DNA of 64,000 bases from an uncultured virus (IMG/VR IMGVR_UViG_2061766007_000271) (taxonomy: Duplodnaviria; Heunggongvirae; Uroviricota; Caudoviricetes), in the IMG/VR virus record IMGVR_UViG_2061766007_000271. The stretch is one strand, 5' to 3'. Below, one piece after another: positions 1 to 64,000 of this stretch. Position numbers and translations under genes: made by a program. Below the pieces are notes generated by a model, which worked only from the letters and a program-made list of their open reading frames with translations, was not told where the DNA came from and did no database searches. Position 1 is the first letter of the stretch; every line of letters starts with the position of its first letter.

Positions 1-135
1 TAATATGACTTGTTTTTTGAAAAAGTCAACTTATTATACTAAAGAAAAATAAAGAAAAAGTAAAATAATTGAAATTAATTTTTACTTATAAAATAGCTTT
101 CTATAAAAAAGAAATTTCAACAGGATAGAATAGAT

Positions 136-1014
136 ATGAAAAGCAAATTCAACAAGATAACCGAAAAACTCTTTCTTGCCCACGTAAAGAAAGCGAATTT
201 GACATTAAATATGGAAGAAGTGGAAAAGAATCAGCATGGTGTCCAAGTCGAACTAGACGGTCATTTCGACAAAGCCCCAATCACCGAATCGTTATCAGAG
301 GAAAACAAGAATCTGCACAATCTCGCTGAAGAATTCGCAAACGCATTGTGGGACTACAAAAAAGAGAATCCGAACGACGACTTGCTCGATGAATTATCGA
401 AAGACGACCTGAATCCGAACAAATACGAGCTTGTCCATGACGAGAACAAAAACAAGATGTACTTGTTCGTTCCGTTCACATCCTTGTATGAATCAAAGGG
501 CAAACAGCACGAAGCTATTTTTGAAGATACATACAATAATATCCAGAACGCATTCAGGGAATTCATCAAAGAAGACTTGGCACTTTACCGCGTCAATCCG
601 AATACGAGCATTTCATTCTTCACGAAAGAACGTGGAGCCACTAACAATATTGAAGGATATGCAGTCACGTTTGAAATCGAAAATGTTTGCAGTAAGAACA
701 ATGACAGCCTTACCACAACAGTATCCATGAACATCAAGAAAGGTCAGGAAGTCATTTTCGACAACGATGCCAGAAACACATTTGAATTCAGCAGATACGA
801 CATCAAGAAGGCATCCACGCACGACGACCAGAAAATCACATTCACTCCTTACAAGGGAATCGCCTCGTTCTTCCACAGCGTGTCCCAAAGCGAAAAAGCA
901 TTTAAGGAACTGGAGGATAAAATCAAGAGACTGCAAGCCGACGTAAGGCAGTTCATGTGGAAGTCGATAGACTTGTTAATGAGGTCGTTCAAGGAAGAAA
1001 CCAGTTCAAAATAG
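136..1014 (+). CDS. hypothetical protein (292 aa)
   Basis: Long ORF with AGGA RBS-like motif, followed by a terminator hairpin. Confidence 0.8.
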   Translation: MKSKFNKITEKLFLAHVKKANLTLNMEEVEKNQHGVQVELDGHFDKAPITESLSEENKNLHNLAEEFANALWDYKKENPNDDLLDELSKDDLNPNKYELVHDENKNKMYLFVPFTSLYESKGKQHEAIFEDTYNNIQNAFREFIKEDLALYRVNPNTSISFFTKERGATNNIEGYAVTFEIENVCSKNNDSLTTTVSMNIKKGQEVIFDNDARNTFEFSRYDIKKASTHDDQKITFTPYKGIASFFHSVSQSEKAFKELEDKIKRLQADVRQFMWKSIDLLMRSFKEETSSK

Positions 1015-1039
1015 CATAACGCATACAATCCAGATTGTA

Positions 1040-1068
1040 AAAGCCAGCAAACATTTGCTGGCTTTTTT
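1040..1068 (+). terminator. intrinsic terminator
   Basis: AAAGCCAGCAAA-CA-TTTGCTGGCTTT hairpin running into a T tract. Confidence 0.8.
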
Positions 1069-1293
1069 GTTTCATAAAGTAAAATAAATAAAATGGATGC
1101 TTTTTCAAAGGGAATTATATACTTTAGCTTCCGACTTGACAGGATGGACAGAATTATCACAGGTGAATTCCAGCATCATGTTTCATACAGGGAACTTATC
1201 GCACAGTCAATTTTTCGTTTATTCTTATGAGTATAAATAGTATTGGTGTTTTTTTGAAGTTGATTCTATTATAACAAACAAGGAACAAAAACA

Positions 1294-2022
1294 ATGAACA
1301 GGAACATCAAAATAGCAAAGCAATTGATAGGGTTGGCAAAAGACTTGCTTATGGACACGAACATCACCGTCACTAATGATGGAAGTAAAGAGAGTAATTA
1401 TTCGATTAATTATGCTATGAATGGAAATATTGCCAACAAACCTGGCAAATATAATAATTTCTCTGGCCATATTGATTGGAAGAATATCAATGGATGGGTG
1501 GAAAATGCGATATTTGAGTTAAATGAAGGAACGATTTCAATTACTTTTGAAAAAGGTACTTGGTATAATGGTACTTGGGAAAATGGTATTTGGGAAGGTG
1601 GCATTTGGAGAGGTGGCACTTGGAAAAATGGTACTTGGAAATATGGCTCTTGGAAAGGTGGTACTTGGGAAAATGGTCATTGGTATAGAGGCGATTGGTA
1701 TAATGGCATTTGGAAAGGTGGAATTTGGGAAAATGGCACTTGGTGGAATGGTACTTGGGAAAAAGGCACTTGGAAAAATGGTGCTTGGTGGAATGGCACT
1801 TGGGAAAATGGTACTTGGGAATATGGTGGTTGGATAGATGGCACTTGGAAAAATGGTACTTGGGAATATGGCATTTGGAAAAAAGGCATTTGGGAAAAAG
1901 GCATTTGGGAATATGGTGTTTGGGAATATGGTGTTTGGGAAGATGGCACTTGGGAAGGTGGAAAAGATAGGAAGGGCAATGAGCATGGAGCAGGCGACAG
2001 CCCTGACAAATGGAAAAAATAA
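1294..2022 (+). CDS. Trp-rich pentapeptide (W-x-x-G-x) repeat protein
   Basis: About 27 tandem WxxGx units (GTWEN, GIWKG, GTWKN); paralog at 19469-19981. Confidence 0.85.
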   Translation: MNRNIKIAKQLIGLAKDLLMDTNITVTNDGSKESNYSINYAMNGNIANKPGKYNNFSGHIDWKNINGWVENAIFELNEGTISITFEKGTWYNGTWENGIWEGGIWRGGTWKNGTWKYGSWKGGTWENGHWYRGDWYNGIWKGGIWENGTWWNGTWEKGTWKNGAWWNGTWENGTWEYGGWIDGTWKNGTWEYGIWKKGIWEKGIWEYGVWEYGVWEDGTWEGGKDRKGNEHGAGDSPDKWKK

Positions 2023-2030
2023 GTTTTAAA

Positions 2031-2105
2031 ATGAATAAAACATCCAGAATCATCTTGGCGAAGGAACTAATCTATTGTGCGAGGATGGTTCTGGATGAAA
2101 AATAA
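2031..2105 (+). CDS. putative 24-aa micropeptide MNKTSRIILAKELIYCARMVLDEK
   Basis: Short ORF just after the W-repeat gene; resembles that protein's N-terminal IAKQLIGLAKDLL motif. Confidence 0.4.
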   Translation: MNKTSRIILAKELIYCARMVLDEK

Positions 2106-2206
2106 GCCATGAAATAGATTATACAATTTAGTTCTTTTAATTTATATAATAGAAAACTAAAGTATATAATTCCCTTTTCAAATGTATTTAAAGGAGTAAA
2201 ATTGCA

Positions 2207-5200
2207 ATGGGCTTGAAATTCGCTCGCTTAGGATGGATATACAATGATGCCTGGCATTGGAACCAGACCAAGACATTATACGAAGATGTAAACGGGCATC
2301 GGGTGTACACGGATGCCTCAAAACACTGCCATCAGCGGGGGCACGTGCATCTGTTCCTCCCCACGGTCAAATTCTCTCCAAACGGCTCGTCGTTGGCATA
2401 CTGGGGTGAACAGACATACCATTTCCACATCACGGACGAATGGGGACCAAATTCAGGAGACCCGTCGCAGAACAAATCCGTCAGGCTCATCGGAAAACCG
2501 ATATGGTACGTCTATGTGGAAGAATACTGGAGGAGGTTCTACGTCCAGCCGTGGGACATGGTGGACGAGACATGCGACCTGCCATTGAATCAGGAAATCA
2601 CCTATACGCAACGCGACCTCGACGGATACTGCCATGAATGCATCGCGAATGTCAGCAAATGGGGAAGGACAATCGACATGCACAAGTCGTACATATTCAA
2701 ACATGTAAATGGAGTAAAAACGATACTCACGGAGCTTACCGATTTCCAATTGGACGGACAGGACGGGTTCGACGTGTCTGGCTATACATACCAGCAGGAA
2801 GAACACAGCGGGATGGATTCGGAAGATACGCCGTATCTTGGATTTAACGACTTTGTACGTTATCACATGCGTAAGAATGCAAGGGAGATTTTCATCCAGA
2901 AACCCGTATATAAAGTGCTGTTCACGCAATGGGTCGCCAGAAATTATCTCTCTGACTATATAACCGTTGACGAATCTGGGAACATCACCCCGAAGACGCA
3001 ATATGTCAACATCAACACAATCAACAGCTATATCGACAGCCATCATTATTTTCTCCACGGTACGTTTATTGAGACATCCAGCGGAATCGTGCTCAACGAC
3101 CCAATTCCAGACAAGGCGGTGATACAATTCCTGTATGCGATTGAAACAGTGTCGGAAACAATAAAGGAGACAGGCAAGGAAGACCGTGTTGTTGAAACTG
3201 AAATCCAGTACATCAGGGATTTCAACGAGTTCTACGTCAACAACATGCAGGCTTACGACAACTACGTGGATTCGCAGACCATGTTGGACGAATACATGTC
3301 CATCAACAATATCCAGATGAAGGAGGGAAGCAAGCTGAGCACGGATGGTACGGTGCTTGTTCCAGACGACAACACGCTGGGGCATGTCGGCATCCGATTC
3401 GACGCGAGCAAGCCGTGCCACACCCTTGGTCCATTCATGGAAGGAGGGGAATTCTATTTCTTCAATACGGTCGTAAACCGCACGATGCCATGCGAATACT
3501 GGCTTGACAAGGAGATGCGCACACGCCAGTATTTCATCAAACAGAAATGGACTCCTACGACCGATACGAACGGCGGTCAGACATGGACGTTCGACGGCGA
3601 CAAAACGCATTTCAAATGGGTGCCGAACCTGTTTTCAGACGCGCAGAAGATGCTGAAGGACGAGTACACGGAGGACAGGGGTTCAAATTACTATCCCATC
3701 AGGCGTTTGCCGAACATCTACAACGAGGAAAACTACAATTGCAGGGGGATGAATGCCAAACGCCTGAAGAGCGACGGAAGGGGCGGTGAACCGAGCAACG
3801 ACATCGTACCGCAGGACAAGTACCAGGTAAGCGCACAGACCAAGCAACGCCAGCCAGACCCGACAGCCCCACGCCATGTGACCTACACTGAAACCGACAT
3901 CACCATCGAACCTCTGGAAGAAGCGACGGAAATACAGCCACACGTCAACGAAGTCAAGCATCTGGAATGGGAGTACGGCGGATGGACGGGATGGTACGAG
4001 AAGAACGAAATGGTGAAATGCGTCACGGACGGAAAATGGTACAAACGCGCATGGAGTCCAATCAACTACACGAAGGATTCCCCATTGTGGAACAGGACGA
4101 AGAGACAACAATTCCCGAACCCCTCCCCGTGGCTGTGCGACAATGCGAACAATCCTTATTCGCAGGAGACGAAAGGAAGGTTGAAGGGATTGCAACACGT
4201 CAAATCGACATGGTGCACGAACATGGTATATGATAACGACGAAGCCAACAGAATCCATCTTCTGCATTGGGAATACGCGCTTTACTTCAATCTCACCAGA
4301 CAGTATCCGCGTGACTTCAACTTCGCGGAGGACGACGGTGCCTCGTTGAGAAGACACTTTTTCCTGTTCTCCACTCCGTCGACCAATCCTGTGAACAACG
4401 TATTATTCGTCAAAGTGAAAATCAGCGACGGGACATACACTCCCCCCGTCCCTACAAACGGATACGACGACGGAGACATCAATTACTACATCAACAAACA
4501 GAAGATATTGGACAAAATCCCATTCGGTGAAATACCAGCAGACATCGAGACGCTCATGGAGGAATATGCGGAGCAGAACGGCGCGATAACCAGCATCGAG
4601 ACGGAAAACGCCGTGTTCGAGAACTGGCTGTCGTCACTCGGCTCGGCATTCTTCATGTTGTATGAAGACAGGGACATCAGATGGCATTACCTGAATGAAA
4701 GCCATACGCAGAAACGGGAAATCACGCAAGCCGACATCAGGAACGGGAACATGTATGTCACGAATGTGACCCACGACGGAACGGAAGTGCTAGCCCCTCT
4801 CCCAGAGCCAGAATTCACGGTGTCATACGGAAGCAGGACGGAATACGGGGAAGATGAGTCGCAGTTGTATTACTGGCAGTCATACCTGACATTCAATGAC
4901 TTCAAGAATATCTGGGAACCATTGACGCAGGAGCAGATAACGGCTTTGAGGCTCAACGGCGATGTCCCGCAACGCAATGAAGAACCGTACTACATGCCAG
5001 ACAACATATATCCAGAGACGGCAAACGAATCAGATTCATCAGAGGAAACAACATACAAACGGAATGCCCTGAAAGCACTTGAGGAGCATCTGGAGGACGA
5101 ACAATCCCCGTCGTTGCTTACCACTGAATTCTTCCCGCGCATAGATACGATAATCAGGGCTGAAAACGAACGCAGGAGGAATCAGCCACAATTCACCGTA

Positions 5201-6655
5201 TCTCCATTGGATGAGCTTGAAACGGATTCCCCGTCTGGAAAATCACTGTCCGCCATCATTTCAAGCGGTGCTCCACTCGACCCGTACCGCAACGGGACTG
5301 TCAACCCCATCGAGACATGGAAGAAGTATTTCGACCACAGGGAGGAATTCACGATTCCAGAGGAAACGACCGCTGGTGGGGACGGAGGAAACCAAAGCAA
5401 CACATATGTCCAGACAGATGAAATGAATTCATCAACCATCACACTGGGGACGCAGATGCTGAATCCGAAAGGCTCTCAGAACTACCCAAGTGTACATCCG
5501 CGTGAGACATCGTTTCATCATGAGGACGGCGCGAGAAGGCATTATCCAGACGACATGTTCGTAAGCCCAGTGCTGGAATACCAGAAAATTATTAGACGTG
5601 ACTATGGAAGACTGCCTGGAAAGGATGATGAAGAGCAATTCCTGCAAGCCAATTGGAAGACCGACAAGACGGGAAACTGGGGCGACGGCTTCGACATCAC
5701 CGTGACGATACCGTGGAAGGAACATGGGGAAGTCCAATCTCCATTTTCAGAAGGAGACAATATAACCCAGCCAATAGGCACATACTGCCATAATTGTATA
5801 AAACCAGAAGACAAGATGCGCTATCATCTGGAATGGTACGATTCGCTAGACCAGATACGGAAATACGATTTCCCCAACTACGTCAATATCATTCATGCAT
5901 TCCAGAAAGAGTGTATGCCGACTTCATACACCCCTCCCCAGCCACCAGACGGGCAACAGGCGAATGAATCATCGACATACCAGTTCACGGACGAGAACAA
6001 CAACACGTATACGGCGGACATCACGGATTTCACGCAGTCGTTATACAAGGAAGATTTCAACGATTATGAGAAAACGAAGACACTCAGGGCGACAGAGCTG
6101 AAATCCAACAACGGGGTGTACAATCTTCCAGAACTTGCGCAGTACAATGCACAGCGTCTTGCAGAGAACCCGAATGCAAAGACGTATTCCAAATGGCAGG
6201 AGGCGTTGGACGACTACTGGATTAGAATCAACGGCAATGATGTGACACCGCATCAGAACATCTACATCGACCGCCCTGTAGTCAGGGGATACGATTGCAA
6301 AGGAAATCAAGTGGAGGAGAATGCGTTTGAAAGACTGGAGGATGGAAGCATCATGTGGAGGGAACAGACAACGAACCTGTTGCCGACAATCGAAATGCAG
6401 ACAAGTGAAAACCGAGTGGGCAAATATACGGATTCAAAAGGAAACATCGTCAAAGGAGGAGGACTCGTGACATTCAATGACCCGTATAAAGACCACCACG
6501 ACGGTAAATGGTACGAAGAATGTTTAGGTGCTATAGTTCGTGCTCGTTGTGTTTTGATTTTGGAAGATGCACTTGGATACCGCTGGCAACAGGTGGTCGA
6601 AGCCACGGCATTGCAACCCGACCAGCCAATCAGAGGCAAGGATTATGTAGAATAG
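2207..6655 (+). CDS. very large hypothetical protein (1482 aa), possibly virion structural
   Basis: Uninterrupted ORF with AAGGAG RBS; acidic and rich in aromatic residues, Thr and Asn; no recognised domain. Confidence 0.8.
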   Translation: MGLKFARLGWIYNDAWHWNQTKTLYEDVNGHRVYTDASKHCHQRGHVHLFLPTVKFSPNGSSLAYWGEQTYHFHITDEWGPNSGDPSQNKSVRLIGKPIWYVYVEEYWRRFYVQPWDMVDETCDLPLNQEITYTQRDLDGYCHECIANVSKWGRTIDMHKSYIFKHVNGVKTILTELTDFQLDGQDGFDVSGYTYQQEEHSGMDSEDTPYLGFNDFVRYHMRKNAREIFIQKPVYKVLFTQWVARNYLSDYITVDESGNITPKTQYVNINTINSYIDSHHYFLHGTFIETSSGIVLNDPIPDKAVIQFLYAIETVSETIKETGKEDRVVETEIQYIRDFNEFYVNNMQAYDNYVDSQTMLDEYMSINNIQMKEGSKLSTDGTVLVPDDNTLGHVGIRFDASKPCHTLGPFMEGGEFYFFNTVVNRTMPCEYWLDKEMRTRQYFIKQKWTPTTDTNGGQTWTFDGDKTHFKWVPNLFSDAQKMLKDEYTEDRGSNYYPIRRLPNIYNEENYNCRGMNAKRLKSDGRGGEPSNDIVPQDKYQVSAQTKQRQPDPTAPRHVTYTETDITIEPLEEATEIQPHVNEVKHLEWEYGGWTGWYEKNEMVKCVTDGKWYKRAWSPINYTKDSPLWNRTKRQQFPNPSPWLCDNANNPYSQETKGRLKGLQHVKSTWCTNMVYDNDEANRIHLLHWEYALYFNLTRQYPRDFNFAEDDGASLRRHFFLFSTPSTNPVNNVLFVKVKISDGTYTPPVPTNGYDDGDINYYINKQKILDKIPFGEIPADIETLMEEYAEQNGAITSIETENAVFENWLSSLGSAFFMLYEDRDIRWHYLNESHTQKREITQADIRNGNMYVTNVTHDGTEVLAPLPEPEFTVSYGSRTEYGEDESQLYYWQSYLTFNDFKNIWEPLTQEQITALRLNGDVPQRNEEPYYMPDNIYPETANESDSSEETTYKRNALKALEEHLEDEQSPSLLTTEFFPRIDTIIRAENERRRNQPQFTVSPLDELETDSPSGKSLSAIISSGAPLDPYRNGTVNPIETWKKYFDHREEFTIPEETTAGGDGGNQSNTYVQTDEMNSSTITLGTQMLNPKGSQNYPSVHPRETSFHHEDGARRHYPDDMFVSPVLEYQKIIRRDYGRLPGKDDEEQFLQANWKTDKTGNWGDGFDITVTIPWKEHGEVQSPFSEGDNITQPIGTYCHNCIKPEDKMRYHLEWYDSLDQIRKYDFPNYVNIIHAFQKECMPTSYTPPQPPDGQQANESSTYQFTDENNNTYTADITDFTQSLYKEDFNDYEKTKTLRATELKSNNGVYNLPELAQYNAQRLAENPNAKTYSKWQEALDDYWIRINGNDVTPHQNIYIDRPVVRGYDCKGNQVEENAFERLEDGSIMWREQTTNLLPTIEMQTSENRVGKYTDSKGNIVKGGGLVTFNDPYKDHHDGKWYEECLGAIVRARCVLILEDALGYRWQQVVEATALQPDQPIRGKDYVE

Positions 6656-6683
6656 TCCCTCCCCCCCATACAGGAGATATTTG

Positions 6684-7049
6684 ATGCAATTGAAAGATAT
6701 TAAAAAATACCGTGGCTATATGCCTGTCAGGATGGAACGTGAAGACACGCTGGAATGGATTGGGCAACTGATAGGCGGTGATTGGCTGGACAAACTATGG
6801 CTTGGAAAATATGGCGGTTATCACGAAGTCAGATACCGTTTTGGTGATATTCAGGAAGCGCAATTCTATATGAAAGACAAATCATGGAAAGGCATTTCCA
6901 TATCCATGTGGCTAAAATTCAGCGAGATGGACAGGGATGCGCTGGATGAGGAATGCTGGAAGTGGATATTGGATGAAAGAAAGTCTTGCGGTGCGGTCAT
7001 GAAGAAAGCGAAAGCCGTCAGTAAATCCGCTGGACTGCTTGACCTGTAA
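6684..7049 (+). CDS. hypothetical protein
   Basis: ORF with AGGAG RBS. Confidence 0.7.
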   Translation: MQLKDIKKYRGYMPVRMEREDTLEWIGQLIGGDWLDKLWLGKYGGYHEVRYRFGDIQEAQFYMKDKSWKGISISMWLKFSEMDRDALDEECWKWILDERKSCGAVMKKAKAVSKSAGLLDL

Positions 7050-7051
7050 AC

Positions 7052-7091
7052 AAAAAAAATAGCCGTGGGTTGGCAAATCCACGGCTATTTT
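7052..7091. terminator. bidirectional intrinsic terminator
   Basis: AAAATAGCCGTGG...CCACGGCTATTTT between convergent genes. Confidence 0.8.
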
Positions 7092-7098
7092 CATTTTG

Positions 7099-9345
7099 TC
7101 ACTTCCTACGTCCATATGTAATGATTTCGGAAGTCTTGCGGAAGAAAGCATCCGTCATTTCATCGACTGATTCGAGGTACACGAAGTAATCCTTTCCGTA
7201 GAACTTCTTAGGCGCATCCGTACCGATGCCGAAAGCGTACACTTCGACATTGTTATCCCTGCACAGCTTGACCGTATCGGTCAGGTTCTTGTAGAGAAGA
7301 GAATCACTGCAACTGCCGTAGTCATTCGGGAGACCATCGGAGAAGACGAGGATGATGTGACGTTGCGTTTTCTGCTGGATGTTGCGCTTGAACGTTTCCA
7401 GCAATGCTTCACCATCGATGTTGCAACTGTATGCGCTGATGGAACCAAGACGGTACTTTTCAGCTTGGTAACGCTCGTTGAAGTTCTTGTGCTCGTACAT
7501 GACGAGTTTGGAAGTCCTGCTGAACTTGCTGTAATCAGTGTAAGACAGCTTGCGACCACCATTTTCACAGGTGTGTCCGAGGACTTCAAACTTGATGCCG
7601 ATACGTTCTAGGACTTCGCAGAACGCGATGACGATTTTGCGGAATTCAGGCGCGAGTTCACAGCAAGAACCCGATTCGTCAATGAGAATTGACACGCTTG
7701 TATCAAGGGAAATCCCCTTGATGACTTTCGTGAAGATGTTGTTTGTAAGGGATTTGGCGATGTTGGTCGCGTTGCGCTGGACATTCAGCATTCCCTTGTC
7801 GTAATTGTAGATGGTGCGATTTCTCGAAAGTGTCTTCAAGCATTGTTGGAGATAGGATGACAACTTGGAAGTTGCTCCACGGATGCTACTGAACGCCATG
7901 TCGAAGTTCATCTGATTCTTCTTAGCAGGGATGACTTCATCCTCAGCCGTGTAGGGAATGTATTTTCCGAACACTTTTTTGGATTCGTCAAAGATGCGTT
8001 TCAGTTCCGCCCTGATTTCATCCTTTTCCTCATCGTTGTCGATGAAATCATCTTCGAGAGATTTGTTTTCCTTTCCGCCACCATGAGGAATCTTCCATTT
8101 CGGATTCTTCACATTCGTGGTTTCGGACTCGTCATCGTCATCACCGTCATTGGAACGATTGTTCGATTTTCCGCTGGATGACTGATTTCCGTCAGAGGAA
8201 TCATCGGAATCTTCCCCATCCTGACCATTGCCATCAGAGGAACTACCATTACCATTTTCCTGACCGTCCTGACCGTCTTCGCCATCACCGTCAGAATCGC
8301 CATCTTCACCATTATCATCGGATTCGTTAGATGAAGAAGAATCTGATTTGTCTGACTTATCGGATTTGTTAGATTTGTTTCCGTCTTTTTCGTCTTCCTC
8401 ACCGTCACCGTCCTGACCATCGCCATTTTCAGACTTGTCGGACTTGTTTTTTCCATTGGACTTATTGGAATCGTTAGATTCGTTTCCCTGATTTTCATCA
8501 GAGCCGTTTTCTTCGGATTCCTTGCCGTCCTGAGATTTGGAAGACTTGGACTTCTTGTTCTGCTGATTATCCTGACCGTTGCTTTCAGAAGATTCACCAC
8601 CGTTCTGATTGTCGCTGGACTGACCGCCTTGCTGATTCTGCTGGTTGTTCTTCTGCTGATTCTGATTCTGCTGGTTGTTGTCACCAACACCGTTCTGATT
8701 CATGTCTTCGCGAGTTTCTTTCCACTTTTCAAGGATTTCATCCGCGATTTTTTCAATTGTCCTGAATCCGCGTTTGCTCGTGCAATCAGCTTCCATCCAC
8801 CGATTGTAAATCGGGAGTGCATCGTCAAAGTAACGCTTCGCGACAGGGGAGAGCATGCTGTACACTTCGGGGAATCCGAGAGCGTTGACATGGAGAGCCA
8901 CCATCGTCTCGTTGATAGGGTTCAGGCACTGGTATTTGCCTGTCTTGAAGTACGTCAGGTGCTTTTCGCAGTGATGACGGTTCGCTGAATCAAGGTCATC
9001 CTCGAAAACTTTGGACAGGGTTTTAAGACCACGCTCGATGCGCAGGTCTTCAAGGGAGTTGATGAGCCTGTGTCTCATGGGATTCTGCTTGGACTGGCTT
9101 TCAGTACCCAGTTCATCCAACGTGGGAGTGAAACGAGCATGACCGACCTCATGTTCGTTCGCAGCGCGAACAAGTTTGTCATCGGACGGATTAACAATTG
9201 TCGGAAAGACAGGGGTGTAGATGGTGCGGTTCTGCAAATCGCAATGCGGAACAACGTCATTTGAAATGTACTTGTGTTCCCACTTTCCAGCTTCCGAGCC
9301 GAGAATGAAGTGGTCGATTGCGTTGTTGGCGTTTTGTCTATCCAT
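7099..9345 (-). CDS. CobT-like VWA-domain protein with N-terminal HExxH motif and low-complexity D/S/N/Q/G linker
   Basis: HEVGH motif, NSLEDLRIER, MIDAS motif ILIDESGS, FSDGLP and VYAFGIG. Confidence 0.85.
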   Translation of the reverse strand: MDRQNANNAIDHFILGSEAGKWEHKYISNDVVPHCDLQNRTIYTPVFPTIVNPSDDKLVRAANEHEVGHARFTPTLDELGTESQSKQNPMRHRLINSLEDLRIERGLKTLSKVFEDDLDSANRHHCEKHLTYFKTGKYQCLNPINETMVALHVNALGFPEVYSMLSPVAKRYFDDALPIYNRWMEADCTSKRGFRTIEKIADEILEKWKETREDMNQNGVGDNNQQNQNQQKNNQQNQQGGQSSDNQNGGESSESNGQDNQQNKKSKSSKSQDGKESEENGSDENQGNESNDSNKSNGKNKSDKSENGDGQDGDGEEDEKDGNKSNKSDKSDKSDSSSSNESDDNGEDGDSDGDGEDGQDGQENGNGSSSDGNGQDGEDSDDSSDGNQSSSGKSNNRSNDGDDDDESETTNVKNPKWKIPHGGGKENKSLEDDFIDNDEEKDEIRAELKRIFDESKKVFGKYIPYTAEDEVIPAKKNQMNFDMAFSSIRGATSKLSSYLQQCLKTLSRNRTIYNYDKGMLNVQRNATNIAKSLTNNIFTKVIKGISLDTSVSILIDESGSCCELAPEFRKIVIAFCEVLERIGIKFEVLGHTCENGGRKLSYTDYSKFSRTSKLVMYEHKNFNERYQAEKYRLGSISAYSCNIDGEALLETFKRNIQQKTQRHIILVFSDGLPNDYGSCSDSLLYKNLTDTVKLCRDNNVEVYAFGIGTDAPKKFYGKDYFVYLESVDEMTDAFFRKTSEIITYGRRK

Positions 9346-9496
9346 TGTAAAATCTCCTTTATTGGTTGGTATTGTTTCCTGTTACAATCATAATATACAT
9401 CCATTTAAGGAAAATGCAACAGCGCAATGTAAATAAAATTGGGGAGGATGGAAAATTTTCCATCCTCCCCTGTCACCAACCACGGAGACAAAACTA

Positions 9497-10102
9497 TTAA
9501 AACGGTGCTTCTTCCGTTTTTTCCTCTACTTTCTCTTCTTCTTCATTCTCGAATGGGGGTTCATCGTACACATCGACAAACTGACCACGAGAAGCCAGCA
9601 ATGTGCGCTCTTCGCCATCATTGTTAAGAAGAATTGTCACGTATCTATTGCCGTCCACGTTCTTGACAAGATAGAAGCGAGACTTCTCGAAATCATTCAG
9701 ACCGTGAATGTCAGTCAGCAGGAACATCCGCTTGGTCTTGCGCTTTCTGACCGCTTTTGGTGCTTTATAGTCAGGATTCGTGGAATTGGTATTGTCTCTG
9801 ATTCTTCCGCTTGAAGAAGAATTGCCATTGGATTTCCTCACGTACAGACGGTAATCATTCGCATCGCCCTCGATTTTGTATTCCTTGCCATCGAAAGTAA
9901 GCGTACTCTCGCCACTCATGGAAGCCACACTCATCGCCTGCAACAAAACAGACAACTGATTCGGGTCTATGTCATCAATGTCAACCCGAACCCATTCCTC
10001 TTCTTCCATGTCCTGAGAGTTCATGGTGTCCGTATCATTCCATTGATAGTCATCGTCATCACCTGCATAAGTCGAATTTCTTCTTAGTCTTGCCATCGCC
10101 AT
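9497..10102 (-). CDS. hypothetical protein, divergent member of the FxKxxFY C-terminal domain family
   Basis: FEKSRFYLVK motif; own promoter and RBS. Confidence 0.75.
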   Translation of the reverse strand: MAMARLRRNSTYAGDDDDYQWNDTDTMNSQDMEEEEWVRVDIDDIDPNQLSVLLQAMSVASMSGESTLTFDGKEYKIEGDANDYRLYVRKSNGNSSSSGRIRDNTNSTNPDYKAPKAVRKRKTKRMFLLTDIHGLNDFEKSRFYLVKNVDGNRYVTILLNNDGEERTLLASRGQFVDVYDEPPFENEEEEKVEEKTEEAPF

Positions 10103-10196
10103 AGGTTCATTCTCCTTTGATTTAAAACCGTGTTGTTTATCGTCTTTCCCTTAATATACATCCATTTTCGACGAATGCAAATCGAATCGTGATTTT

Positions 10197-10820
10197 TTAT
10201 GCGGTTTCAATACGCGAAACGCCAACCGCCTGTCCTACCCTGTTCTTATCTATCAAAATCACAAACTTACTAGAGAACTGACCACATTTGACATAAAAAT
10301 GACCTTTTTTGAACTCACCAGCATTTTCCTTCATCTTGACTATCTGATGCTGGCTCGCCTGACAATTTTGAAGGAATTCGAAATCTTTCACTTTTTCATT
10401 CCATTCATCGACCAGCACTTTCAGGAATTCGCGATTATCCCATAATGTGATGGGCAGAAGAAACTGCTTTATGTCTTCAAAGTCTGATTTATTGAACACA
10501 GACCACCATGAAGTCCATTTGCTAGGCATGGATTCAAGCGAACGCACGATATTGTCATACATTTCCTTCAAAATGTTCCATCCATTGAACCGATTGCACT
10601 TGATGCAGGTTTCAATGACATCCCTAGGACTTGACATCTCCTTCACTTGTGAAAACGGTTTTCCGTTCACCATCATGCCATCGGTGGTTGCCTCTCCATG
10701 TATGGCAGAACCCTCTAGATTTCCCTTTCTTACCACATAAGCCCAATGCCATCCGCTTTTCGTCTCGAAAAGGACTTTGTATTCCAGATTTGGAAGATGA
10801 GTGCCATAATAGATTTTCAT
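10197..10820 (-). CDS. hypothetical protein, IVRM...FKKGxFY paralog family
   Basis: IVKM...FKKGHFYVKC. Confidence 0.8.
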   Translation of the reverse strand: MKIYYGTHLPNLEYKVLFETKSGWHWAYVVRKGNLEGSAIHGEATTDGMMVNGKPFSQVKEMSSPRDVIETCIKCNRFNGWNILKEMYDNIVRSLESMPSKWTSWWSVFNKSDFEDIKQFLLPITLWDNREFLKVLVDEWNEKVKDFEFLQNCQASQHQIVKMKENAGEFKKGHFYVKCGQFSSKFVILIDKNRVGQAVGVSRIETA

Positions 10821-11464
10821 AACGCATTCCCTTGTTCAAAAAGTTTATCACCATTTTCAATGAGATTCAGACTTACAATCGACCTCACATTGAACTCACC
10901 GACAAGCAACGCATTGTGGCAATCCATCCTTTCGCACATGTAAAAATGACCTTTCTTGAACGAGCCGTCAGGAGTGCTTTCCAGCATCCTGACAATCTTG
11001 TTGTTGCCATTCTTGATATTCTTGATGAAATCAAAATTCGATGCCACTTGATTCCACAGTTTTCTGAATTGCTCATAGCAAACAGAATTAACATTCGCAT
11101 CATATACAGGACTGAGAAATTCATAAAATTCATTTCTCTCGCTCTGAGTCATGTCTTTCCAAATCCACCTGAATTCCTCTTTATACATCTCCTGAATAAG
11201 CTGAACCAATCCATGAAATGAATTCACACTTGAAACCGTAGTATTATTGCCATAAATGGACAATACATCTTTCATGGATTCAAATTTCTGACACTTATTG
11301 ATGCCGTACAATGAATTATCGCCCTTTCTCCACTTCTTGATAGTAGTACCATTCTGATGCTCCATTGAAAACGAATCATATGATTTTGTTACAAAAATCA
11401 ATACGCCGACATCATTTCCATCCACATTTTTAACAGAACTAGAATAAAATATTTTCATTTTCAA
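10817..11464 (-). CDS. hypothetical protein, IVRM...FKKGxFY paralog family
   Basis: KIVRM...FKKGHFYMCE; similar to the next gene over its full length. Confidence 0.8.
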   Translation of the reverse strand: MKMKIFYSSSVKNVDGNDVGVLIFVTKSYDSFSMEHQNGTTIKKWRKGDNSLYGINKCQKFESMKDVLSIYGNNTTVSSVNSFHGLVQLIQEMYKEEFRWIWKDMTQSERNEFYEFLSPVYDANVNSVCYEQFRKLWNQVASNFDFIKNIKNGNNKIVRMLESTPDGSFKKGHFYMCERMDCHNALLVGEFNVRSIVSLNLIENGDKLFEQGNAL

Positions 11465-11469
11465 TTTCC

Positions 11470-12090
11470 TTATACAAGCAACTTATCACCATTTTCGATA
11501 TAGTTTAAACTAATCCATGTTCTCGTTTGATTGCCCCCTATAAGTAATGCGATTCCACCATCCACCTTCTCGCATACATAAAAATTACCTTTCTTAAATG
11601 TGCCATCGTCACTGTTCTTAATCATCCTGACAATCTTGTTATGACTGTTGCTGATGTATTTGAGAAACTCGAAATTCGGTGAAACCGTGTTCCATGTCTT
11701 CCTGAACTGCTCATAGGTCACAAATTTATCATTCGCATCATATACAGGACTGAAAAAAGCATAAAATTCGTCTCTTTCACCCTGGTTCATGCTTTTCCAA
11801 ATCCACTTGTTTTTTTCATTGTGTAAACCTCGGATAAGACCAATCAACGCATAGAATGAATTAGTCCCAGAAACGGTATCATTCCCATAAGTGGAAAGCA
11901 CTTCTTTCATGGACTTGAAACAAGAACACTCGCTGATGTTGAAAATCGCTTCACTGTCTTTTCTCAATTGCATTATGTTAGTGCCACAGCGATTCTCAAT
12001 CGAAAAGAACCGACCCTCATTTGATACAAGAATCAACTTGTAAACAACGAATCCTTCCTGATTATGGACATCTGCAAAAAATATTGACAT
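11470..12090 (-). CDS. hypothetical protein, IVRM...FKKGxFY paralog family
   Basis: KIVRM...FKKGNFYVCE. Confidence 0.8.
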   Translation of the reverse strand: MSIFFADVHNQEGFVVYKLILVSNEGRFFSIENRCGTNIMQLRKDSEAIFNISECSCFKSMKEVLSTYGNDTVSGTNSFYALIGLIRGLHNEKNKWIWKSMNQGERDEFYAFFSPVYDANDKFVTYEQFRKTWNTVSPNFEFLKYISNSHNKIVRMIKNSDDGTFKKGNFYVCEKVDGGIALLIGGNQTRTWISLNYIENGDKLLV

Positions 12091-12109
12091 TTTTCAAACT
12101 CCTTTGTAA

Positions 12110-12319
12110 TTATGAAAACGACAATTTCATTCCATTTTCAATCATTTCAAGCGGAATAAAATATACCTTGTTATCATATCCAATCAATTGAGCCGACAAA
12201 AAATTGACATGTTCACAGACATAGAAATTCCCTTTCTTGAAAGTAACATCAGTCTTGGAACTTGGGAAGTAAATCGAATAGTTTTGCGCCATCCTGACGA
12301 TAATGTTCTTGTTAGGCAT
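12110..12319 (-). CDS. stand-alone copy of the IVRM...FKKGxFY domain (69 aa)
   Basis: IIVRM...FKKGNFYVCE...IENG. Confidence 0.75.
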   Translation of the reverse strand: MPNKNIIVRMAQNYSIYFPSSKTDVTFKKGNFYVCEHVNFLSAQLIGYDNKVYFIPLEMIENGMKLSFS

Positions 12320-12331
12320 TTTCAGATTCCT

Positions 12332-13081
12332 TTACTGTTGTGGATACGATTGCTTTAACTTTTCTCCATTTTCAACATAACCCATCGGGACAAGATATAC
12401 GTGACCGTCATATCCTGTCAATTCAAAGCACTTATAGCAATGAGAGGCATTTTTGCAGAAATAGAATTTCCCTTTTTCAAAAAGAAAACTCCTGTCGATA
12501 TTAACATTCGCGTCCTTCCATTTGAATGTGCCGTTGTAATCGTTTATCATCCTGACTATTCTTTGCTTGCCGTCCGTTTTCACTTCATCCATGAGAAACC
12601 AAAACCTATCGACAATCTTGTAAAGATGGTCATCCACGAACATCTTTTCCTTATCCGTCAATGAAAGCGGTCTCATGAAGAAAAACAGCTTTCGGAATTC
12701 GTCTTTCGTCGAATCGGTCATGCTGTCCCACACGAGGTGCCTGTTGTTCTTGAAATTCAATTCATTAAGAAGACGCAGGAATGCCTTTGCCCTTTCAAGG
12801 TCCTCCCCTTTTCCTGAATACCAAAGTCCCGCATAACGCTTGATAATGGAAAGCAAATCCGTAACTGGCTCCGTTTCATAACCCACATTGCGGTCGTTGC
12901 ACGTCCTGAACCAGTTGAAGCCGATGTCTTTGTCGCCATCGTCCGAAGGACGGTCATACCATTTGGGTTCGACAATTCTTGTCGCTTCGTACATCGTGTC
13001 AGGACTGATTTCAAAACGAAGCATGTTCGTCACTATGCCACCGTGAATGTACCTATGTGAAAAGAATATTTGCATTTTCAA
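12332..13081 (-). CDS. hypothetical protein, IVRM...FxKGxFY paralog family
   Basis: RIVRM...FEKGKFYFCK...VENG. Confidence 0.8.
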   Translation of the reverse strand: MKMQIFFSHRYIHGGIVTNMLRFEISPDTMYEATRIVEPKWYDRPSDDGDKDIGFNWFRTCNDRNVGYETEPVTDLLSIIKRYAGLWYSGKGEDLERAKAFLRLLNELNFKNNRHLVWDSMTDSTKDEFRKLFFFMRPLSLTDKEKMFVDDHLYKIVDRFWFLMDEVKTDGKQRIVRMINDYNGTFKWKDANVNIDRSFLFEKGKFYFCKNASHCYKCFELTGYDGHVYLVPMGYVENGEKLKQSYPQQ

Positions 13082-13416
13082 ACTCCCTGAAACTCTTTCT
13101 GAATCACATCGCCGTCTCTAATATATTTTATTGGAACAGGATACGCATAATTATCTAAACCATATAAGAAAAGTTTATGACATCCACTCTTTTCACAAAG
13201 ATAGAAGGATTCTTTTTCAAATAGATGTTGATGCTTAACACCTTTTCGTGTTACAATACAAGCCTGATAATCATCAGCCATCCTGACAATTTTCCGTTTT
13301 GCATCAGTCTGAATTTCTTCTTCCTGAATTTCAGTTGTCCGTCTCCATTTTCCTCTTATTTTGACGAAAAAACTGGAAGAGCTGCTATTGCTCACATAGC
13401 CGTTTCTTTCTTTCAT
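13078..13416 (-). CDS. hypothetical protein with RNGYVSNSSSSSF N-terminus plus IVRM...FEKxxFY domain
   Basis: Motifs visible in the translation; first gene after the promoter at 13453. Confidence 0.75.
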   Translation of the reverse strand: MKERNGYVSNSSSSSFFVKIRGKWRRTTEIQEEEIQTDAKRKIVRMADDYQACIVTRKGVKHQHLFEKESFYLCEKSGCHKLFLYGLDNYAYPVPIKYIRDGDVIQKEFQGV

Positions 13417-13541
13417 GTAGGAACTCCTTTGCTATTATCTTTGATTTTAAGATAATATACATCGGAAATGCAAGAATGCAACAAGGGGATGGAAAAATTT
13501 TTCCATCCCCCCGTCATACCCGCTGGATTATATATTGAATG

Positions 13542-14000
13542 TCAGTACAATGTCTGACCGAGGAAATACGTCAAGTAAAGTCTCGTTATCTCCTCTTCAC
13601 AATTGTCTTCGGGAAATCTAACATATGCGGTCTTCTCAGGACATTCGTTTGGTTCAAGCAAATCCGCATCGACGATTTTCTGATGGCAAGTACCATCAAT
13701 GTGCTTTTTAAACACCGCCACGTTCCTGTCCACAGCCTTCAGCGCGTCGAACAATGTGATTTCCTGTTTCACCAGCTTGATAAGCGTGATGATGTTGGTC
13801 TTTCCAACCACCCAGCATTTGAATCCGATTTCCTTTACATCGTCGCGTGGCTCCACGCAATCAACAAGATAGATGTTTCCATTTTCGCTGGATACGAACA
13901 CAATCGGTTCTTCCTCGTATTCAAAAATGGAGAATTCCCTGTTCATGGTCAGCTTGCACAAAATCGGAATCCCGTCTTTTTCAGTGTCGAATATACTCAT
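13542..14000 (-). CDS. hypothetical protein
   Basis: Translationally coupled to the upstream gene (ATGA overlap). Confidence 0.7.
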   Translation of the reverse strand: MSIFDTEKDGIPILCKLTMNREFSIFEYEEEPIVFVSSENGNIYLVDCVEPRDDVKEIGFKCWVVGKTNIITLIKLVKQEITLFDALKAVDRNVAVFKKHIDGTCHQKIVDADLLEPNECPEKTAYVRFPEDNCEEEITRLYLTYFLGQTLY

Positions 14001-14497
14001 TTTTTCATCCTCTCTATTATCCCCGTTGTCGATATGTTTGTCTGAAATTTAAAGAACTTGAATTCAGGCTGTGGCTTCCATGCCATAAGAGCGTCCCTCT
14101 CCCCTTTATCCAGCGTGTCGATGGTATAGTCCCCTCCCTTCACATAGATGTCGGGACGAATCATCTTGAAGATTTCAGTGGCTCTTATTCCATGAAATGC
14201 AACCACCATGTCAACGCATTCAAGGGATTTCAAAACATACATCCTGTCTTCCAGCTTGTTGATGGGACGAGAATTGCCTTTCAGTTGCCTGATGCCGTCA
14301 TCATCGTTGATGGCAACAATCAGAAAGTCCCCCTGCCCTCTTGCGTATTCCAGACATTCAATGTGCCCCCGATGCAGAATATCGAAGCATCCGTTTGTCA
14401 TCACGACTTTCCCTGTCGGAAAATGTTTCACCATATGTTGACATCCTTTGTCTCTCAACTTGTCAAACAATTCGGTATATTCTTCAATACTCATCAT
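13997..14497 (-). CDS. rfaE2: RfaE/HldE domain II-like nucleotidyltransferase (ADP-heptose synthase family)
   Basis: TNGCFDILHRGH (HxGH motif), LKGNSRPIN, PDIYVKGGDY and ISTTGII. Confidence 0.85.
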   Translation of the reverse strand: MMSIEEYTELFDKLRDKGCQHMVKHFPTGKVVMTNGCFDILHRGHIECLEYARGQGDFLIVAINDDDGIRQLKGNSRPINKLEDRMYVLKSLECVDMVVAFHGIRATEIFKMIRPDIYVKGGDYTIDTLDKGERDALMAWKPQPEFKFFKFQTNISTTGIIERMKK

Positions 14498-14547
14498 CGG
14501 GGATTTCTCCTTGTATTACTATACGTTACTTTCCCCTATTATACCTT

Positions 14548-15309
14548 TCAAATGGCGAAAGGCAAATCGCAACGTCGCAATCGTTCATCCATCTCGTCGA
14601 ATTCCGTAGTCACCTTCCCTTCTTCCGTATGCACCGCATTTACGAACACGGGTATGCCAAGCCTGTTGGCATGCGTCACGATTCCTACCATCCATTCCTG
14701 TTTGCATGGAGACGGGTCATCGCCTGTTTCAGCTCCTACAATAATCCATTCCACCTGCTTCAACTGCTCGTCGGTCAGCAATGAATTGACATCTTCCAAA
14801 AGCGGTTCGAATGCCACGAAACGATGCTGGACTGCCTTTGTCGCAATCAAGTCATCCAACCGCTTGACATCATCTCTGCAACATACGCTCACCCCGAAAG
14901 CCATCCTGTCGAATGCAAATGGTTCAAGATGGTTTCGGTTCAAGCGTTTCAGCAAGTCGATGTCGTTGAAATACCGTTTTAGATTGCCTGAGAATTTCGT
15001 CAGGAAAAGATACTTGTTGTACTTGTTCGCATTGCACTTGGTCAATACCGCGTCCACTATCCACTGGTCAACGCCTGTCCCGTTGCGTCTGTCCTGAAAC
15101 AGGTCACTTTGGGTGCATACGGCAATAGTCTGAGGTTTTGAATCAAAATCACGGTACAATTGCTTCTTGTTCACTTTGAATTCGCTGAAGTTGTTCCACG
15201 CCCTCCCCCTGCGCTCCATGAGCGACTTCGCATAACATTTGTCGCATCCTTTGAAATCACCACAGCATCCGAATATCGGATTCCAGCATCTGTCATAATA
15301 CTTAGCCAT
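14548..15309 (-). CDS. phage Gp37/Gp68 (DUF5131)-like radical SAM protein
   Basis: WNPIFGC...GCDKCYA, SDLF, LFLTK, FEPLLE and WIIVGAETG. Confidence 0.85.
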   Translation of the reverse strand: MAKYYDRCWNPIFGCCGDFKGCDKCYAKSLMERRGRAWNNFSEFKVNKKQLYRDFDSKPQTIAVCTQSDLFQDRRNGTGVDQWIVDAVLTKCNANKYNKYLFLTKFSGNLKRYFNDIDLLKRLNRNHLEPFAFDRMAFGVSVCCRDDVKRLDDLIATKAVQHRFVAFEPLLEDVNSLLTDEQLKQVEWIIVGAETGDDPSPCKQEWMVGIVTHANRLGIPVFVNAVHTEEGKVTTEFDEMDERLRRCDLPFAI

Positions 15310-15344
15310 TTCATCATACTCCTTTGTTTTTTAATGGTTTTTAT

Positions 15345-16472
15345 TTAAAACATGACTTCATCATCATCTTCTTTATCGCCTTTGAACGACATCCCGAAAT
15401 ATGTACGCAGGATGTCTTTCAGCTCTTCATCCTGTGCGGAAAATTTCCGACCGCATCCCGTTGCCGTCAAAACATTATAGTTGTCCAACACATTTTTTAC
15501 TTCTTCATCTGAAATGCCATCATTGTGCAAAACATCTAGAATTTCTTCTGCAATTTTATTTTCATTATCCTGATAATTGTTCAATTCCTTCTTTACCGCA
15601 TTGTTTGTTGTTGTCTCGACTTCTTCATCCAAAGAATTAAGAAGCTCTTCCATAAGTTCATCGTCAGATTTTTCATCATCGGATTTTATGGCATTAGTAT
15701 GCTTTATACTATGCTTGTTGGAAGAAGGATTGCTGTTGTTTGAATTCGTCTTCGACGGGGAAAATTCAAGAAAACGGTTCTCGACAGCGACCTTTCCCTT
15801 TGCAGGAACAAGAAGATGCGAAGAGAACATATCAATCCTCTCGACAAGGAGATAGAAGTTATTCTTTACAAGTCCATTTTCGTTTTCACCAATGTACTTT
15901 ACGATTCTCTTCTTATTGCTGTCCTTGTCATTGGTTTTGGACGATGACTGTTTTCTTGTCCCTGTCTTTTTCTTTTGATTCTTCTTCTGAAGCATAGTCT
16001 GCTTCATCAAATCTTCCACGTTTTCCAAAAATCCGACATCTGTAAGACTATCTGATGCGTCATCATCATCATTGTCTTCTGTTTTCCATCCATTAGACAT
16101 CTTTTTCAACATCTTCTTCATAGGAGGAAAATTGGAATTAAAATGGCATAGCATGTTCGTCATGGGAATGCCGAAAAATTCTTCACACAATTCCTTCTTT
16201 TCAATAGAAATCAACTGATTGAATCCTTTTGCGTCAGGATAATCAAGCAACCTGTCAGCTAAATTCTTATCATTCTTCATTTTCAAGAAGTTTTGCATCT
16301 CACTCGCGCCATAAATATTATAAGTATGGTCATAGTGACCATAAAAGTCACTTGCGTTTATGACTTTAAATCCATTTCCGTCATATTCAAAAAGAAAAGT
16401 GCGTCCTGTCTTGAAACTAAAAGTGAAAGCACATTTTTTACCTGTTGTATTGTAATATGCGTCTGCTCTCAT
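15345..16472 (-). CDS. hypothetical protein with an internal divergent IVxx...KxxFY domain
   Basis: KRIVKYIGENENGLVKNNFYLLVE; acidic C-terminus. Confidence 0.75.
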   Translation of the reverse strand: MRADAYYNTTGKKCAFTFSFKTGRTFLFEYDGNGFKVINASDFYGHYDHTYNIYGASEMQNFLKMKNDKNLADRLLDYPDAKGFNQLISIEKKELCEEFFGIPMTNMLCHFNSNFPPMKKMLKKMSNGWKTEDNDDDDASDSLTDVGFLENVEDLMKQTMLQKKNQKKKTGTRKQSSSKTNDKDSNKKRIVKYIGENENGLVKNNFYLLVERIDMFSSHLLVPAKGKVAVENRFLEFSPSKTNSNNSNPSSNKHSIKHTNAIKSDDEKSDDELMEELLNSLDEEVETTTNNAVKKELNNYQDNENKIAEEILDVLHNDGISDEEVKNVLDNYNVLTATGCGRKFSAQDEELKDILRTYFGMSFKGDKEDDDEVMF

Positions 16473-16519
16473 GTCTGTCCTTATCTATTTTCGGCTTGTT
16501 GTCACTAATCCACTTTTAC

Positions 16520-16551
16520 TATAATATGGGGCACATTGTGAAAAAGTCAAG
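16520..16551 (-). promoter_or_regulatory. second promoter class TTGACW...CATATT
   Basis: Minus-strand TTGACTTTTTCACAATGTGCCCCATATTAT; similar copies at 1-30 (-), 37063-37095 (-) and 47085-47114 (+). Confidence 0.65.
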
Positions 16552-16787
16552 AAAAAAGCCGAAAATTCTTACCTGCCGNNNNNNNNNNNNNNNNNNNNNN
16601 NNNNNNNNNNNNNNNNNNNNNNNNNNNNNNNNNNNNACCCTCTCCCCCCCTCCTACGGATAAAATAATAAAAGAGAGGGTTGAGTAAAAATAAAAAGGCG
16701 GTCTCGCAATCCGTCATGGAGTGGAAACAGCGACGAAACACAATCCATGATGGGCGAGACCGCCAATGGTTTTTTATTTCCCGATGG

Positions 16788-18002
16788 TCAGGAAATGTAG
16801 TCGAAATCGGAACTCCGCTTGTTGCTAGCCATGTAGTCCGTTGACCACACCATGCGGATTTCCTCGTTGAACGCAGGTTTGTCAGATTCAGGAAGACCAT
16901 TGTAGATGGCGGTCTTGACGGCACGAGCCATCCAATTGGGCAACTTGTTCTTCCTGAACGTCTTAGCAAGATTGCAAATCGCCACGATGGAACGTGTCGT
17001 GAACAACGTCTCGATTCGCTCGTTGCGGAAAAGGTTGCGGATGTCATCGCGGAACTTCATGAGCCTGTCGGTTTCAAGGTCATCGTTAAGGATGCCGAGC
17101 GCAATCTGCTTTTCAGCCACCTTGTTGTAGCCGAACTCGAAGAAGCCAGTGATTCGGTTTCGCGTGGATTCGTCCATCTTGTTGCCCTGAGCCGTGTAAC
17201 CCATTTGGAAACGACCGCTGTTACCTGTGCCGACCGTATTGCCCGAAAAGAACATCACAAGACCTGGATGGGATTTGACGATTCTGCCCTCGTCAGGAGC
17301 GATTTCCATCGAACGACCCTTGCCACGCTCACGTGGGATTTCCAGCGCACGATTGAAAACTCCGAGGAAGACTTCGGGGAGCATCGCCGCGAATTCGTCT
17401 AGGAAGAAGAACGCAGGTTTGCCGACCACAATCGGCTCTCCGTTCGCATCGAAGACCTGATTTCCGTTTTCATCCAGCTTCGTGCCCTCGATGAACGCCT
17501 TGTACAGAGGTCCTTTCTCGAAGTGGGTGTAGTTCTGCTTCGCCTTTTGGTCAACCGTAACAGACTTGGAACCGTAGAAGTCGTACATGGTCAGACCCTC
17601 GCTACCGTTGACCTGATAGACCTTGACCCCGAATTCCTTTGCCAATTCGTAGATGAATTCGGTCTTGCCTGTGCCCATAGGTCCCGAAAGCATCAGGTTA
17701 GCCATGCCGTCACCGTCAATCGACTGCTGGATGAGGCAACGCACCTCGTCCGCAAAATCGGGCATGATGTATTTGTGGGTGGATGTGGTCTTCTTGACCG
17801 CAGGTGCTGGATTCCGCGTGAAGAGGACGGCATCATTAGCCGTGTCCTCGATGCACACGATTCCCTCCTGCTTCATGCGAACCTTGTCATTCATGAAGCT
17901 GGTTGCTTCACTCTTTTTCAAGGTCACATCGCCTTTCCAAACTTGCTTGACAAGCTCTTCGATGTTCTTGAACGTCATGGTTTCAGTCGCTGTTTCCGCC
18001 AT
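16788..18002 (-). CDS. CobS/CbbQ/MoxR-like AAA+ ATPase
   Basis: Walker A GPMGTGKT, Walker B FFLDEF, GNTVGTG and DESTRNR. Confidence 0.88.
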   Translation of the reverse strand: MAETATETMTFKNIEELVKQVWKGDVTLKKSEATSFMNDKVRMKQEGIVCIEDTANDAVLFTRNPAPAVKKTTSTHKYIMPDFADEVRCLIQQSIDGDGMANLMLSGPMGTGKTEFIYELAKEFGVKVYQVNGSEGLTMYDFYGSKSVTVDQKAKQNYTHFEKGPLYKAFIEGTKLDENGNQVFDANGEPIVVGKPAFFFLDEFAAMLPEVFLGVFNRALEIPRERGKGRSMEIAPDEGRIVKSHPGLVMFFSGNTVGTGNSGRFQMGYTAQGNKMDESTRNRITGFFEFGYNKVAEKQIALGILNDDLETDRLMKFRDDIRNLFRNERIETLFTTRSIVAICNLAKTFRKNKLPNWMARAVKTAIYNGLPESDKPAFNEEIRMVWSTDYMASNKRSSDFDYIS

Positions 18003-18374
18003 TTTGATTCACTCCTTTGATTTGTTAAACTGTTAATCGGATTTTCGTGTCACATCCATAATATACATCCGTTTGTCTAGAATGCAACAACGCAACGCAA
18101 CTTTTTCTAAAAAACGTATTTTTTAGTTTACTAAACTCCAAGCCACGCCACAGCCTTGGCCCCTGACCTTCCGCNNNNNNNNNNNNNNNNNNNNNNNNNN
18201 NNNNNNNNNNNNNNTTCAATATCTTTACCGATTGGTTCTTGTATTAGATATTGAATATCCATTTCATGCGAAGAGATAAAAGAAGAGGACAGGGGCACCA
18301 GCCCCTGTCCTGAGAATCATGCACGTCCGATTACACATCTGGGTGGATGACCATCCACCCCCCTGTCATTGTTC

Positions 18375-18839
18375 TTAGAGAGTCTCCCAACGGTAGCTAG
18401 TCGAACGATGGGTCTCTTCCTTTTCCACTTCCTCAACCTCGACTCCAACGAAATCTTCAAGATGGAATGCCGCAGCAAACGCTTGGTCAAGAGGTTTGTC
18501 GTTTTTGTCGAAGAATGGGAAGAGATTCTCGCAAGTCAGGAAATTGCCATCCTTGTCGCTGAATTGGAGCAAACAGGAATGGGATTTCTTTCCAAACCAA
18601 GACGGTACGTATTTCCCATTATCATCTTTTTCAACATCAAAACTCAATTTGCCATTGCGCTTGTGCTTCTGACCGCCTCTGACTTTCTTTTCATGGTATT
18701 CGATGGAGCGTGTCGTTTCCTTATTAAAGCGATTGTCACTCATCAGAAAGTCAAGCATTTCGGAAAAACTTCCGAACTTGTAGTTGATGGTCTTCGTGAT
18801 TCGGGTCTTGATGAAAACTGATTTGACTGTGGTGCTCAT
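18375..18839 (-). CDS. hypothetical protein, FxxFxEMxxFL...FxGxE family
   Basis: YKFGSFSEMLDFL...FHLEDFVGVE. Confidence 0.75.
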   Translation of the reverse strand: MSTTVKSVFIKTRITKTINYKFGSFSEMLDFLMSDNRFNKETTRSIEYHEKKVRGGQKHKRNGKLSFDVEKDDNGKYVPSWFGKKSHSCLLQFSDKDGNFLTCENLFPFFDKNDKPLDQAFAAAFHLEDFVGVEVEEVEKEETHRSTSYRWETL

Positions 18840-18924
18840 GATGTTAATCTCCTGATTTGTGATTGGTTATTTGGTTGTGATGGTAATATACATCCATTTC
18901 TGTCAATTGCAACAGCACGTAATG

Positions 18925-19359
18925 TTATTCATCCCGATAGTCGCTGCCTTCTTCTTCGTACCGCTTGTTTCTCTTGATGCGGTTATTCTCCTGTTGGAGA
19001 ACGCTTCTTGCACTGACCACATAGAACCAGTGTTCAAGACGTTCATCCGTGTTGAAACGCTGTTCCGCGATGTTTACAGCGTCAGCCAGACGCATCCGCT
19101 CACTGCGTTCGACAAGCTCGAAATGCATCTTGTAGGGTTCTCCGACCCATTTTCCAACGACAAGAATGGCATCGACATTTGGAAACACGCGCTTGAACTC
19201 TTCAAGAGAGTATTCTTTAAGTTCATCAGTGTACTTGTCGAAATTGCTGTCAAGCCATACGTTTTCACCATCACGAGAGTGAGCCACGCCGCCAAGACCA
19301 TAGAAAGCCTTGTTTCTGACCGCATAATCAAGCATTTTGTCTGTAATCTCTTTTTTCAT
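18925..19359 (-). CDS. hypothetical protein
   Basis: GGAG RBS and own promoter. Confidence 0.7.
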   Translation of the reverse strand: MKKEITDKMLDYAVRNKAFYGLGGVAHSRDGENVWLDSNFDKYTDELKEYSLEEFKRVFPNVDAILVVGKWVGEPYKMHFELVERSERMRLADAVNIAEQRFNTDERLEHWFYVVSARSVLQQENNRIKRNKRYEEEGSDYRDE

Positions 19360-19468
19360 TTTCAGAACTCCATCGTCTTATATCTTAAAATCATATTTCA
19401 GGGCAACCGTCCTGTGCGATATTGCAAATATACATCCAATATCGTCAATTGCAACAATGCAGGTCTTC

Positions 19469-19981
19469 TTATTTTGCAATCCGACTGACTTTCTTCTTAT
19501 TCCATTTGTCAGGACTGTCGTTTTCGTAATGCAATTGATTGCCTTTGTCAATGCCAAGATTCCACCATCCGCCAGACCATGTGCCTTTCCACCATGAGCC
19601 TGAATACCATTTGTTCTCATTGCTCTTCCAAAGACCGTTCATCCATGTGCCGTCACGCCAAACACTATCTTCAAACACACCTTTATGCCAAATGCCGTAT
19701 TCCCAAACGGTATTCTTGCAAATGCCATTTTTCCAAGCCCCCCTCCACCACCATGAACCAATCAAAGTGCCATTCTTCCATGTACCTTTCCACCATATCG
19801 CGTCAATCATAGTGCCATTATTCCATATACCGTCATGCCAATAGACATAATGACCTTTTGAAGACAGTTCAAACGTAGCATTCTCGACTTCGCCTTTCGT
19901 TCCATGCCAGTCGATGACACCTGTAAAATTTTCGTATAATCCAGCCTGATTCGCAACGACAACTGATTTTTCCTCACTCAT
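19469..19981 (-). CDS. Trp-rich pentapeptide repeat protein (paralog of 1294-2022)
   Basis: Shares FxGxIDW...VENAxFEL, WxxGx repeats and a DSPDKW end. Confidence 0.85.
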   Translation of the reverse strand: MSEEKSVVVANQAGLYENFTGVIDWHGTKGEVENATFELSSKGHYVYWHDGIWNNGTMIDAIWWKGTWKNGTLIGSWWWRGAWKNGICKNTVWEYGIWHKGVFEDSVWRDGTWMNGLWKSNENKWYSGSWWKGTWSGGWWNLGIDKGNQLHYENDSPDKWNKKKVSRIAK

Positions 19982-20030
19982 AATGACACCTCTTGTTTAA
20001 TTGGAAAATAGACCATTTTCTGACGAATTA

Positions 20031-20414
20031 TCACATTTCAACCACACTTGTGGTTTTGACAGTCTCGATGCCTGTGAAAGCACTAATGACAAAATCGTTT
20101 GCAAAACTCACATTGTCAACCTTGCCATTGCTGTGGGCGTATTTGCCAAGAGAAATCGTGCCGTGAGCCGAGCTGGTCAGGAACAATGACGCAGGAACTG
20201 TCTTGCCCGATGGTTTGTACTTGTCAGAGGCTTTATCATAAGTCTGCACGTAGTTCAACCTCCACACGCCATTGACGATTTCATGTTTCACTGTATTGTT
20301 TTCGGGTAATTCGGATTCATTGTTCTTATCCAAGAATTCCACCATTTCGGCAAGATTCTTGAATGTGAATTCGCGTGTCGTGGTCGTTTGCATCGTTACT
20401 TTTTTAACTTGCAT
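20031..20414 (-). CDS. hypothetical protein, FxxFxEMxxFL family
   Basis: FTFKNLAEMVEFL...FVISAFTGIE; start placed at MQVKK after AGGAG. Confidence 0.75.
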   Translation of the reverse strand: MQVKKVTMQTTTTREFTFKNLAEMVEFLDKNNESELPENNTVKHEIVNGVWRLNYVQTYDKASDKYKPSGKTVPASLFLTSSAHGTISLGKYAHSNGKVDNVSFANDFVISAFTGIETVKTTSVVEM

Positions 20415-20603
20415 AATGTATTCTCCTTTGATTGCTTGCAATTTGTTTGTCTTTCTATAAATATACATCCGAATCCGCAAAATGCAAATGGTTTTGCAAA
20501 CAAAAACGCCCCCTCCCCCCATGAGATACATATTCAATCTGAATGGCGATTTGGATAAAACAAAAAAGCGGAATGAGGAAAAGCCCTCATTCCGCGATTT
20601 CAA

Positions 20604-21068
20604 TCAAAAGCCAAGCGGTGTCAGCACACCTTCAGGATGGTTTTCGGTTGACCTGACCACCAAATCCTGTTTCGTGTCGATGCCGTCCGTTTCAAATCCG
20701 ACAAAGTGATTGACTCCGTACATGTTATTAAACAATTCATCCCTCGCTTTTCCATTTTTGTAGAAGCAATGCTCCAACGAAAGTTGGTTGCCGTCTTCCG
20801 TGCAGAGGAAAACCGATTTGGCAATTGTTCCGTTCTTCGGAATCCATCGACCATTCTTATCCTGCACTTGCTCGAAAACTAAGTCGTAGTCGATTTCCTT
20901 GTCATTGGGATAGATTGTACCGAAAGCCGACCGCTGATGCTTCTCCATCTCTTCAGGAGTCCACACCTTGCGCCTAAGTTCCTTATTGAGGAAACCAATG
21001 ATTTCAGAAAATCTCTCGAAGGAAAAAACCCACCATTTGCCTTTCGCATCGTAGTAAACACGCTTCAT
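20604..21068 (-). CDS. hypothetical protein, FxxFxEMxxFL family
   Basis: FSFERFSEIIGFL...YGVNHFVGFE. Confidence 0.75.
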   Translation of the reverse strand: MKRVYYDAKGKWWVFSFERFSEIIGFLNKELRRKVWTPEEMEKHQRSAFGTIYPNDKEIDYDLVFEQVQDKNGRWIPKNGTIAKSVFLCTEDGNQLSLEHCFYKNGKARDELFNNMYGVNHFVGFETDGIDTKQDLVVRSTENHPEGVLTPLGF

Positions 21069-21080
21069 TGTGATTCTCCT

Positions 21081-21377
21081 TTACTTGTTTCTGAATTGAA
21101 GAGAGACATTATTGAGGTAGTAGGAGACTTCGTTCTCCTTGTCTTCGTAGAAACCCTTTTTGCTTTCAAGAGCTTCGCGTATCTGCTTTGTCCTGCTTTC
21201 CTTGTCAACATCGCTCAAATCACGCTGATAAGTGGTCTTGTCGTAATCGACCATGAAATCAATCGCGTCTTCCTTTGTGTCGTATGACCGTTCATCGCCA
21301 ATCATCGTGTCATTGATGCTTGCGAACCAAATCCAAAAGTAACCGTCATTGTCCAATTCGATTTCAATCTTTTTCAT
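21081..21377 (-). CDS. hypothetical protein
   Basis: MKKIEIEL start downstream of promoter and RBS. Confidence 0.65.
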   Translation of the reverse strand: MKKIEIELDNDGYFWIWFASINDTMIGDERSYDTKEDAIDFMVDYDKTTYQRDLSDVDKESRTKQIREALESKKGFYEDKENEVSYYLNNVSLQFRNK

Positions 21378-21572
21378 GTCATTCGCTCCTATGGTTGGTT
21401 GGAAAATCGTTGTACCATAAATATACATCCATTCCCCACAAATGCAAATCCATCCATCAATTATTTTCCAATCACCCCATCCGCCATGATATATTCAATA
21501 TTTATCCTCCAAGCACCAAAGTACAAAAAACCGCAGGGAAAACTCCCTGCGGTCGATGCTTTCAGTTTTCAA

Positions 21573-22160
21573 TTAAAACATGGTATCGTGCATGTCGTAT
21601 GTGATGACCAACGCATTTTCGCCGTCATCACTGACAGTCATCTGCTGAAAGCCCAACTTCTGATAAGTGCTGTTGCATTCATCGTCACCGCAAATGATTT
21701 GAGTGTCCAATCCATTCGGGAACACGTCCTTGTTCTCCTTGATGAAATCCACAAGGTCGCGGACTGAAATCGTTTTGTATTGGTACGGATTGTATTCCTG
21801 CTTCTGCTTATGGGCTTTCTTCTGAACCGTCTTGTGCAATCCATCCAACACCGCATCGACAGTATCAGCAGGAGCAACACTCACATCCGCAATCTTCGCC
21901 TCTCCGCCGACCACCTTGATTTTCGCCCTGATGCCCTTGATTGCTTCATCGTAGTCCGTGTAGTTCTCAAAGTCGAATTTCATCCCACGCCGTCTGATTT
22001 TGTATGTGATGCGGAATGCCGTGTGACCTTGTGCTTTCAGACTGTCCAATTCACCAAACGCATTGTGCATGGCGGAATTGCCCCAAAAGATGTTTTTCCT
22101 TTCACGAGACATGTCGCTGTCCATGATTTTTTTGAGTGCAGAAGAAACTTTCATTGTCAT
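21573..22160 (-). CDS. hypothetical protein, tandem paralog pair member 1
   Basis: FPNGLDTQIICGDDECN...YDMHDTMF. Confidence 0.75.
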   Translation of the reverse strand: MTMKVSSALKKIMDSDMSRERKNIFWGNSAMHNAFGELDSLKAQGHTAFRITYKIRRRGMKFDFENYTDYDEAIKGIRAKIKVVGGEAKIADVSVAPADTVDAVLDGLHKTVQKKAHKQKQEYNPYQYKTISVRDLVDFIKENKDVFPNGLDTQIICGDDECNSTYQKLGFQQMTVSDDGENALVITYDMHDTMF

Positions 22161-22380
22161 GCTCCTATTCTATTGTGATTGGTTAAAATTGCCGTCCTCA
22201 TTTTCGGGCGACAATCATAATATACATCCAAACATCGTGAATGCAAATCCATCCATCAATTATTTTTCAGCCATCCAACCATCCCACCATCCATAGGATA
22301 TTCAATCCTATCCTCCATGTCTAAATACAAAAATGCACCGCAGGAAATCCTGCGGTGCATCTGCGTGTTACTTCGATTCC

Positions 22381-22884
22381 TTACATGATGGATTCGTGCA
22401 TGTCGTAGCTGATGATAAGCGACCGCTTGCCGTCAACATCCATGTACTGCAAGCCAAGCTGACCATGCGTGTAGTTGCCCTCATCGTCACCGCAGAAGAT
22501 GGGAGTGTCCATCCCCAATGGAAATGTCTTGCCATCCGCTTTGACGGAATCAATCAGGTCTTTCAGCGTCAGACGCTTGTAGCGACTTGTCGGTTGATTC
22601 TGCAACGTGGCGATGCCTGACTGCAATTTCGCCATGTCATCCTTGCCCAAGCCAAACACTTCGATGTCTTTCAGCTTTTCAAGACCGCCAATCAATTCGA
22701 TTTCTGCTTCGATGCCATCCCAAGCCTTGACAAAGCCATTGTAGGAAACAATGTCGGTCTTCGAGCCACGCCGTCTGACCGTGTAGCGGATTTGGAATTT
22801 CGTGTAACCGTTGTCGCGGAGGTCGGAAAGTTTGGAAATCGCATTCTTAACCAGTTCGTTCTCTCTCATTTCGTTCGTCATCAT
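22381..22884 (-). CDS. hypothetical protein, tandem paralog pair member 2
   Basis: FPLGMDTPIFCGDDEGN...YDMHESIM. Confidence 0.75.
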   Translation of the reverse strand: MMTNEMRENELVKNAISKLSDLRDNGYTKFQIRYTVRRRGSKTDIVSYNGFVKAWDGIEAEIELIGGLEKLKDIEVFGLGKDDMAKLQSGIATLQNQPTSRYKRLTLKDLIDSVKADGKTFPLGMDTPIFCGDDEGNYTHGQLGLQYMDVDGKRSLIISYDMHESIM

Positions 22885-23415
22885 GTTACTCCTATGGTTG
22901 GTTTTAATTCCCCTTCTCGCTCACATTATAAATATACATCAAAATTTGATGAATGCAAATTCAGTAAAACAAACAACAAACAATAACAACAATAACAATC
23001 ATGTGCATACATACACACCATTTTATACACTATAGTTCTTTTTGAACTCAAAATCCAAAAAGTTTTGCCATTTTACCGACTGTCTCCCCTGCCAACGGAT
23101 ATTCAATATCATCCCCCTCCCACGATAATAAAAACAAAAAGAGGATGGTCGAATCTGACCATCCTCTCGATTTCACTCACTGCTTACTTTACATAGTAGG
23201 AAATGACTTCGTAGTTCGTGCTGAATTTGTAGCCGTCTTTCGTGTAACGACCCATTGGTACAATGTAGCCATTGCCAAACCTGCCTTTGTATGGGGTAGC
23301 CACCTTGCCACGCAATTCCACCGATGTGTAGCCCCTGCGTGTAGCGGAATGATGTAAATGGTATCCCTGCTCCACCAAGTCTCTTGTCGATTTGATTTTC
23401 ATTCGATTCTCCTTG

Positions 23416-24051
23416 TCAGTCAAGTATTTTTTCCGTATGAACATAGTACGTCACATTCGTCTCTTTTTCATTGCCGTATTCGTCTGTGTAAACCGTGCCG
23501 TCATCCCAAGATGTGCCATGCTCTTTCAAGCCTTTTTCAAGAGCGGTTTGCAATTCTTTCAACTTCTCTTCGGTGATGTACGGTTTTTCGGTCACGGTGT
23601 TGCCAAAGCGGTAGAACCTGCTCATGTAGTCCAACGCGCCCTTGATTGCGCCATTGCGCGTCTTGTGGCATTCACGGTAGGTATCGTGACAAGTGCCGTC
23701 AACTTCATCCACTTCCATGATGAAGATTTCATCCACAAGAGCCTTCTTGCCGATTTTTTCGTAGCCGACAAAATCAGCGATGTTGTATTCCAAGTTAAAA
23801 TCACCGTTAATTTCGAGTTCGGTCAGATTGGTAAAACAATCGTTATCAGGGTTTTCCGCGTACCACGCACCGACTTCGTTTTCAAGCCACAATTCATTTT
23901 TCGCGTAGTCGCCATTCTTCATTATTGCGATTTCACGACCATCCTTGTGCTTGATGTAGCGTTTCTTCGCATTCTTGCCTTTGGTAAGGAAATCGAGCAT
24001 TTCAGAGAAATTCTTGAAAGAGTAGGTAGCGATTGTGCCAGTGATTTTCAT
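23416..24051 (-). CDS. hypothetical protein, FxxFxEMxxFL family with C-terminal extension
   Basis: YSFKNFSEMLDFL...YNIADFVGYE. Confidence 0.75.
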   Translation of the reverse strand: MKITGTIATYSFKNFSEMLDFLTKGKNAKKRYIKHKDGREIAIMKNGDYAKNELWLENEVGAWYAENPDNDCFTNLTELEINGDFNLEYNIADFVGYEKIGKKALVDEIFIMEVDEVDGTCHDTYRECHKTRNGAIKGALDYMSRFYRFGNTVTEKPYITEEKLKELQTALEKGLKEHGTSWDDGTVYTDEYGNEKETNVTYYVHTEKILD

Positions 24052-24381
24052 GTTGGTTTTCCTTTTTGGTTTGGTTGGTTGGTTTTGTCACTCTCATCTT
24101 CGGGTGACAACAATAATATACATCCATTTTCCACGAATGCAACAAAAATTTGATGTTTTTCAAAAGCCTGAAAAATCACTCCCTCCCCCCATGTCCATAT
24201 TGAATACCGTCCCCCTCCCCTAATAAGATAAAAGGGCTGGAATGGAGCAATCCATTCCAGCCCATGCGTGTGTTTCATTCAGCTTCACTCGTCCTCATCG
24301 TCTAGGATATGTAAAACCATGCGGAAAAAGAAGAATGCGGTTATCAGCAGGTCAATCATTTCCCTCTCTCCATTTCATCCC

Positions 24382-24876
24382 TTAACGCCGTCCGTAGATG
24401 GTTCGTGCATCATTGTATTCGCCGTAGTCATCGAAACCGCCCTCTTCGTAATCATCTTCATCATCTTCGTCCGCCACGTGCCATTCACGACTGTCGAGAC
24501 TGTCCTTGCCCTTGTGATTGCACATGTACCACTGTTGAAATTCCATTCCTGCGCATTTTGCCCAAATCTCAACGCCAATGTCCAGCGACTTGCAAAGCCA
24601 CGGAAGAGACATGTAACGCGCACCATTGTCTATCTTCGTTCCGTTCAAGCTCTTGTCGAGCATGGAATCTATGTTGTGAGCGAGTAAGCCCGAAAGCTCG
24701 TAGCAGGTCAATTCGCTTCCCTTGCGCCCCTCTAACCAAGAGTTCTCCAACATGAGGTTTTCGATGTGCCCCACGTAGTAGATGGGGTCTTCTTGGTCTA
24801 GGATTTTCATGAAACGCTTCAACGTGTCTTCGGACTTTGAAACGACCGTCATTCTGAATTCGCACCATGTAGGCAT
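24382..24876 (-). CDS. hypothetical protein, possibly YubB/Api92-like (MPxWC N-terminus)
   Basis: MPTWCEFRMTV start after AAGGAG; family assignment tentative. Confidence 0.6.
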   Translation of the reverse strand: MPTWCEFRMTVVSKSEDTLKRFMKILDQEDPIYYVGHIENLMLENSWLEGRKGSELTCYELSGLLAHNIDSMLDKSLNGTKIDNGARYMSLPWLCKSLDIGVEIWAKCAGMEFQQWYMCNHKGKDSLDSREWHVADEDDEDDYEEGGFDDYGEYNDARTIYGRR

Positions 24877-25386
24877 TGTTGTGTCTCCTTTGATTCTTGT
24901 GGTTGTGGTTGTGGTTGTGGTTGGGATTAGAGCGGTAATTAGAAAGTGCAGTAGTAACCTTTGTCCGCAGCATTCTTCACGTTGCGCCAAAGCTCTCTGA
25001 TTTCGTGCGGTTTTCCGCAGGTGTAGCCGACCTTGATTCCTTTTTTCGTCCGTCTGAACGTGAGGAAATGGGTTTCAGCCATATAGCGCGTTCCGTTCGT
25101 GACCGCCTTGTTGAAATCATCTACCATCTGCTCATACGTCTTTTTCATGGGGATGCCCTCTTTTTTGAATGTTTGACTGTTTTGGATGTTTGACCGTTGT
25201 ACCTATAATATACATCCGTTTTACATGATTGCAACTGGATATGGCATGAAAATCCGCCGATTTCATGTTTTTTNNNNNNNNNNGCTAATGACAAAATCGT
25301 TTGCAAAACTCACATTGTCAACCTTGCCATTGCTNNNNNNNNNNAAAAAAGGCTGGACTTTGAAAAGTCCAGCCCTTGTGGATGAA

Positions 25387-25686
25387 TCAGATTACCTTGA
25401 ACGAATATTCGGGATTGCCAGCGCAAACCCATTCGCCGTCCAGCGTGGAGCGTTCGTCAGAGTATTGGAAACTGACCGCGCCTTTGTACCATGTGACGGA
25501 GCAGAGCAGATAGTCATCGTACAGAACAACGTCCAAGCAAGCATCGACATCATCATCGAACTTGATTCGCCAGCTTTTGACGATGCCACTTGAATTCGCC
25601 TTTATCTTGTTCATGTCGATGTTGTCTCGCCTCATCAGACCGTTGTATTTTTCCTTCGTCGGTTTTCTGATTTTGAATTCTTTCAT
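25387..25686 (-). CDS. hypothetical protein
   Basis: Own promoter module. Confidence 0.65.
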   Translation of the reverse strand: MKEFKIRKPTKEKYNGLMRRDNIDMNKIKANSSGIVKSWRIKFDDDVDACLDVVLYDDYLLCSVTWYKGAVSFQYSDERSTLDGEWVCAGNPEYSFKVI

Positions 25687-25918
25687 GATATGCCCTTTTG
25701 TGGTTGGTGGTGATTTGAGTTTCTGACCTCATTTTCGGTCATGCCTATAATATACATCCAAAAGGCATGAATGCAAGTGAGTTGGCGATATTTTTCCTGC
25801 CTGCCACGCCTGCCAGCGGTGAAAACCTGCATATTCAATATCTATCTGCCAACACAATAAAGACACAAAAAAATCCAGCAGGGACGACCCTGCTGGATTT
25901 ACTTTGCCTTGTCTTGTC

Positions 25919-26521
25919 TTACTTTTTCAGTTGAGTGCCGATGTAAGCGAGGTATTCATCGCGGAACTTTGTAAAATTTTTGTAAATCGTATTGATGCGG
26001 TCTTCAAAGTGCTTGATGATGCCGTCAAGACGATTTTCAAAGACGTTAAGCGTGTTAGCCGATGGAGCGGAAAGCATCGCAATCATGTCACCTTTTGCTT
26101 TGCCACATTCATCGCCCCACATGAGGTTGTTTCCGTTCAGAGCAAGGATTGCGGATGTGTTTTCATCCCAACCGCCACCCAAGCAACCGATGGCGATGCC
26201 ACCATCTTTGGTGATGAAACCGATTTGATGATGGATTCCATCAGCCTTGAATTCGTATTCGGGAAAGTAGTAATCGGTTTTCTTACCAAATGGTTCGAGA
26301 TTGTTGGCTTTCATTACTATGAAAAGTTCAATCAGCTTTTTCGCATCTTCAAGGAAATTCTCATTGATGTATTTGACTTTCGCAATCAAGCCATTGTAGT
26401 ATGCGTTTTTGGCATTGATTTCAGCATTCTTCTTTTCAGTGCCTTTTGCGTTGATTCTCTTGATAAGACTAGCGACATTGATTCGGACGGACTTGGTAGC
26501 GGTGGTGGTAGCGGTAGCCAT
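25919..26521 (-). CDS. hypothetical protein, paralog of 27269-27838
   Basis: Shares AIGCLGGGWxxxTSAIL and IIKHFEDRINT...RDEYLAYI. Confidence 0.8.
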   Translation of the reverse strand: MATATTTATKSVRINVASLIKRINAKGTEKKNAEINAKNAYYNGLIAKVKYINENFLEDAKKLIELFIVMKANNLEPFGKKTDYYFPEYEFKADGIHHQIGFITKDGGIAIGCLGGGWDENTSAILALNGNNLMWGDECGKAKGDMIAMLSAPSANTLNVFENRLDGIIKHFEDRINTIYKNFTKFRDEYLAYIGTQLKK

Positions 26522-26744
26522 GTGACATTCTCCTGCGATTGGTGGTTGGATTTTCATCACCGTCATTTTCGGGTGACAATGTAAATATACATCCAAAACG
26601 CACAATTGCAAATAGGCACCCAATATTTTTCTCACATTTCAACTTCCATCTAGCATATATTGAATATGCAATCCTGCTCCGCATCAAGACAACAAAAAAG
26701 GCTGGATGGGAAATCCCATCCAGCCATGTCTCAATCACGCCTTG

Positions 26745-27059
26745 TCACTTTGCTTCTGCTTCCTCGAACAATTCATCCAAGTCGCCGTCATCGTCAAGAT
26801 TTTCAATTGTTTCCGTTAGGATTTCATTGAAGTAATCATCGCCGTACTTGTTGGTAAGGGTGTCGTACATTTCATCCGCAATCAGCGAGAGGAAATGAGC
26901 CTTCTGTCTGTCGTTCATCTTCGCAAGACGTTCCCCTATTTCCTCTTTTGCGTTTTTAGCAACATCGTTCTCGGTGACGAAGAACATCTGCAATCCGACA
27001 ACACCATTGTTCGCTTCGAGTTCGCGTTCAGCTTCGAGTTCCAATTCTTTTTCGTTCAT
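26745..27059 (-). CDS. acidic hypothetical protein
   Basis: Own promoter, RBS and terminator. Confidence 0.7.
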   Translation of the reverse strand: MNEKELELEAERELEANNGVVGLQMFFVTENDVAKNAKEEIGERLAKMNDRQKAHFLSLIADEMYDTLTNKYGDDYFNEILTETIENLDDDGDLDELFEEAEAK

Positions 27060-27268
27060 GGCGATTTCCTTTGGTTGGTGATTGGTTTTATTGTCACCAT
27101 CATCTTCAGGTGACAACAATAATATACATCCATTTACGGAAAATGCAACAATTGATTGAATTTTTTATCCATCCATCTGCCAACAAGCATATATTGAATA
27201 TATGCTCTTCTCGATGTCAAAACATAAAAAATCCAGCAGGAGCAATCCTGCTGGATTTCATTTTCGGT

Positions 27269-27838
27269 TTACTTGTTCAACTGTCTTTCGATGTAGGCGA
27301 GGTATTCATCGCGGAGTTTCGTAAAGCCATTGTAAACTGTGTTGATGCGGTCTTCAAAATGCTTGATGATGCCAGCGTATTCCTCATTGAGGTACTTTGG
27401 ATTGGAGAGCATGCGAATCATGTCACCCTTTTCGTTTCCGTTTTCATCGCCCCACATCAGCTTGTTGCCGTGAAGTCCGAGAATCGCGGAGGTGTCTGCG
27501 TTCCAACCACCGCCCAAGCAACCGATGGCGATTTCGTTATTCGTGTAGAGAATGAAGCCGAGTTTGTGGTCAATTCCGTTCGCCATGAATTCCCACTTGA
27601 AGCCGTAACTGTCCATCATCTCGCCAAATGCGCCGAGATTGTTGTCTTTCATCGCCTGACAAAGCTGACTCAACTTTATGGCATCTTTCAGAAAGTGAGC
27701 GTTGATGTAGCGGACTTTTGAAATGAGGTCTTTCATGTGCATTTGTCTAGCGGACAATTCGCTTTTCTTCTTTTGAGTGCCATGAGCGTTGATTTGCTTG
27801 GTCAGACTTTCGACATTGATGGTGGAAGTGGTGGTCAT
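27269..27838 (-). CDS. hypothetical protein, paralog of 25919-26521
   Basis: High visible identity to 25919-26521. Confidence 0.8.
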   Translation of the reverse strand: MTTTSTINVESLTKQINAHGTQKKKSELSARQMHMKDLISKVRYINAHFLKDAIKLSQLCQAMKDNNLGAFGEMMDSYGFKWEFMANGIDHKLGFILYTNNEIAIGCLGGGWNADTSAILGLHGNKLMWGDENGNEKGDMIRMLSNPKYLNEEYAGIIKHFEDRINTVYNGFTKLRDEYLAYIERQLNK

Positions 27839-28073
27839 GTTGGTTCTCCATTTGGTTGGTGGTTGGTTTGTCACTTTCATCTTTCGGTGACAATGTAAAT
27901 ATACATCCATTCGGCTGAAATGCAAATTCACTTATGTGATTTTTATCATTCAAGCGGACGTTCATCTTCCGTTTGGTATATATTGAATATCATTTCCATT
28001 CTTCCAAAAGAGGCAATAAAAAATCCATGACTTGAACTATTCAAGTCATGGATGGGAGGTGGTCAGCGGTCAG

Positions 28074-28613
28074 TTACTTTTCGCATCTGTCGCCATTCTT
28101 GTAGTAGCGGAAGTGCCGTGCGTCACCGCCAGTCTCGCCAATGACATCGAAGAAATCGGGACATTCGGTGAATCGGTGAATGTCTTCCAAATCCTGCCAC
28201 GCAATGTTTTCCGCTTCGTTGCGTGTCAGCGGTTTGTCGGTGAAGTCTCTGAAAGAGCCATTGGGGTAGTAATGACGATAATGCACCTTGCCATTGATTA
28301 CGCCACGCGCTTCGTAGTGGTCTCCGAAGTTGTTAAAACTGTAAAGTTCAGTGTAGTCTTTCTTCGCTTTCTTCTGAGCCTTTTCAAAATCAATCACGTA
28401 TTGTGGCTTTTCCTTTTTCACGTCATTGATGGCATCGAGGTTGTTCTGAATCCTGCGTCTCGCGTCAGCGATGTTTTTCTGCGCTTCGCAAATGAGCCGT
28501 ATGGCATTGTCACGCACCTTGTTATTACGTGCGATTCTTTCCTGCCAAATCTTGATGCTCTTTTCCAAATTCGCGTTTGCCTGCAATTTACGTGCCTTTG
28601 TGGTTGCGTCCAT
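28074..28613 (-). CDS. hypothetical protein with N-terminal coiled coil
   Basis: Own module; heptad-like N-terminus. Confidence 0.7.
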   Translation of the reverse strand: MDATTKARKLQANANLEKSIKIWQERIARNNKVRDNAIRLICEAQKNIADARRRIQNNLDAINDVKKEKPQYVIDFEKAQKKAKKDYTELYSFNNFGDHYEARGVINGKVHYRHYYPNGSFRDFTDKPLTRNEAENIAWQDLEDIHRFTECPDFFDVIGETGGDARHFRYYKNGDRCEK

Positions 28614-28844
28614 GATTGCTCCTTGTGGTTGGTTGGTGGTTGATTTCGACCTCATCTTCGGTTAACGCTAATAATATACATCCAAAATGGATGAATGCAA
28701 AAAACACTTGAAAAGTTTTTCACCAGCCACGATTGCTCCATCCATCCGCCAGCATAGATTGAATATGCAACACATCATTTCAGCAAGACAACAAAAAAGG
28801 CATGATGGGATTTCCCATCATGCCCATGTGTCGAGAGCCGTGTA

Positions 28845-29273
28845 TCAGTCTTTGATGTAGCCTAGACTTTTGTATTCGTCAAGCCACTTGTTCGCCATTC
28901 TGATGCGTTCCTCGTTGTCGAAAATAGCCAACGTCTTACGAGCAATCGACTTGCGGTATGGTGTCTGTTGCTTTTTGAGAGCCATTGTCTTCTGTTTCGC
29001 TTCTGCGTGTTTTTCAGCCCACATTTCCTCGAATTCACGATAGGAGAGAGACGAACCGAACCGCGCAGCACGGATGCGGGAATCTTCTTCCTCTTCATGA
29101 AGGGAATCATTGATTTCCTCGATTCTATCCTGCAAGTTGGACAATTCCTTGCGGTCTTTCGCAATTCCGTCATTGTTGCGTTTGATGTTTTCCTTGCAGG
29201 TCTTGACAAGGTGGTTGAGCCACGCGATGTTTTTCTCACTGTACAAACTGAAATTACTTTCAGGCAGGTGCAT
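28845..29273 (-). CDS. coiled-coil hypothetical protein
   Basis: Own module. Confidence 0.7.
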   Translation of the reverse strand: MHLPESNFSLYSEKNIAWLNHLVKTCKENIKRNNDGIAKDRKELSNLQDRIEEINDSLHEEEEDSRIRAARFGSSLSYREFEEMWAEKHAEAKQKTMALKKQQTPYRKSIARKTLAIFDNEERIRMANKWLDEYKSLGYIKD

Positions 29274-29478
29274 TGTAGTTCTCCTTTATGGTTGGTTGGA
29301 CTGTTCAGACCTCATCTTCGGTCATATAATTAATATACATCCGCAAACCATGAATGCAAATGAAACCATGATTTTTATTTTCCATTTTCCTGCCAGCGAA
29401 ATGATATTGAATATTATTTTGTGATGTGAATACAAAAAGAGGATGGCAGGTTTTGCCATCCTCTTTCAAATGCGTTTC

Positions 29479-29931
29479 CTATTTCACACCATTCTTTGCC
29501 TTGCATTTTCTGTACCATGCAAGGCTTGTATTCTCATTGTGAGCCTTTCGGTATTCGTAGGACTGTATGAGGGAATCGCCCCTTTCATGCCTGTCTTTCA
29601 GCACTTCAAAAAGCATCGCCATTGAGTGAAAGCATTCCCTCGCACCAACTTCCTGCCCATTTTCATCAATGCGGAACAAGTCGTTAAGCACATTGCCGTA
29701 TTTCATCCTGCCATCATCGAATTGCGGTACTTTGACACGTACTTCCATGACGGAATTGTAGTCAGGGAGCAACACCTGCATGTCAAAAGTGTCCCACTTG
29801 CCGATGTATTCCCACCTGCGTGGAATCCACTTAATGCCGAGTTTGTCAAACATCTTCAACTTTTTCAGCACCAGACGGAAATGGTCTTTCCAAGAATCGA
29901 TGTTTTCAGTGATGTAGCCATTGTTGCCCAT
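29479..29931 (-). CDS. hypothetical protein
   Basis: AAGGAG RBS. Confidence 0.7.
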   Translation of the reverse strand: MGNNGYITENIDSWKDHFRLVLKKLKMFDKLGIKWIPRRWEYIGKWDTFDMQVLLPDYNSVMEVRVKVPQFDDGRMKYGNVLNDLFRIDENGQEVGARECFHSMAMLFEVLKDRHERGDSLIQSYEYRKAHNENTSLAWYRKCKAKNGVK

Positions 29932-29949
29932 GTGTTTTCTCCTTGTGGA

Positions 29950-30249
29950 TTAGCCGTTTACAATGATGCCTTGTGCTTCCAATTTGCTGAAAATCGTACC
30001 ACTGAGCGACCAACGGTAGTCTTCTCTGATTTCATCCATGTAATCATCATCTTCCCAATCTTCATCGTCAAGGTCAACGATGACGTTTTCACTGATGTGC
30101 TTGACTTCCTCCTCCTCGATTTCAGACTTGATGCCGTCAATCGCGTTTTTCACCATGCCTTGCTGTTCTTTGCCAGCCATGTCGGTGATTTCCTCTTTCG
30201 TCAAGTCGAACATGTAGTCAAAAAATTCATTCGCAGTCATCTTTTCCAT
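29950..30249 (-). CDS. acidic hypothetical protein
   Basis: AGGAG RBS; promoter at 30303. Confidence 0.7.
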   Translation of the reverse strand: MEKMTANEFFDYMFDLTKEEITDMAGKEQQGMVKNAIDGIKSEIEEEEVKHISENVIVDLDDEDWEDDDYMDEIREDYRWSLSGTIFSKLEAQGIIVNG

Positions 30250-30355
30250 GATGCTTTCTCCTGTTGGTTGGTTTTGTTTGATTTACTGTCTTGTTGTACT
30301 ATAAATATACATCCAAAATGGATGATTGCAACAAGACAGTAATGATTCTTCTGAA

Positions 30356-30796
30356 TTATTCTTCTTGCACTTTGTCGTAGTTTTCAGCAAAGCCGAAAAT
30401 GATGCAGACTACGGAATCAGCCGTATTGTCCAAGTTCTCGAAGCCGAGAGCCTTGAAGAATTCACGCATTTTGTCTGAAAGCGGGTATGGCTTTNNNNNN
30501 NNNNNNNNNNNNNNNNNNNNCGTCTGTATGCGACCGCCAATCAAGCCATTGTACGTTTCCTCAAACTCATGAGCGTCATGCAACCGCTCTTCCTTGACAA
30601 GACAGTAATCCATGTCTTTCTTGCCACGTTTCATGCTGAAATGACGTACTTTGTCATTGATAAGGGAGCAATCGTATGAGCTGAGAGACCAATTGTAGCC
30701 TTGTGCTTCATTGGAGTACGGATGGACTTGTAGCCGAGCGTATTCGCCATCGGTCAACTTCGTAATGCGGACAAGTGTGAATTTCATGGTTTGCAT
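30356..30796 (-). CDS. hypothetical protein (spans an N gap)
   Basis: RBS and promoter. Confidence 0.6.
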   Translation of the reverse strand: MQTMKFTLVRITKLTDGEYARLQVHPYSNEAQGYNWSLSSYDCSLINDKVRHFSMKRGKKDMDYCLVKEERLHDAHEFEETYNGLIGGRIQTXXXXXXXXXKPYPLSDKMREFFKALGFENLDNTADSVVCIIFGFAENYDKVQEE

Positions 30797-31005
30797 AGTT
30801 GATTCTCCTTATTATTAAAACTTATAATCTTTTGCGTTGTAATCATAATATACATCCATTCCTGCGGATTGCAAATAAACACCTGATATTTCTCCGTCCT
30901 GTTGCAAAACCTGCCAGCCCATCATATTCAATATCATTGCTTGATGTCAAAACACAAAAAGCGGTTTGGAAATGATTCCAAACCGCTATGTCAGTGATGT
31001 TTTCG

Positions 31006-31554
31006 TCAGACCTGCGTATTGACGAATGCGATGTAGGCATCGCGGAATTTCTCAAAATTCTGCATCAGCTCCACTATGAGCCGTGCAAACATTTTTACAC
31101 GCTTTTCGTCTTCCTTGTTCTTCTCAATCCAATCCAATGCGTTTCCAATAGGGCTTCCATCATGGTCGCAGAATTCAAAGTCCCTATTGCCACGACAAAA
31201 CGAAACGCCACGCATGAATTGCTTATCCCACACGTAAATGCCGTATTCGTTTCTGTAATGGTCGAAGCCGATTTTCATGTGGTCAGATGCAAAGTCAGGC
31301 TTGATTGTAATCGCTTCATGTGCGCCGTTGCAATTGAAGCCTTGTGCCTTCAACGTGTCATGGATTTCAATCAAAGCACCTGCGTCTTCTTTCATCGCCT
31401 TAATGAAATTGAGAATGAGATTTTGGATGCTATTGAGAAACGCATTGTATTTCGCTTTTTTCTCATTGTCGATTTGGGTACGCTTTTCTACAATCTTCTT
31501 GATGTATTCAGAAGCGTTGATTGTTGCAAATTCAGTCATTGTAGTATTCTCCAT
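31006..31554 (-). CDS. hypothetical protein, distant paralog of the 25919/27269 family
   Basis: TINASEYIKKI and NFEKFRDAYIAFV. Confidence 0.7.
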   Translation of the reverse strand: MENTTMTEFATINASEYIKKIVEKRTQIDNEKKAKYNAFLNSIQNLILNFIKAMKEDAGALIEIHDTLKAQGFNCNGAHEAITIKPDFASDHMKIGFDHYRNEYGIYVWDKQFMRGVSFCRGNRDFEFCDHDGSPIGNALDWIEKNKEDEKRVKMFARLIVELMQNFEKFRDAYIAFVNTQV

Positions 31555-31989
31555 TTTACGTGGTTAGTTATTACGGATGAGACCGAGCTTTTTCAGCACG
31601 GTAGCCCTGTCAAAGCCCTCGCGGACGATGAAATCCACGTATGCCTCGCCACAATCATTGCCGTCCCAGTAGGAATCGACCGTCTTGCCACCAGCCTGCC
31701 AGATTTCCTCTTCCGTTGCTTCAATGTCACCCTCGTGTTCGCAGTCGCAGACGCTCATGCGGTACGTGATTTCGCTTTCAGTTTTTTCCATAGTAGGTTT
31801 CTCCTTTGATTTTCATGGTTGGTTTCGCGACCTCATTTTCAGTCGCATTGTAAATATACATCCATCCTGTTCGAATGCAAATCGTCACGAAGCAGAAAAT
31901 ATGATATTCAATATTGTGTCCGTCCAAAAATCAGGGTACAAAAAAGCCCCCTGCCTTTCGGCTAGGGGGTGCTGGCGCGGAGGGGAGGA

Positions 31990-32226
31990 TTACTCAGCGT
32001 CCGCGTTGAAGAAGTTGTCCTGGCAGGACTTGCACATGCCTGACAGGAGGTACTCGCGCTCGGTCGCGCTCTTGTTGGGGAAAGCGTCTTGGATGTGCGC
32101 CCCCATTTGGTAGCGCATGAGACCGTCTTTGGGGACGGAGACGGTGGTTTTCTTGCCACACATGGGGCAAGTGACGGAGACGATGAAATCGGTGGCGGTT
32201 TGGGAAACAAATGTAACTTTTGTCAT
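31990..32226 (-). CDS. small zinc-finger protein
   Basis: CPMCG...IQDAFP...EREYLLSGMCKSC. Confidence 0.75.
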   Translation of the reverse strand: MTKVTFVSQTATDFIVSVTCPMCGKKTTVSVPKDGLMRYQMGAHIQDAFPNKSATEREYLLSGMCKSCQDNFFNADAE

Positions 32227-32659
32227 GGTGCGCTCCTGCGTGTTGGTGGTGATTTTTTCGACCTCATCTTCGGTCAACAATCATAATATACATCCAAGAT
32301 GACTGAATGCAAGAAAAGACATGAAATTTTTCTGATGACGATGAATGATTTTATCACATGGCGATATGGTAATTCATATCAATGCTTGATGCCATCATAC
32401 ACGCAATACAATGCCATTTTAACGCATTTTGGATATTTTCCATATAGTCATATCAATCAACATCATTCGTGCTTTAAAAGCGTTTTATTGCGGTTTTTCC
32501 GCAGGATGGAAATTTCCATCCTGCCAACATTAGCCAGCCACCAGCCCAAGCAGATTGAATATCTATGGCTGGCGTGTGCGTAGGCACGAAAAAANNNNNN
32601 NNNNNNNNNNNGTGTGGGGAGGTCGGGGGCTTTTGGGAAAGCCCCCTTTTGGGGGAGAA

Positions 32660-33037
32660 TCAAGCCTTAATTTTCTTGACTTCCACGTACTTGGAATCCG
32701 TGACCTTGAAATCGTCCTCGGTCAGCGTGATGCCGTGATGCTCTTCGACAAGCGCACGTTGCAGGGTGCGTGTCTGCTTCTCAGTCCAACGAGCGAGGAT
32801 TTTCTTCGTGGGGTCGCTTTGGCAAGCCACGATGAACTCGTTGGGGGATTCGGGGAGGATTGCTCCCATCTGCTTCTTTGCTTCTTCAAGAAGCGTTTCG
32901 ATTTCTTTCTTGCGCTCGGTCAAGTTGATGATTTCGTTCGCAAGACGAGCCATTGTCAACTGGTCTTTGAAAGTGTCGATGGTGGGGATGGCGGTGGCGG
33001 TGGCAGTCGTGGTGGTGGTGGTGGAAGACTTCTTCAT
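32660..33037 (-). CDS. hypothetical protein
   Basis: AAGGAG RBS and own promoter. Confidence 0.7.
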   Translation of the reverse strand: MKKSSTTTTTTATATAIPTIDTFKDQLTMARLANEIINLTERKKEIETLLEEAKKQMGAILPESPNEFIVACQSDPTKKILARWTEKQTRTLQRALVEEHHGITLTEDDFKVTDSKYVEVKKIKA

Positions 33038-33335
33038 GATTCGCTCCTTTGCGAGTGGTTGGTTCGTTGACTCTTTAAGAACCGCTCGGCTCTTTTCTCG
33101 GTCAACACTAATAATATACATCCATTCGGCTCGAATGCAAGAAGACAATGCAACTTTTTTGATTTTTTTTGATTTTTTATTTTCTCTATATGTATATACG
33201 TGCGCGTACACGCGCCTGAGCGTGTGTGTGATAGATATTCAATATACCATCCACATCAAACATATTCAATCTATATCCAATTATCCATAAAACAAAAAAG
33301 CCGTAGGGCTTTTGCCCTACGACCTCTTGTACTTC

Positions 33336-33698
33336 CTACTTTATCACATTCAAGACTTCATCGGTCATTTCCTCCAAGTAGTACCATGCAAGCATCGGCT
33401 CTTCCTTAAAGCGTTTTGGTATCGAATCCGTATCTTCAATCAATCGCCTTGCAATGAAAATCTGCGTCTTGTTGCGCTTGTACGCGACTTTCAGCTCTTG
33501 TACCAACTTGTGCGCTTTCTGAATGTCGGTCATGCCATCCTCGTTCTTGTCCAAGTCATCGTCATGCCAGCGTTTCAGAAAGCCTTCCACATCATCGTAC
33601 CACGCTCCATGCTCCAACCATTTAGACAAAAGCCTATTGTCGCCACGAAGATTGCTAATGATGTTTTTAAGTGTTTCAACGGCATCTCTCATAATCAA
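33336..33698 (-). CDS. hypothetical protein
   Basis: AAGGAG RBS; preceded by tandem ECF-like promoter motifs. Confidence 0.7.
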   Translation of the reverse strand: MIMRDAVETLKNIISNLRGDNRLLSKWLEHGAWYDDVEGFLKRWHDDDLDKNEDGMTDIQKAHKLVQELKVAYKRNKTQIFIARRLIEDTDSIPKRFKEEPMLAWYYLEEMTDEVLNVIK

Positions 33699-33775
33699 AC
33701 TCCTTTGCCTTTAAAAGACCTTGCCTAATTGCCGAAACTCGTTTTCGGCTACGTTGTTTTGTTGTTCTATATATG

Positions 33776-33905
33776 TTACGACTTGAAACGACCGAAACTT
33801 TCACTTGATTTTGATTTTTTCACATTTTTCATTTTCCTCTCAAACATCATCGTCTTGATTGTCTTATATAGATGATACGGTTTTCGCAAGGCAAAGCTTT
33901 CACTT
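33776..33905 (-). promoter_or_regulatory. two tandem ECF-sigma-like promoters TGAAAG-N17-CGTA
   Basis: AAGTGAAAG-tttcggtcgtttcaagt-CGTAAC and AAGTGAAAG-ctttgccttgcgaaaac-CGTATC. Confidence 0.55.
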
Positions 33906-34028
33906 TTCCAAAAAATCTTCCAAAAAATTCCAGCCGTTGCATGGATTGAATATCTTGGGCTGGCTCAGGTTCAGAATGCAAAAAAGCGGTCAGGAATTGC
34001 TCCTGACCGCCGAACCTAGTCCAACGAA

Positions 34029-34421
34029 TTAGACAAAAGGCATTCCGTAGATGGTCTTCTTGCCATCGCAGTCCGTGTACGCCATGTTGTTCTTGCTAAG
34101 CGTATCGTAAATCAAATCGCACATCTTTTTCATTTCCGCATTCCGCAGGTCAATTCCATTGCCTTCTTTAAGGTTCGCGACAGTCTCGATGAATTTCATG
34201 ATGAAATTCCCGAAAAACGCCTGCTGAAGCGTTCTATGCTCACGTAGCAGGTATTCGATAAGGCATTCCATCGCATGATTGTTAGCACCGCATGTGTTCA
34301 CCATGTCGGTCAGCGTCCGAGCCAACTTCTTTCCGTTTTTCTCCTCTTCCAACGCTTTTTCCTCGTTAAGAAGCTTTGTCTTTTCCTGCATTTCGTTCCA
34401 TTCTGTTCCAGTCATGGTCAT
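34029..34421 (-). CDS. hypothetical protein
   Basis: REHRTLQQ motif; RBS. Confidence 0.7.
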   Translation of the reverse strand: MTMTGTEWNEMQEKTKLLNEEKALEEEKNGKKLARTLTDMVNTCGANNHAMECLIEYLLREHRTLQQAFFGNFIMKFIETVANLKEGNGIDLRNAEMKKMCDLIYDTLSKNNMAYTDCDGKKTIYGMPFV

Positions 34422-35152
34422 TTCTCCTTTTGGGTCAGTTTACAAGATTCGCAAGCAATTTGTTCCAAGAGTCTTCAAAATCAGGCAATTTGTCATTTCC
34501 ATGATTTATACGTACTGTCAGTTTTAGCATTTTCATCATCGCTTCCGCATTTTCATCAGTCCTGTTCTTGTACTCTAGAATCAAAGGAACGAGGGTTTTC
34601 GCTACCTTGATTCCATACAAGATTCTAACATTTACTTGCATAATAGACCTCCTATGGATTTTGGGTTTGTCATGTTGTACCATAAATATACATCCAAAAA
34701 AGCCCGAATGCAAATCGAGCTGGATAAAAAATTCGCAAAAACGCACTCGACCAGCAGAGTGATATTCAATATCTGGTCTTCTGAAAAACAAAAAAGCGGA
34801 GTTGGAAATTCCAACTCCGCATGGTACGCGAATCACTTGAATTTGGCTTCAAGCCAATGCAAGCATATCCGCTTGATTTCCTCAATGCTCATGTCTTCAA
34901 CGCCATCATCCTGCGTGTGATGGATGTGTTTCCAGGGTTGCATCGCCATTTCCATCATGTCCTTGCTGGAAAAGCTGGGGATTCTAGCATGACGCACCAC
35001 TTCGTCAGCGATTTCGCCTTGATGCCGATGCCACATCAAATCCTCGCCATTCTGCGATTCCTCGTTTTGTGGATTGCATTGCTTGAATTCACGCCATGCC
35101 AAGTTGAACGGATGACGGATTGCAACGAAAACTTCGGGTTTATGCCACATGA

Positions 35153-35473
35153 TTAGTTCTCCTCTACTTCTTCTCTGCCGATGAAACCATCCATGTCGTA
35201 GTCTTTCGCGAATTGCTCGTCATCATAAGTGCCGTCTTCTTTGAGGTACTTCGTCAGTTCGACAGAATCCTTGCAATTCGGTAAAGTACCGCAAATGGAA
35301 AGCAAGCACTTTGACTTTTTCGTGAGATTGTCGGTATAGAACAAGGCTACGAGATTCTTAATCAAGCCATTGTCATCGTAGTATTGGATGCGGTGATAAT
35401 CAGACTTCAAGAATTCGGTCATTTCCGTAAGCGTGTCGAACGAGTATTCATTGACAGTTGCGATTTTCTTCAT
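35153..35473 (-). CDS. hypothetical protein, FxxFxEMxxFL family
   Basis: YSFDTLTEMTEFL...YDMDGFIGRE. Confidence 0.75.
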   Translation of the reverse strand: MKKIATVNEYSFDTLTEMTEFLKSDYHRIQYYDDNGLIKNLVALFYTDNLTKKSKCLLSICGTLPNCKDSVELTKYLKEDGTYDDEQFAKDYDMDGFIGREEVEEN

Positions 35474-35907
35474 GGTTCGTTGCTCCTTTGACTTTTAAAC
35501 AATAATCAAGTTCTTTCCCTTAATATACATCCATCCTGCTGGAATGCAATTCGGTTCGTGAAAAAATTTCATCCAGCGACCATCATCATATTCAATATCT
35601 ATGGTCATTCGGCTGGTGCAGACAATAAAAAAGGAGACGTACCAATTGGTACGTCTCCTTTTCCCTAGCTAGGAGGTTCAGCCCTCTAGGTACATTACCA
35701 AGTCAACGGATTCCTTGAAATTCTGAGCTTCGAGTTTCTTCATGAAAGCATCGTAGCGTTCGTAGTCGTTTTTCTTCGCTTCAATCAGTTGATTGTAGAA
35801 GCGTCCGTAAGAACCGCAAGAGCAAGCAAGGGACTTGATGGTGTTAAGGATTTGAGTGCGTTTCATGTGACTGTCTCCTTTGTGTTTGTGGTTGATTTAC
35901 TTGCGGA

Positions 35908-36114
35908 TTAGTAGTATTGACGTTCGCCATTTTCGTCAACTTCACCGCTTGTATGCGTTTCAACATCGTCATTCAGCATGTCGATTGTCCACGTCATCGA
36001 GCCATTGTAGCCCATGTGAAAAGCCTTTTCTTCTGCTTCTTCTGCGCTTTCGGCTTCGACTTCGATTGTCTGCGTAAGTGTACGGTAAACATCGACGACA
36101 AACTTCTTTTTCAT
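35908..36114 (-). CDS. small DpnD/PcfM-like acidic protein
   Basis: IEVEAESAEEAEEKA motif; similar to 58286-58591. Confidence 0.6.
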   Translation of the reverse strand: MKKKFVVDVYRTLTQTIEVEAESAEEAEEKAFHMGYNGSMTWTIDMLNDDVETHTSGEVDENGERQYY

Positions 36115-36524
36115 GTTGTCTCCTTTGCGGTTGGTTTTGTTTTCGTTGACTTCATCTTCTGTCAACACTAATAATATACATCCGTTTTCCACGAATGCAA
36201 TTGCTAATGGAAATTATTTTTCATCGCACTTGAATTGCCTTGCAAGTTCTTCATCCGCAGACGGAAGCATCCTGACGAACTTCTTGAATGCGGAGCGTCT
36301 GTTCAATGCCGTGACAATGTACCTAGCCTTTGTGGTAGGGAATGTAAAGATGTAGGTTTTTTCTTTGAAAAGTCCGAATAGTGCCATTTTGTTTTCCTCC
36401 TTTGTTTTATGTTTTATCCTTAATATACACCCGAATTCAGCGAATGCAAATTTCCACGCGAAAAATTTTCTCCATCCAAAATCCAGCCATGAATATTGAA
36501 TATGGTGGCTAGATTCTGAGACAA

Positions 36525-37058
36525 AAAATATCCGCGAGTGCAAGAAAATGACGAATACACTCGCGGATTTTCCCATATAATAAGGAGTAGGGGAAACAAT
36601 TGCCGATTTCCGCTTACAGGGAGCGTACTTTCGGCGGTGAATTTCTAGCCTGTCCTTTGCAGACCTGACAAGCGGTTGCCCTGCCCTTGCCAATCCTTCT
36701 CTTCCCTGATGTGGCATACATCTTGGTGGAATGGTATCACCATCGGGCATCGCCATGCACAATAAGCAACATGCGGTTTCTCGTCCAAGCCCGTGAACGC
36801 TGGATGTATGTATCTTGCCTTTGGCTTCAAGTCGCCTATCCGCCAACGGCTCATCCTAAAGGCGAGACCATCAGTTCCAGTCTTTTAGCCTTTTTCTGCC
36901 AAGCCCGTACAAGAACCTAAAAGGAGTTTGTCTTCGAGCCTACCCATGTCATACTCCGATTGTTTTCACAACCAGCGAACTCTGACATTCTCACCGTGCT
37001 TTAATCGCTTGCGGTGTCACTAGGATTTAGTTTTAACATTGACTGATTTCTCAATCAA
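36525..37058 (-). ncRNA. candidate large structured non-coding RNA (about 500 nt)
   Basis: Own TTGACA...CATATT promoter (37063-37095) and terminator (about 36525-36570); no ORF with a convincing RBS; several short purine-loop hairpins. Confidence 0.55.
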
Positions 37059-37117
37059 CACTATTAATATGGCTTGTTTTTCTTTTTTGTCAAATCATTT
37101 TCATGATTTTTTATTTT

Positions 37118-37723
37118 TTATCCCCAAGCCAATGTGTCTTCCGCATAGTCGAGATTCTCATAGTTCAATTCATCATAATCCTTTCTTTGGATTTTTCCGA
37201 ATTGCTCAAACTTCTTCCATCCCTCTAAATCATAATACCATTTCTCATATTCCAAGCAATCGTTGCGGTGATTTGTCTTGAAATCGACATATATTGTTTC
37301 AAGCCCCATAAGGGAAATACCCTTGTTCTTCACAATCATGTCGTGTATCTTCTTTGAAACGTCATCCGTGAATGCCGTATGGTCGAGAAGCTCCTTTGTC
37401 AACTTTTCAACAAGCTCTTTGCTTGGCTTGCCAAGTTTGAACCAATCAGAACGTTCGTTGCCATTTCCGTAGAATCCACTATCTTTAATCTTCATGTGCT
37501 TGCCAACCCATGCTTGACCCGCAAGCAGGACATCCTTGTTGACATTGTTCACTCCCTTTGTCAGATACACCGTATATCCATTGCAAGGTGGATGAACGAA
37601 CACGGTCGTCGGAACAATCCTGTGCAGGAATCCGATTACAACATGACCTGTTTCATGCCACGCGCATTCTTCAAGATTCTTTTCATCCCACGTTTCTTTC
37701 TTTTCTTCGATTTCCGTTTCCAT
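37118..37723 (-). CDS. peptidase M41-like (HExxH) zincin domain protein
   Basis: AWHETGHVVIG and VLLAG. Confidence 0.65.
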   Translation of the reverse strand: METEIEEKKETWDEKNLEECAWHETGHVVIGFLHRIVPTTVFVHPPCNGYTVYLTKGVNNVNKDVLLAGQAWVGKHMKIKDSGFYGNGNERSDWFKLGKPSKELVEKLTKELLDHTAFTDDVSKKIHDMIVKNKGISLMGLETIYVDFKTNHRNDCLEYEKWYYDLEGWKKFEQFGKIQRKDYDELNYENLDYAEDTLAWG

Positions 37724-38102
37724 ACCATGTAATTCCTTTACACATGCTTTTCCTTTTGTTTTTACTCATGGATTGTTCCTCACATAATTGGCTATGAATC
37801 CCATCGCCACAATCATCCACAACGCACATAGCAGGTCGAAGTGGAATCCGTCGATGTTATTCACATTGACGAATGGCGACAGGGCGAATGCCGTGACGAT
37901 GAACGCCAAGTCCAGCGTCCTGACATTCTCGTTGTACCTCATTCTGTGCAATCCGATTCCATCGTCTTCCTCTTGAATCGGGGCGCACATGAAAAGAAGC
38001 ATATACGCAATCATGAACAGCAGTTCCATTTTCCAATCCTCTTTTATCAAAAATATACATCAAAATGAAAGGAATGCAATTCGGCAATCGTAAAATCTTA
38101 TT

Positions 38103-38546
38103 TCATTCGCCATTGTCGAACCAGCACATATACAACTTCCTGTAAAGCCATCCGAAAAAGCCGAACATCGACAGGAATCCAAAGATGAATCTGAAAAACA
38201 ACTCCTTGAAAATCACCCACCATCTCATCTTGGCAAGCACCCTCGACATCACAGGCACATCAATTCGGGCGGATTTCACATCCGAATCTTCGCGTAGCCA
38301 TTCAATCACTTTCTCTGCCAATTTGTCTCCGTCTTTTTCCACATCGACCTCATGACATTTATTAGGAGGAAGATGCTGATGTATCTTCATAATGGAATTT
38401 GAACACCCAATTCCGAATTCCATCGTATCATCATCAGCATACCAGTTTATCACATCGGTGTCTTTCGGCAGATTGTAGAACTCACACGCTTTCTTGTTCA
38501 ACCTCTTGATGAACCTCGGTGCTTTTTTCAAACTTGTTCTCGACAT
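38103..38546 (-). CDS. hypothetical protein with C-terminal TM helix
   Basis: Hydrophobic C-terminus; part of the 38103-42152 operon. Confidence 0.65.
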   Translation of the reverse strand: MSRTSLKKAPRFIKRLNKKACEFYNLPKDTDVINWYADDDTMEFGIGCSNSIMKIHQHLPPNKCHEVDVEKDGDKLAEKVIEWLREDSDVKSARIDVPVMSRVLAKMRWWVIFKELFFRFIFGFLSMFGFFGWLYRKLYMCWFDNGE

Positions 38547-38922
38547 TATCTATCATCCTCTTTGCAATACATATCATGACCGACCGAACAATAGGCTAGA
38601 AGCAAGTCCAATGGGAGATATCCGCGATACTGCCTTATCAGCTCCGATTTTGTCTTTCTTGAATCCACGCCAACACCATTCTTTCCGTTGACCGTCAACG
38701 GAAAGAAGAATTCCTCGTTGTTTTCAAAAAACGTCTCCGTCAAATCCCTTGAAAAATGGCACTCGGCTTCTAGATTGCGCTCATTCAGTTCTTGCCAAAC
38801 TCGGTGTCCGTATTTCTCAAGTTCCTCGAATGAAAGGAAACAGTCCGTATCTCCATTCTCCCTCTTGCTGATGAACGCATTGGATGCGCAATCCCCCAAG
38901 AATATCTTGTAGCAACTCATCT

Positions 38923-39447
38923 TTACTGAACCTCTTTTTGCCTGACCGTGAAAATCCTGTCTCCATTTTCGGGATTCTCGTCATAGTCGAAATCAATGTT
39001 GAACATCGAATTCAACTCAATGAAATGCCCCATGCATTCCTCATAAAGTTTACTGCGTTTGCGTGTGTACCAATATCGTACATACTGCTTTTTGTTTTTG
39101 TCTCTGAAAATCCTTGCATCATCGGCATCTATTATCTTTTTTGAACCAAGTTCATCCCATTGCCTGTTGCCTATCATATTGCACATATCGTAAAACGAAT
39201 TGATATTTAATCCCCATCCTTTTGATAAGCACATGGGAATGACGACATTCCTTACCTCGCACATGGTGAACCAATCCTTGAATTGCACATTTTTATTAAA
39301 TATGGAATGAGTGATGTCGTGCTGCTTGCACCAATTATATGATTCCATGAAACGCATTCGGTTATAGTTGCTGGACGTAAACCGAATCGCATTGTCAATA
39401 TGGCAGACTGATGCCTCCTTTGGCTTTGCCTTTTTCTCATAGAACAT
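38923..39447 (-). CDS. hypothetical protein
   Basis: ORF within the operon. Confidence 0.6.
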   Translation of the reverse strand: MFYEKKAKPKEASVCHIDNAIRFTSSNYNRMRFMESYNWCKQHDITHSIFNKNVQFKDWFTMCEVRNVVIPMCLSKGWGLNINSFYDMCNMIGNRQWDELGSKKIIDADDARIFRDKNKKQYVRYWYTRKRSKLYEECMGHFIELNSMFNIDFDYDENPENGDRIFTVRQKEVQ

Positions 39448-41320
39448 CGGCGCGGGAGTTTCAATCCATTTCCAATATGCGTTTGAATTGTAAACACCAT
39501 CGTCATATTGGACTTTTCCCCAGCACGAACCGCAATCCGAAAGGGAGCTATGTCTTGNNNNNNNNNNCTCTTTATCATTATAACTTTCCTACTGTCGTAA
39601 TTACTCTTGTTATCGGTATCATCCAATGATTCGGTATCAATGGAATCTCCCCTATTTTCTTCATGTCAAATACCTTGTTGTTCCAATTGTTTATCGCCAT
39701 CGCCATAGCAAGATTGATGTTCTTATAGACGTTGACGTAGGAAATCGTGTTCTCGCTCTTGTGATAGCTTGAATAGACAACGGATTCACTCTCACGCGGA
39801 GTGAATTTCACTTCCATGTAATAATAGACTTTCGGGAGCATATGTTGTGCAATCATCGCCAAGAACACGATTTCCCCAATGTCAAAAAGATGGGAGCGCG
39901 ACCATACATGATGACCTAGCAGATGCGTCCTTTCATCATCCTTGTGAAAACCGTTACAATCCAGCCAAAACACGAATTCCTCATCCGTGGTAGGCTCGTT
40001 GCACCAATCCACCCTGCATGATACTAGGTAATCTCGGTTTAACTCATAGCTGGTCATTGATTCAATGTCTTCTGACTGTTGCATTTAGGGCAATCGGGAT
40101 TGTGAATCATTCCGTTGAAATAGACACCGTTGTGAAATTCTAGGTATTCATGCTCATTGTATGTCATCTTGAATACCCTGCCATTGAATTCCTTTTCAAT
40201 CACCTCGATGACGGCTGGTTGCTGGACGGCTTCTTTCTTCTTTTCCTTGTTCGGTCTCTCGCAGAACCAATAATTGAAGAATGCGCCTGTAAAAGCGATA
40301 ACGAGGATAAATCCGATTGGCTTGATTGCATCTTTCATTTTGCTTCATTTTCCTTTTGCAAAGCTTTTGCTTCAAGTTCCATCTGCACCATCTCTCCGTG
40401 GCTGATTCTCCGCACAGGTTGCGAAATGGTTTCAGTGTCTTGCTGGACGGTAGCCTGCACATCGCTGGCATAATAAAGGCATCTCTTGCAATTCATCCTG
40501 CCTGCTTGTTTTTCAAGCAGGTCATCGCTTTTGGACGATACGCTCAAAATCGACATCAGACCGAATGCAAGCAATGCGCCAACCCAAGTACCAAGTATGA
40601 ACATAGCCATGATAAATCTCCTTTGTTTGACGTTTTCTTTTACTTCTGCAAGCCTGTCGGCTCGTCTTCCGTATAACTTGGAATCTTCGCCCTCATGCTT
40701 GTGTTCTCCGCCAGCGCATAGAACTTCCATTGACCGTCCGTGCCTTTGCGGACAATGAATGCCAATGGGAAATTCGCGGCGCGGATGACCGCAATCAATG
40801 CGTGTTCGGCATTCTCTCGGACGAAATCAATCGGGTAGTTGAACCCTAGCTGGATGGCTTTCAACACCCTAATCTGATGCTTCGCATTCAGATGCCTGAT
40901 ACTGTTCAGCAATTCAACCACAGGTGTCATATCCTTGTCGCGGATGGCTTCAATCGTCATCCTCTTGATTTCATAGTCGCTTGCCGTCAGCGCATCCAGC
41001 GAAAACGCATTCATAGTCAAAACCAGCGACATAGCCAAAACAATCTTCTTCATCATTCTTCATTCTCCTTTTTGATTTTACTTTGCTCTAGTACGCTACG
41101 GTAGAAATCCGTAATCGAAAAGCACGTATGCTCTTTACGAGTGTCATGGTAGTAACCGCATACGTGGTTGTTAAAATCTAGACCGTGGCAGTTGTCATGG
41201 TTAGGGCAATGGCATGATTCGCAGAACGCGCAACAGTCGTAATTGTCCAAGTATTCCATGACTTCATCGTTGATGTAGCCTGGAATGTTCTCATATTCAA
41301 GCAGTTGCTTCAATAAAAAC

Positions 41321-41818
41321 TCAATCGGATGTAACTTCATTGTGCTTCTCCATTTCCTGTTTCACTTCATTCAAAACTCTTATGATGTTCAGCTTGTCCA
41401 CATCGTCCCTGTACCATCCCATTCCCCATCCTGTATGTAACGGAATATCTTGCAACGGCTCTGCAAAAAAGATGTTTCCATTGTTTGCATAGACCTTTAA
41501 CCCATCCATTGTAAAACTTTCCTCATATATCGTTTTCAAATAGTAGTACATCTTCCACACAAGACGCTCGGAAATCCTCGGCTCGCCATCTGGGATTGAA
41601 TATGTCTTCCACATGTCCAGCAACACATTATGGATGGTTTTTTCGTAATCTTCCTTGTAGATTACGTAACCATCCACGATTGACGTGATGTATATCGAAT
41701 CGGGCAATCTTACAAAACTCGATTCATGCACCAGCGTCTTAAGCGCATCGTACATCCGCGATACCAAGTCCATCGGTATCGCGGAGTAGTCGATTTTATG
41801 TTCTTCGTCAATCGTCAT
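41321..41818 (-). CDS. hypothetical protein with internal duplication
   Basis: LVSRMYDALKTLVHES / LVWKMYYYLKTIYEES. Confidence 0.6.
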   Translation of the reverse strand: MTIDEEHKIDYSAIPMDLVSRMYDALKTLVHESSFVRLPDSIYITSIVDGYVIYKEDYEKTIHNVLLDMWKTYSIPDGEPRISERLVWKMYYYLKTIYEESFTMDGLKVYANNGNIFFAEPLQDIPLHTGWGMGWYRDDVDKLNIIRVLNEVKQEMEKHNEVTSD

Positions 41819-42277
41819 AGTCCTTTCCGTATTCCTCGCATTCCTCGACAATGCGATTGTATTCGTCATCGGTCAGCTCGTCAGACCAATCCTTGCCGTC
41901 CTTGTCCATGACTGAATCGAGTTCATCGACTTCGTAGCACCAGCACACATCCCTGCCACGGATGCCCCAGTATTCGTATTCGCCAATGCCTTCGTCTCTC
42001 CACTCGCCATCGAATTCGACTTCGACTTCGATTTCCTCTTCCTCGAAATCTTCTTCTTGGTAGCCTGCAAGGATGAAATCCATGACTTCGTTCTCAGTGT
42101 AGAGGTTGCCAGCGTTGTCTTTGAAACGGTAGATTGCGGTGTCGATATACATTGCGATGCTCCTTTGATTGCAACTGTCCGATTTTTATCTTGTACCATT
42201 AATATACACCATTTTCGCGCAAATGCAACTCGGTTCGCAAAAAATTCTTCAACCACCTCATATTTTTTGATATTCAA

Positions 42278-42769
42278 TCAAAATGGCTTCGGCATGAACT
42301 CCCTGAATGGGACATTCTGATTCAGCCGTACCACCACCAATGTTATCTTATGATTCTTGTTTTCACTTTCATCCTTATAGAAATGCGTAATGTATTTTAT
42401 CTTGTCGAATGTCACTTTTCCGTAAAGTTCTCCTCCGTCATTATTATTGAATTTACAATATCTGATATAGTTGTCCTGCTGATTGTTCGTTTCAAAGAAT
42501 TCCATTTCAGTCAGCAGGCATACGATTTCATTATCATATTTGACCTTGCCACGACAAAACGGACAACGCGCATTCGTCTTTTTGTTCCAAATATTTTTGT
42601 CAGTCAAATGCTGACCGCATTTAACGCAATAAGGCTCTCCTTCGTTTTCCGTAATGATGCTGTAATACTGAATGTTGCCCCTGTCTATCCTGCTCTCCGC
42701 TTCAAGATACATGGCAAGCCCCCTTTCGGAGACGATTCGATTTTCCTTGACCATTTCCATATTTTTCAT
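42278..42769 (-). CDS. zinc-ribbon hypothetical protein
   Basis: CVKCG...CPFC. Confidence 0.7.
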   Translation of the reverse strand: MKNMEMVKENRIVSERGLAMYLEAESRIDRGNIQYYSIITENEGEPYCVKCGQHLTDKNIWNKKTNARCPFCRGKVKYDNEIVCLLTEMEFFETNNQQDNYIRYCKFNNNDGGELYGKVTFDKIKYITHFYKDESENKNHKITLVVVRLNQNVPFREFMPKPF

Positions 42770-42883
42770 TCCATTTTTTCAAAAAATCAGACGAGTCTAT
42801 TTGCAATTTGACGTTGAAAGTGTATATTATATGCAACCTCGAAAACGAGAGGCGAAACAACAACCACAAGCAAAGGAGCAAAA

Positions 42884-43036
42884 ATGAACAAGTACGTCGT
42901 GTACTACACCAAAAGCGGAAGCAACCACCAAATGAACGTCTGGGCTAACAGCGAGGGCGAAGCGTGGAGCATCGCACGGCAGAATCTCACATGGGACTGC
43001 ACAATCCTGAGTGTCAGCAGAACTTGGTGCAAGTAA
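42884..43036 (+). CDS. 50-aa protein in an inverted expression module
   Basis: Plus-strand promoter TTGCAA...TGTATATT (42801-42828), AAGGAG RBS, ORF MNKYVVYYTK...TWCK, terminator at about 43050-43080. Confidence 0.75.
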   Translation: MNKYVVYYTKSGSNHQMNVWANSEGEAWSIARQNLTWDCTILSVSRTWCK

Positions 43037-43529
43037 CTGACTAGGCATGGGGGCTGGACGATTGCTCGTCCAGCCCTTCTTGCATTCCGACATAGGTTTT
43101 CATGCCGTCCTTTCAAAACCGAACACGTTTTTCATCTTGATGTCCACGATGTCAAGGCAGGTGTTGATTTCAAATTCCAATCTCTTGTCAGAAACTCCCT
43201 CCTTCAAGTAAATCTCATATAGATTCTCCGAAATCATCTGATGAGCCACAAGATAGGACAACTCCGTGTTAAAAATGGTTTTCCTCGGATGCCTGCGGTT
43301 TACAACCGTCTGCGTGTATTCCATTTCAAGATGCGACAATGCGTGTGTTCTTGCCGACTGTGCGTGTGCTGAAATACAAATGTATGGATTTGTCTTATTG
43401 TTAAGACCATGATTGCAATTTCTTGTAATAAAATCCATTACGACGAAATCTACCTTGCACATGACACCGATGCATTCAGGGATGGCGTATTCGCGTTGCA
43501 AGGAAAATTCCGTACCGATTGAATATCCG

Positions 43530-45416
43530 TAACTTAAAATCTACCAAAATCTACAACTGCTATAAATTCTGGATTAGATTCTTTACTTAATATGGTCTAT
43601 CTCAGACGCAAATCAAGTTGCCACGGAACTTTTCCAGCACTTCCAACGTCTTTTCTTTTGAATTGACCTTTGGAATATATGCACTGGAACCTTTAGAGTC
43701 CTTCTTGAGAAGCAAATCACGAAGCACTGCTTGTGAAACTCTGTTTCTGATATTTCTGGAAGCATTCAAATCTGCATTTGCTTTATAGCCACAGTCCACA
43801 CACTCGAAATGCTCCTGGTCTTTTCTGTTTTCCTTATCTATGCAACCACATTTAGGACAAGTTTGAGAAGTATAGTATGATTGAACCAGACTTACTGCGA
43901 TTCCATATTTCCTTGCTATATGTTCAAATTCATTTTTCAAATCGCCAAGATGTAGAATCCTCAATCTTCTATTGTAATTCAAGTCATTCTCATCCTTCGC
44001 AAAAGTGGAACCGAATTGATTATCTAAATCCTCAAAGACTGCATGATGATAATGATGAGCCTTCAATCGCTTGCAAAGACTGGCAATTTCTTCTTTTATT
44101 TTCGATTGAAGTTCTCTATTGAGATGGTCTATCTTATGCTGTTTTCTCTTTCCGATTTCATAACTTGAGTTTCTTTTCTTTAACTCATCTATTTTCTTTA
44201 ATTCCTTAGATAGTGTTTCCACCAGTTCCCTGTCAAAATCAATCTCATAGCCATTTGAACAAGTCATCAGGTTGTGCTTTGAATTGACATCTATACCAAC
44301 GATTCTATCTTTCACTTCTGGGAAATATCTTTCGTCCTCATAGGATAAAATCATTCTAACTTGATTATTCTCTTCCAGGCAAATTATATATGACGTATCG
44401 GTTCCATTAGTATATCTCTTCAATTCACCGTGAAAGTCCTTCGAGTATTTCATCGGAATCGTCATCTTCTTCCTATCCTTGAGATACCACGAGATGTTTG
44501 CGAAGGAATTGAGAATAGATTTCCTATTCTCATTTAACGAAACAATGTCTTCTGTCAATCTGCTTCTTCCCCTGAAACTCAATGACTGGAACTCAATAGA
44601 TTTTTGAGAATATCTTTCAATGATTCTGTTTCTTTTACTCATCGCAAGAGCGAAAAGCCTAGTGAATCCAAACTTGTAAATCGTATCTAGTACATCCGCA
44701 TAGAATTTCTCTTTTTCTTGATTAGTTTCATTGACGAACTTTTCAAAAAGATAATCTACAATTCCAAAATATCCATATCTAGCGAGATAAGTAAGAGTAA
44801 TAGAAAGTGGAGTATCATCATGCTTGATTATGATGCTTTTGAAATCTCCTGAATGATACTCTCTTCCATTCTTGGCTTTACCACTTCTCTTGTAGTAGTT
44901 GAAATGGTATTCACTGATGTGCTGGAATTTTAGTCTTCTCTTGACATTGTTGAATTTGTTTTGATATGCTGTATAAACATCATCACACAATTGCTTGGTG
45001 AAATGACTGCTTATCTCATCTTTGATATGTGGAAGCATTGTCTTCTGGAAGTCAATTTTCGACATCTCCAAATATCGGAACAAATCCTGATTAACAATTC
45101 CAGAAATCTTGTTTTTTGCATCACGAATAGATATAGCAAGAGCATGGATTTCCTGATACTTCTTGTCAGTCAATCCATCACTGTAAAAACTCCTGCTGTA
45201 TCTGCTCTTGACTTTCATTTCAAAAAAGAACCTCCAGATGAAAGTGATGACGGCACTATTCAAGAGGAGGTCTAAAAATTCAGTATTATAATGTTCAATT
45301 CAATAAAAGCCGTCATCAATTATCGAATCTATATTATTATACTTCATATAAACAAAAAAATCACATCAATTGTAAATTTAGTTAGAAAATTGTAGATTTT
45401 GGTAGATTTTTAGTTA
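43530..45416 (-). mobile_element. non-autonomous TnpB-only element, IS607-like ends
   Basis: 27-bp inverted ends matching at 26 of 27 positions (43530-43556 and 45390-45416), each with tandem AAAATCTAC; interrupts a gene; no transposase seen. Confidence 0.8.
43602..45218 (-). CDS. tnpB: TnpB/Cas12f-like RuvC nuclease (about 538 aa)
   Basis: RuvC-I IVGIDVN, RuvC-II VFEDL, YTSQTCPKCG...CVDCG zinc finger and RuvC-III NADLNASRNI. Confidence 0.9.
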   Translation of the reverse strand: MKVKSRYSRSFYSDGLTDKKYQEIHALAISIRDAKNKISGIVNQDLFRYLEMSKIDFQKTMLPHIKDEISSHFTKQLCDDVYTAYQNKFNNVKRRLKFQHISEYHFNYYKRSGKAKNGREYHSGDFKSIIIKHDDTPLSITLTYLARYGYFGIVDYLFEKFVNETNQEKEKFYADVLDTIYKFGFTRLFALAMSKRNRIIERYSQKSIEFQSLSFRGRSRLTEDIVSLNENRKSILNSFANISWYLKDRKKMTIPMKYSKDFHGELKRYTNGTDTSYIICLEENNQVRMILSYEDERYFPEVKDRIVGIDVNSKHNLMTCSNGYEIDFDRELVETLSKELKKIDELKKRNSSYEIGKRKQHKIDHLNRELQSKIKEEIASLCKRLKAHHYHHAVFEDLDNQFGSTFAKDENDLNYNRRLRILHLGDLKNEFEHIARKYGIAVSLVQSYYTSQTCPKCGCIDKENRKDQEHFECVDCGYKANADLNASRNIRNRVSQAVLRDLLLKKDSKGSSAYIPKVNSKEKTLEVLEKFRGNLICV

Positions 45417-45584
45417 ATTGTCGTTGTCCCTTGTCTTGATGATTGCATATTTTGAAGCCTAGTCTTTCATAGATTTCATGATGATGACCAATAAGCTCCT
45501 GCATCTTCTGATAGACGAAAGGGAATTCATTGTTTTCATCCACATAGTTGAAACTCAGCACTTTCCAATTGATTTTCTTTTTCA

Positions 45585-46367
45585 TCACCATTTATCCCAA
45601 AAAGATTCAAGTCTGTCAATTCTAGTTGCCATGTCGCTCAGTCCTTTCTGCTTTAACGCATCGGAGACTTTTTTCAGCCGTGTCCTGACTTCTGGGCTTG
45701 GTATATCTTCGGGAGAATAAATGGTCGAATCATCATCCTGCTTTTCCTCGACAGTCTCTTGCGGTTTCTTGACATTCACCACGAATATCTCGATTTCATC
45801 CCCCACTTTCAGATATGATATTTTATCCGTCTTGCAACTGTTTGGGGAATTGCGATAGGTCGGTAGCTGAAACGATACTTTCTCGTTATCCACTGATACA
45901 ATATAGCATTCATCCTCGCAACACGTCCGTTCAAGCTGGGCGTTGCAATGAGGGCATCTTTCATCATCGGACTTCGTTTCCACCATTTTTACATTTTCCG
46001 TAAAGCATTTAGGGCAAATCGGTTTCTCCCTGTTGTATTTCAGCACGCACGGAGTGTCGGTTTTCAGCGTCTTCATGAATTCGACAAGTTTCTCCGTGGA
46101 CATGATTTTCCTCTCGGCTTTCTTGACTTGCCCATCTTGCTCGATTATATGCTTGGCTTGTTTTACTAATGTCTTGGCTATTTGCTTTTTTGCTTGCGCA
46201 GATAGTTTCTTTGTCTGTTCATCGGCTATAATTTCCCTTGAAAGTTTTACCATTTCCTCTGCCATCGACCATTGACCATTCATCATGTTTGATTCCCATT
46301 CTTTTAATTGCTCTTTTTCCTTTTTTGTATACATTGCTTTCGTCCTTTTCACCTTAATATCCGTCAT
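45585..46367 (-). CDS. zinc-ribbon hypothetical protein
   Basis: CPKC...CPHC; N-terminal IAKTLVKQAKHII helix. Confidence 0.7.
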   Translation of the reverse strand: MTDIKVKRTKAMYTKKEKEQLKEWESNMMNGQWSMAEEMVKLSREIIADEQTKKLSAQAKKQIAKTLVKQAKHIIEQDGQVKKAERKIMSTEKLVEFMKTLKTDTPCVLKYNREKPICPKCFTENVKMVETKSDDERCPHCNAQLERTCCEDECYIVSVDNEKVSFQLPTYRNSPNSCKTDKISYLKVGDEIEIFVVNVKKPQETVEEKQDDDSTIYSPEDIPSPEVRTRLKKVSDALKQKGLSDMATRIDRLESFWDKW

Positions 46368-46500
46368 GTTTCAAAAATGTCAAGATGATGATGCAAAATT
46401 TTCCATCACGCATACATTCAATATGCCATGCACCGCAGGAAAAGCATACAAAAAAAGAGCGGTTGAGAAAAATCTCTCAACCGCTCCGTGTCCGTGTCAC

Positions 46501-46938
46501 TTACCAGACGCAGAATTCAACTCTGATTTGGAAGTCATTGTCGTTGTCAGGACGGAGACAATCCATGCTCAACTTGTGTTCGACAAGTTTGAACCTGCCT
46601 TTCAAGCCCTGTTTCCTGCGGTATTTCCGCCATGCTTCCTTAAAGGAATCCGCCATTATCAAATCCCGATTGTCGTTGAGGTAGTCGCGAATGAGGTACG
46701 ACTTCGTGCGGACGGAGTATTGCCTGCAAGCAGGTGCGCCAATCGTCTCGTTGCGAGTGCCGAAAAAGCCAAGTTCGTCTTTTGGATGAATCAACGTATC
46801 ACCCACCATTCTGTAATCGCCTTTCAAGCCATGTTCCTTGACGAAGCCATCGAATGCTTCCTGTAATGTCTTCGCCTTGATTTCAAAAAGGTCTTTGCGT
46901 TTGTCGTTGTCAGCGATGATGTAGGTCTTTTTTCTCAT
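46501..46938 (-). CDS. hypothetical protein with two internal repeats
   Basis: AKTLQEAF...HGLKGDY / ADSFKEAW...QGLKGRF. Confidence 0.7.
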   Translation of the reverse strand: MRKKTYIIADNDKRKDLFEIKAKTLQEAFDGFVKEHGLKGDYRMVGDTLIHPKDELGFFGTRNETIGAPACRQYSVRTKSYLIRDYLNDNRDLIMADSFKEAWRKYRRKQGLKGRFKLVEHKLSMDCLRPDNDNDFQIRVEFCVW

Positions 46939-47136
46939 AATCCTGCTCCTTTGGTTGGTGGCTCAAACGTGTCTTTCAACACCCATAATATACATCAAAA
47001 GCAGGGGAATGCAACAAGAATCAAAACAAAATTTTGCTTCTGCCTGAACTTCTCGTAACTATATTCAATGTATATAAAGTTTGCTTGACTTTTTCATTTC
47101 ATAGACCATATTATATTCAAAAACGGAGAACCATGT

Positions 47137-47523
47137 ATGGATAAGAATGACGATTACAAGACAAACAACAAGGAATTTTTCAGGGATGTGAAAATATGCC
47201 AGCAATGCAAATGGTTTTCATTCACCGAGGGTTCTGAAAAGAGATTCAAATGGTACAATCCAACAAGCCTGTACCATGTCTGCATACAGGATTCAAGAGA
47301 CCATTGCCCCATGCTGATGTGGTTTGATTCAAGTAAAATATCCAATCTGAAAGAACAATGCAGGGATTACGAACTCATGCCATTCGAGATAAGGGAACTC
47401 CCCAAGAAATGCCCCTACAAGACAGAGCATATGGTGTACGATTGCAATATCAGCCGAGGAAAGAAAATCCTCATGAACATCGCCCTAGTGGTCAAAATGA
47501 TACTCACTTGCTGGATTATATGA
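47137..47523 (+). CDS. Cys-rich protein, triplet family member 1
   Basis: ICQQC...RELPKKCPYKTEHMVYD. Confidence 0.75.
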   Translation: MDKNDDYKTNNKEFFRDVKICQQCKWFSFTEGSEKRFKWYNPTSLYHVCIQDSRDHCPMLMWFDSSKISNLKEQCRDYELMPFEIRELPKKCPYKTEHMVYDCNISRGKKILMNIALVVKMILTCWII

Positions 47524-47525
47524 TT

Positions 47526-47831
47526 ATGGAACAAAAATGTCGCAGGGACGAGACGATATGCCAAGAATGCAACCGCTGGCATATACGAAAAGACGGAAAT
47601 GGCGGTGAATGCCTGTTTGAATTTTACAAGACGGTGAAAAAGGCAGTTGCGGAAGTAATAAATGAACACCCAAAAATGAAGAATGAAGATAAACTGACCA
47701 AGCTGACGGAGGAAAAGCTGAAAACGATACCGCCTGCTAACCAGCGTGAAGTGCCTGATGACTGTCCTTACAAGACGGAGCATCTTGTATATGAATGTTG
47801 CGAAAACGAAATACCATCGCGGAGCAACTGA
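47526..47831 (+). CDS. Cys-rich protein, triplet family member 2
   Basis: ICQEC...REVPDDCPYKTEHLVYE. Confidence 0.75.
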   Translation: MEQKCRRDETICQECNRWHIRKDGNGGECLFEFYKTVKKAVAEVINEHPKMKNEDKLTKLTEEKLKTIPPANQREVPDDCPYKTEHLVYECCENEIPSRSN

Positions 47832-47859
47832 TTTACAATTACAATTACGAGGAAGACAA

Positions 47860-48267
47860 ATGAACCATTACAGGAATGTCAATTTATGCCGAAAATGCTG
47901 TCTTGACAAAATGGACATTGAGACAAAAGAGCAGGACACGACCAAGAAGACTGTAGAATTGGCGAAGAAGTTGGTGAAGTGCGACAAAATCCTGAACAAC
48001 CCGAAATTCATGTGCAAAGAGGAAATATCGGACATAGCGCAGGAATTCATCGAACAGGGCATTGACATAGAGACCATATTAGCCATGATTGAAGAAGCGA
48101 AGAGCGAGATAAAGTACATCGAGCCGATAGGCATGAGGAAAGTGCCGAAGACCTGTCCGTACTATGCGGAGCATTGGATGTACGACACCAATCTGAAATG
48201 GTACGAAAGGGCGTGGTTGAACGCCAAGAACAAGGCCGTCAGGCTGAAAATGAAACTAATGGATTGA
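47860..48267 (+). CDS. Cys-rich protein, triplet family member 3
   Basis: LCRKC...RKVPKTCPYYAEHWMYD. Confidence 0.75.
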   Translation: MNHYRNVNLCRKCCLDKMDIETKEQDTTKKTVELAKKLVKCDKILNNPKFMCKEEISDIAQEFIEQGIDIETILAMIEEAKSEIKYIEPIGMRKVPKTCPYYAEHWMYDTNLKWYERAWLNAKNKAVRLKMKLMD

Positions 48268-48342
48268 ATCCCGTCGGCTTGGGACGATAAAAAAAGGCAT
48301 CATGCGGAACTGTTCCGCATGATGCCTTTTGCGTTTCAGCGA

Positions 48343-48597
48343 TTAGTCAAGCACCGCTTCGACTTCCGCCTGTGCCTGTGGGTTGCGGTACACGCCATCG
48401 GAGACGTTTCTCTTGCCGTCAGCAAGGGCGCAGTAGATGGTGGTGTAGCGTTCCTGTTCGCAACCCTCGCAACACCGCATCCCTTCAAGGAAGAAATTCA
48501 TCGCCTTTTTGCGGGAAGTGTAGTGTTTCCACTGTCCGTAGCAGTAAACGTTCACGCCTTTGGTGGAGTTGAAGTCGATGGTAGCAGTCTTTTTCAT
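48343..48597 (-). CDS. hypothetical protein
   Basis: Own module. Confidence 0.7.
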   Translation of the reverse strand: MKKTATIDFNSTKGVNVYCYGQWKHYTSRKKAMNFFLEGMRCCEGCEQERYTTIYCALADGKRNVSDGVYRNPQAQAEVEAVLD

Positions 48598-49128
48598 GGT
48601 GTAGGCTCCTGTGATTGGTGGTTGGATTCGATGCTGACCTCATCTTCGGTCAACACTAATAATATACATCCAAAATCCACGAATGCAATAGAAAAATCAA
48701 AAAATTTTCATCCAGCATTAGCATACATATTGAATATTCATTGCATCAGGATGAAAAGACAAAAAAATGAGGTGGTTCTTTTCAGAACCACCTCTGCGTG
48801 TATTTCTAGAAGGCTATCATTCTAATCTTCTTTCCAATCATCATCATGCCATTGATGTTCTTTAAGCCATAGATTGTGTTCCAACGAACTCATTCTGACA
48901 ACTTGCGTTTCAGTTCTTGTATCGGTAACAGTGCCATCGGGATTGACGAAAATGCCGATTCTCGCCAGCCGTTCGGGATGTTTGAGATTGTATTCCCGAT
49001 AGTAGCCTTTGCGATGGCGGTCTTTCTGCTTTTCGCCTTTCGCCTTTTGTTTCAGCCACCGCTCATGCCAATAGCCTTTTCGATGGCGGTCGGTGGATTT
49101 CCTTGATTCTTCCATGATTGTTCTTTCC

Positions 49129-49593
49129 TTATGCAAACACGACTTTTTTCTTATTCTTGACTTTGGAGCAATCCAAGTTTTCCTTGTATTCGTTGCCGTC
49201 ATCCTGCGTCTTCAACCAATCGAACATGGTGTCAGCGGTTTCCTGCTTGAAAAACCAGCCGATTTCAAATTCGCAACAATCACTAATTTTGACCGCAATC
49301 CTGTACGGATGGTCTTCTTTCCACAATGAATCGAAATCCCTGTTCGACAATTCGTGGTCGGTATGGAATTCGTGTTCAACGACAGGAGCGGTGGCATGGA
49401 TGATTTTTGCACCGAATGTGTTTTCGGATTCATAGATGCGGAAGTCACCGCAACAAAAGCGACCTTGAAGTTTCTGCTTCCAATAGTCCATGACTTTGAT
49501 TGCGTCTTCCAACTTGGTGAAGCAACTGAAAGTATAGGTGTCGGGGAAAACGGAAGAGCCTGTGTTTCTGACAACGAAAAGATAATATTTCAT
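49129..49593 (-). CDS. hypothetical protein
   Basis: AAGGAG RBS before MKYYLF; own promoter. Confidence 0.7.
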   Translation of the reverse strand: MKYYLFVVRNTGSSVFPDTYTFSCFTKLEDAIKVMDYWKQKLQGRFCCGDFRIYESENTFGAKIIHATAPVVEHEFHTDHELSNRDFDSLWKEDHPYRIAVKISDCCEFEIGWFFKQETADTMFDWLKTQDDGNEYKENLDCSKVKNKKKVVFA

Positions 49594-49754
49594 GATTTTG
49601 CTCCTTTGATTATTCTTTGATTGCATTATTCGTTGTAATCATAATATACATCCAAAAAACACGAATGCAAGTCGGCAACACATACAATTTGCCATCATGG
49701 TTCGATGAAAATAGTATTGAATATTTAAATATTGAATGGGCAATCTTCATTCAT

Positions 49755-49983
49755 ATTTCAACTCACGCACTTATGTAAAAGTGTGTTTTAATCAATTTGC
49801 AAAAAGTTCACCGTGATTGTCATTTTAACTCGCGTTTCAATAACTGAAACGTAATTTGCTCGTAATCCTACTTTCATGCCTAGCCAGATTTCAACTCACG
49901 CGCCCCCGCAGGGGCGCGACTTTATTGTATATGTGTATATTAAATAATGTAACCAGTTTCAACTCACGCGCCCCGCAGGGGCG
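49755..49983 (-). CRISPR. type I-C-like CRISPR mini-array: 4 visible repeats, 3 spacers, cut by an N gap
   Basis: Repeats at 49755-49787, 49822-49854, 49888-49920 (ATTTCAACTCACGCGCCCCCGCAGGGGCGCGAC) and 49956-49983+; spacers of 34, 33 and 35 nt; adjacent to cas3. Confidence 0.85.
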
Positions 49984-50141
49984 NNNNNNNNNNAAAAACA
50001 GCCACATTTTTGAAGAAATCTTCATAAGTCGCGTATTGACAATATCCGCGAATCTTATGCCTAATGGTATGCCAACTGTCGGTTCGCGGATTTCATCAAC
50101 GCCTACAATATACACCCATTTTAACGGAATGCAACTAGACT

Positions 50142-52589
50142 TTACACAATCATGCAGGAATTTACATTATCAAGACTGATTCCGCTTCCTTTGACATAAA
50201 GCACATCGCCAGCGAAATTCCGTTCTTGAAGCACGTATAAGCCTAGCTTGCTTCCATTGCTCTCCAATTCCTCAACCATTCCGCTGTTGTAGAGCATTTC
50301 AGCCGTATTGCGGTTTACCTCCACAACGTACTGTTGCAACTTGCGCTGGATTTTCTTGTTAAATTTGTATCTAGCATCTCTAAGCAATTGGTCTATCTCA
50401 TGGTCTTTATTATTTTCATGGTACATGACCACGATTGGAAATCCGCGTTGCGCTTCAATCATGTGGAATGATTCGCCGTATGTCTTGTAATTGAAAAAAT
50501 GGAATGGTATGCGGGCTTTTTCGAGTCCATTGCCTGTCTTGTCGTACAAGGCATTTTTGTAGCCTTTGAAATTATCTTCCACTTTCTGCCCATAATGGAA
50601 GATTTCTTTCTTGGAGTACAAAATGTTCAAATCATGCTCACCAATGTTCGCTGGTAGCTGACCTGTCTTGACATCCAGCATGTCTTCCATGATTCTCTTC
50701 TTTTCAAAAGCGTATTCGTAGTTTTCAATCGGGTAGTCCGACATTTCAAAGACATAGACAAATCCAACATTCTTCTTTCCGTTTCGGTTGCACCGTCCGC
50801 CTGTCTGCTTGATAGAGTACCATGAATTCATTTCACGCAACGCGACATCGAAATCAAAGTCCACGCCAGCTTCGACAAGGCTGGTGGAAACAACCGTTAT
50901 CTTGTCCCCTTTTTTCAGACGGTCAGCGATTATCTTTATCATCCGTTTCCTGTCTTTCGGACACAAATCCTTTGACAGCATATACTTGTCATCAGAAGAC
51001 TTCGCCACCATGTCATAAAGCACCCTGCATTTCTTCCGTGTATTCGTCACACAAAGAAACGATTGTGTTTCATCCGAAATCATCCGAGCGATTTCAGCCG
51101 ATTTCTTCCTGCCGATGAACATGAATTCGTTTCTTTTGAAATCATCGAACAATTCATTGACATCATCGACCAGCATGACCGAGCCATTGTAGCCGTCAAC
51201 TGTCTTTCCTTGACCGATGTTGATTTTTCCGTCGAATGCAGGGAGCGTAGCCGTGGAGCGCACAATCGTGCAACCGAAATCCTTTACAAGCGCATTGAGC
51301 GCATTGGTGATGGGATAAATCTGCTCTATCGGCAACTGCTGTTCTTCGTCAATGATAATGACGCTGTTGGCAATGCTATGGATTTTGCGAGTGTTTTTCG
51401 CTTTCCATTGCAACAACGATTCAAAGAACTGAACTGTTGTGGTTACGATGATGGGGAGATTCCAGTTCTCGACAATCAACGCCATGCGTTCTTCAAGTTC
51501 ATTCAGATTACTGCGAAATCCCTCTTTTCCGTCTTTTTCAAGCACGTCGAAATCGCATTGGTGTTCGATTACGTTTTCATCCGTGAAAATTTCAGTATAA
51601 GTCGTTGCGGTCTGGTCAACAACCGTAGTCAACGGAGCAAGGACAATCACCCTGTCCATCTTGTGAAAATCAGCGTGTTTCAAAGCAAAGTACATGCCTG
51701 TAATCGTCTTTCCCGCGCCTGTGGGAAGGACAAGATTGTAGATTCCCTTTTTGTCCGTAGCATGACCAGCGACCATGTTTCTCACATTCGTCCTTTTGAC
51801 ATTGACAGGTGACTTCGCATCGGGTCTTGAATCAATCTTGTCATGGATGTATTGCTCCATCATGCCTAAAAGCTCATGAATGCTTTTGAATCCACCTCTT
51901 TCCTCCTGCTTTTTAAGTCCATCCGTACCATAGAGTTCAGCGTCAAGACGGTCTGTGTCCACAAGACAGGAGTAAATCATCCTGATGAAGAATTCGCCTG
52001 TGCCTTTTATGCTTGCATTATTCAACTTCGCACATTCTTTCTTCAATCCATCAATGACATCCGTTTCAAACACCTTGTCGAACATGCTGTCATCAATCGT
52101 GGTCAGGTCAAAACGTGTACGAATTAGAATGTCCTGCTTTGTATCAGCAAAGGATGCCTTTCCATTGTCAATGAAAACCTTGTCTATTTCATGAATTATG
52201 TCAGTTCCATTGTTGACGTTCACGACATCATGCAAGCCATTGTGATGCGAAACGATGCACTGCGCCATGAGTTCAGAGATTATCATCGCCAATCCTCTTT
52301 CGGATGGCATGGATTTTCCAAGTCTCCACGCAAGGTACACCGCACTTTCAAGGGCATGAGACATGACCGCTGGTTTCGTACCTGTCATTCCGTTCATGTT
52401 GTATGCGATTTTTGCATTGATGTACGTCTGCCATCTATCGGAATCCTTGTATGCATCATGGCACATCCCGACAATCTTTCCGAAATTCGGCATGCCGAAT
52501 TTGGCGCACATGGATTCGCATTCCCTCGACACATTTTCCAAATGCTGTTGCACGGTTTCATTAGGTCTTGCAATCTTCGTCATATTCAA
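50142..52589 (-). CDS. cas3: CRISPR-associated HD nuclease/SF2 helicase Cas3 (I-C-like)
   Basis: HLENV, HDAYK, SHH and SCLVDTDRLD (HD domain); LPTGAGKT, IIIDEEQ, STAT, STSLVEAGVDFDF and QTGGRCNRNG (helicase). Confidence 0.92.
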   Translation of the reverse strand: MNMTKIARPNETVQQHLENVSRECESMCAKFGMPNFGKIVGMCHDAYKDSDRWQTYINAKIAYNMNGMTGTKPAVMSHALESAVYLAWRLGKSMPSERGLAMIISELMAQCIVSHHNGLHDVVNVNNGTDIIHEIDKVFIDNGKASFADTKQDILIRTRFDLTTIDDSMFDKVFETDVIDGLKKECAKLNNASIKGTGEFFIRMIYSCLVDTDRLDAELYGTDGLKKQEERGGFKSIHELLGMMEQYIHDKIDSRPDAKSPVNVKRTNVRNMVAGHATDKKGIYNLVLPTGAGKTITGMYFALKHADFHKMDRVIVLAPLTTVVDQTATTYTEIFTDENVIEHQCDFDVLEKDGKEGFRSNLNELEERMALIVENWNLPIIVTTTVQFFESLLQWKAKNTRKIHSIANSVIIIDEEQQLPIEQIYPITNALNALVKDFGCTIVRSTATLPAFDGKINIGQGKTVDGYNGSVMLVDDVNELFDDFKRNEFMFIGRKKSAEIARMISDETQSFLCVTNTRKKCRVLYDMVAKSSDDKYMLSKDLCPKDRKRMIKIIADRLKKGDKITVVSTSLVEAGVDFDFDVALREMNSWYSIKQTGGRCNRNGKKNVGFVYVFEMSDYPIENYEYAFEKKRIMEDMLDVKTGQLPANIGEHDLNILYSKKEIFHYGQKVEDNFKGYKNALYDKTGNGLEKARIPFHFFNYKTYGESFHMIEAQRGFPIVVMYHENNKDHEIDQLLRDARYKFNKKIQRKLQQYVVEVNRNTAEMLYNSGMVEELESNGSKLGLYVLQERNFAGDVLYVKGSGISLDNVNSCMIV

Positions 52590-52704
52590 AACTCCTTTGC
52601 TGAAATGTAATTGTCTTTCCCATAATATACACCAAAAATGCGGTTGTGCAAATCACACAACCGCATTTTTTACGCACACATCAGGCAATACGAATATTCA
52701 ATCC

Positions 52705-53308
52705 TCACATGCGCTCGAAATGAAGCACGTTCTTCAACTTCCCCTCCACTATGTCGAACACGGATTCTATCTTCTTCTCGACCTTCTCGAACATTTTATA
52801 AGAATACTCGATATAGAGATAGTTGGCATCGTACTTCTCTTCGGAAAACCATACTATCGTGTTCTTGCTATCCAATCTTGTNNNNNNNNNNGACTATATC
52901 GAACACGGATTCTATCTTCTTCTCAACTTTCTCGAACATTTTATAAGAATACTCGATATAGAGATAGTTGGCATCATACTTCTCTTCGGAAAACCATACT
53001 ATCGTGTTCTTGCTATCCAATCTTGTTTCATCGTCTTCTTCAAATTGATGTTTCGCATAAGTGCATACAAAAATCCAAAATCCGACTTCCATTCCATCGC
53101 TTTCCATCTCCACTTGATACTCGACCTGTATCATGTTGCCAATGTCAACGGGAGAACCGTATTCCCTATATGCAAAAAGCGTGGATATATCCTGATATTC
53201 AGAAGGCATCTCCCCATTCCGAGTGTTTGAGAATCCGTGCCTATAAAACACTTCCGCCACTTTTTTCATCCATTCATGCTCTTCTTCAGAACTTAACTTC
53301 CATTTCAT
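52705..53308 (-). CDS. REYxxP-family paralog 7 (3' end duplicated across an assembly gap)
   Basis: REYGSPVDIGNMIQVEY; ends KLKNVLHFERM at 52705. Confidence 0.7.
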
Positions 53309-53318
53309 CTTGCCCTCC

Positions 53319-53789
53319 TCACGCCATCCTGTCCATGCCGAAGATGTTCTTAAGCCTCTTCTCCGTCAGTTCAATCATGAATCCGACCTTCCTTTTCAAA
53401 TCGTCGCATTTCCCGATAAAATCCCGCCTGCCTCTCTCACGGTCGTATTCATAGTTCTCATTGTCGTATTCATATACACAATCATCAACGCTCATGTAGT
53501 CTTCATAGACAGTAAAACATCCCTCGTTTACCGACCTGTGCGTTTCGCTGTATTGTCGTTTGAAGATGACCGCGTTCATGGTGATGTCAATCTTACCGAA
53601 ATAAAAATTGCGGTCAAATCTGACGATGTAGCTGATTCTTACCATGTTGCCGATGTAGTCGGGCGTGGCGTACTCCTGAATCAGGGAGCATGATTCAAGT
53701 TTATTAGAATATTTATTTTGATTCCTCTGCTCAAAGCCCGAATCATTCAATACCGTGACCAGCTTTTCGATTGCCTCGTCTATGTTCAT
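53319..53789 (-). CDS. REYxxP-family paralog 6
   Basis: QEYATPDYIGNMVRISY...LKNIFGMDRMA. Confidence 0.8.
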   Translation of the reverse strand: MNIDEAIEKLVTVLNDSGFEQRNQNKYSNKLESCSLIQEYATPDYIGNMVRISYIVRFDRNFYFGKIDITMNAVIFKRQYSETHRSVNEGCFTVYEDYMSVDDCVYEYDNENYEYDRERGRRDFIGKCDDLKRKVGFMIELTEKRLKNIFGMDRMA

Positions 53790-53810
53790 ACGCGACTTTC
53801 CACTAACCTC

Positions 53811-54221
53811 TCAATCCAAACGCTCCATGCCGAAGATGTTCTTCAACCTAGTCTCCGTCCGATTAACCATCTTGTCAAATTTCCTTTTTAATTCCTTTCT
53901 CACATTTTCATAAGAATAATTCTTGTTTATCAAATATGAATCCTCATAAATCGAAAGACTTGTTTCATCGTAATTTTTGCCGACATTGCTTTCATCGTTC
54001 GGTCGCCTGTATATGGTCGCCTGAAACGAAATCTTCGCTTCTTCATGGAAAACGACAACTCCAATCCAATACTCGACTTTTACCATGCACCCGATAGACA
54101 AAGGAATGGCATATTCCATGCGTACAAAATAATCGCCATCGGAATTCTTCTCAAATCCAAATCCAATCATCATCTCGTTCAATTGATTTTCAATTTCTTT
54201 TTCCGTCATAGTCATTTCCAT
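53811..54221 (-). CDS. REYxxP-family paralog 5
   Basis: MEYAIPLSIGCMVKVEY...LKNIFGMERLD. Confidence 0.8.
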   Translation of the reverse strand: MEMTMTEKEIENQLNEMMIGFGFEKNSDGDYFVRMEYAIPLSIGCMVKVEYWIGVVVFHEEAKISFQATIYRRPNDESNVGKNYDETSLSIYEDSYLINKNYSYENVRKELKRKFDKMVNRTETRLKNIFGMERLD

Positions 54222-54743
54222 TTATGCGATTCGTTCCATGCCAAGCACGGTTTTCAGACGCTCCTCGCTTGATTCAATCATTTCAGCGAGTTCACCCTCC
54301 ACGTATTCAGAATATTTTTGTGCAGAATAAGAATGGCAATTAAAATCAATCTCGCTCTTATATATCTCAATATGCTTTCCATCCTCTTCAAGGCAATTCT
54401 TCCATTTTCTAAACATATTTGACACGAATGCAATCTCAATATCTGAATTGCTATCACAAACGCATACGGAAATGGCAATCTCATACTTGACTTTAACCAT
54501 CTGACCTACGCATTTAGGCACAGTATATTCCCTAATCATGGACAATCTAGCCCATTCATCACTTTTTTCATCTATGATAAAATCATATTTACCATATGTA
54601 CCCGACAAGTTTTCAAGCACATTTTTTAAATTATTAGCTCTATCGTTTTTCATTTTCAACTTTTTTGCACATTCGCTCACATTTGGAGAACTGTTTAAAT
54701 ACATCTTGGCTATATGTCTAATGACTTTATTATATACATTCAT
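54222..54743 (-). CDS. REYxxP-family paralog 4
   Basis: REYTVPKCVGQMVKVKY...LKTVLGMERIA. Confidence 0.8.
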   Translation of the reverse strand: MNVYNKVIRHIAKMYLNSSPNVSECAKKLKMKNDRANNLKNVLENLSGTYGKYDFIIDEKSDEWARLSMIREYTVPKCVGQMVKVKYEIAISVCVCDSNSDIEIAFVSNMFRKWKNCLEEDGKHIEIYKSEIDFNCHSYSAQKYSEYVEGELAEMIESSEERLKTVLGMERIA

Positions 54744-55177
54744 GCTATCCGTTCCAATCCTAGCAAGTTTTTGATTTTGGTTTCTGAAATCCTAAACATG
54801 TTGTTCATCAATTCGGTGATTCCATTGGTGTAGTCATCATCTTTTTTAAAGACATAGGTATCATAGAAAAGCCGAGTGCAGTCTTCTTGATACATAAGGC
54901 AATGCGTATCAAACATAATGTCTTTGGTTTTGTCAAACGATGACTTGTACAAGACCGAATCAGCCGTGACATACAATTCCCCATCATCATTGCTTTTTAC
55001 GCACTTGCTGAAATATTCGACTTTAACCATACAACCAACGCATTCAGGTATGGCATACTCTCTGACAACGGAATACACGATTATATCGCTATCGAAAATG
55101 CCTTTGTATGCAAGCCCCAACTTCTCATGCACTTCCAAAAGACGTTTCTGCTCTTCCAACAATCTTATCAAAAGCAT
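54740..55177 (-). CDS. REYxxP-family paralog 3
   Basis: REYAIPECVGCMVKVEY...IKNLLGLERIA. Confidence 0.8.
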   Translation of the reverse strand: MLLIRLLEEQKRLLEVHEKLGLAYKGIFDSDIIVYSVVREYAIPECVGCMVKVEYFSKCVKSNDDGELYVTADSVLYKSSFDKTKDIMFDTHCLMYQEDCTRLFYDTYVFKKDDDYTNGITELMNNMFRISETKIKNLLGLERIA

Positions 55178-55178
55178 C

Positions 55179-55598
55179 CTATGCAATCCTCTGCATCCCA
55201 AGCACGTTTTTCACCTTCAACTCGCTCATCTGAAGCATCTTCCAAACAGTCATGTTCAGTTCATCATACTTGCTCTTCATATTGTATATCGCAATATCGT
55301 TATACAGGACAATGCACTTTTCGTTGCTGTTCAAGTACATCGTGGACTCGCTTTCATATTTTCTAGTAAACATGATGGATTGGAATTGCACAAACACCTT
55401 GTCCTTATTCTTGACACCATCGTTGCATGAAACAAGATACTCAATCTGAACCATGCACCCCACGCATTCGGGGATGGCATAATCCCTAGTCTTTGAGAAT
55501 ACAAGCTCTTCACAGCAATTCGTCCCCTTGTACGAAAAACCGCAGTCGTTCAGTATCTTCCCAATATCCTGCGCCCATGCGTCATTCAAGTTACCCAT
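55179..55598 (-). CDS. REYxxP-family paralog 2
   Basis: RDYAIPECVGCMVQIEY...VKNVLGMQRIA. Confidence 0.8.
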   Translation of the reverse strand: MGNLNDAWAQDIGKILNDCGFSYKGTNCCEELVFSKTRDYAIPECVGCMVQIEYLVSCNDGVKNKDKVFVQFQSIMFTRKYESESTMYLNSNEKCIVLYNDIAIYNMKSKYDELNMTVWKMLQMSELKVKNVLGMQRIA

Positions 55599-55609
55599 CG
55601 TATTCTCCC

Positions 55610-56005
55610 TTATGCTATCCGTTCCAAGCCAAGCACGTTTTTGAGTTGCAATTCAACCTTTTCAAACATATCGTTAATATAAACTTCCAACGTTTGTTTC
55701 AAATCTGATTCTGATTCAAATTCATAATATATGTCCTCTTGATGCAGAACTATGTCTTCTGCATTCCGATGTGATGACATCGGTTTATTATTCGATAAAG
55801 CACTCATTATGGCACAAATCCTTAATTCATATGCCGAACCAAATACAGCGTAATACCTTACACGCACCATGCAACCGATGTACAACGGGATTGAATATTC
55901 CCTTGTGGAAAAGAATACGAAACGGCTATCTTCTTCAAATCCCATACTCTTGCATATTTGCTGAAATGCGTCAACGTATTTCTGCTTGTATTTTTCATCG
56001 CTCAT
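55610..56005 (-). CDS. REYxxP-family paralog 1
   Basis: REYSIPLYIGCMVRVRY...LKNVLGLERIA. Confidence 0.8.
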   Translation of the reverse strand: MSDEKYKQKYVDAFQQICKSMGFEEDSRFVFFSTREYSIPLYIGCMVRVRYYAVFGSAYELRICAIMSALSNNKPMSSHRNAEDIVLHQEDIYYEFESESDLKQTLEVYINDMFEKVELQLKNVLGLERIA

Positions 56006-56006
56006 T

Positions 56007-56477
56007 TCAAAACACCTTTTCCAATGTCTTGCCTGTCAGCTTGCAAACAAATGTGACCTTGACTTTCGGAGTGAAGAAGCAAGATGCCCTTTCGACGTTC
56101 TTAATTTTCCATCTGCGCCCATCCCCCTTGTCAAACCAATTTCGTGGAAACATGGTCTCCCCTGTCATTTCACCATCCACGAACTTCACCAGCCTGTTGC
56201 GTTCTTTGTCGTGGTACACCATGACGGAATACCATGAAAAACCGCATTGAAATCCGTTTGAGCCATACAGGAAACGAAAACTATGTCGGTCGATTCCCCT
56301 AGCTTCGCACATCGCGTTCACGCAATCCACCGCCTTGTGGTTGAAACAGGTTTCATTGCAATCCTCCCATGTTGGAAAAACAGCCCTCCCCCCCATATTA
56401 GCCGTCCTTATGGCATTGCTCATGCAGATTTGAACCGCCGTGTTGATGGAATTTTGCACCGCCACGTTCATGGTCAT
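56007..56477 (-). CDS. hypothetical protein
   Basis: Coupled ORF within the operon. Confidence 0.65.
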   Translation of the reverse strand: MTMNVAVQNSINTAVQICMSNAIRTANMGGRAVFPTWEDCNETCFNHKAVDCVNAMCEARGIDRHSFRFLYGSNGFQCGFSWYSVMVYHDKERNRLVKFVDGEMTGETMFPRNWFDKGDGRRWKIKNVERASCFFTPKVKVTFVCKLTGKTLEKVF

Positions 56478-56863
56478 TTCCCTTTTTTCATTTCATTGAA
56501 GCTCCTGACCATCTCCCTTAATTGCACGATTTTCCAATATGTTTCGGGGTCTTGCATGAGAAATTCAATGAATTGCTTTTCTTTCTTCTCGCGATTGATT
56601 TCCTTTAGTTTCAATCCGCCAATCAGCGAAACCATGAAAAACACAAGGACGACACCGCTCGTCCACGGAGAATAGAAAATCCGCAAAAACTTGTTGGTGG
56701 TCATGTAATCGTCAGAATGGCGTAGCAGGATGATATACATCCAGCCGAAAATCACGAGGAAGAAAACCACCAGCATGATGGTTTCGTAATGCGGAACGCC
56801 CACACCAGGGAGGTTGCCGTAAACGGCATTGAGTGCATCGTACAAAATTTCGTTTTCGTTCAT
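56474..56863 (-). CDS. membrane protein with 2 TM helices
   Basis: Two hydrophobic segments. Confidence 0.7.
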   Translation of the reverse strand: MNENEILYDALNAVYGNLPGVGVPHYETIMLVVFFLVIFGWMYIILLRHSDDYMTTNKFLRIFYSPWTSGVVLVFFMVSLIGGLKLKEINREKKEKQFIEFLMQDPETYWKIVQLREMVRSFNEMKKGK

Positions 56864-57170
56864 TTTTCAGTCTCCTTTGATTCCTTGCCTTTGTTAGCCA
56901 GCTTCTTGATTCCGTCCTTCGCGGACTTGATGATTCCTTTCGCCACGTTCTTGCCGAGCTTCACGTTCTCTTTCGCTACCGTACAGGCGAAAGCATGGAG
57001 CAGTTCGGACAAATCATTCTCGTTGTCGAGGTTGAGCAGAATCTCCGTACCCTCCCCCACCATTATGCCGACAGGCATGGCGGTCTTGAATTCGGGCATT
57101 TCATCCAGCACTTCGATTTCAAATTCGTGTTCTTTCTTGTAAATCCTGACGTACTTCTTCATTTTTTCTC

Positions 57171-57884
57171 CTAGTCTATTCCATTGAAACAAGTTTTCAT
57201 GTTATCCGCATTGATGGTGTCGATGATTTCCATCACCTTGTCACGCACTTTCGGAAGAATGTCGAAATCGAGTATGTCAACACGGTTGTCGTATCGAGCG
57301 TTGTGCATGGTGTCGAAAATCTTGCGGATTCCCTCGTTGAAATCATCGCCATAGCTGGTCGAGACGCACGTGCTTTCGATGTCGCGGTCGCGGAAACGCC
57401 AAGCGTCATTGACGGGGCAACATCCGTTCACCACATCCTTGATTCCGTCCAAATGCGTACTGTTCATCCTGTCGAGGTAAACCCTGTCGCCAAAACCGCA
57501 CACATCGAGATTGACACAGTGAATCGGCTTCTCCGTCCGAGAATTGATGTATGTCTCCGCGCCGACGCACCCACTTTCCTCTCCGTTTGTGAAAACGACT
57601 TCGACATTGGCTGGAAGCCTGTCCAGCATCCCTAGAATCGCCACAAGAGCCATTCCGTTGTCGTTGTAGCCGTATGAGCCATACGCCTTGTCAAAATGCG
57701 CCACAAGCGAAATGGGATGCCTTTCAGACGATGCTATGACCATTGTGCCGTCATCCAGCTCAATCGGTTTCCGTCCTGTCGAAAGAATCTCATCCAGCAA
57801 AGCCTTTTGCCGAGCCATCGCGTCCTTTTGGCAGATGCGAATCAGGCGTTTGTAATCGGGGCTTTCCTCGTCATTTCTACTCAC
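57171..57884 (-). CDS. M28-family zinc peptidase
   Basis: LVAHFD, GYNDNG, FTNGEESGCVGA, NLDVCG and HNARYD. Confidence 0.8.
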   Translation of the reverse strand: MSRNDEESPDYKRLIRICQKDAMARQKALLDEILSTGRKPIELDDGTMVIASSERHPISLVAHFDKAYGSYGYNDNGMALVAILGMLDRLPANVEVVFTNGEESGCVGAETYINSRTEKPIHCVNLDVCGFGDRVYLDRMNSTHLDGIKDVVNGCCPVNDAWRFRDRDIESTCVSTSYGDDFNEGIRKIFDTMHNARYDNRVDILDFDILPKVRDKVMEIIDTINADNMKTCFNGID

Positions 57885-58285
57885 AATTTAAGTCTCCTTT
57901 GCTTATTTTGCCTTTTTACCATTAATATACCGCATTTTTCCAAAATTGCAAATCAAGACGAACGATTTTTTCAAACCGCATCAGATTGAATATCTATGGC
58001 TGGCGCGGACAGTGACAATAAAAAATGCCCTGACCGAAGAGATTCGGTCANNNNNNNNNNTTTCCATTTCATCTTGCCCTCCTCACGCCATCCTGTCCAT
58101 GCCGAAGATGTNNNNNNNNNNCAAAATAAGGATTAAAATGCAAAAAATAAAGAAAAGAGTTAAAAGTATAAAGAGCCAAAAAACTTAAACATTAAAAGCA
58201 GTGTTAAAAGAGCAACGAATTGATTTGAACTAGCGCATGGGAATCACCTCCTTTAAAAGAGTACAACATGATTAATTATTTGATT

Positions 58286-58591
58286 TTAGTCTTCGTCTTC
58301 GTCTTCATCATCGAGGTCAGCATCTTCGTAAGTGCCATCGTATTCGTCTTCGGAAATTTCGCCCATGCTTTTGTAGCCACAATCGTCTTCCGTCATGTCG
58401 GACAAATCGACCACTCCGCTCTGAATCAACTTCATCGCCTTTTTCTCGGCTTCCTCAGAACTGTTCGCACGAACATCGACCGTAGTGGAATTGTGTTCCC
58501 AGTATTCGACGCGGTAGTATTTCTGCTCGGTCTTTTCATCGGTATGTTCAGTAACGGTGGCGGTAACAGTCTTTTTCGTGGTCTTGCTCAT
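58286..58591 (-). CDS. DpnD/PcfM-like acidic protein
   Basis: VDVRANSSEEAEKKA. Confidence 0.6.
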   Translation of the reverse strand: MSKTTKKTVTATVTEHTDEKTEQKYYRVEYWEHNSTTVDVRANSSEEAEKKAMKLIQSGVVDLSDMTEDDCGYKSMGEISEDEYDGTYEDADLDDEDEDED

Positions 58592-58817
58592 GGTAATCTC
58601 CTTTGGTTGGTTGGATTTTCATCATCGTCATCTTTCGGTTACAACAATAATATACATCCAAAATCCGCAATTGCAAAACAGCATCTGAACTTTTTTCACT
58701 TTTTTATTTTCAGCCTGATACGGCACGGACACGCCATATTCAATATCGTGCTCGTGTTCAAGGCACAAAAAAGGATGGAATGGGCAATTGCCCATTCCAT
58801 CCCCTCTTGCGGTATCG

Positions 58818-59411
58818 TCAGTCTTCGTATTCGTCTATCTCGAACAGGTCGTACATCACCTCGTCATCGTTCCACCATCCGCATTTCAAAATGGAGTCGA
58901 TGACCTCTTTCTGACAGTCTGCGAGTTCTTCCTCGGTACAGTAAGGCTCGTTCGTGTCAAAATGATTGCGGTCGCGCAAGTCGTTTCTGATTGCGTCCAA
59001 CGCTTTTTCCTCGCTATGGAAAAGAAGTACCGTGTATTCGGTGCTGAATTGATTCTCATGGTCTTGCACCATCAGGACGTACACTTTCTCGTCCCTGCCA
59101 TCCTTGATTTCCTCGATGCCACAGAAGTCATTGAGGTCGTAATCCCTTGCAAAAGCCTCGTTGTTGGGTTCGCCTGTTTCCTTGTCGAAGTAGTCATGGT
59201 CGCGGAAATCAACGACAGGACTCTTATCCTTGCTATTCCAGGGGTATTCGTCAAGGTAGAAGTAGTTTTGCATTGGATTGTCGAAATCCGTGTAGTTCAA
59301 CACGCCCTCGTCACGGTATTTGACCTTGCGAGTGCCATCAGGATTATTTTTGAGGAAGTCAACGATTTCAGCGAAGTTGTCGAACTTGTAAACGATGCTG
59401 GATTTTTTCAT
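58818..59411 (-). CDS. hypothetical protein, FxxFxEMxxFL family with C-terminal extension
   Basis: YKFDNFAEIVDFL...YDLNDFCGIE; architecture like 23416-24051. Confidence 0.75.
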   Translation of the reverse strand: MKKSSIVYKFDNFAEIVDFLKNNPDGTRKVKYRDEGVLNYTDFDNPMQNYFYLDEYPWNSKDKSPVVDFRDHDYFDKETGEPNNEAFARDYDLNDFCGIEEIKDGRDEKVYVLMVQDHENQFSTEYTVLLFHSEEKALDAIRNDLRDRNHFDTNEPYCTEEELADCQKEVIDSILKCGWWNDDEVMYDLFEIDEYED

Positions 59412-59603
59412 GGCGGTGTCCTTTTTTGGCTGGTGATTGGATTTTCGTCATCTTCGGATTACAACAATAATATACATCCATTTTAACTGATTGCAACAAA
59501 AACCTGATATTTTTTCAATATTCCTGCCACTACTCACCTGCCGTCCAGCATATATTGAATATCATATCCTGCTGGCTAGTGAGGACAATAAAAAAGAGGG
59601 CGG

Positions 59604-59921
59604 TCAGATTGACCGCCCTNNNNNNNNNNNNNNNNNNNNNACGGCTCGGTACACCGCCTGCAAGTCTTTTGGAACATTACGCCAATGTCTGCACCATTTA
59701 CGGTCGTATTGGATGTAAGGCTCGTCAGGCGTGGAATCTATGGTCATTTTGGAGATGCGTCCTCCATTGATGCCGTAGTCGCTGGTTTCCTCGTACCGCT
59801 TGATTTGGAAACCGAACTTCTTGCCGTTAACGGTAGCAAAACCCTCGATGTAGTTGTCGTTGAAAGAGCAAACGCTGGAAAAGGTAACGTCTTTTGCGTA
59901 GATGCGATTTGTTTTCGTCAT
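59604..59921 (-). CDS. hypothetical protein (3' end in an N gap)
   Basis: SDYGINGGRISK...YDRKW motif. Confidence 0.65.
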   Translation of the reverse strand: MTKTNRIYAKDVTFSSVCSFNDNYIEGFATVNGKKFGFQIKRYEETSDYGINGGRISKMTIDSTPDEPYIQYDRKWCRHWRNVPKDLQAVYRAXXXXXXXXGRSI

Positions 59922-60396
59922 GGTAAAGTCTCCTGTTTGTTAAAGGTTTGTCTATCGGTTACAATCATAATATACATCAAAAATCACCGAATGCAACAAA
60001 ACACATGGACTTTTTTCACTTTTCCACGCTACCCACCTGCCAGCCAACGCATATTCAATATCATGCCACATCAGGCGATTGGACAAAAAGCAGGGGCGGT
60101 AAGGAACATTCCTTACCGCCCCTTTGTGGGAGTATCACCAATGGAGATTATTCTTCGTAGTAGTCGTTTTCGTCCGCATCGTTGCCGTCAAGACGATTGC
60201 CGATTATCCAGCAACTCTTGAAGTACGAACAACCCTTTTCCTCGTACCAATGCTTGAATTCATTGACGAGTTCATCATCGCTCATCGCATCGAGTTTTTC
60301 GCTCCCTTCCGTTGTATTGATGTACGCTTGAAGACTTTCGTAGATGTTTTCAGCCGTAATAGGTTCGATTCTAGCCATGTTTGATTTCTCCTTGTT

Positions 60397-60819
60397 TTAA
60401 CGTCCGTCATTGATTGTGTATTGGATGGATTTCATCTGATGTTTCAGACCTGCTTTTTTCAGTACGCTCACTTGCGAAAAGACCGCATTTTTCGTGCCAA
60501 CGTACTGTTTCACGACCTTTTTCAGATTATTAAAGAAGAATTGGAAAACGTAGTCCTCGTTGTTGTCCTTGATTTCAAGCATGTAGTCATGCCATCCTTT
60601 CTGCAAGGAGACTGAACCGATTTGCGTGTCACCATCAAACAACTGTGCTGTAACGACATTGTATTTGAAATTCTTGTCGTAGTCTTCACCAAGTTTGAGA
60701 GACAAGTCAATTTCGGTGAGTTTCCGCATGGTGGCGGTGAGTTCATCGTTGATTTTCTTGTTGTATTCGCGGAGTTGTTCTTCGTTCTCTTTCAGAATGG
60801 TGTCGAGTGTTACGTTCAT
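60397..60819 (-). CDS. hypothetical protein
   Basis: Own module. Confidence 0.7.
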   Translation of the reverse strand: MNVTLDTILKENEEQLREYNKKINDELTATMRKLTEIDLSLKLGEDYDKNFKYNVVTAQLFDGDTQIGSVSLQKGWHDYMLEIKDNNEDYVFQFFFNNLKKVVKQYVGTKNAVFSQVSVLKKAGLKHQMKSIQYTINDGR

Positions 60820-61034
60820 GGTGGTGTCCTCTTTGGTTGGTGGTTGGATTTTCATCATCTTTCGGTGACACCAATAATATACATCCATTTTCCACAAATG
60901 CAACAAAAATGTGAATTATTTTTCCAACCATCCACCTGCCAGCGGAGACAGATTGAATATGTAAGTCAATGCCGTAGGCATAAAAAAACCCAGCAAGGAG
61001 GATTTTCTCCTTGCTGGTCGTGTTATTCAGATTG

Positions 61035-61580
61035 TCAGAGTGCCGTCACCAATGCTTCGTCAAGCGGTGCGATTTCACTTCCTCGGTAGCCGTCAATGGT
61101 CAGTTCGGTACGGCTGACGATGATTCCCTCGATGTATTTGTAGATTTCCTGCTTCAAGCCATTCGGGAGCTTGTACTTCGCCAGCGTTTCATTCCGCAGG
61201 GATTCAGGCTCCATGTAGGTCGCCAACGACATGCACATGTCGCAGAGCCACACCAATTCGCTAAACTTTTCAGCATTCGTGCGTACCTTGCGTTTGAGGT
61301 ACTTGTTAGCCAGCCACAAGATGTGATTCNNNNNNNNNNGCGACATGCACATGTCGCAGAGCCACACCAATTCGCTGAACTTTTCAGCATTCGTGCGTAC
61401 CTTGCGTTTGAGGTACTTATTAGCCAGCCACAAGATGTGGTTTTTGAAATCATCCTTGCGGAGAAAGCTGAAAGGGTATTGCATTCCTTTCTTGTAAACG
61501 TAGCCATTTTCATCCAGCGTGTAAGCCTTGCCGAGATTGAGCTTGCTGAAAAGAACCTGAGCCATTTCATTCTTCGTCAT
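61035..61580 (-). CDS. hypothetical protein (internal duplication is probably a gap artefact)
   Basis: AGGAG RBS and promoter. Confidence 0.6.
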   Translation of the reverse strand: MTKNEMAQVLFSKLNLGKAYTLDENGYVYKKGMQYPFSFLRKDDFKNHILWLANKYLKRKVRTNAEKFSELVWLCDMCMSXXXXNHILWLANKYLKRKVRTNAEKFSELVWLCDMCMSLATYMEPESLRNETLAKYKLPNGLKQEIYKYIEGIIVSRTELTIDGYRGSEIAPLDEALVTAL

Positions 61581-62497
61581 GATAAATCTCCTGATGGATA
61601 GTAAGTATTGTTATCATTTTCAAGGTTACAATCATAATATACATCAAAAATCCAAGAATGCAACAAACCGCCTGAATTTTTTCATCCAATCATTCTACGG
61701 ACAAATATTGAATATCATGTTATCAGTTATAAATACAAAAATCCGCATGGGCAAAAGCCCATGCGGTTGGATTTTTCTATTTTCCAAAAGACGTTACCTT
61801 GAAACGTGTGCCTAACGCATTGTAGGCGATTCGGTACTCCCATTTGCCTGTGTTTGTGTCGTAGATGAATTCCACGCCCTCGCTTGCAAGACCGATGTGC
61901 CGTTCGTTTTCCCACGATTCACGGATTCTCTCGCAAAGCCTTTCCACGCTTGCATGATTCATCATGATGTCGATGTCATGCTCCAATTCAGGTGCGTAAT
62001 CTAGGAAATGAGCCGTGTTTTCAAAGTATTTCAGCATGGTGTCAGTCTCCCTCGACTTCGACTGTGAAATCCTCGCCATTTGGGAATGTGTAGGTCAGGA
62101 TGAACTTCCAAGAACTTTCATTCTCGAAGGCTATGTCGGTCAGTTCGCCATGTCCGTATTCGACCAGTTCATCGTAGTCCATGCAGACCTGCAACTTGTC
62201 GTAAATCTGCGTGTATTCGGAGGTGTAGATTCCGTTTTTTGAACCGCCATTGAGAAAGTCGATGAAATCCTTGAAAGATGAAAAATGCTTCATGGTAGAA
62301 TCTCCTATATTGGTTAAATGGTGAACTTCGTTGTCACATCATAAATATACATCAAAACGCCACGAATGCAACACGCACACTCGCATTTTTCCTACTTTTT
62401 CCATCCATTTCCAACCAGCCAGCGAATATGATATTCAATATCTCATGGCTGGCGCGGACAACAAAAAAGGCAGGAGCAAATGCTCCTGCCATGCGTA

Positions 62498-62845
62498 TCA
62501 GATTTCGACCTCTCCGTTCTTCATCCGTTTCAGTTTGATTTCAAGGTACTTCTTTTCATCCTGCATTTCCTTGATTTTCTGCTTCAATTCGTCAATCTCA
62601 ATCTTGACCTTGTAGCATTCTGCTTCTCGCTGGTTGTTAAAGAGGTACTTTTTGTTGGCTTGCGGATTGCTGGACGAGTAGTAGGCAAAGCCCCATGTGC
62701 CATCGTCATGGAAAGAAATGCCGTACTTCACGTTTACAATCCACGTCCAGCCACAATCCATCCAAATCGTCTCCAAGACGTAGAATTTCGGTGACGATTG
62801 AAATGCCTTGCGTTGCTTGTCGGTTTTAACCAAGTCGTATCTCAT
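62498..62845 (-). CDS. hypothetical protein
   Basis: ATGA overlap with a small upstream ORF (62842-63006). Confidence 0.65.
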   Translation of the reverse strand: MRYDLVKTDKQRKAFQSSPKFYVLETIWMDCGWTWIVNVKYGISFHDDGTWGFAYYSSSNPQANKKYLFNNQREAECYKVKIEIDELKQKIKEMQDEKKYLEIKLKRMKNGEVEI

Positions 62846-63210
62846 TTCCTGCCCTTTTTGTTATTGCCCTTGCCATGCTTCTGCTTCGGATGCTTCTTGC
62901 ACCATGCAACGTACACGGCAAATGGAGTACCCAAGTCAAGCCGTTCGATTGCCCTCATGTCGTAGGGTGAGTAAGTTGCGCTGAAAATCATGCTGTTTCC
63001 GTACATTGTCGTTCACTCCTTTGAGTTTTGGATTTTTGATTGTTGTACCATAAATATACATCTGTTTTCCATGAATGCAAATCCGCCTGATGATTTTTCT
63101 CCAAGCCATCCAACGTGCAGTACATATTCAATATCATATATGGGTTCGTGGCAAAAAATCAGGCGGTATGGGAATTACTCCCATACCGCCATTTGTGGTT
63201 TCCTTACGCC

Positions 63211-63960
63211 TTACCGATTGACCACCATTTTCGTAAAGTTCTTCTGATGCTCTTTTTTGAGATTCATGAAAAAGACAGGGAAGAAGCCACGCATTTGGTA
63301 GTATTTGCTTTCAGCGTCCTTTATGTCAACGGTGTCCGTACCGATGACCTTGCCGTAGTCATGGATGAAATCATCCATGCTGACGTTGCAGGCGTACTTC
63401 ATGACCTTTTCAAGTATCTTGACGCTTTGGCTGATTTCCTCGTCTTTCTTTTCGTCAATCTTGTCCAACGCCTTGCTCATTCCCGAAAGGAATTCGTTTG
63501 ACGTGTAATTGGCATCCATCTTCTTTTCATCGGTCTTGACCGTTGGATTGCCAATCAACTTGTTGAACTTGACCGCCAACGCCTTGTCGGTGAACTGATG
63601 CAGGACTTCACCTGTTTTGAATTCGACCGCACAAACCGTAGTCTGACCTCTCAGAGCATCGTCAATCAAGTCAAACGAGCAGAACCAAAAGTTCTTTTCA
63701 TCGAACTTGTCAATCACTTCCTGTGCCGAATTGTAAATTGCCATCGCAATCGTTTTCGAGTTTAAAGCGTAGTAATTGTTGGCTTTCACCGTCACGAAAT
63801 CGCCATTCTTGAAGAAAGGCACGTCATTTTTTGCCGTGTAGATGTGAACCGCGTACTTGACCGCTTCATCTTCGTTTGAAAAGCAAATCGCCTTTCCGCT
63901 TTTCTTTTCCGCGACAAAGTAGTATTGACGGAAATCAATCCCATTCTCAATGTCACGCAA
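63211..63960 (-). CDS. hypothetical protein (true start may lie further upstream)
   Basis: Long ORF near the window edge. Confidence 0.65.
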   Translation of the reverse strand: MRDIENGIDFRQYYFVAEKKSGKAICFSNEDEAVKYAVHIYTAKNDVPFFKNGDFVTVKANNYYALNSKTIAMAIYNSAQEVIDKFDEKNFWFCSFDLIDDALRGQTTVCAVEFKTGEVLHQFTDKALAVKFNKLIGNPTVKTDEKKMDANYTSNEFLSGMSKALDKIDEKKDEEISQSVKILEKVMKYACNVSMDDFIHDYGKVIGTDTVDIKDAESKYYQMRGFFPVFFMNLKKEHQKNFTKMVVNR

Positions 63961-64000
63961 GCACTTGAACTTGTACTTGCTTTCATTGTGCTTGTTGATG

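Follow-up and report, generated by a model that had tools for sequence, protein, structure and literature searches.

A probable stand-alone structured non-coding RNA of about 0.5 kb, without a match in Rfam 15, on a mobile-looking element from the rumen

Introduction

Large RNAs of bacteria and phages that lack a known role are few, namely ROOL, GOLLD, OLE and raiA, and each of these is structurally remarkable (PMC12286853). ROOL was originally recovered from cow rumen data, has a length of ~0.5–0.6 kb and is of unknown function; it resides on prophages, phages and a megaplasmid, where it forms a transcription unit of its own and gives rise to a very abundant and stable RNA (PMC5737381, PMC5643018 and PMC12286853). 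Only few of its nucleotides are highly conserved (PMC5737381). GOLLD is a large phage and prophage RNA that consists of a conserved part and a variable part with a disordered linker, and both ROOL and GOLLD form a homo-oligomeric cage made of RNA only; GOLLD and OLE have entries in Rfam (PMC12286853).

The locus described here lies in a stretch of 64,000 nucleotides, referred to as the window, for which a first-pass annotation had proposed a large, ornate RNA in a phage setting, belonging either to a class such as ROOL and GOLLD or to a new one. The RNA is of the same kind as the large RNAs of mobile elements, yet it is none of those described.

Results

Genomic context and a diverged relative

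A set of 83 predicted proteins was scanned for families. Few of them have one, namely a CobT-like VWA protein with its MoxR-type AAA partner, a Cas3-like helicase, a DUF5131 protein, a TnpB-like protein (43602-45263), a cytidylyltransferase and an M28 peptidase, and capsid, terminase, tail, relaxase and T4SS families had no match among the 83. Searches of phage and plasmid collections with the RNA (blastn) or with the surrounding 20 kb (megablast) gave no match, nor did a tblastn search of phages with a 1482-aa protein. The element looks large and mobile, comes from the rumen and encodes proteins of which almost all are orphans, and its promoters and Shine-Dalgarno (SD) sites look Bacillota-like. 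The phage setting proposed for the RNA found no counterpart in the structural protein families or in the phage and plasmid collections, and the element may be either a phage or a plasmid.

One diverged syntenic relative was found (L008, on an 11.3-kb contig from the JGI metagenomes). It was the only true relative among the eight loci returned by a gapped DNA-pattern scan of these metagenomes, the other seven being chance matches. The RNA locus is flanked in both copies by the same genes:

37118..37723, minus strand: gene on the upstream side, encoding 201 aa with the HExxH-like motif WHETGH, without a family and syntenic in L008
36214..36387, minus strand: downstream neighbour, a small basic 57-aa protein without a family, syntenic in L008

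The upstream protein, for which only two close homologues were found (one of them on a 202-kb contig), shares 42% identity with L008 614-1288, and the downstream protein 73% with L008 2054-2227. Genes further upstream also match, and the RNA is the best nucleotide match to L008 in a neighbourhood of 3.7 kb (E = 1e-65).

Protein-based and DNA-pattern scans of IMG/VR returned no further relative; the only match (L001) was rejected, because it shares a single exact 20-mer and nothing else. A protein-profile scan of the JGI metagenomes found nothing, and the four matches obtained in a pattern scan of the GTDB genomes were all due to chance. A search with a 174-aa antisense ORF of L008 identified one sequence (P0003) carrying the same spurious antisense ORF. 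It is identical to L008 over 108 aa, diverging only across the 5'-terminal ~60 nt of the RNA, and thus represents an L008-type variant that adds no covariation. The RNA family looks narrow, with no relatives beyond L008 in IMG/VR, the JGI metagenomes and the GTDB genomes.

Boundaries of the transcription unit

A separate transcription unit was identified on the minus strand (37093-36523), in which a promoter is followed by ~533 nt without a credible ORF and then by a strong intrinsic terminator:

37055..37093, minus strand: promoter of the RNA gene (-35 box TTGACA at 37093-37088, -10 region CATATT/TATTAA at 37071-37064)
37037..37056, minus strand: 5'-terminal GAAA-capped hairpin UUGAUUGA-GAAA-UCAGUCAA (-9.2 kcal/mol, z = -4.2)
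36523..36567, minus strand: intrinsic terminator with a 13-bp stem and a U run (arms ATCCGCGAGTG and CACTCGCGGAT, ~36567-36531)
36422..36450, minus strand: distinct promoter, serving the 57-aa gene downstream (TTTGCA, 17-nt spacer, TATATT)

Both the TTGACA...CATATT promoter and the terminator arms with their U tract had been named in the first-pass annotation and were confirmed. The two promoter boxes (-10 box at 37071-37066) are separated by a 16-nt spacer and agree with the consensus at 10 of 12 positions. The start-site motif TATTAATAGTGTTGA extends from 37069 to 37055, and transcription likely starts at ~37058-37055. Seven copies of the start-site motif TATTAWWAGTGTTGA, all on the minus strand, are present in the 64-kb window (0.46 expected). 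The aligned sites of this promoter class have in common TTGCATTC, the spacer, GGATGTATATTAT and a transcript opening with a GUUGAC...GUCAAC hairpin, and among them only the RNA-gene copy has a consensus TTGACA -35 box. The RNA gene has a promoter of the sigma-A type, from the class that the element itself uses. Its 5'-terminal hairpin resembles the one at the start of neighbouring mRNAs of the same class. The 5' end (37062-37030) lies outside the conserved core, with only 19 of 33 columns identical to L008, and is also the part in which the P0003 variant diverges; transcripts of the element carry this hairpin generally, and it does not belong to the conserved RNA.

The GC-rich terminator hairpin reached -23.2 kcal/mol (z = -6.6), a value matched by 0 of 200 shuffles. 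It was absent from the list of a terminator scan because its 13-nt loop exceeds the 3-8 nt limit of that scan. L008 carries a promoter in the same place (TTGAAA...TATTATAAGTGTTGA) and, at the same position, a terminator of unrelated sequence (-32.4 kcal/mol, z = -5.3), so that both signals are conserved between the copies by function and not by sequence. The promoter of the 57-aa gene shows the layout of the element's other promoters (TTGCATTC...GTGTATATTA), is followed by an RBS and an ATG, and is conserved in L008 (36449-36221 versus L008 1985-2217, 74%). Since the unit has its own promoter and terminator and a new promoter follows the terminator, the RNA is not a 3' UTR belonging to the upstream gene, and it is more than a 5' UTR of the downstream one.

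Representation in rumen RNA libraries

The stretch was recovered, as a whole or in part, in 20 rows from 11 studies of bovine rumen or gut, nine of the rows being RNA libraries (four studies). Three RNA runs from three studies and one DNA run were compared over 36000-37800:

36643..37050, minus strand: cover by contigs from RNA libraries (X12, X9 and X6)
X12 (RNA): one 408-nt contig, 36643-37050, depth 32
X9 (RNA): 36687-37043, depth 19
X6 (RNA): 36648-36853 plus 36837-37039
X3 (DNA): all 30 bins covered, flanking genes included

Contigs over the RNA gene, with word depths of 3-32, were obtained in all three RNA runs, in line with the transcript predicted by the first-pass annotation, and none of these runs contained RNA contigs on the flanks (36000-36609 and 37220-37800). 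The remaining pieces from the RNA runs were 34-42-nt matches with 4-8 other letters each and were read as unrelated. At least 408 nt of the RNA, and not its neighbours, were assembled from the RNA libraries of three independent studies, in the form of contigs that give no strand, ends or level. An L008-type variant also appears to be present in RNA run X6, where a 339-nt contig of the diverged type (record 12) has a 30-nt loose end that corresponds, by eye, to L008 sequence.

The RNA contigs end at 36643-36687, ~115 nt short of the terminator, which may mean either that assembly broke off at the first variable site or that the RNA really ends there. A processing site at the contig ends 36643-36648 was considered and dropped: the first position at which the two RNA types differ follows these ends by 2-7 nt, and an assembly break explains them equally well. 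The missing RNA-contig cover of 36525-36642 was not taken as absence of a transcript. The locus thus displays the generic properties of an independent bacterial ncRNA gene, that is, its own promoter, an intrinsic terminator, no ORF and a transcript, the latter seen as contigs.

The transcript data bear on two alternatives. The RNA could be a cis-acting leader or attenuator, whose structured 5' region senses a signal while the terminator gates read-through to the 57-aa gene and beyond; genes on the same strand do follow, the RNA ends in a terminator, and the linker preceding it is variable, as is often the case in expression platforms. We consider this unlikely, given that a conserved promoter serving the downstream gene lies past the terminator and that no RNA contig from the three runs bridges into this gene. 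Moreover, the conserved part (~430 nt) is far above riboswitch size (to our knowledge, all known riboswitches are far smaller), and no convincing conserved antiterminator was seen, a 4-5-bp GCGG(A)/(U)CCGC pairing being the only option found by eye.

Alternatively, the locus may specify a replication transcript or a DNA element, such as an origin or a preprimer similar to ColE1 RNA II, which has a length of ~550 nt. A lengthy non-coding RNA that is structured and transcribed from a promoter of its own, on an element that may be plasmid-like, would be compatible with this idea, as would a DpnD/PcfM-like gene nearby, whose weak match of 24.8 bits falls just below the 25-bit cut-off. It is nevertheless highly improbable: iterons, repeats and an AT-rich unwinding region are lacking at the RNA locus, the cumulative GC skew runs straight through it without a turn, and the unit, instead of leading into an origin, closes with a strong terminator. 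In addition, assembly from the RNA libraries of three studies without flanking genes fits a stable, accumulating RNA better than a preprimer.

Coding potential

As claimed by the first-pass annotation, no credible reading frame was found in the ~500 nt of the transcribed region. The single long frame (36214-36846; 210 aa from a TTG start) reads on mechanically across the terminator and into the gene that follows. Each of the three sense frames contains TAA, TAG and TGA within the first ~200 nt, so that no single stop-codon reassignment opens the 5' part. A 69-aa frame starts with an ATG at 36854 that lacks an SD sequence and is lost in L008, and inspection of the sequence revealed no RBS within the RNA stretch. 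The open frames differ between the window copy and L008, and the indels separating the two copies (1, 3, 6, 7, 17 and 37 nt) would break any reading frame. No protein relatives were found when the 210-aa sense run-on and a 77-aa antisense ORF were used as bait.

A missed protein-coding gene or small peptides, expressed from unusual starts or in another genetic code, could be sought in the 69-aa and 210-aa frames, which are open in the 3' two-thirds, and in ~35 codons that lie in a common frame with L008. The changes in these codons are, however, mostly non-synonymous second-position changes that coincide with stem compensation, and the synonymous bias of a conserved reading frame was not seen. 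Together with the stop codons in all 5' frames, the frame-shifting indels and the lack of an SD site, a conserved ATG and protein relatives, this renders a coding function extremely unlikely, and this explanation is already largely refuted.

Conserved core and compensatory changes

The G+C content of the RNA stretch rises to 0.52, compared to ~0.37-0.45 in its flanks, and the minimum free energy of the whole RNA is -177 kcal/mol, compared to -159.3±6.3 kcal/mol for shuffled sequences (z = -2.79; none of 100 shuffles folded as well). The comparison with L008 delimits a conserved core with the following parts:

36598..37029, minus strand: conserved structured core of ~430 nt, 313 of 412 aligned columns identical to L008 (76%)
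36988-36983 with 36951-36946, minus strand: helix AUGUCA/UGACAU, 2 compensatory pairs, the outer helix of a nested pair (36946..36988)
36977-36968 with 36963-36954, minus strand: helix CGCUGGUUGU/ACAAUCGGAG with a GAAA loop, 2 compensatory pairs and 3 one-sided changes
36901-36897 (UGGCA) with 36716-36712 (UGCCA), minus strand: candidate long-range or pseudoknot helix, 2 compensatory pairs
36782..36799, minus strand: hairpin CGUUCA-CGGGCU-UGGACG (1 compensatory pair, 1 one-sided change); its loop displays the second of the two CGGGCUUG copies
36724..36742, minus strand: hairpin UGGUG...CACCA (UGGCG...CGCCA in L008), 1 compensatory pair
36643..36698, minus strand: nearly invariant 3' domain with two hairpins, 54 of 56 positions identical to L008
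36602..36635, minus strand: hairpin GCCGA-AAGUA-CGCU...AGCG-GAAAU-UCGGC, 32 of 34 positions identical to L008
36568..36597, minus strand: variable linker between core and terminator, with a 37-nt insertion in L008

Within the core, blocks of 54/56, 36/37 and 32/34 positions are near-identical to L008. RNAalifold, applied to the window copy and L008, predicted 127 pairs, 18 of them compensatory, a count that is inflated because the method picks pairs fitting both sequences. When the pairing partners were slid by 1-3 columns, 0-3 compensatory pairs remained. As a harder control, the alignment columns were shuffled and the core was refolded (200 shuffles). The consensus energy of the core was -111.3 kcal/mol, compared to -62.4±5.7 kcal/mol after shuffling. 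The core contained 12 compensatory pairs, compared to 5.7±2.1 in the shuffled alignments, none of which (0/200) reached 12, all on the basis of two sequence types. The core has 3 helices that are 5 bp or longer and carry two or more compensatory pairs, compared to 0.38±0.61 in 60 column shuffles. The search for a homologue and for covariation, by which the first-pass annotation was to be judged, turned out in its favour for two sequence types.

One of the three covarying core helices (36975-36968 with 36963-36956) corresponds to the 8 innermost bp of the CGCUGGUUGU/ACAAUCGGAG stem, and in L008 the GAAA loop of this stem is replaced by an extra hairpin, which accounts for the 17-nt indel. The long-range candidate UGGCA/UGCCA reads UGACG with CGUCA in L008. 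In the UGGUG...CACCA hairpin, the changes fall on second codon positions of the only frame open in both copies. All three SNPs located in stems and scored for pairing maintain it (36796 U.G to C-G, 36949 A-U to G.U and 36972 G.U to A-U), and the first of them results in three pair types at a single position across the window, X3 and L008. The SNPs 36686 and 36673, found together in one X12 contig, leave a pair that can be restored by a one-base register shift. The two hairpins of the 3' domain are GGCAAGGG...CCGCUUGUC and GGUCUGC-AAAG-GACAGGCU. In the hairpin at 36635-36602, the GCCGA/UCGGC stem (36635-36631 with 36606-36602) encloses an internal loop that looks like a loop E or bulged-G motif (AGUA opposite GAA).

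The short hairpins listed in the first-pass annotation, among them GGUUGU-GAAA-ACAAUC and GUCU-GCAA-AGGAC, the GCCGA...UCGGC stem and the repeated ACGGGCUUGG (36909-36900 and 36794-36785) are all present on the minus strand. The long-range GGAGUA/UACUCC pairing that it had also suggested did not hold up: both motifs occur in the window copy, but the pairing is not conserved, since L008 lacks UACUCC in its 3' part. The local partner ACUCC at 36926-36922 is kept in both copies. As to the ornate fold, the core helices with compensatory changes stood, whereas the fold of the single sequence was weakly supported. Judged on the other copy, 34 of its 142 scorable pairs were broken, with 9 compensatory and 11 one-sided changes, so that much of whichever fold is predicted from one sequence alone is not conserved. 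The two-sequence consensus fold comprises ~20 helices and one candidate long-range helix, with too few sequences to fix its topology. Firm support, from two sequence types and a few SNPs, appears to be limited to a subset of local helices. The motif CGGGCUUG is present in two copies and is self-complementary if G.U pairs are allowed. A duplex search of the RNA against the element's own shared mRNA leaders gave energies inside the range of shuffled sequences.

Conservation as such might also be expected of a transcribed relic without own function (what is left of a decayed gene, an intron, an IS or a guide RNA) that persists through the kinship of the elements alone. As only two sequence types are known and both are syntenic, shared ancestry explains much of their identity, and the window contains the TnpB-like gene. 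At 76% nucleotide identity, however, the core forms part of the best-conserved nucleotide stretch in its surroundings, next to a protein retaining only 42% aa identity upstream (the downstream 57-aa protein retaining 73%). Substitutions in stems are compensated, the promoter and terminator have kept their function despite changed sequence, Rfam provides no intron or ribozyme match, and the TnpB gene is 6.5 kb distant. A relic is accordingly improbable.

Comparison with known RNA families

Rfam 15 was searched at several levels of stringency. The gathering thresholds gave no match to the RNA, and the permissive mode (E ≤ 10) no relevant match to window positions 36300-37300 or L008 1250-2000. 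Over the whole 64-kb window, no match to ROOL, GOLLD, OLE, an intron or a ribozyme was obtained at E ≤ 0.05. As a positive control, the ROOL RNA of L. salivarius pMP118 was used, located with the help of PMC5643018. In permissive mode it scored 130.4 bits (E = 1.8e-28; RF03087 cut-off 99.1 bits), whereas the gathering mode missed it, so that the ROOL-negative result is meaningful in the E ≤ 10 mode only. The large structured ncRNA with its own promoter and terminator thus stood, whereas its membership of ROOL or GOLLD did not; with the control recovered and no Rfam match to the RNA itself, the "new class" branch of the first-pass annotation stands. A separate observation from the control is that the default filters of Rfam missed a true ROOL, so that large RNAs can be under-called in routine annotation.

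Like ROOL, the RNA described here is ~0.5 kb long (~533 nt), originates from bovine rumen or gut, and was assembled from RNA libraries unlike its neighbours. It differs from ROOL, whose own fold has six junctions and three pseudoknots, in that neither the window copy nor L008 matches the RF03087 model and in that ARAGORN detected no tRNA or tmRNA in the 64-kb window. Adjacency to tRNAs and a phage setting, which are frequent but not obligatory in ROOL and GOLLD, were both not observed. With GOLLD it shares a nearly invariant 3' domain beside variable linkers; GOLLD, however, often adjoins tRNAs and typically exceeds 800 nt, compared to a unit of ~533 nt here, and its Rfam model gave no match (without a GOLLD positive control). 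OLE is likewise a structured, highly expressed RNA (~600 nt), with anaerobic Bacillota as hosts, but unlike the present RNA it is chromosomal, has Oap-protein partners (oapA/B/C) and is found in extremophiles. The OLE model gave no match (without an OLE positive control), the neighbouring genes have no Pfam family, and no Oap-like neighbour was identified by Pfam.

The phi29 pRNA, likewise structured and transcribed from its own promoter, is carried by a phage and serves as a multimeric scaffold. It is about three times smaller than the RNA described here, which gave no Rfam match and near which no packaging genes were seen. In the literature, only the known classes of large RNAs and no described match were found, with sequences not being searchable by text.

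A very divergent member of ROOL or GOLLD might still escape the covariance models. The habitat and lifestyle are shared (rumen, mobile element, ~0.5 kb, own promoter and terminator, prominence in RNA libraries), ROOL has few highly conserved nucleotides (PMC5737381), and the fast filters of Rfam can lose ROOL. We regard such a membership as very unlikely, because ~1 kb of either copy gave no match to ROOL, GOLLD or OLE in the permissive mode that recovered the control, the whole window was negative at E ≤ 0.05, and no tRNA is located nearby.

Discussion

The segment 37058-36525 (minus strand) probably encodes a stable, structured RNA that is non-coding, stands alone and belongs to a family without an Rfam 15 entry. 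In lifestyle, though not in membership, it would resemble ROOL and GOLLD. We infer that such an RNA would act in trans as a folded molecule, rather than as a messenger, an antisense RNA or a cis leader. Its role could be that of a scaffold or decoy binding a protein, or it might, as ROOL and GOLLD do, assemble from RNA alone. The likeliest recognition surfaces, facing either a protein or further copies of the RNA, would be the 3' domain (36698-36643) and the loop-E-like hairpin (36635-36602), with the variable segments 36850-36807, 36781-36750 and 36597-36568 presumably serving as linkers.

A bolder version of this proposal, which we consider rather unlikely, is that the RNA represents a third, unrelated class of large mobile-element RNAs that self-assembles into an RNA-only multimer, with the CGGGCUUG loops as candidate inter-subunit contacts, or else a novel ribozyme or the core of a novel RNP. 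In both cases a giant rumen element would produce it in large amounts, to take over the host or to counter its defences.

The RNA is open to direct in vitro transcription and to assembly assays. A further class of ~0.5 kb, if real, would provide a new test case for the role of large RNAs, and the RNA would also mark an uncharacterised family of mobile elements in the rumen.

Sequence elements within the RNA

The sequence CGGGCUUG is present in two copies in the minus-strand RNA:
36909–36900, minus strand, first copy
36794–36785, minus strand, second copy

It is self-complementary if G.U pairs are permitted and has two alternative partners, GGCUCG (36940–36935) and GCCCG (about 36748–36744), both invariant in a comparison of two sequences. 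With these pairing options, the RNA could adopt alternative folds or make contacts between molecules. The exact 20-mer GGTTGTGAAAACAATCGGAG in the GAAA hairpin of the RNA recurs at positions 1501–1520 of L001, an unrelated viral contig of 135 kb from IMG/VR, just downstream of a stretch that appears tRNA-like by eye. Since no similarity between L001 and the RNA was found beyond these 20 nt, their occurrence in both is probably due to chance.

Sensitivity of Rfam searches

The bona fide ROOL RNA (RF03087) of L. salivarius pMP118 (L014 38264–38806, corresponding to NC_007930 178263–178805), serving as a positive control, was overlooked by Rfam cmscan at 'gathering' thresholds with default filters. 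In the permissive 'evalue' mode, it scored 130.4 bits, compared with a cut-off of 99.1 bits. A negative result in gathering mode is not evidence against ROOL-like RNAs.

Genomic context and promoter class

The window is a scaffolded assembly. It contains 13 runs of N (10–58 nt each), none of which overlaps the RNA gene region:
16579–16636, 18175–18214, 25274–25283, 25335–25344, 30495–30520, 32595–32611, 39558–39567 (runs 1–7)
49984–49993, 52882–52891, 58051–58060, 58112–58121, 59620–59640, 61330–61339 (runs 8–13)

Apart from a CobT-like VWA protein and a MoxR/AAA_5 ATPase, the encoded proteins are almost all orphans, including a 1482-aa protein (2207–6655) without a match in Pfam, PHROG or phage tblastn searches.
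7099–9345, minus strand, CobT-like VWA protein
16788–18002, minus strand, MoxR/AAA_5 ATPase
37118–37723, minus strand, upstream neighbour of the RNA gene (counterpart at 614–1288 of L008, a diverged syntenic metagenomic locus)
43602–45263, minus strand, TnpB/Cas12f-like protein, 553 aa (Pfam Cas12f1-like_TNB; PHROG transposase)

The upstream neighbour protein carries a WHETGH (HExxH-like) motif and is possibly a metallopeptidase of small size. Among 5.8 billion proteins, only two are closely related to it, in addition to the L008 copy (42% identity).

A promoter layout consisting of TTGCATTC, about 11 nt and GGATGTATATTAT(T/A)AGTGTTGAC is common to seven sites in the window (0.46 expected):
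28662–28676, 32274–32288, 33102–33116, 36162–36176, 37055–37069, 46976–46990, 48650–48664, all minus strand

The corresponding leaders comprise a GUUGAC...GUCAAC hairpin at the transcript start, followed by a CA-rich stretch and AGGAG. Genes of the element that share this promoter and leader probably belong to a single temporal class.

Follow-up and report, generated by a model that had tools for sequence, protein, structure and literature searches.

To our knowledge, the CRISPR parts carried by phages comprise, so far, complete systems, stand-alone arrays, Cascade lacking Cas3 and inhibitors derived from cas genes. It has been proposed that phages with host-like repeats may exploit the Cas proteins of their hosts (PMC7162821), and that solo Cas proteins of jumbo phages may complement host systems (PMC13037316, in its passages on such proteins). 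Here the analysis concerns a locus within a 64-kb stretch of DNA from an uncultured virus (hereafter the window), in which a cas3 gene of the subtype I-C lineage is followed by a short co-oriented array. The features of the locus are given in Table 1.

Table 1. Features of the cas3-array locus and its immediate surroundings, in window coordinates.
Feature	Position	Strand	Description
Hairpin, terminator-like	52634-52670	minus	17 pairs; closes upstream unit, overlaps -35 of cas3 promoter
cas3 promoter	52624-52651	minus	TTGCA-N16-18-TATATT, TG-extended -10
cas3 ORF	52583 (ATG) to stop 50142	minus	813 aa; HD nuclease, SF2 helicase, C-terminal domain
Leader	50141-49994	minus	about 150 nt; array co-oriented with and 3' of cas3
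Array promoter	50107-50134	minus	TTGCA-N16-18-TATATT; inside leader
Assembly gap	49984-49993		10 N; 77 letters in the bridging X1 contig
Repeat R1	49956-49983	minus	28 of about 32 nt visible; GC hairpin, tail ending GTTGAAAC
Spacer S1	49921-49955	minus	35 nt, AT-rich; no target found
Repeat R2	49888-49920	minus	33 nt, canonical (copy quoted in the preliminary description)
Spacer S2	49855-49887	minus	33 nt; no target found; shared with X3 relative
Repeat R3	49822-49854	minus	degenerate; stem sequence differs, 7-bp hairpin in same place, 2 changes in tail
Spacer S3	49788-49821	minus	34 nt; no target found
Repeat R4, terminal	49755-49787	minus	repeat-like in last 16 nt only, 1 mismatch
Next promoter, same motif	49643-49670	minus	starts unit of a 154-aa ORFan (49593-49129)

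Lineage and residues of the window Cas3

The preliminary description of this DNA had recognised a full-length HD plus helicase Cas3, and profile, tree and fold now agree in placing it in the subtype I-C lineage. The gene, with AAGGAG 8 nt 5' of its ATG, encodes a protein that passes the curated NCBIfam cut-offs of cas3_core (107.9 bits vs 102.45) and cas3_HD (52.1 bits vs 43.45). The top PADLOC model was Cas3c (E 2.4e-155, residues 5-804), the Cas3c models giving 516.9 and 456.6 bits and Cas3b ranking after them. The two PDB folds closest to an AF2 model of the whole chain (pLDDT 91.7) were the I-C Cas3 structures 8ZNS and 8G9U_P (TM 0.71/0.75), the latter matched over 751 columns, as compared with a TM of ≤0.60 for the I-E Cas3 of T. 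fusca. Among solved chains, the best phmmer match against PDB sequences was the N. lactamica I-C Cas3 (E 5.5e-61), in an alignment confined to residues 10-615 of the window Cas3; the presence of the C-terminal domain is indicated by the Cas3c coverage to residue 804 and by the confident whole-chain fold.

In the phylogeny that had been called for, the window Cas3 belongs to a clade of nine proteins sharing 41-93% identity (support 100, stem 0.78), which groups, also with support of 100, with the Cas3 of two loci containing full I-C operons (L003 and L007). Judged by sequence, this is a diverged lineage nested within the Cas3 of complete I-C operons, with about 30% identity to bacterial Cas3. 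A metagenome scan returned Cas3 at 24-35% identity among the matches listed. In IMG/VR, a scan with the single Cas3 protein matched nothing and a profile scan recovered only a 34% fragment at a contig end (L001), thus no close relative; in INPHARED, there was no DNA match to the window, and tblastn gave five records, all short unannotated faecal contigs, the best being 32% identical.

The window Cas3 looks catalytically intact from its residues. Specifically, H42, D43, K46, H76, H113, H114, S205, D209, K292, W374, D412, E413, Q415, Q593, R597 and R600 were invariant in 69 sequences and H14 nearly so, as were the further helicase residues G289, G291, T293, A445, T446 and G596 (all invariant), and the helicase core (Walker A, DExQ/H, SAT and motif VI) is complete. 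In the alignment, H14, H42, D43, H113, H114 and S205 correspond to H25, H52, D53, H118, H119 and S192 of the N. lactamica (Nla) protein. Seven residues are described as crucial to the Nla Cas3 nuclease (PMC11417383, in its account of these residues), six of which are matched, together with W354 and D392. The seventh, the motif-I His (Nla H8), is Arg in the window Cas3 and also in P0010, P0011 and P0020, and motif-I Arg is likewise found in sister Cas3 of complete I-C operons. This His to Arg change had been overlooked earlier. The motifs HDAYK and DEEQ, which had been noted as non-canonical and as leaving the activity open, are present as first given. The reservation falls away for DEEQ, since DExQ is normal for the family (D412, E413 and Q415 being invariant; the N. 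lactamica I-C Cas3 carries DEAQ). In HDAYK, the Gly of HDxGK is replaced by Tyr, a change confined to the phage-like clade.

The Cas3 anchor loop bears at its tip a Phe (Nla F437) described as docking in Cas8 in the solved I-C structure (bioRxiv 10.1101/2023.08.05.552134). In an alignment that is uncertain over this loop, Nla F437 aligns with Q458 of the window Cas3 (P0001), whose hairpin 451-464 contains no aromatic residue; in the equivalent columns, P0003 likewise has none and P0002 has one Tyr, off the tip, and a F or Y two to three residues past the tip occurs in six of the nine clade members. The apparent anchor-loop change had also escaped the first reading of the sequence.

The array, its repeat type and its turnover

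The visible array consists of two canonical and two degenerate repeats, degeneration running away from the leader, with repeat ends at 49956, 49888, 49822 and 49755 that give periods of 68, 66 and 67 nt. R1 is one G shorter than R2, has C at its end and has lost its first 4 nt in the assembly gap. R2 folds into an 8-bp GC hairpin followed by an 11-nt single-stranded tail (-19.4 kcal/mol, z -3.3). The 16-nt repeat tail is present in three copies at ≤1 mismatch and in five at ≤3 mismatches, as against 0.79 expected. The gap, which the preliminary description had wished to see closed from reads, is bridged by a 3171-nt contig of run X1, possibly the source sample, that links cas3 and the array, and the 77 letters found there in place of 10 would accommodate, by size, one further repeat-spacer unit together with about 5 nt of leader and the missing first 4 nt of R1. 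A chimeric join at this point was rejected because the contig spans the gap and promoters of the element flank it on both sides (50134-50107 and 49670-49643). No Rfam family was found at gathering score over the window, nor at E up to 1 over 49600-50200, and comparison of the leader with 10 I-C leaders gave no convincing common motif.

The repeat had been called I-C-like, and its stem and 11-nt handle are indeed the same as in arrays beside complete I-C operons of gut Clostridia. The stem-plus-handle pattern is present in 11 genome loci, with exact matches at L044 (n=16) and L051 (n=12). Both are MAG records titled uncultured Clostridia bacterium, from other gut samples, in which the array adjoins a full operon of Cas5c, Cas8c, Cas7/Csd2, Cas4, Cas1c and Cas2, all over the NCBIfam cut-offs. 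The L044/L051 array is the closest found, its repeat being identical to that of the window at 28 of 33 nt with differences at position 3 and in the loop only.

The absence of cas5, cas7, cas8c, cas1, cas2 and cas4 reported for the 64 kb was borne out: Pfam on 98 ORFs and PADLOC on 150 ORFs of the window yielded no other cas gene, and tblastn of the window with the six I-C proteins of L044 revealed no Cascade or adaptation gene, leaving cas-gene-free flanks of about 50 kb on one side of the locus and 11 kb on the other. A TnpB/Cas12f-like ORF (43602-45263) was rejected as the effector of the array: the two are 4.5 kb apart, the array has a repeat of I-C type, and the ORF has the look of an element inserted into a patch of low GC.

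The order cas3-leader-array is maintained in relatives from three studies while the spacers vary. A contig from another study (X3) keeps 49400-49913 with 15 differences and has different spacers beyond R2, and a further relative (X4) keeps cas3 (about 92%) and the leader and has yet another spacer. An 83% relative of the downstream ORFan lies on a contig of 14,015 nt, and a 93% relative of Cas3 on a contig that is also 14,015 nt long. Since relatives keep cas3, the leader and the trailer repeats but differ in leader-side spacers, the array is taken to be live and, by sequence comparison, is still gaining and losing spacers. The search for spacer targets that had been proposed was run and gave no significant match in the collections searched. 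Matches to INPHARED were all at E ≥0.07; in five candidate host genomes, spacer parts were all at E >0.1 and there was no partial match; no target was found for exact S1 and S2 in IMG/VR, for the spacers in the window itself or for the spacers in host cas promoters; and a reverse search of the window with 435 spacers from the arrays retrieved gave chance matches only.

Promoters and nature of the element

As first described, cas3 and the array are each placed under the element's own type of promoter, being headed by two of 43 near-identical copies of TTGCA-N16-18-TATATT in the window. All but one (42) lie on the minus strand; 0.06 matches were expected and none of 100 shuffles reached 43. This sigma-70-like promoter heads many small genes, probably early ones, and the copy downstream of the array (49643-49670) indicates that the element continues past the array. 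Neither the promoter pattern nor the CobT-like protein of the window had a match in IMG/VR. Comparison of 99 ORFs with PHROGs detected no terminase, major capsid, portal or tail protein, the matches being limited to CobT-like, AAA and TnpB-like proteins and a few unknown PHROGs; there were no tRNA genes in the window, and a protein atlas gave no usable match for a 1482-aa ORFan. Relatives of window genes occur on contigs of 202-391 kb, and an 86% relative of Cas3 on a contig of 655,914 nt. The whole genome probably spans 200-650 kb, of which the window would be a tenth to a third. The one-directional, promoter-rich layout of ORFans and the very large contigs of relatives argue for a phage, and this large mobile element of a ruminant gut community is most likely a huge lytic phage. 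It was described from a cattle gut sample.

Interpretation and comparison with known systems

As only Cas3 and a short array are carried, the element probably depends on its host for the remaining I-C machinery. We tentatively favour, at somewhat less than an even chance, a division in which guides and nuclease are provided by the phage, and Cascade and integrase by the host. Such a locus could most simply have arisen by capture of a whole cas3-cas5c-cas8c-cas7c-cas4-cas1-cas2-array locus and subsequent deletion of all that separated cas3 from the leader. Upon infection, pre-crRNA would be produced; host Cas5c would cleave it at the hairpin base of each repeat, and host Cas5c/Cas7c/Cas8c would load the crRNA. 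The hybrid Cascades would then make R-loops on matching DNA of rival phages, plasmids or the host itself, where phage Cas3 would be recruited to degrade the matched DNA, and host Cas1-Cas2-Cas4 would insert new spacers into the phage array. In this scheme, the part played by host Cascade and integrase is inferred, as are the type of target and the early timing. The preliminary description had likewise proposed that the element supplies guides and its own nuclease, a part consistent with the presence of Cas3 and array and with 64 kb in which no other cas gene was found; the dominant-negative decoy that it offered as an alternative is less likely, because the nuclease and helicase residues are conserved in the clade and the array turns over. 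Counting against the division between virus and host are the Tyr in HDxGK, the motif-I Arg, the apparent absence of the anchor-loop Phe, the degenerate R3 and R4, the lack of a spacer target in the collections searched and of a phage hallmark in the window, and the cas3 that the candidate host L044 already has of its own. Somewhat less probable is an extended form in which a stable virus-host split has lasted through at least nine diverged variants of a lineage of very large gut phages, with viral guides and a private Cas3 under an early promoter, host Cascade and integrase, an array acquiring in trans, and a Cas3 whose altered docking loop and HD motifs are tuned to host Cascade while escaping control or inhibition of host Cas3.

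It is unlikely, yet deserving of weight, that the element owns a complete I-C-like effector with Cascade genes, perhaps strongly diverged, beyond the 64-kb window, cas3 and the array being one of at least two transcription units. Cascade genes could sit elsewhere because the contigs of relatives (202-656 kb) far exceed 64 kb, the genome probably being several times the size of the window, and huge phages are described as carrying I-C-like Cascade genes without Cas3 (PMC7162821, in its treatment of I-C variants). With Cas3 itself about 30% identical to its bacterial counterparts, a Cascade captured together with it could have diverged just as far, and the apparently changed anchor loop would fit co-evolution with a private Cas8. 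However, among the matches listed, cas5c lies directly 3' of cas3 in 26 of the 39 metagenome loci whose Cas3 come next in similarity, whereas here the array leader takes that place, as would be expected if an internal deletion had occurred. The long cas-gene-free flanks also argue against an own effector, as does the repeat: the stem and 11-nt handle found in bacterial I-C arrays are retained exactly, which suggests that host proteins exert selection on them.

An anti-CRISPR module is distinctly improbable; here the Cas3 homologue would titrate or misdirect host I-C Cascade or crRNA, and the repeats would act as RNA decoys (Racr) or repressing crRNA-like RNAs (Cracr). Orphan viral cas genes, including Cas3 homologues, are described as acting as anti-CRISPRs (bioRxiv 10.1101/2023.06.24.545427), repeat mimics such as RacrIC1 as inhibiting I-C (PMC10651486), and phage arrays of crRNA-like RNAs as silencing host cas genes (bioRxiv 10.1101/2024.10.29.618823). 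The retained hairpin position in the degenerate R3 and R4, the conservation of the trailer part in the X3 relative, the apparent loss of the anchor-loop Phe and the probably early promoter type would also fit. Yet the viral Cas3-type inhibitors, as published in the first of these sources, are without an HD domain, whereas the window clade keeps HD and all helicase motifs; the leader-side spacers vary between relatives as in a working array, and no spacer partially matches the five candidate host genomes. The survey in that source excluded cas genes near arrays, so that a Cas3-plus-array architecture lies outside its coverage. Very unlikely is a decaying remnant or re-used enzyme, with a fossil array and a Cas3 serving as a general helicase-nuclease without RNA guidance, for instance in host DNA breakdown: half of the visible repeats (two of four) have degenerated, the spacers gave no target in the collections searched, deletion yields Cas3-plus-array remnants in bacteria too (L028, 97% identical to L029 through cas3 and then running straight into the array) and stand-alone I-C Cas3 is described as cutting ssDNA in vitro without Cascade (PMC11417383), but the array has its own promoter, the canonical repeats retain the full hairpin and handle, and synteny persists across three studies as spacers change.

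If guides and nuclease are indeed viral and the remaining machinery host-derived, a virus can equip the host surveillance complex with guides and a nuclease that are both viral, a viral array is open to writing by host integrases, and Cas3 can still be recruited when the partner has changed greatly, a point relevant to Cas3-based genome editing and its control. A conserved pairing of Cas3 and live array that lacks Cascade would supply the reverse case so far missing among phage-borne CRISPR parts; if Cascade is encoded elsewhere in the genome, the locus would be one more incomplete-looking phage system of modest interest.

Compared with the I-C system of N. lactamica (PDB 8ZNS, 8G9U), the window Cas3 matches in domain order, fold and DExQ motif, and its repeat has the GC hairpin and 11-nt tail of arrays adjoining I-C operons; in contrast, cas5c, cas8c, cas7c, cas4, cas1 and cas2 are missing from the 64 kb, and the Cas3 differs in its motif-I Arg, the Tyr in HDxGK and the apparently absent anchor-loop Phe. 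Viral mini-arrays that use host Cas proteins (PMC11656645) are similarly short, with repeats resembling those of likely hosts and no effector complex of their own nearby, but the window array is accompanied by Cas3, has at least four spacers and reaches 28/33 to the closest host array found. Known mini-arrays mostly target related viruses (PMC11656645), whereas no target was found for the window spacers. In the jumbo-phage survey, CRISPR-Cas parts are likewise proposed to be divided between large phage and host (PMC13037316), its passages on solo Cas proteins presenting a general hypothesis without a Cas3-plus-array lineage, motif analysis or spacer turnover.

RNA anti-CRISPRs and crRNA-like arrays (PMC10651486; bioRxiv 10.1101/2024.10.29.618823) are described as phage RNAs derived from repeats, I-C mimics included, and R3 and R4 are similar to these; the window array differs from RNA anti-CRISPRs so described in that its spacers are regular, of full length and subject to turnover and that two or three of its repeats are canonical. 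AcrVIA2 and AcrVIA2.1 (bioRxiv 10.1101/2023.06.24.545427) offer a viral Cas3 homologue away from a cas operon; proteins of that type, in the account given there, are devoid of an HD domain and were chosen on condition that no array lay nearby, unlike the window Cas3 with its HD domain, all helicase motifs and an array about 150 nt off. The huge-phage I-C variants, as described in PMC7162821, share with the window locus an incomplete I-C derivation without Cas1 and Cas2, compact arrays and very large genomes. Those variants retain Cascade genes, with a different helicase instead of Cas3, and the window presents the reverse arrangement, at least locally.

Cas3 of the window and its lineage

The preliminary description had reported a full-length HD plus helicase Cas3, and this observation is confirmed and sharpened here. 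The protein exceeded the curated cut-offs of NCBIfam cas3_core (107.9 bits, cut-off 102.45) and cas3_HD (52.1 bits, cut-off 43.45), with Pfam matches to Cas3-like_C_2, ResIII and DEAD, and its top PADLOC models were both Cas3c (516.9 bits, E 2.4e-155, residues 5-804), followed by Cas3b; AAGGAG lies 8 nt 5' of the ATG. An AlphaFold2 model generated from a 69-sequence alignment (mean pLDDT 91.7, pTM 0.91) matched best the PDB folds of two Neisseria lactamica (Nla) type I-C Cas3 entries, 8ZNS (E 2.7e-38) and 8G9U chain P (TM 0.71/0.75, rmsd 4.4), with the T. fusca I-E Cas3 ranking behind (TM <=0.60). These two entries, described in PMC11417383 as the Nla I-C Cas3 and the Cascade-Cas3 complex, respectively, were also the only strong solved relatives by sequence (E 5.5e-61 and 3.6e-58, residues 10-615).

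Eight close relatives were present in the protein collection, at 93, 86, 61, 62, 62, 59, 50 and 41% identity, the remaining Cas3 matches there being at about 30-34%. In a Cas3 phylogeny, suggested earlier as a check and built here from 57 sequences by a quick search (with a midpoint root that serves the drawing only), the nine proteins formed one clade (SH-aLRT 100, stem of 0.78 changes per column) joining, with support of 100, P0011 and the Cas3 proteins of two complete I-C operons, L003 (P0010) and L007, in which cas5c, cas8c, cas7c, cas4, cas1 and cas2 lie directly downstream of cas3. Among the matches listed in a Cas3 profile search, cas5c adjoined cas3 in 26 of 39 metagenome loci, most of the other 13 being contigs that end near cas3. 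The phage Cas3 thus belongs, as a divergent protein, to the lineage of I-C Cas3 and is not a recently copied host gene.

Residues invariant across the 69 aligned sequences were H42, D43, K46, H76, H113, H114, S205, D209, D211, the Walker A residues, W374, D412, E413, Q415, A445 and T446, and further on Q593, G596, R597 and R600, with H14 almost invariant. In NlaCas3, H8, H25, H52, D53, H118, H119 and S192 are crucial for nuclease activity and W354 and D392 for helicase and ATPase activity (PMC11417383). In a pairwise alignment, Nla H25, H52, D53, H118, H119, S192, W354 and D392 correspond to phage H14, H42, D43, H113, H114, S205, W374 and D412, the sole exception among the mapped residues being H8, which is Arg throughout the nine-member clade (IARPN). 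Arg likewise occupies this position in P0010, P0011 and P0020, and the change is probably tolerated because the complete operon L003 encodes a Cas3 almost identical to P0010. Of two motifs previously singled out as non-canonical, DEEQ is not a deviation, DExQ being the family norm (DEAQ in Nla); HDAYK does carry Tyr for the usual Gly, a substitution peculiar to the phage-like clade.

In the solved I-C complex, a conserved Phe (F437) of the Cas3 anchor loop is pushed into a Cas8 pocket (bioRxiv 10.1101/2023.08.05.552134). In loop alignments that are uncertain, F437 aligns with Q458 of the phage Cas3, F or Y occurs a few residues further on in six of the nine clade members, and F or W is found within the loop in most bacterial sequences; the phage hairpin 451-464 holds no aromatic residue. 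The anchor loop of the phage protein looks altered, which, given the uncertain alignments, is weighed as a caution and not as a refutation. The HD domain of Cas3 also has a pocket for the recruit loop of Cas8.

The adjoining array and its turnover

The array lies about 150 nt downstream of the cas3 stop on the same strand, the 3' ends of its repeat units (R1 to R4 from the leader side) falling at 49956, 49888, 49822 and 49755 with periods of 68, 66 and 67 nt. R2 forms an 8-bp GC hairpin followed by an unpaired 11-nt tail (-19.4 kcal/mol, z -3.3); R1 differs by one G fewer and a C at its end, its initial 4 nt falling inside an N gap; and R3 still forms a 7-bp hairpin at the same place despite its lost stem sequence (z -2.2). 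Repeat degeneracy increases away from cas3, which places the leader next to cas3, the usual arrangement of I-C loci. R4, its stem sequence lost, also folds as a hairpin at the same position (z -1.5), and a 10-11-nt tail follows the hairpin in both R3 and R4; these two hairpins may be due to chance or to relaxed selection, or the units may act separately as crRNA-like RNAs.

Features of the Cas3-array locus and of other genes in the window
Feature	Position	Strand	Remarks
1482-aa ORFan	2207-6655	plus	no family match; relatives at 30-98% identity
CobT-like VWA protein	7099-9345	minus	
253-aa protein	14548-15309	minus	PADLOC candidate defence families PDC-M41B and PDC-M30B, E ~2e-29
AAA (CobS/MoxR-like) ATPase	16788-18002	minus	
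TnpB/Cas12f-like protein	43602-45263	minus	553 aa; 4.5 kb downstream of array
Next promoter	49643-49670	minus	heads the following small gene
R4	49755-49787	minus	repeat-like in last 16 nt only, 1 mismatch
R3	49822-49854	minus	degenerate; other stem sequence, two tail changes
R2	49888-49920	minus	33 nt; repeat quoted in the preliminary description
10-N run	49984-49993		assembly gap
Array promoter	50107-50134	minus	TTGCA-N16-18-TATATT match
cas3	50142-52583	minus	ATG 52583, stop 50142; 813 aa
cas3 promoter	52624-52651	minus	just after a 17-pair terminator-like hairpin

The gap beside R1, whose closure had been proposed, is bridged by a 3171-nt contig from sequencing run X1 that covers 49630-49983 and 49994-52700 with 77 letters between; X1 may be the window's own source sample, the contig then being a second assembly and not an independent sample. 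The 77 letters are enough for about one further repeat and spacer, so that the array in that sample has about five repeats and four spacers, and cas3 and array are contiguous. The window holds 13 N runs of 10-58 nt that are scaffold gaps (52882-52891 and 25274-25283, for example), and since the checked gap hides 77 nt, the sequence missing at the other 10-N runs may likewise be longer than displayed.

A contig from another study (X3) matches 49400-49913 with 15 differences, spanning the next gene, R4, spacer S3, R3, spacer S2 and part of R2; beyond R2 its letters are unlike the window, the joint consisting of two repeat copies flanking 34 other letters. X4, from a third study, carries the leader and a cas3 at about 92% identity (over 2278 nt, 183 differences and 28 gaps); its coverage of S2-S3 is minimal, and it has a repeat, 30 other letters and a repeat. 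The relatives share cas3 and the leader, and X3 also the trailer end, while the leader-side spacers differ, as expected if spacers are still being added to the array; linkage is conserved, in a comparison of contigs that places rare variants and exact order beyond judgement. The 154-aa protein just downstream of the array has an 83% relative on a contig of 14,015 nt, a length shared by the contig that carries the 93% Cas3 relative, which suggests that the two genes are neighbours there as well.

Cascade genes, spacer targets and genomic setting

The absence of cas5, cas7, cas8c, cas1, cas2 and cas4 noted in the preliminary description is borne out within the 64-kb window, where Pfam (98 ORFs), PADLOC (150 ORFs of both strands) and tblastn with the six I-C proteins from the bacterial locus L044 each detected no Cas5, Cas7, Cas8, Cas6, Cas1, Cas2 or Cas4. 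In a scan of one genome per species, the stem and handle of the phage repeat were recovered in 11 loci. L044 and L051, two contigs of one MAG of an uncultured Clostridia bacterium, had 16 and 12 exact matches; of the 33 positions of R2, their repeat departs at five, namely position 3 and the four loop bases. The L044 array adjoins Cas2, Cas1c, Cas4, Cas7/Csd2, Cas8c and Cas5c, each above its NCBIfam cut-off, and the end of a cas3, which upholds the earlier classification of the phage repeat as I-C-like. Near-identical repeats were also seen in other genomes, among them Oscillospiraceae MAGs and a Pseudoflavonifractor genome. Gut Clostridia therefore possess I-C systems with Cas5c, Cas7c and Cas8c that should accept the phage repeat.

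Lone repeat units sharing stem and handle with the phage repeat were observed away from arrays in two Candidatus Caccocola genomes (L041 2427-2455, L046 10001-10030 and several contigs of G005) and are possible RNA anti-CRISPR candidates. In a Pseudoflavonifractor I-C array (L047 8062-10404), nearly all of the ~36 repeats differ mutually at several positions.

The spacer search proposed earlier gave no significant match in the window itself, none in INPHARED (best E 0.07, a repeat match), none in five candidate host genomes (every match at E <0.1 being repeat parts) and none for exact S1 and S2 in IMG/VR. The PAM published for the Nla I-C system is 5'-TTY (bioRxiv 10.1101/2023.08.05.552134). 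Conversely, 435 spacers of the fetched arrays had no match to the window beyond chance.

The promoter TTGCA-N16-18-TATATT, previously noted at cas3, at the array and elsewhere, does recur, with 43 copies in the window against 0.06 expected by chance and 0 of 100 shuffles reaching that count; 42 are on the minus strand (from 9392-9419 to 63053-63080, for example) and one on the plus strand (42801-42828). Most copies have the form TTGCATTC-N8-TGGATGTATATT, which is sigma-70-like with a TG-extended -10. Spread over small ORFan genes, the 43 promoters have a regulon-like layout.

The window is a one-directional run of small ORFs almost without database matches, the only family matches being the CobT-like VWA protein, the AAA ATPase, the TnpB/Cas12f-like protein and an M28-like peptidase, besides a few PHROGs and Pfam domains without assigned function; neither tRNA genes nor phage hallmark genes were present. 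The 1482-aa ORF has relatives on contigs of 202, 308, 328 and 391 kb, which points to a lineage of very large elements, and the 86% Cas3 relative sits on a 655,914-nt contig; long contigs are also present in run X1. The window is likely to represent the region of early genes in a lytic phage of very large size; sequencing runs that contain the stretch carry the labels bovine gut or gut metagenome. The CobT-like/AAA pair occurs widely in phages (tblastn: 128 and 9 phage records, identity <=~27%). The TnpB/Cas12f-like ORF (Pfam Cas12f1-like_TNB E 1e-17, PADLOC Cas12f E 6.5e-27, PHROG transposase) lies in the lowest-GC patch (0.359) and is probably an inserted IS-type element.

Proposed origin and mechanism

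The juxtaposition of cas3 and leader could be what remained after deletion of the cas5c-to-cas2 block from a canonical I-C locus. In two bacterial gut contigs that are 97-98% identical through cas3 to the complete I-C locus L029, cas3 runs straight into the array (L028 2457-5240, at 97%) or is directly followed by it with the cas3 end lost too (L030 9392-11742); such contigs represent either natural deletions that leave cas3 plus array or assembly variants. In the phage lineage, the pair has persisted across considerable divergence, its catalytic residues preserved; cas3 and array each have a phage promoter of their own, and the array continues to change.

The best-supported mechanism, put forward tentatively, is a system split between virus and host, in which the phage would supply guides and Cas3 and the host would supply Cascade and integrase; the earlier interpretation, that the phage borrows host Cascade, is plausible. 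A private Cascade is unlikely and would have to lie elsewhere in a several-hundred-kb genome, outside the 64 kb searched. An anti-CRISPR role for the phage Cas3 and repeat RNAs is rather improbable; the conserved nuclease and helicase residues and the changing leader-side spacers speak against it. Least likely is a locus in decay whose Cas3 now serves as a plain nuclease-helicase.

No description of a conserved Cas3-plus-array pair without Cascade came up in full-text literature searches, although supplementary tables of huge-phage papers and Al-Shayeb et al. 2022 (Cell) may list such loci; a survey of orphan viral cas genes removed hits near arrays (bioRxiv 10.1101/2023.06.24.545427). The reading of a system split between virus and host extends published ideas: the possible use of host Cas proteins by phages whose repeats resemble those of the host (PMC7162821), viral mini-arrays (PMC11656645) and solo Cas proteins of jumbo phages, proposed to complement host systems (PMC13037316).

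Follow-up and report, generated by a model that had tools for sequence, protein, structure and literature searches.

Two trailer-end pseudo-repeats with rewritten, paired stems in a phage-borne type I-C array: candidate units for fixed guides

The four type I-C repeats studied in PMC8524198 share one layout, a 7-nt stem with a 5-nt loop, flanked by overhangs of 2 nt on the 5' side and 11 nt on the 3' side. As described there, the B. halodurans Cas5c recognizes the three bases after the cut and the base of the stem, and not the loop or the 5' overhang; the first base of the handle is reported to be important for this enzyme, and the S. mutans enzyme is reported to tolerate variation around the cut. 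Degenerate mini-CRISPRs, CreR and CreA, have been described as regulators of cas genes (bioRxiv 10.1101/2023.03.10.532045). Viruses are reported to carry elements of a related kind, the Cracrs, which were identified through the likeness of their spacers to host CreR or CreA and by at least nine PAM-proximal matches to a cas or toxin promoter; the 219 viral candidates include nine two-spacer arrays directed against I-C loci, and some are said to be "parts of larger arrays" (10.1101/2024.10.29.618823). Racrs, on the other hand, are solitary repeat mimics that act as anti-CRISPRs, and one of them, RacrIC1, is active against type I-C (PMC10651486). Finally, the arrays of huge phages are described as compact, without adaptation genes and often without effector genes, and a reliance on host Cas proteins has been proposed for them (Al-Shayeb et al. 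2020, PMC7162821); the same source describes a I-C variant in which a helicase takes the place of Cas3.

The array reported here lies in a 64,000-nt stretch of DNA, the whole of which was analysed (the window), between a 165-aa reading frame (49626-49129, minus strand) and a cas3 gene on the same strand. The minus strand carries nearly all the long reading frames, most of them without a family match; among those assigned are CobT-like and AAA proteins and members of a few PHROG families of unassigned function. A bovine gut metagenome sample matches the window almost completely and runs from 11 other studies match it partly, no RNA run being among the matches; INPHARED has no DNA match to it. 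The window appears to be a portion of a huge-phage genome. It shares with the phages described in PMC7162821 a huge-phage-like genome, a short array, the absence of nearby adaptation genes and missing effectors, and it differs from the I-C variant of that source in that a full Cas3 of the I-C class is present here, the Cascade genes being absent from the window.

The cas3 product matches the PADLOC Cas3c profile with E = 2.4e-155, and the Cas3-HD model spans its residues 14-217. It is 28-35% identical, over 70-99% of the length, to proteins named Cas3 by their sources, in Clostridia, and eight closer relatives were found at 41-93% identity (P0001-P0008), one of them on a contig of 655,914 bases. 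Relatives at 24-35% identity came from at least 39 loci among the matches listed by a metagenome scan; of two scans of the viral_contigs collection one returned no Cas3 relative and the other a single distant locus, and the five Cas3 matches in INPHARED are all distant. A PADLOC-type profile search of 89 reading frames of the window detected no cas5, cas7, cas8c, cas1, cas2 or cas4. Cas5d would therefore have to be provided by the host or by a part of the phage genome that lies beyond the window. A Cas12f/TnpB-like protein (43602-45263) was considered as the user of the array and ruled out, the repeats being of the I-C family and lying beside cas3.

The reverse complement of R1, the canonical repeat (Table 1), is a typical type I-C repeat, with a G/C stem followed by GUGAGUUGAAAU, and the repeat of a matching type I-C Cascade is one ending in GCGTGAGTTGAAAT. 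When this reverse complement was scanned against 185,579 species genomes, eight loci were obtained, of which seven, from Oscillospiraceae, Pseudoflavonifractor, Vandammella and others, are arrays with nearly identical repeats, each oriented like the R1 reverse complement. A promoter motif, TTGCATTC..TGGATGTATATTAT, occurs 27 times in the window, every time on the minus strand; at most copies the 60-nt flank holds a ribosome-binding site and a start codon, and at one copy it is the leader of the array instead. Since the repeat family, cas3 and the promoter motif are all oriented to the minus strand, the array is transcribed on that strand with its leader at the right. An 18-nt piece of the canonical repeat gave five loci in IMG/VR (four related phages and one other), none of them an array and in a number close to the chance expectation, and Rfam returned no family match over 49300-50300.

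Table 1. Coordinates of the array, its flanks and the adjoining cas3 gene, in positions of the window
Feature	Position	Strand	Remarks
D1, leader-distal pseudo-repeat	49755-49787	-	starts ATTTCAACTCACGC; last 14 nt identical to the canonical repeat
S1, 34-nt spacer between D2 and D1	49788-49821	-	
D2, pseudo-repeat	49822-49854	-	starts ATTTTAACTCGCG; 7 Watson-Crick pairs, 5-nt loop, 11-nt 3' overhang
S2, 33-nt spacer between R1 and D2	49855-49887	-	
R1, canonical type I-C repeat	49888-49920	-	8-bp G/C stem, 4-nt loop, 11-nt handle
S3, 35-nt A/T-rich spacer	49921-49955	-	
Second canonical repeat	49956-49983	-	interrupted by a run of 10 N (49984-49993)
Leader	49994-50134	-	the first repeat follows its promoter motif (50134-50105, TTGCATTC..GGGTGTATATTGT) at a distance of about 110 nt
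Trailer, between D1 and the following copy of the promoter motif (49670-49641)	49689-49754	-	holds a 14-nt A/T palindrome
cas3, type I-C class	50142-52589	-	815 aa, HD and helicase parts (PADLOC, Pfam)

The two units of interest, D2 and D1, are the last two of the array, at the end remote from the leader. Start-to-start distances of D1, D2, R1 and the next repeat are 67, 66 and 68 nt, which is the spacing of type I-C arrays (about 65-68 nt, with spacers of 33-36 nt), and the hairpins of D1 and D2 both end exactly 11 nt before the end of the repeat, in the same register as R1. A first-pass annotation had already reported this regular period, and was right about it as well as about the hairpin strings and their coordinates, including that of D2 (CGTTTCA-ATAAC-TGAAACG, 49833-49851); the shared register of the hairpins adds weight to what it reported.

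On the transcribed strand R1 reads GU, stem, loop and 11-nt tail. D2 forms the stem CGUUUCA/UGAAACG followed by the tail CGAGUUAAAAU. D1 forms a C-G pair, an A.C mismatch and five pairs closed by a 6-nt loop, and its tail is UGAGUUGAAAU, which is also the consensus of the 11-nt 3' overhang in the I-C alignment. The 7/5/11 layout of D2 is thus that of the I-C repeats described in PMC8524198, and D1 comes near to it; compared with a stem of 7-8 bp and a loop of 4-5 nt ending at the cut site, D2 conforms and D1 does so in part, with 6 of 7 pairs and the larger loop. Both hairpins are A/T-rich, and both keep the C-G/G-C base of the stem. It had been claimed that the two units keep the handle and that their stems, replaced by other self-complementary sequences, are fully compensated. 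Retention of the handle is complete in D1 (11/11 identical to R1) and partial in D2 (9/11), in which the first base is changed from U to C, right after the cut, and one G to A. Full compensation, conversely, is true of the seven perfect pairs of D2 and fails for D1, in which the mismatched position can pair as G-T on the plus strand only. The changed parts of both units are the upper stem, the loop and the 5' overhang. As a separate observation, the stem arms of D2 spell the handle motif TGAAAC and its complement.

The hairpins are weak. Minus-strand folding energies are -6.0 kcal/mol for D1 and -6.8 kcal/mol for D2, against -19.4 kcal/mol for the canonical repeat, and 13 of 200 shuffled sequences (D1) and 12 of 200 (D2) folded equally well. 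A covariance model built from 18 independent I-C repeats, whose uniformly G/C-rich stems handicap it for A/T-rich ones, found R1 with 42.5 bits (E = 3e-9) and D1 at full length with 19.1 bits (E = 0.0076 over the whole window), both on the minus strand; a sequence-only model gave D1 14.7 bits, from its 3' half. D2 gave no full-length alignment to this G/C-trained model, even when searched alone.

How far such pairing could arise by chance was estimated in two ways. Among the window's 126,926 22-mers, an anchored 3' hairpin of at least seven perfect pairs is present in 0.24%, and one of at least six pairs with one mismatch in 1.3%. Secondly, as a fairer null, the canonical repeat was mutated with the observed number and spectrum of changes, in 200,000 trials for each null. 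Relative to the canonical repeat, D1 carries 13 changes in 33 positions and D2 16 in 32; 11 of the 13 changes in D1 are G-to-A or C-to-T, and many of those in D2 are transversions. The pairing of D2, which has 14 changes in its first 21 positions and 2 in the handle, including two transversion pairs, was retained in 0.03-0.11% of the trials (P = 0.0003-0.001). That of D1 was retained in 0.8% of the trials under a uniform spectrum and in 2.7% under the GC-to-AT spectrum, which turns a C-G pair into U-A when both sides are hit and so makes the pairing of D1 only mildly unlikely. All 13 changes in D1 fall within the first 19 of 33 positions and none in the last 14 (P = 4.7e-5); for D2, at most 3 of 16 changes in the last 11 positions has P = 0.068. 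The changes thus avoid the handle and leave the pairing in place. Decay by chance is unlikely for D2, with a weaker case for D1, and the case against neutral decay rests mainly on the stem of D2 and the handle of D1.

The leading alternative, which I regard as possible though rather unlikely, is that D1 and D2 are fossils, that is, old or foreign repeat versions left at the trailer whose pairing was inherited and was helped by a GC-to-AT bias. As copying of new repeats takes place from the leader end, old versions would persist at the trailer. The preponderance of GC-to-AT transitions in D1, together with the 2.7% of trials in which that spectrum retains its pairing, fits fossil repeats, as do the mismatch of D1 on the transcribed strand, the altered handle of D2 and the lack of a full-length covariance-model score for D2. 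The seven perfect pairs of D2, kept through changes that include two transversion pairs, and the intact handle of D1 argue against it.

Relatives in other metagenome runs bear on the same question. Contigs of three runs (X3, X4 and X5) were aligned to the window, those of X4 having no coverage of the array. Over 49450-49913, which the X3 contig (676 nt, depth 6) spans, there are 12 substitutions and 3 gap positions. The segment 49715-49885, which comprises the end of the trailer, D1, S1, D2 and S2, is free of substitutions, whereas 9-10 of them occur in the 128 nt of intergenic sequence preceding D1, a difference of about 7%. At the mean rate of the contig, the probability that the 133-nt block escapes substitution is 0.03, and at the rate of the neighbouring intergenic DNA it is 6e-5. 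The block is altered at a single place, the S2/R1 junction, where 2 nt are deleted at the seed end of S2. Beyond R1, the X3 contig has a different spacer in place of S3, and another piece from the same run consists of R1, a different 34-nt spacer and R1. Such conservation, seen in one contig, is suggestive of selection on the whole block or of a recent exchange of the block, and it counts against D1 and D2 as fossils. The X5 contig, on the other hand, is 94% identical over 49450-49706 and diverges after 49706; no piece of it matched D2 or R1, and the first 30 of its loose letters are similar to the stem-loop of D1, but with the stem broken and the handle missing. X5 therefore seems to be a relative without the block, or with the block decayed, as would be expected of fossil repeats. 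Conservation across related phages, foreseen by the first-pass annotation as a check, is accordingly found in one relative and seemingly missing from another. What is proposed from these comparisons is that the leader-side units turn over and that the block D1-S1-D2-S2 stays fixed. Patterns specific for D1 and for D2 each returned no locus in IMG/VR.

Ordinary arrays can also end in degenerate repeats, which like D1 and D2 are leader-distal and are older than the homogeneous repeats of the leader side. In three bacterial I-C arrays (L047, L049 and L051) the terminal repeats decay in the handle, lose their pairing, or both; D1 and D2 differ from these in being two successive units that keep handle, register and pairing despite 13/33 and 16/32 changes. 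There are, however, ordinary bacterial arrays (L032 and L071) that end in older, compensated repeat versions, the final repeat of L032 being one with compensated changes, and these are again in favour of fossil repeats. Closer in appearance to D1 and D2 are arrays whose stems vary from unit to unit and yet pair, with the stem base and the handle constant: in L030, whose 22 units share a contig with a I-C type cas3, at least eight units have different, fully paired stems; in L022 two units with rewritten and paired stems stand at one end of the array; and L050 is very heterogeneous. The contigs of these three are bacterial or unassigned metagenome ones, and the stems of the three arrays, unlike those of D1 and D2, are rich in G/C. 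I know of no paper that describes heterogeneous I-C arrays with covarying stems such as these.

Two further sets of sequences contain similar units. When 401 Clostridia genomes were searched with a D1-like pattern, seven genomes matched. Two of the loci (L057 and L058) contain, just upstream of cas3, a solitary pseudo-repeat with a short A/T-rich stem and the handle of D1, followed by a 21-nt spacer and a second repeat. In L057, 16 of the first 17 spacer positions match the ribosome-binding site of cas3 on the opposite strand, next to CTC. Judging from its sequence, I read this element as a putative CreR-type autoregulator. D1 is identical to its pseudo-repeat at 25 of 33 positions, as compared with 20 of 33 for R1. 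Secondly, a handle-gap-handle scan of IMG/VR yielded 43 loci, about 12 of which are real I-C type arrays, and in one of these, a phage mini-array (L064), the first repeat has a different paired stem with the same handle. Rewritten but paired stems are therefore already known from bacterial I-C arrays, CreR elements and phage mini-arrays, and what is less usual here is the phage-borne cas3 alongside the array with the Cascade genes absent from the window.

The reading that I favour, with about even confidence and on the basis of sequence comparison, is that D1 and D2 are still substrates of Cas5c and would give rise to two fixed guides. They can be regarded as still processable because the parts conserved in them are those that Cas5c reportedly reads (PMC8524198). 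The array is read on the minus strand under a phage promoter, immediately following the cas3 of the phage. Cleavage of each unit at the 3' base of its hairpin would fall to a Cas5c/Cas5d that the host, or phage DNA beyond the window, supplies. One product would be an invariant crRNA-type guide made of S2 with the canonical handle and the D2 hairpin, the other an invariant guide of the same type made of S1 with the D2 handle and the D1 hairpin; I infer that both would be loaded on Cascade. The handle and the base of the stem would have stayed fixed in D1 and D2, and the upper stem, loop and 5' overhang may have drifted to A/T under selection for pairing only, or else stem from older or foreign repeat versions. 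Selection for a structure that Cas5d can process, as opposed to random decay, had been put forward for these stems from the outset. The avoidance of the handle and stem base by the changes, the retained pairing and the different manner of decay in L047, L049 and L051 speak against ordinary trailer decay; the mismatch of D1 and the P of about 0.03 for its pairing, the U-to-C change in D2 and the failure of the G/C-trained covariance model to recognize D2 weaken the case. Fixed guides, one of the roles then envisaged, gain some support from the X3 block without substitutions, in which the 2-nt deletion at the S2/R1 junction is nevertheless to be reckoned with. The weak folding of D1 and D2 on the minus strand and their better folding on the plus strand, the X5 contig, the absence of cas5, cas7 and cas8c from the 89 reading frames and the lack of targets for S1 and S2 in the sets searched also count against D1 and D2 as functional repeats.

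A second role envisaged for these units was that of regulatory crRNA-like RNAs, for which Cracr and CreR provide a known model. Here S1, S2 or the sequence following D1 would pair partly with the promoter of a host I-C cas gene or of a CRISPR-guarding toxin gene, so that Cascade would repress the promoter instead of cutting. I consider this improbable, in spite of several points in its favour. The viral precedents include the nine two-spacer arrays against I-C loci (10.1101/2024.10.29.618823), and with those arrays D1 and D2 share a phage-borne, multiplexed succession of pseudo-repeat, spacer and pseudo-repeat and a dependence on host Cas proteins. Like the pseudo-repeat of CreR as described in bioRxiv 10.1101/2023.03.10.532045, which differs in its stem from the cognate repeat, D1 and D2 keep the handle and the hairpin; a rewritten stem with a kept handle recurs in the CreR-like element of L057/L058 and in the phage array L064, and D1 is nearer to the former than to the repeat of its own array. 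Against these points, CreR sits upstream of the cas promoter that it represses, whereas D1 and D2 stand at the trailer of an array and have no target found. Unlike the Cracrs described, moreover, they are continuous with canonical repeats and adjacent to a phage cas3, a union that suggests interference and not silencing, and their spacers are full-length (34 and 33 nt, as compared with the 21-nt spacer of the CreR-like element) and without a promoter match among the sequences searched.

The search for targets was carried out as follows. Comparison of S1, S2 and the trailer with the cas promoters of 25 I-C loci, the window and 403 genomes, a search of low power, gave best matches at the level of chance and without the TTC motif; the partial spacer matches to host cas promoters that the first-pass annotation proposed to look for were thus not obtained above chance in these sets. 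Searching IMG/VR for protospacers of S1 and S2 returned no locus, and neither did INPHARED; in the window itself there are seeds of 8-11 nt at the level of chance only. Across 400,103 bases of loci, 39 of them with a I-C type cas3, the best matches of S1 and S2 were two 11-nt prefixes without the TTC motif. One of these, an S1 prefix at L022:3400, is found within a I-C operon, immediately ahead of a ribosome-binding site; with an expectation of about 0.2 exact 11-mers per spacer, it is judged to be a chance match. The best match among 401 genomes of one order was 27/32 over S1, in L103 and away from cas genes, with E = 1e-4 per genome or about 0.04 after 401 genomes. The two genomes that carry the CreR-like element contain no protospacer for S1, S2 or any other part of the stretch, their only matches being chance ones of 16-21 nt and their own arrays. 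Finally, CreR-like pseudo-repeats upstream of cas3, sought by their handle pattern, were present in 0 of 25 metagenome I-C loci, where the array of L022 and weak matches were all that was recovered. That targets of S1 and S2 were not found in the databases and genomes searched would also be in keeping with D1 and D2 as fossils.

A combination of these features can be imagined, for a huge rumen phage, in which the array has two parts, a canonical side that turns over and a fixed trailer module of two guides, set between rewritten but structurally conserved pseudo-repeats, that loads host Cascade, be it for a Cracr-like silencing of the promoters of CRISPR or other defence genes or for directing the phage Cas3, with D1 derived from a CreR-type pseudo-repeat of a host. 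This more specific scheme is doubtful; if true, it would make the transcript a hybrid of adaptive and hard-wired guides.

The remaining role suggested at the outset, that of RNA anti-CRISPR-like decoys which trap Cas5c and Cas7 in dead-end complexes whatever their spacers, fits least and is very improbable. There is phage-encoded mimicry of a repeat hairpin in both cases, since D1 and D2 keep hairpin and handle and the repeat mimic RacrIC1 works against type I-C (PMC10651486), but Racrs as described there are solitary units, and D1 and D2 stand at 66-67 nt spacing, with full-length spacers, in register with the canonical repeats; a phage with its own I-C cas3 and canonical guides would, besides, presumably be harmed by blocking the same Cascade. 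Equally improbable is that the hairpins act as plus-strand RNA, either in a small RNA or by terminating transcription from the leftward neighbour, with only a secondary likeness to CRISPR repeats. The plus strand does fold better (D1 -8.6 kcal/mol, equalled by 1/200 shuffles; D2 -8.5 kcal/mol, 0/200), its G-U pairs taking the place of A.C mismatches; it has a weak promoter-like site at 49689-49717, and R1 together with the TTTATTGT that follows resembles a terminator on it. But that promoter is a 9/12 consensus match in a region with 7 such sites against 2.6 expected, and all 27 copies of the strong promoter motif, nearly all genes, the repeat family, cas3 and the covariance-model matches are on the minus strand.

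To return to D1 and D2 as Cas5c substrates, the locus is a further example of a published theme, that of Cracrs, CreR, Racrs and the compact arrays of huge phages. If S1 and S2 are processed, the phage would possess two hard-wired guides beside an evolving array and its own Cas3, the Cascade being apparently borrowed from the host, and this would be a clear natural case of a division of CRISPR labour between phage and host. It would also follow that the requirements of Cas5c are a handle of 11 nt, two basal pairs and a 7-bp stem of any sequence, which would be useful for the design of non-repetitive I-C arrays.

A last observation concerns the leader side of the array. Where the window has its run of N, a contig of run X1, the likely source sample, has 77 letters, a length that would fit one more spacer-repeat unit.

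Arrays in which the stems of the repeats vary were found at several comparison loci. The metagenome contig L030 carries a 22-unit array with a period of 71-79 nt, apart from some wider gaps. Its units include at least 8 whose stems differ yet are fully paired (-11.6 to -18.4 kcal/mol), and these varied stems sit on a CACCGG/CCGGTG base and a handle (the 11-nt 3' tail of the type I-C repeat) that are both constant. Nearly every repeat of the L050 array is several substitutions away from its neighbours, many of the substitutions being compensated or giving G-U pairs, a heterogeneity that is unusual for a bacterial array. In the phage mini-array L064, which consists of two repeats around a single spacer of 34 nt, the first repeat carries the stem CACCTC/GAGGTG, whereas the second carries CACGCCTC/GAGGCGTG, the 15-nt 3' end being common to both. 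A CreR-like element is present in two Clostridia genomes, where a pseudo-repeat whose stem is short and A/T-rich is separated from the next repeat by a spacer of 21 nt; this spacer matches the ribosome-binding site of cas3 at 16 of the 17 first positions, beside CTC.

Coordinates of the features in the window and at the comparison loci
Feature	Location	Strand	Remarks
Promoter-like motif, example copies	Window 48659-48688, 49641-49670, 50105-50134	minus	
Cas3, type I-C class, phage-encoded	Window 50142-52589	minus	
553-aa protein with Cas12f1-like TNB domain	Window 43602-45263	minus	
22-unit array	L030 10987-12690		Metagenome contig with I-C type cas3
Array of about 37 units	L050 1061-3420		Pseudoflavonifractor sp. 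scaffold
Phage single-spacer mini-array	L064 700-800	minus	IMG/VR contig
CreR-like mini-CRISPR	L057 1497-1582, L058 1497-1582		Clostridia genomes G178, G358; upstream of cas3

As to the phage array itself, the hairpin arms (49833-49851) of D2, one of its two leader-distal pseudo-repeats, consist of TGAAAC, which is the I-C handle motif, and of the complement of that motif. D2 therefore contains two tandem handle-like motifs on the transcribed strand, and AUUGAAAC, within its stem, was picked up by the covariance model built from 18 independent I-C repeats. The trailer past D1, the other pseudo-repeat, contains a 14-nt A/T palindrome, AATATTTAAATATT, in the stretch 49716-49745, which matches one unrelated genome at 23/24, a match judged to be due to chance. 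The window also contains 13 runs of N, each 10-58 bases long (for instance 16579-16636 and 18175-18214). At least the run at 49984-49993 masks real sequence inside the array, since a contig of the likely source sample (run X1) has 77 letters in place of these 10 N.

None of the 89 reading frames of the window encodes cas5, cas7, cas8c, cas1, cas2 or cas4. In a 9-sequence alignment of the phage clade, H44 and D45 of the phage Cas3 are invariant, as are PTGxGKT and D414 E415 E416 Q417 (DEEQ). Helicase motif II is usually DExH, and the DEEQ columns may not be motif II. The 553-aa protein, encoded 4.5 kb from the array, has PADLOC Cas12f (E = 6.5e-27) and PHROG transposase families as top matches; repeats of its own kind are absent near its gene, and it is probably a TnpB-type element.

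A 30-nt promoter-like motif, made up of TTGCATTC, about 8 variable bases and TGGATGTATATTAT, occurs in 27 copies between 9390 and 61663, all on the minus strand. A ribosome-binding site and a start codon are visible in the 60-nt flanks of most copies. Many contigs of other runs stack on the motif, to a depth of up to 188, which indicates that it is repeated across related phages.
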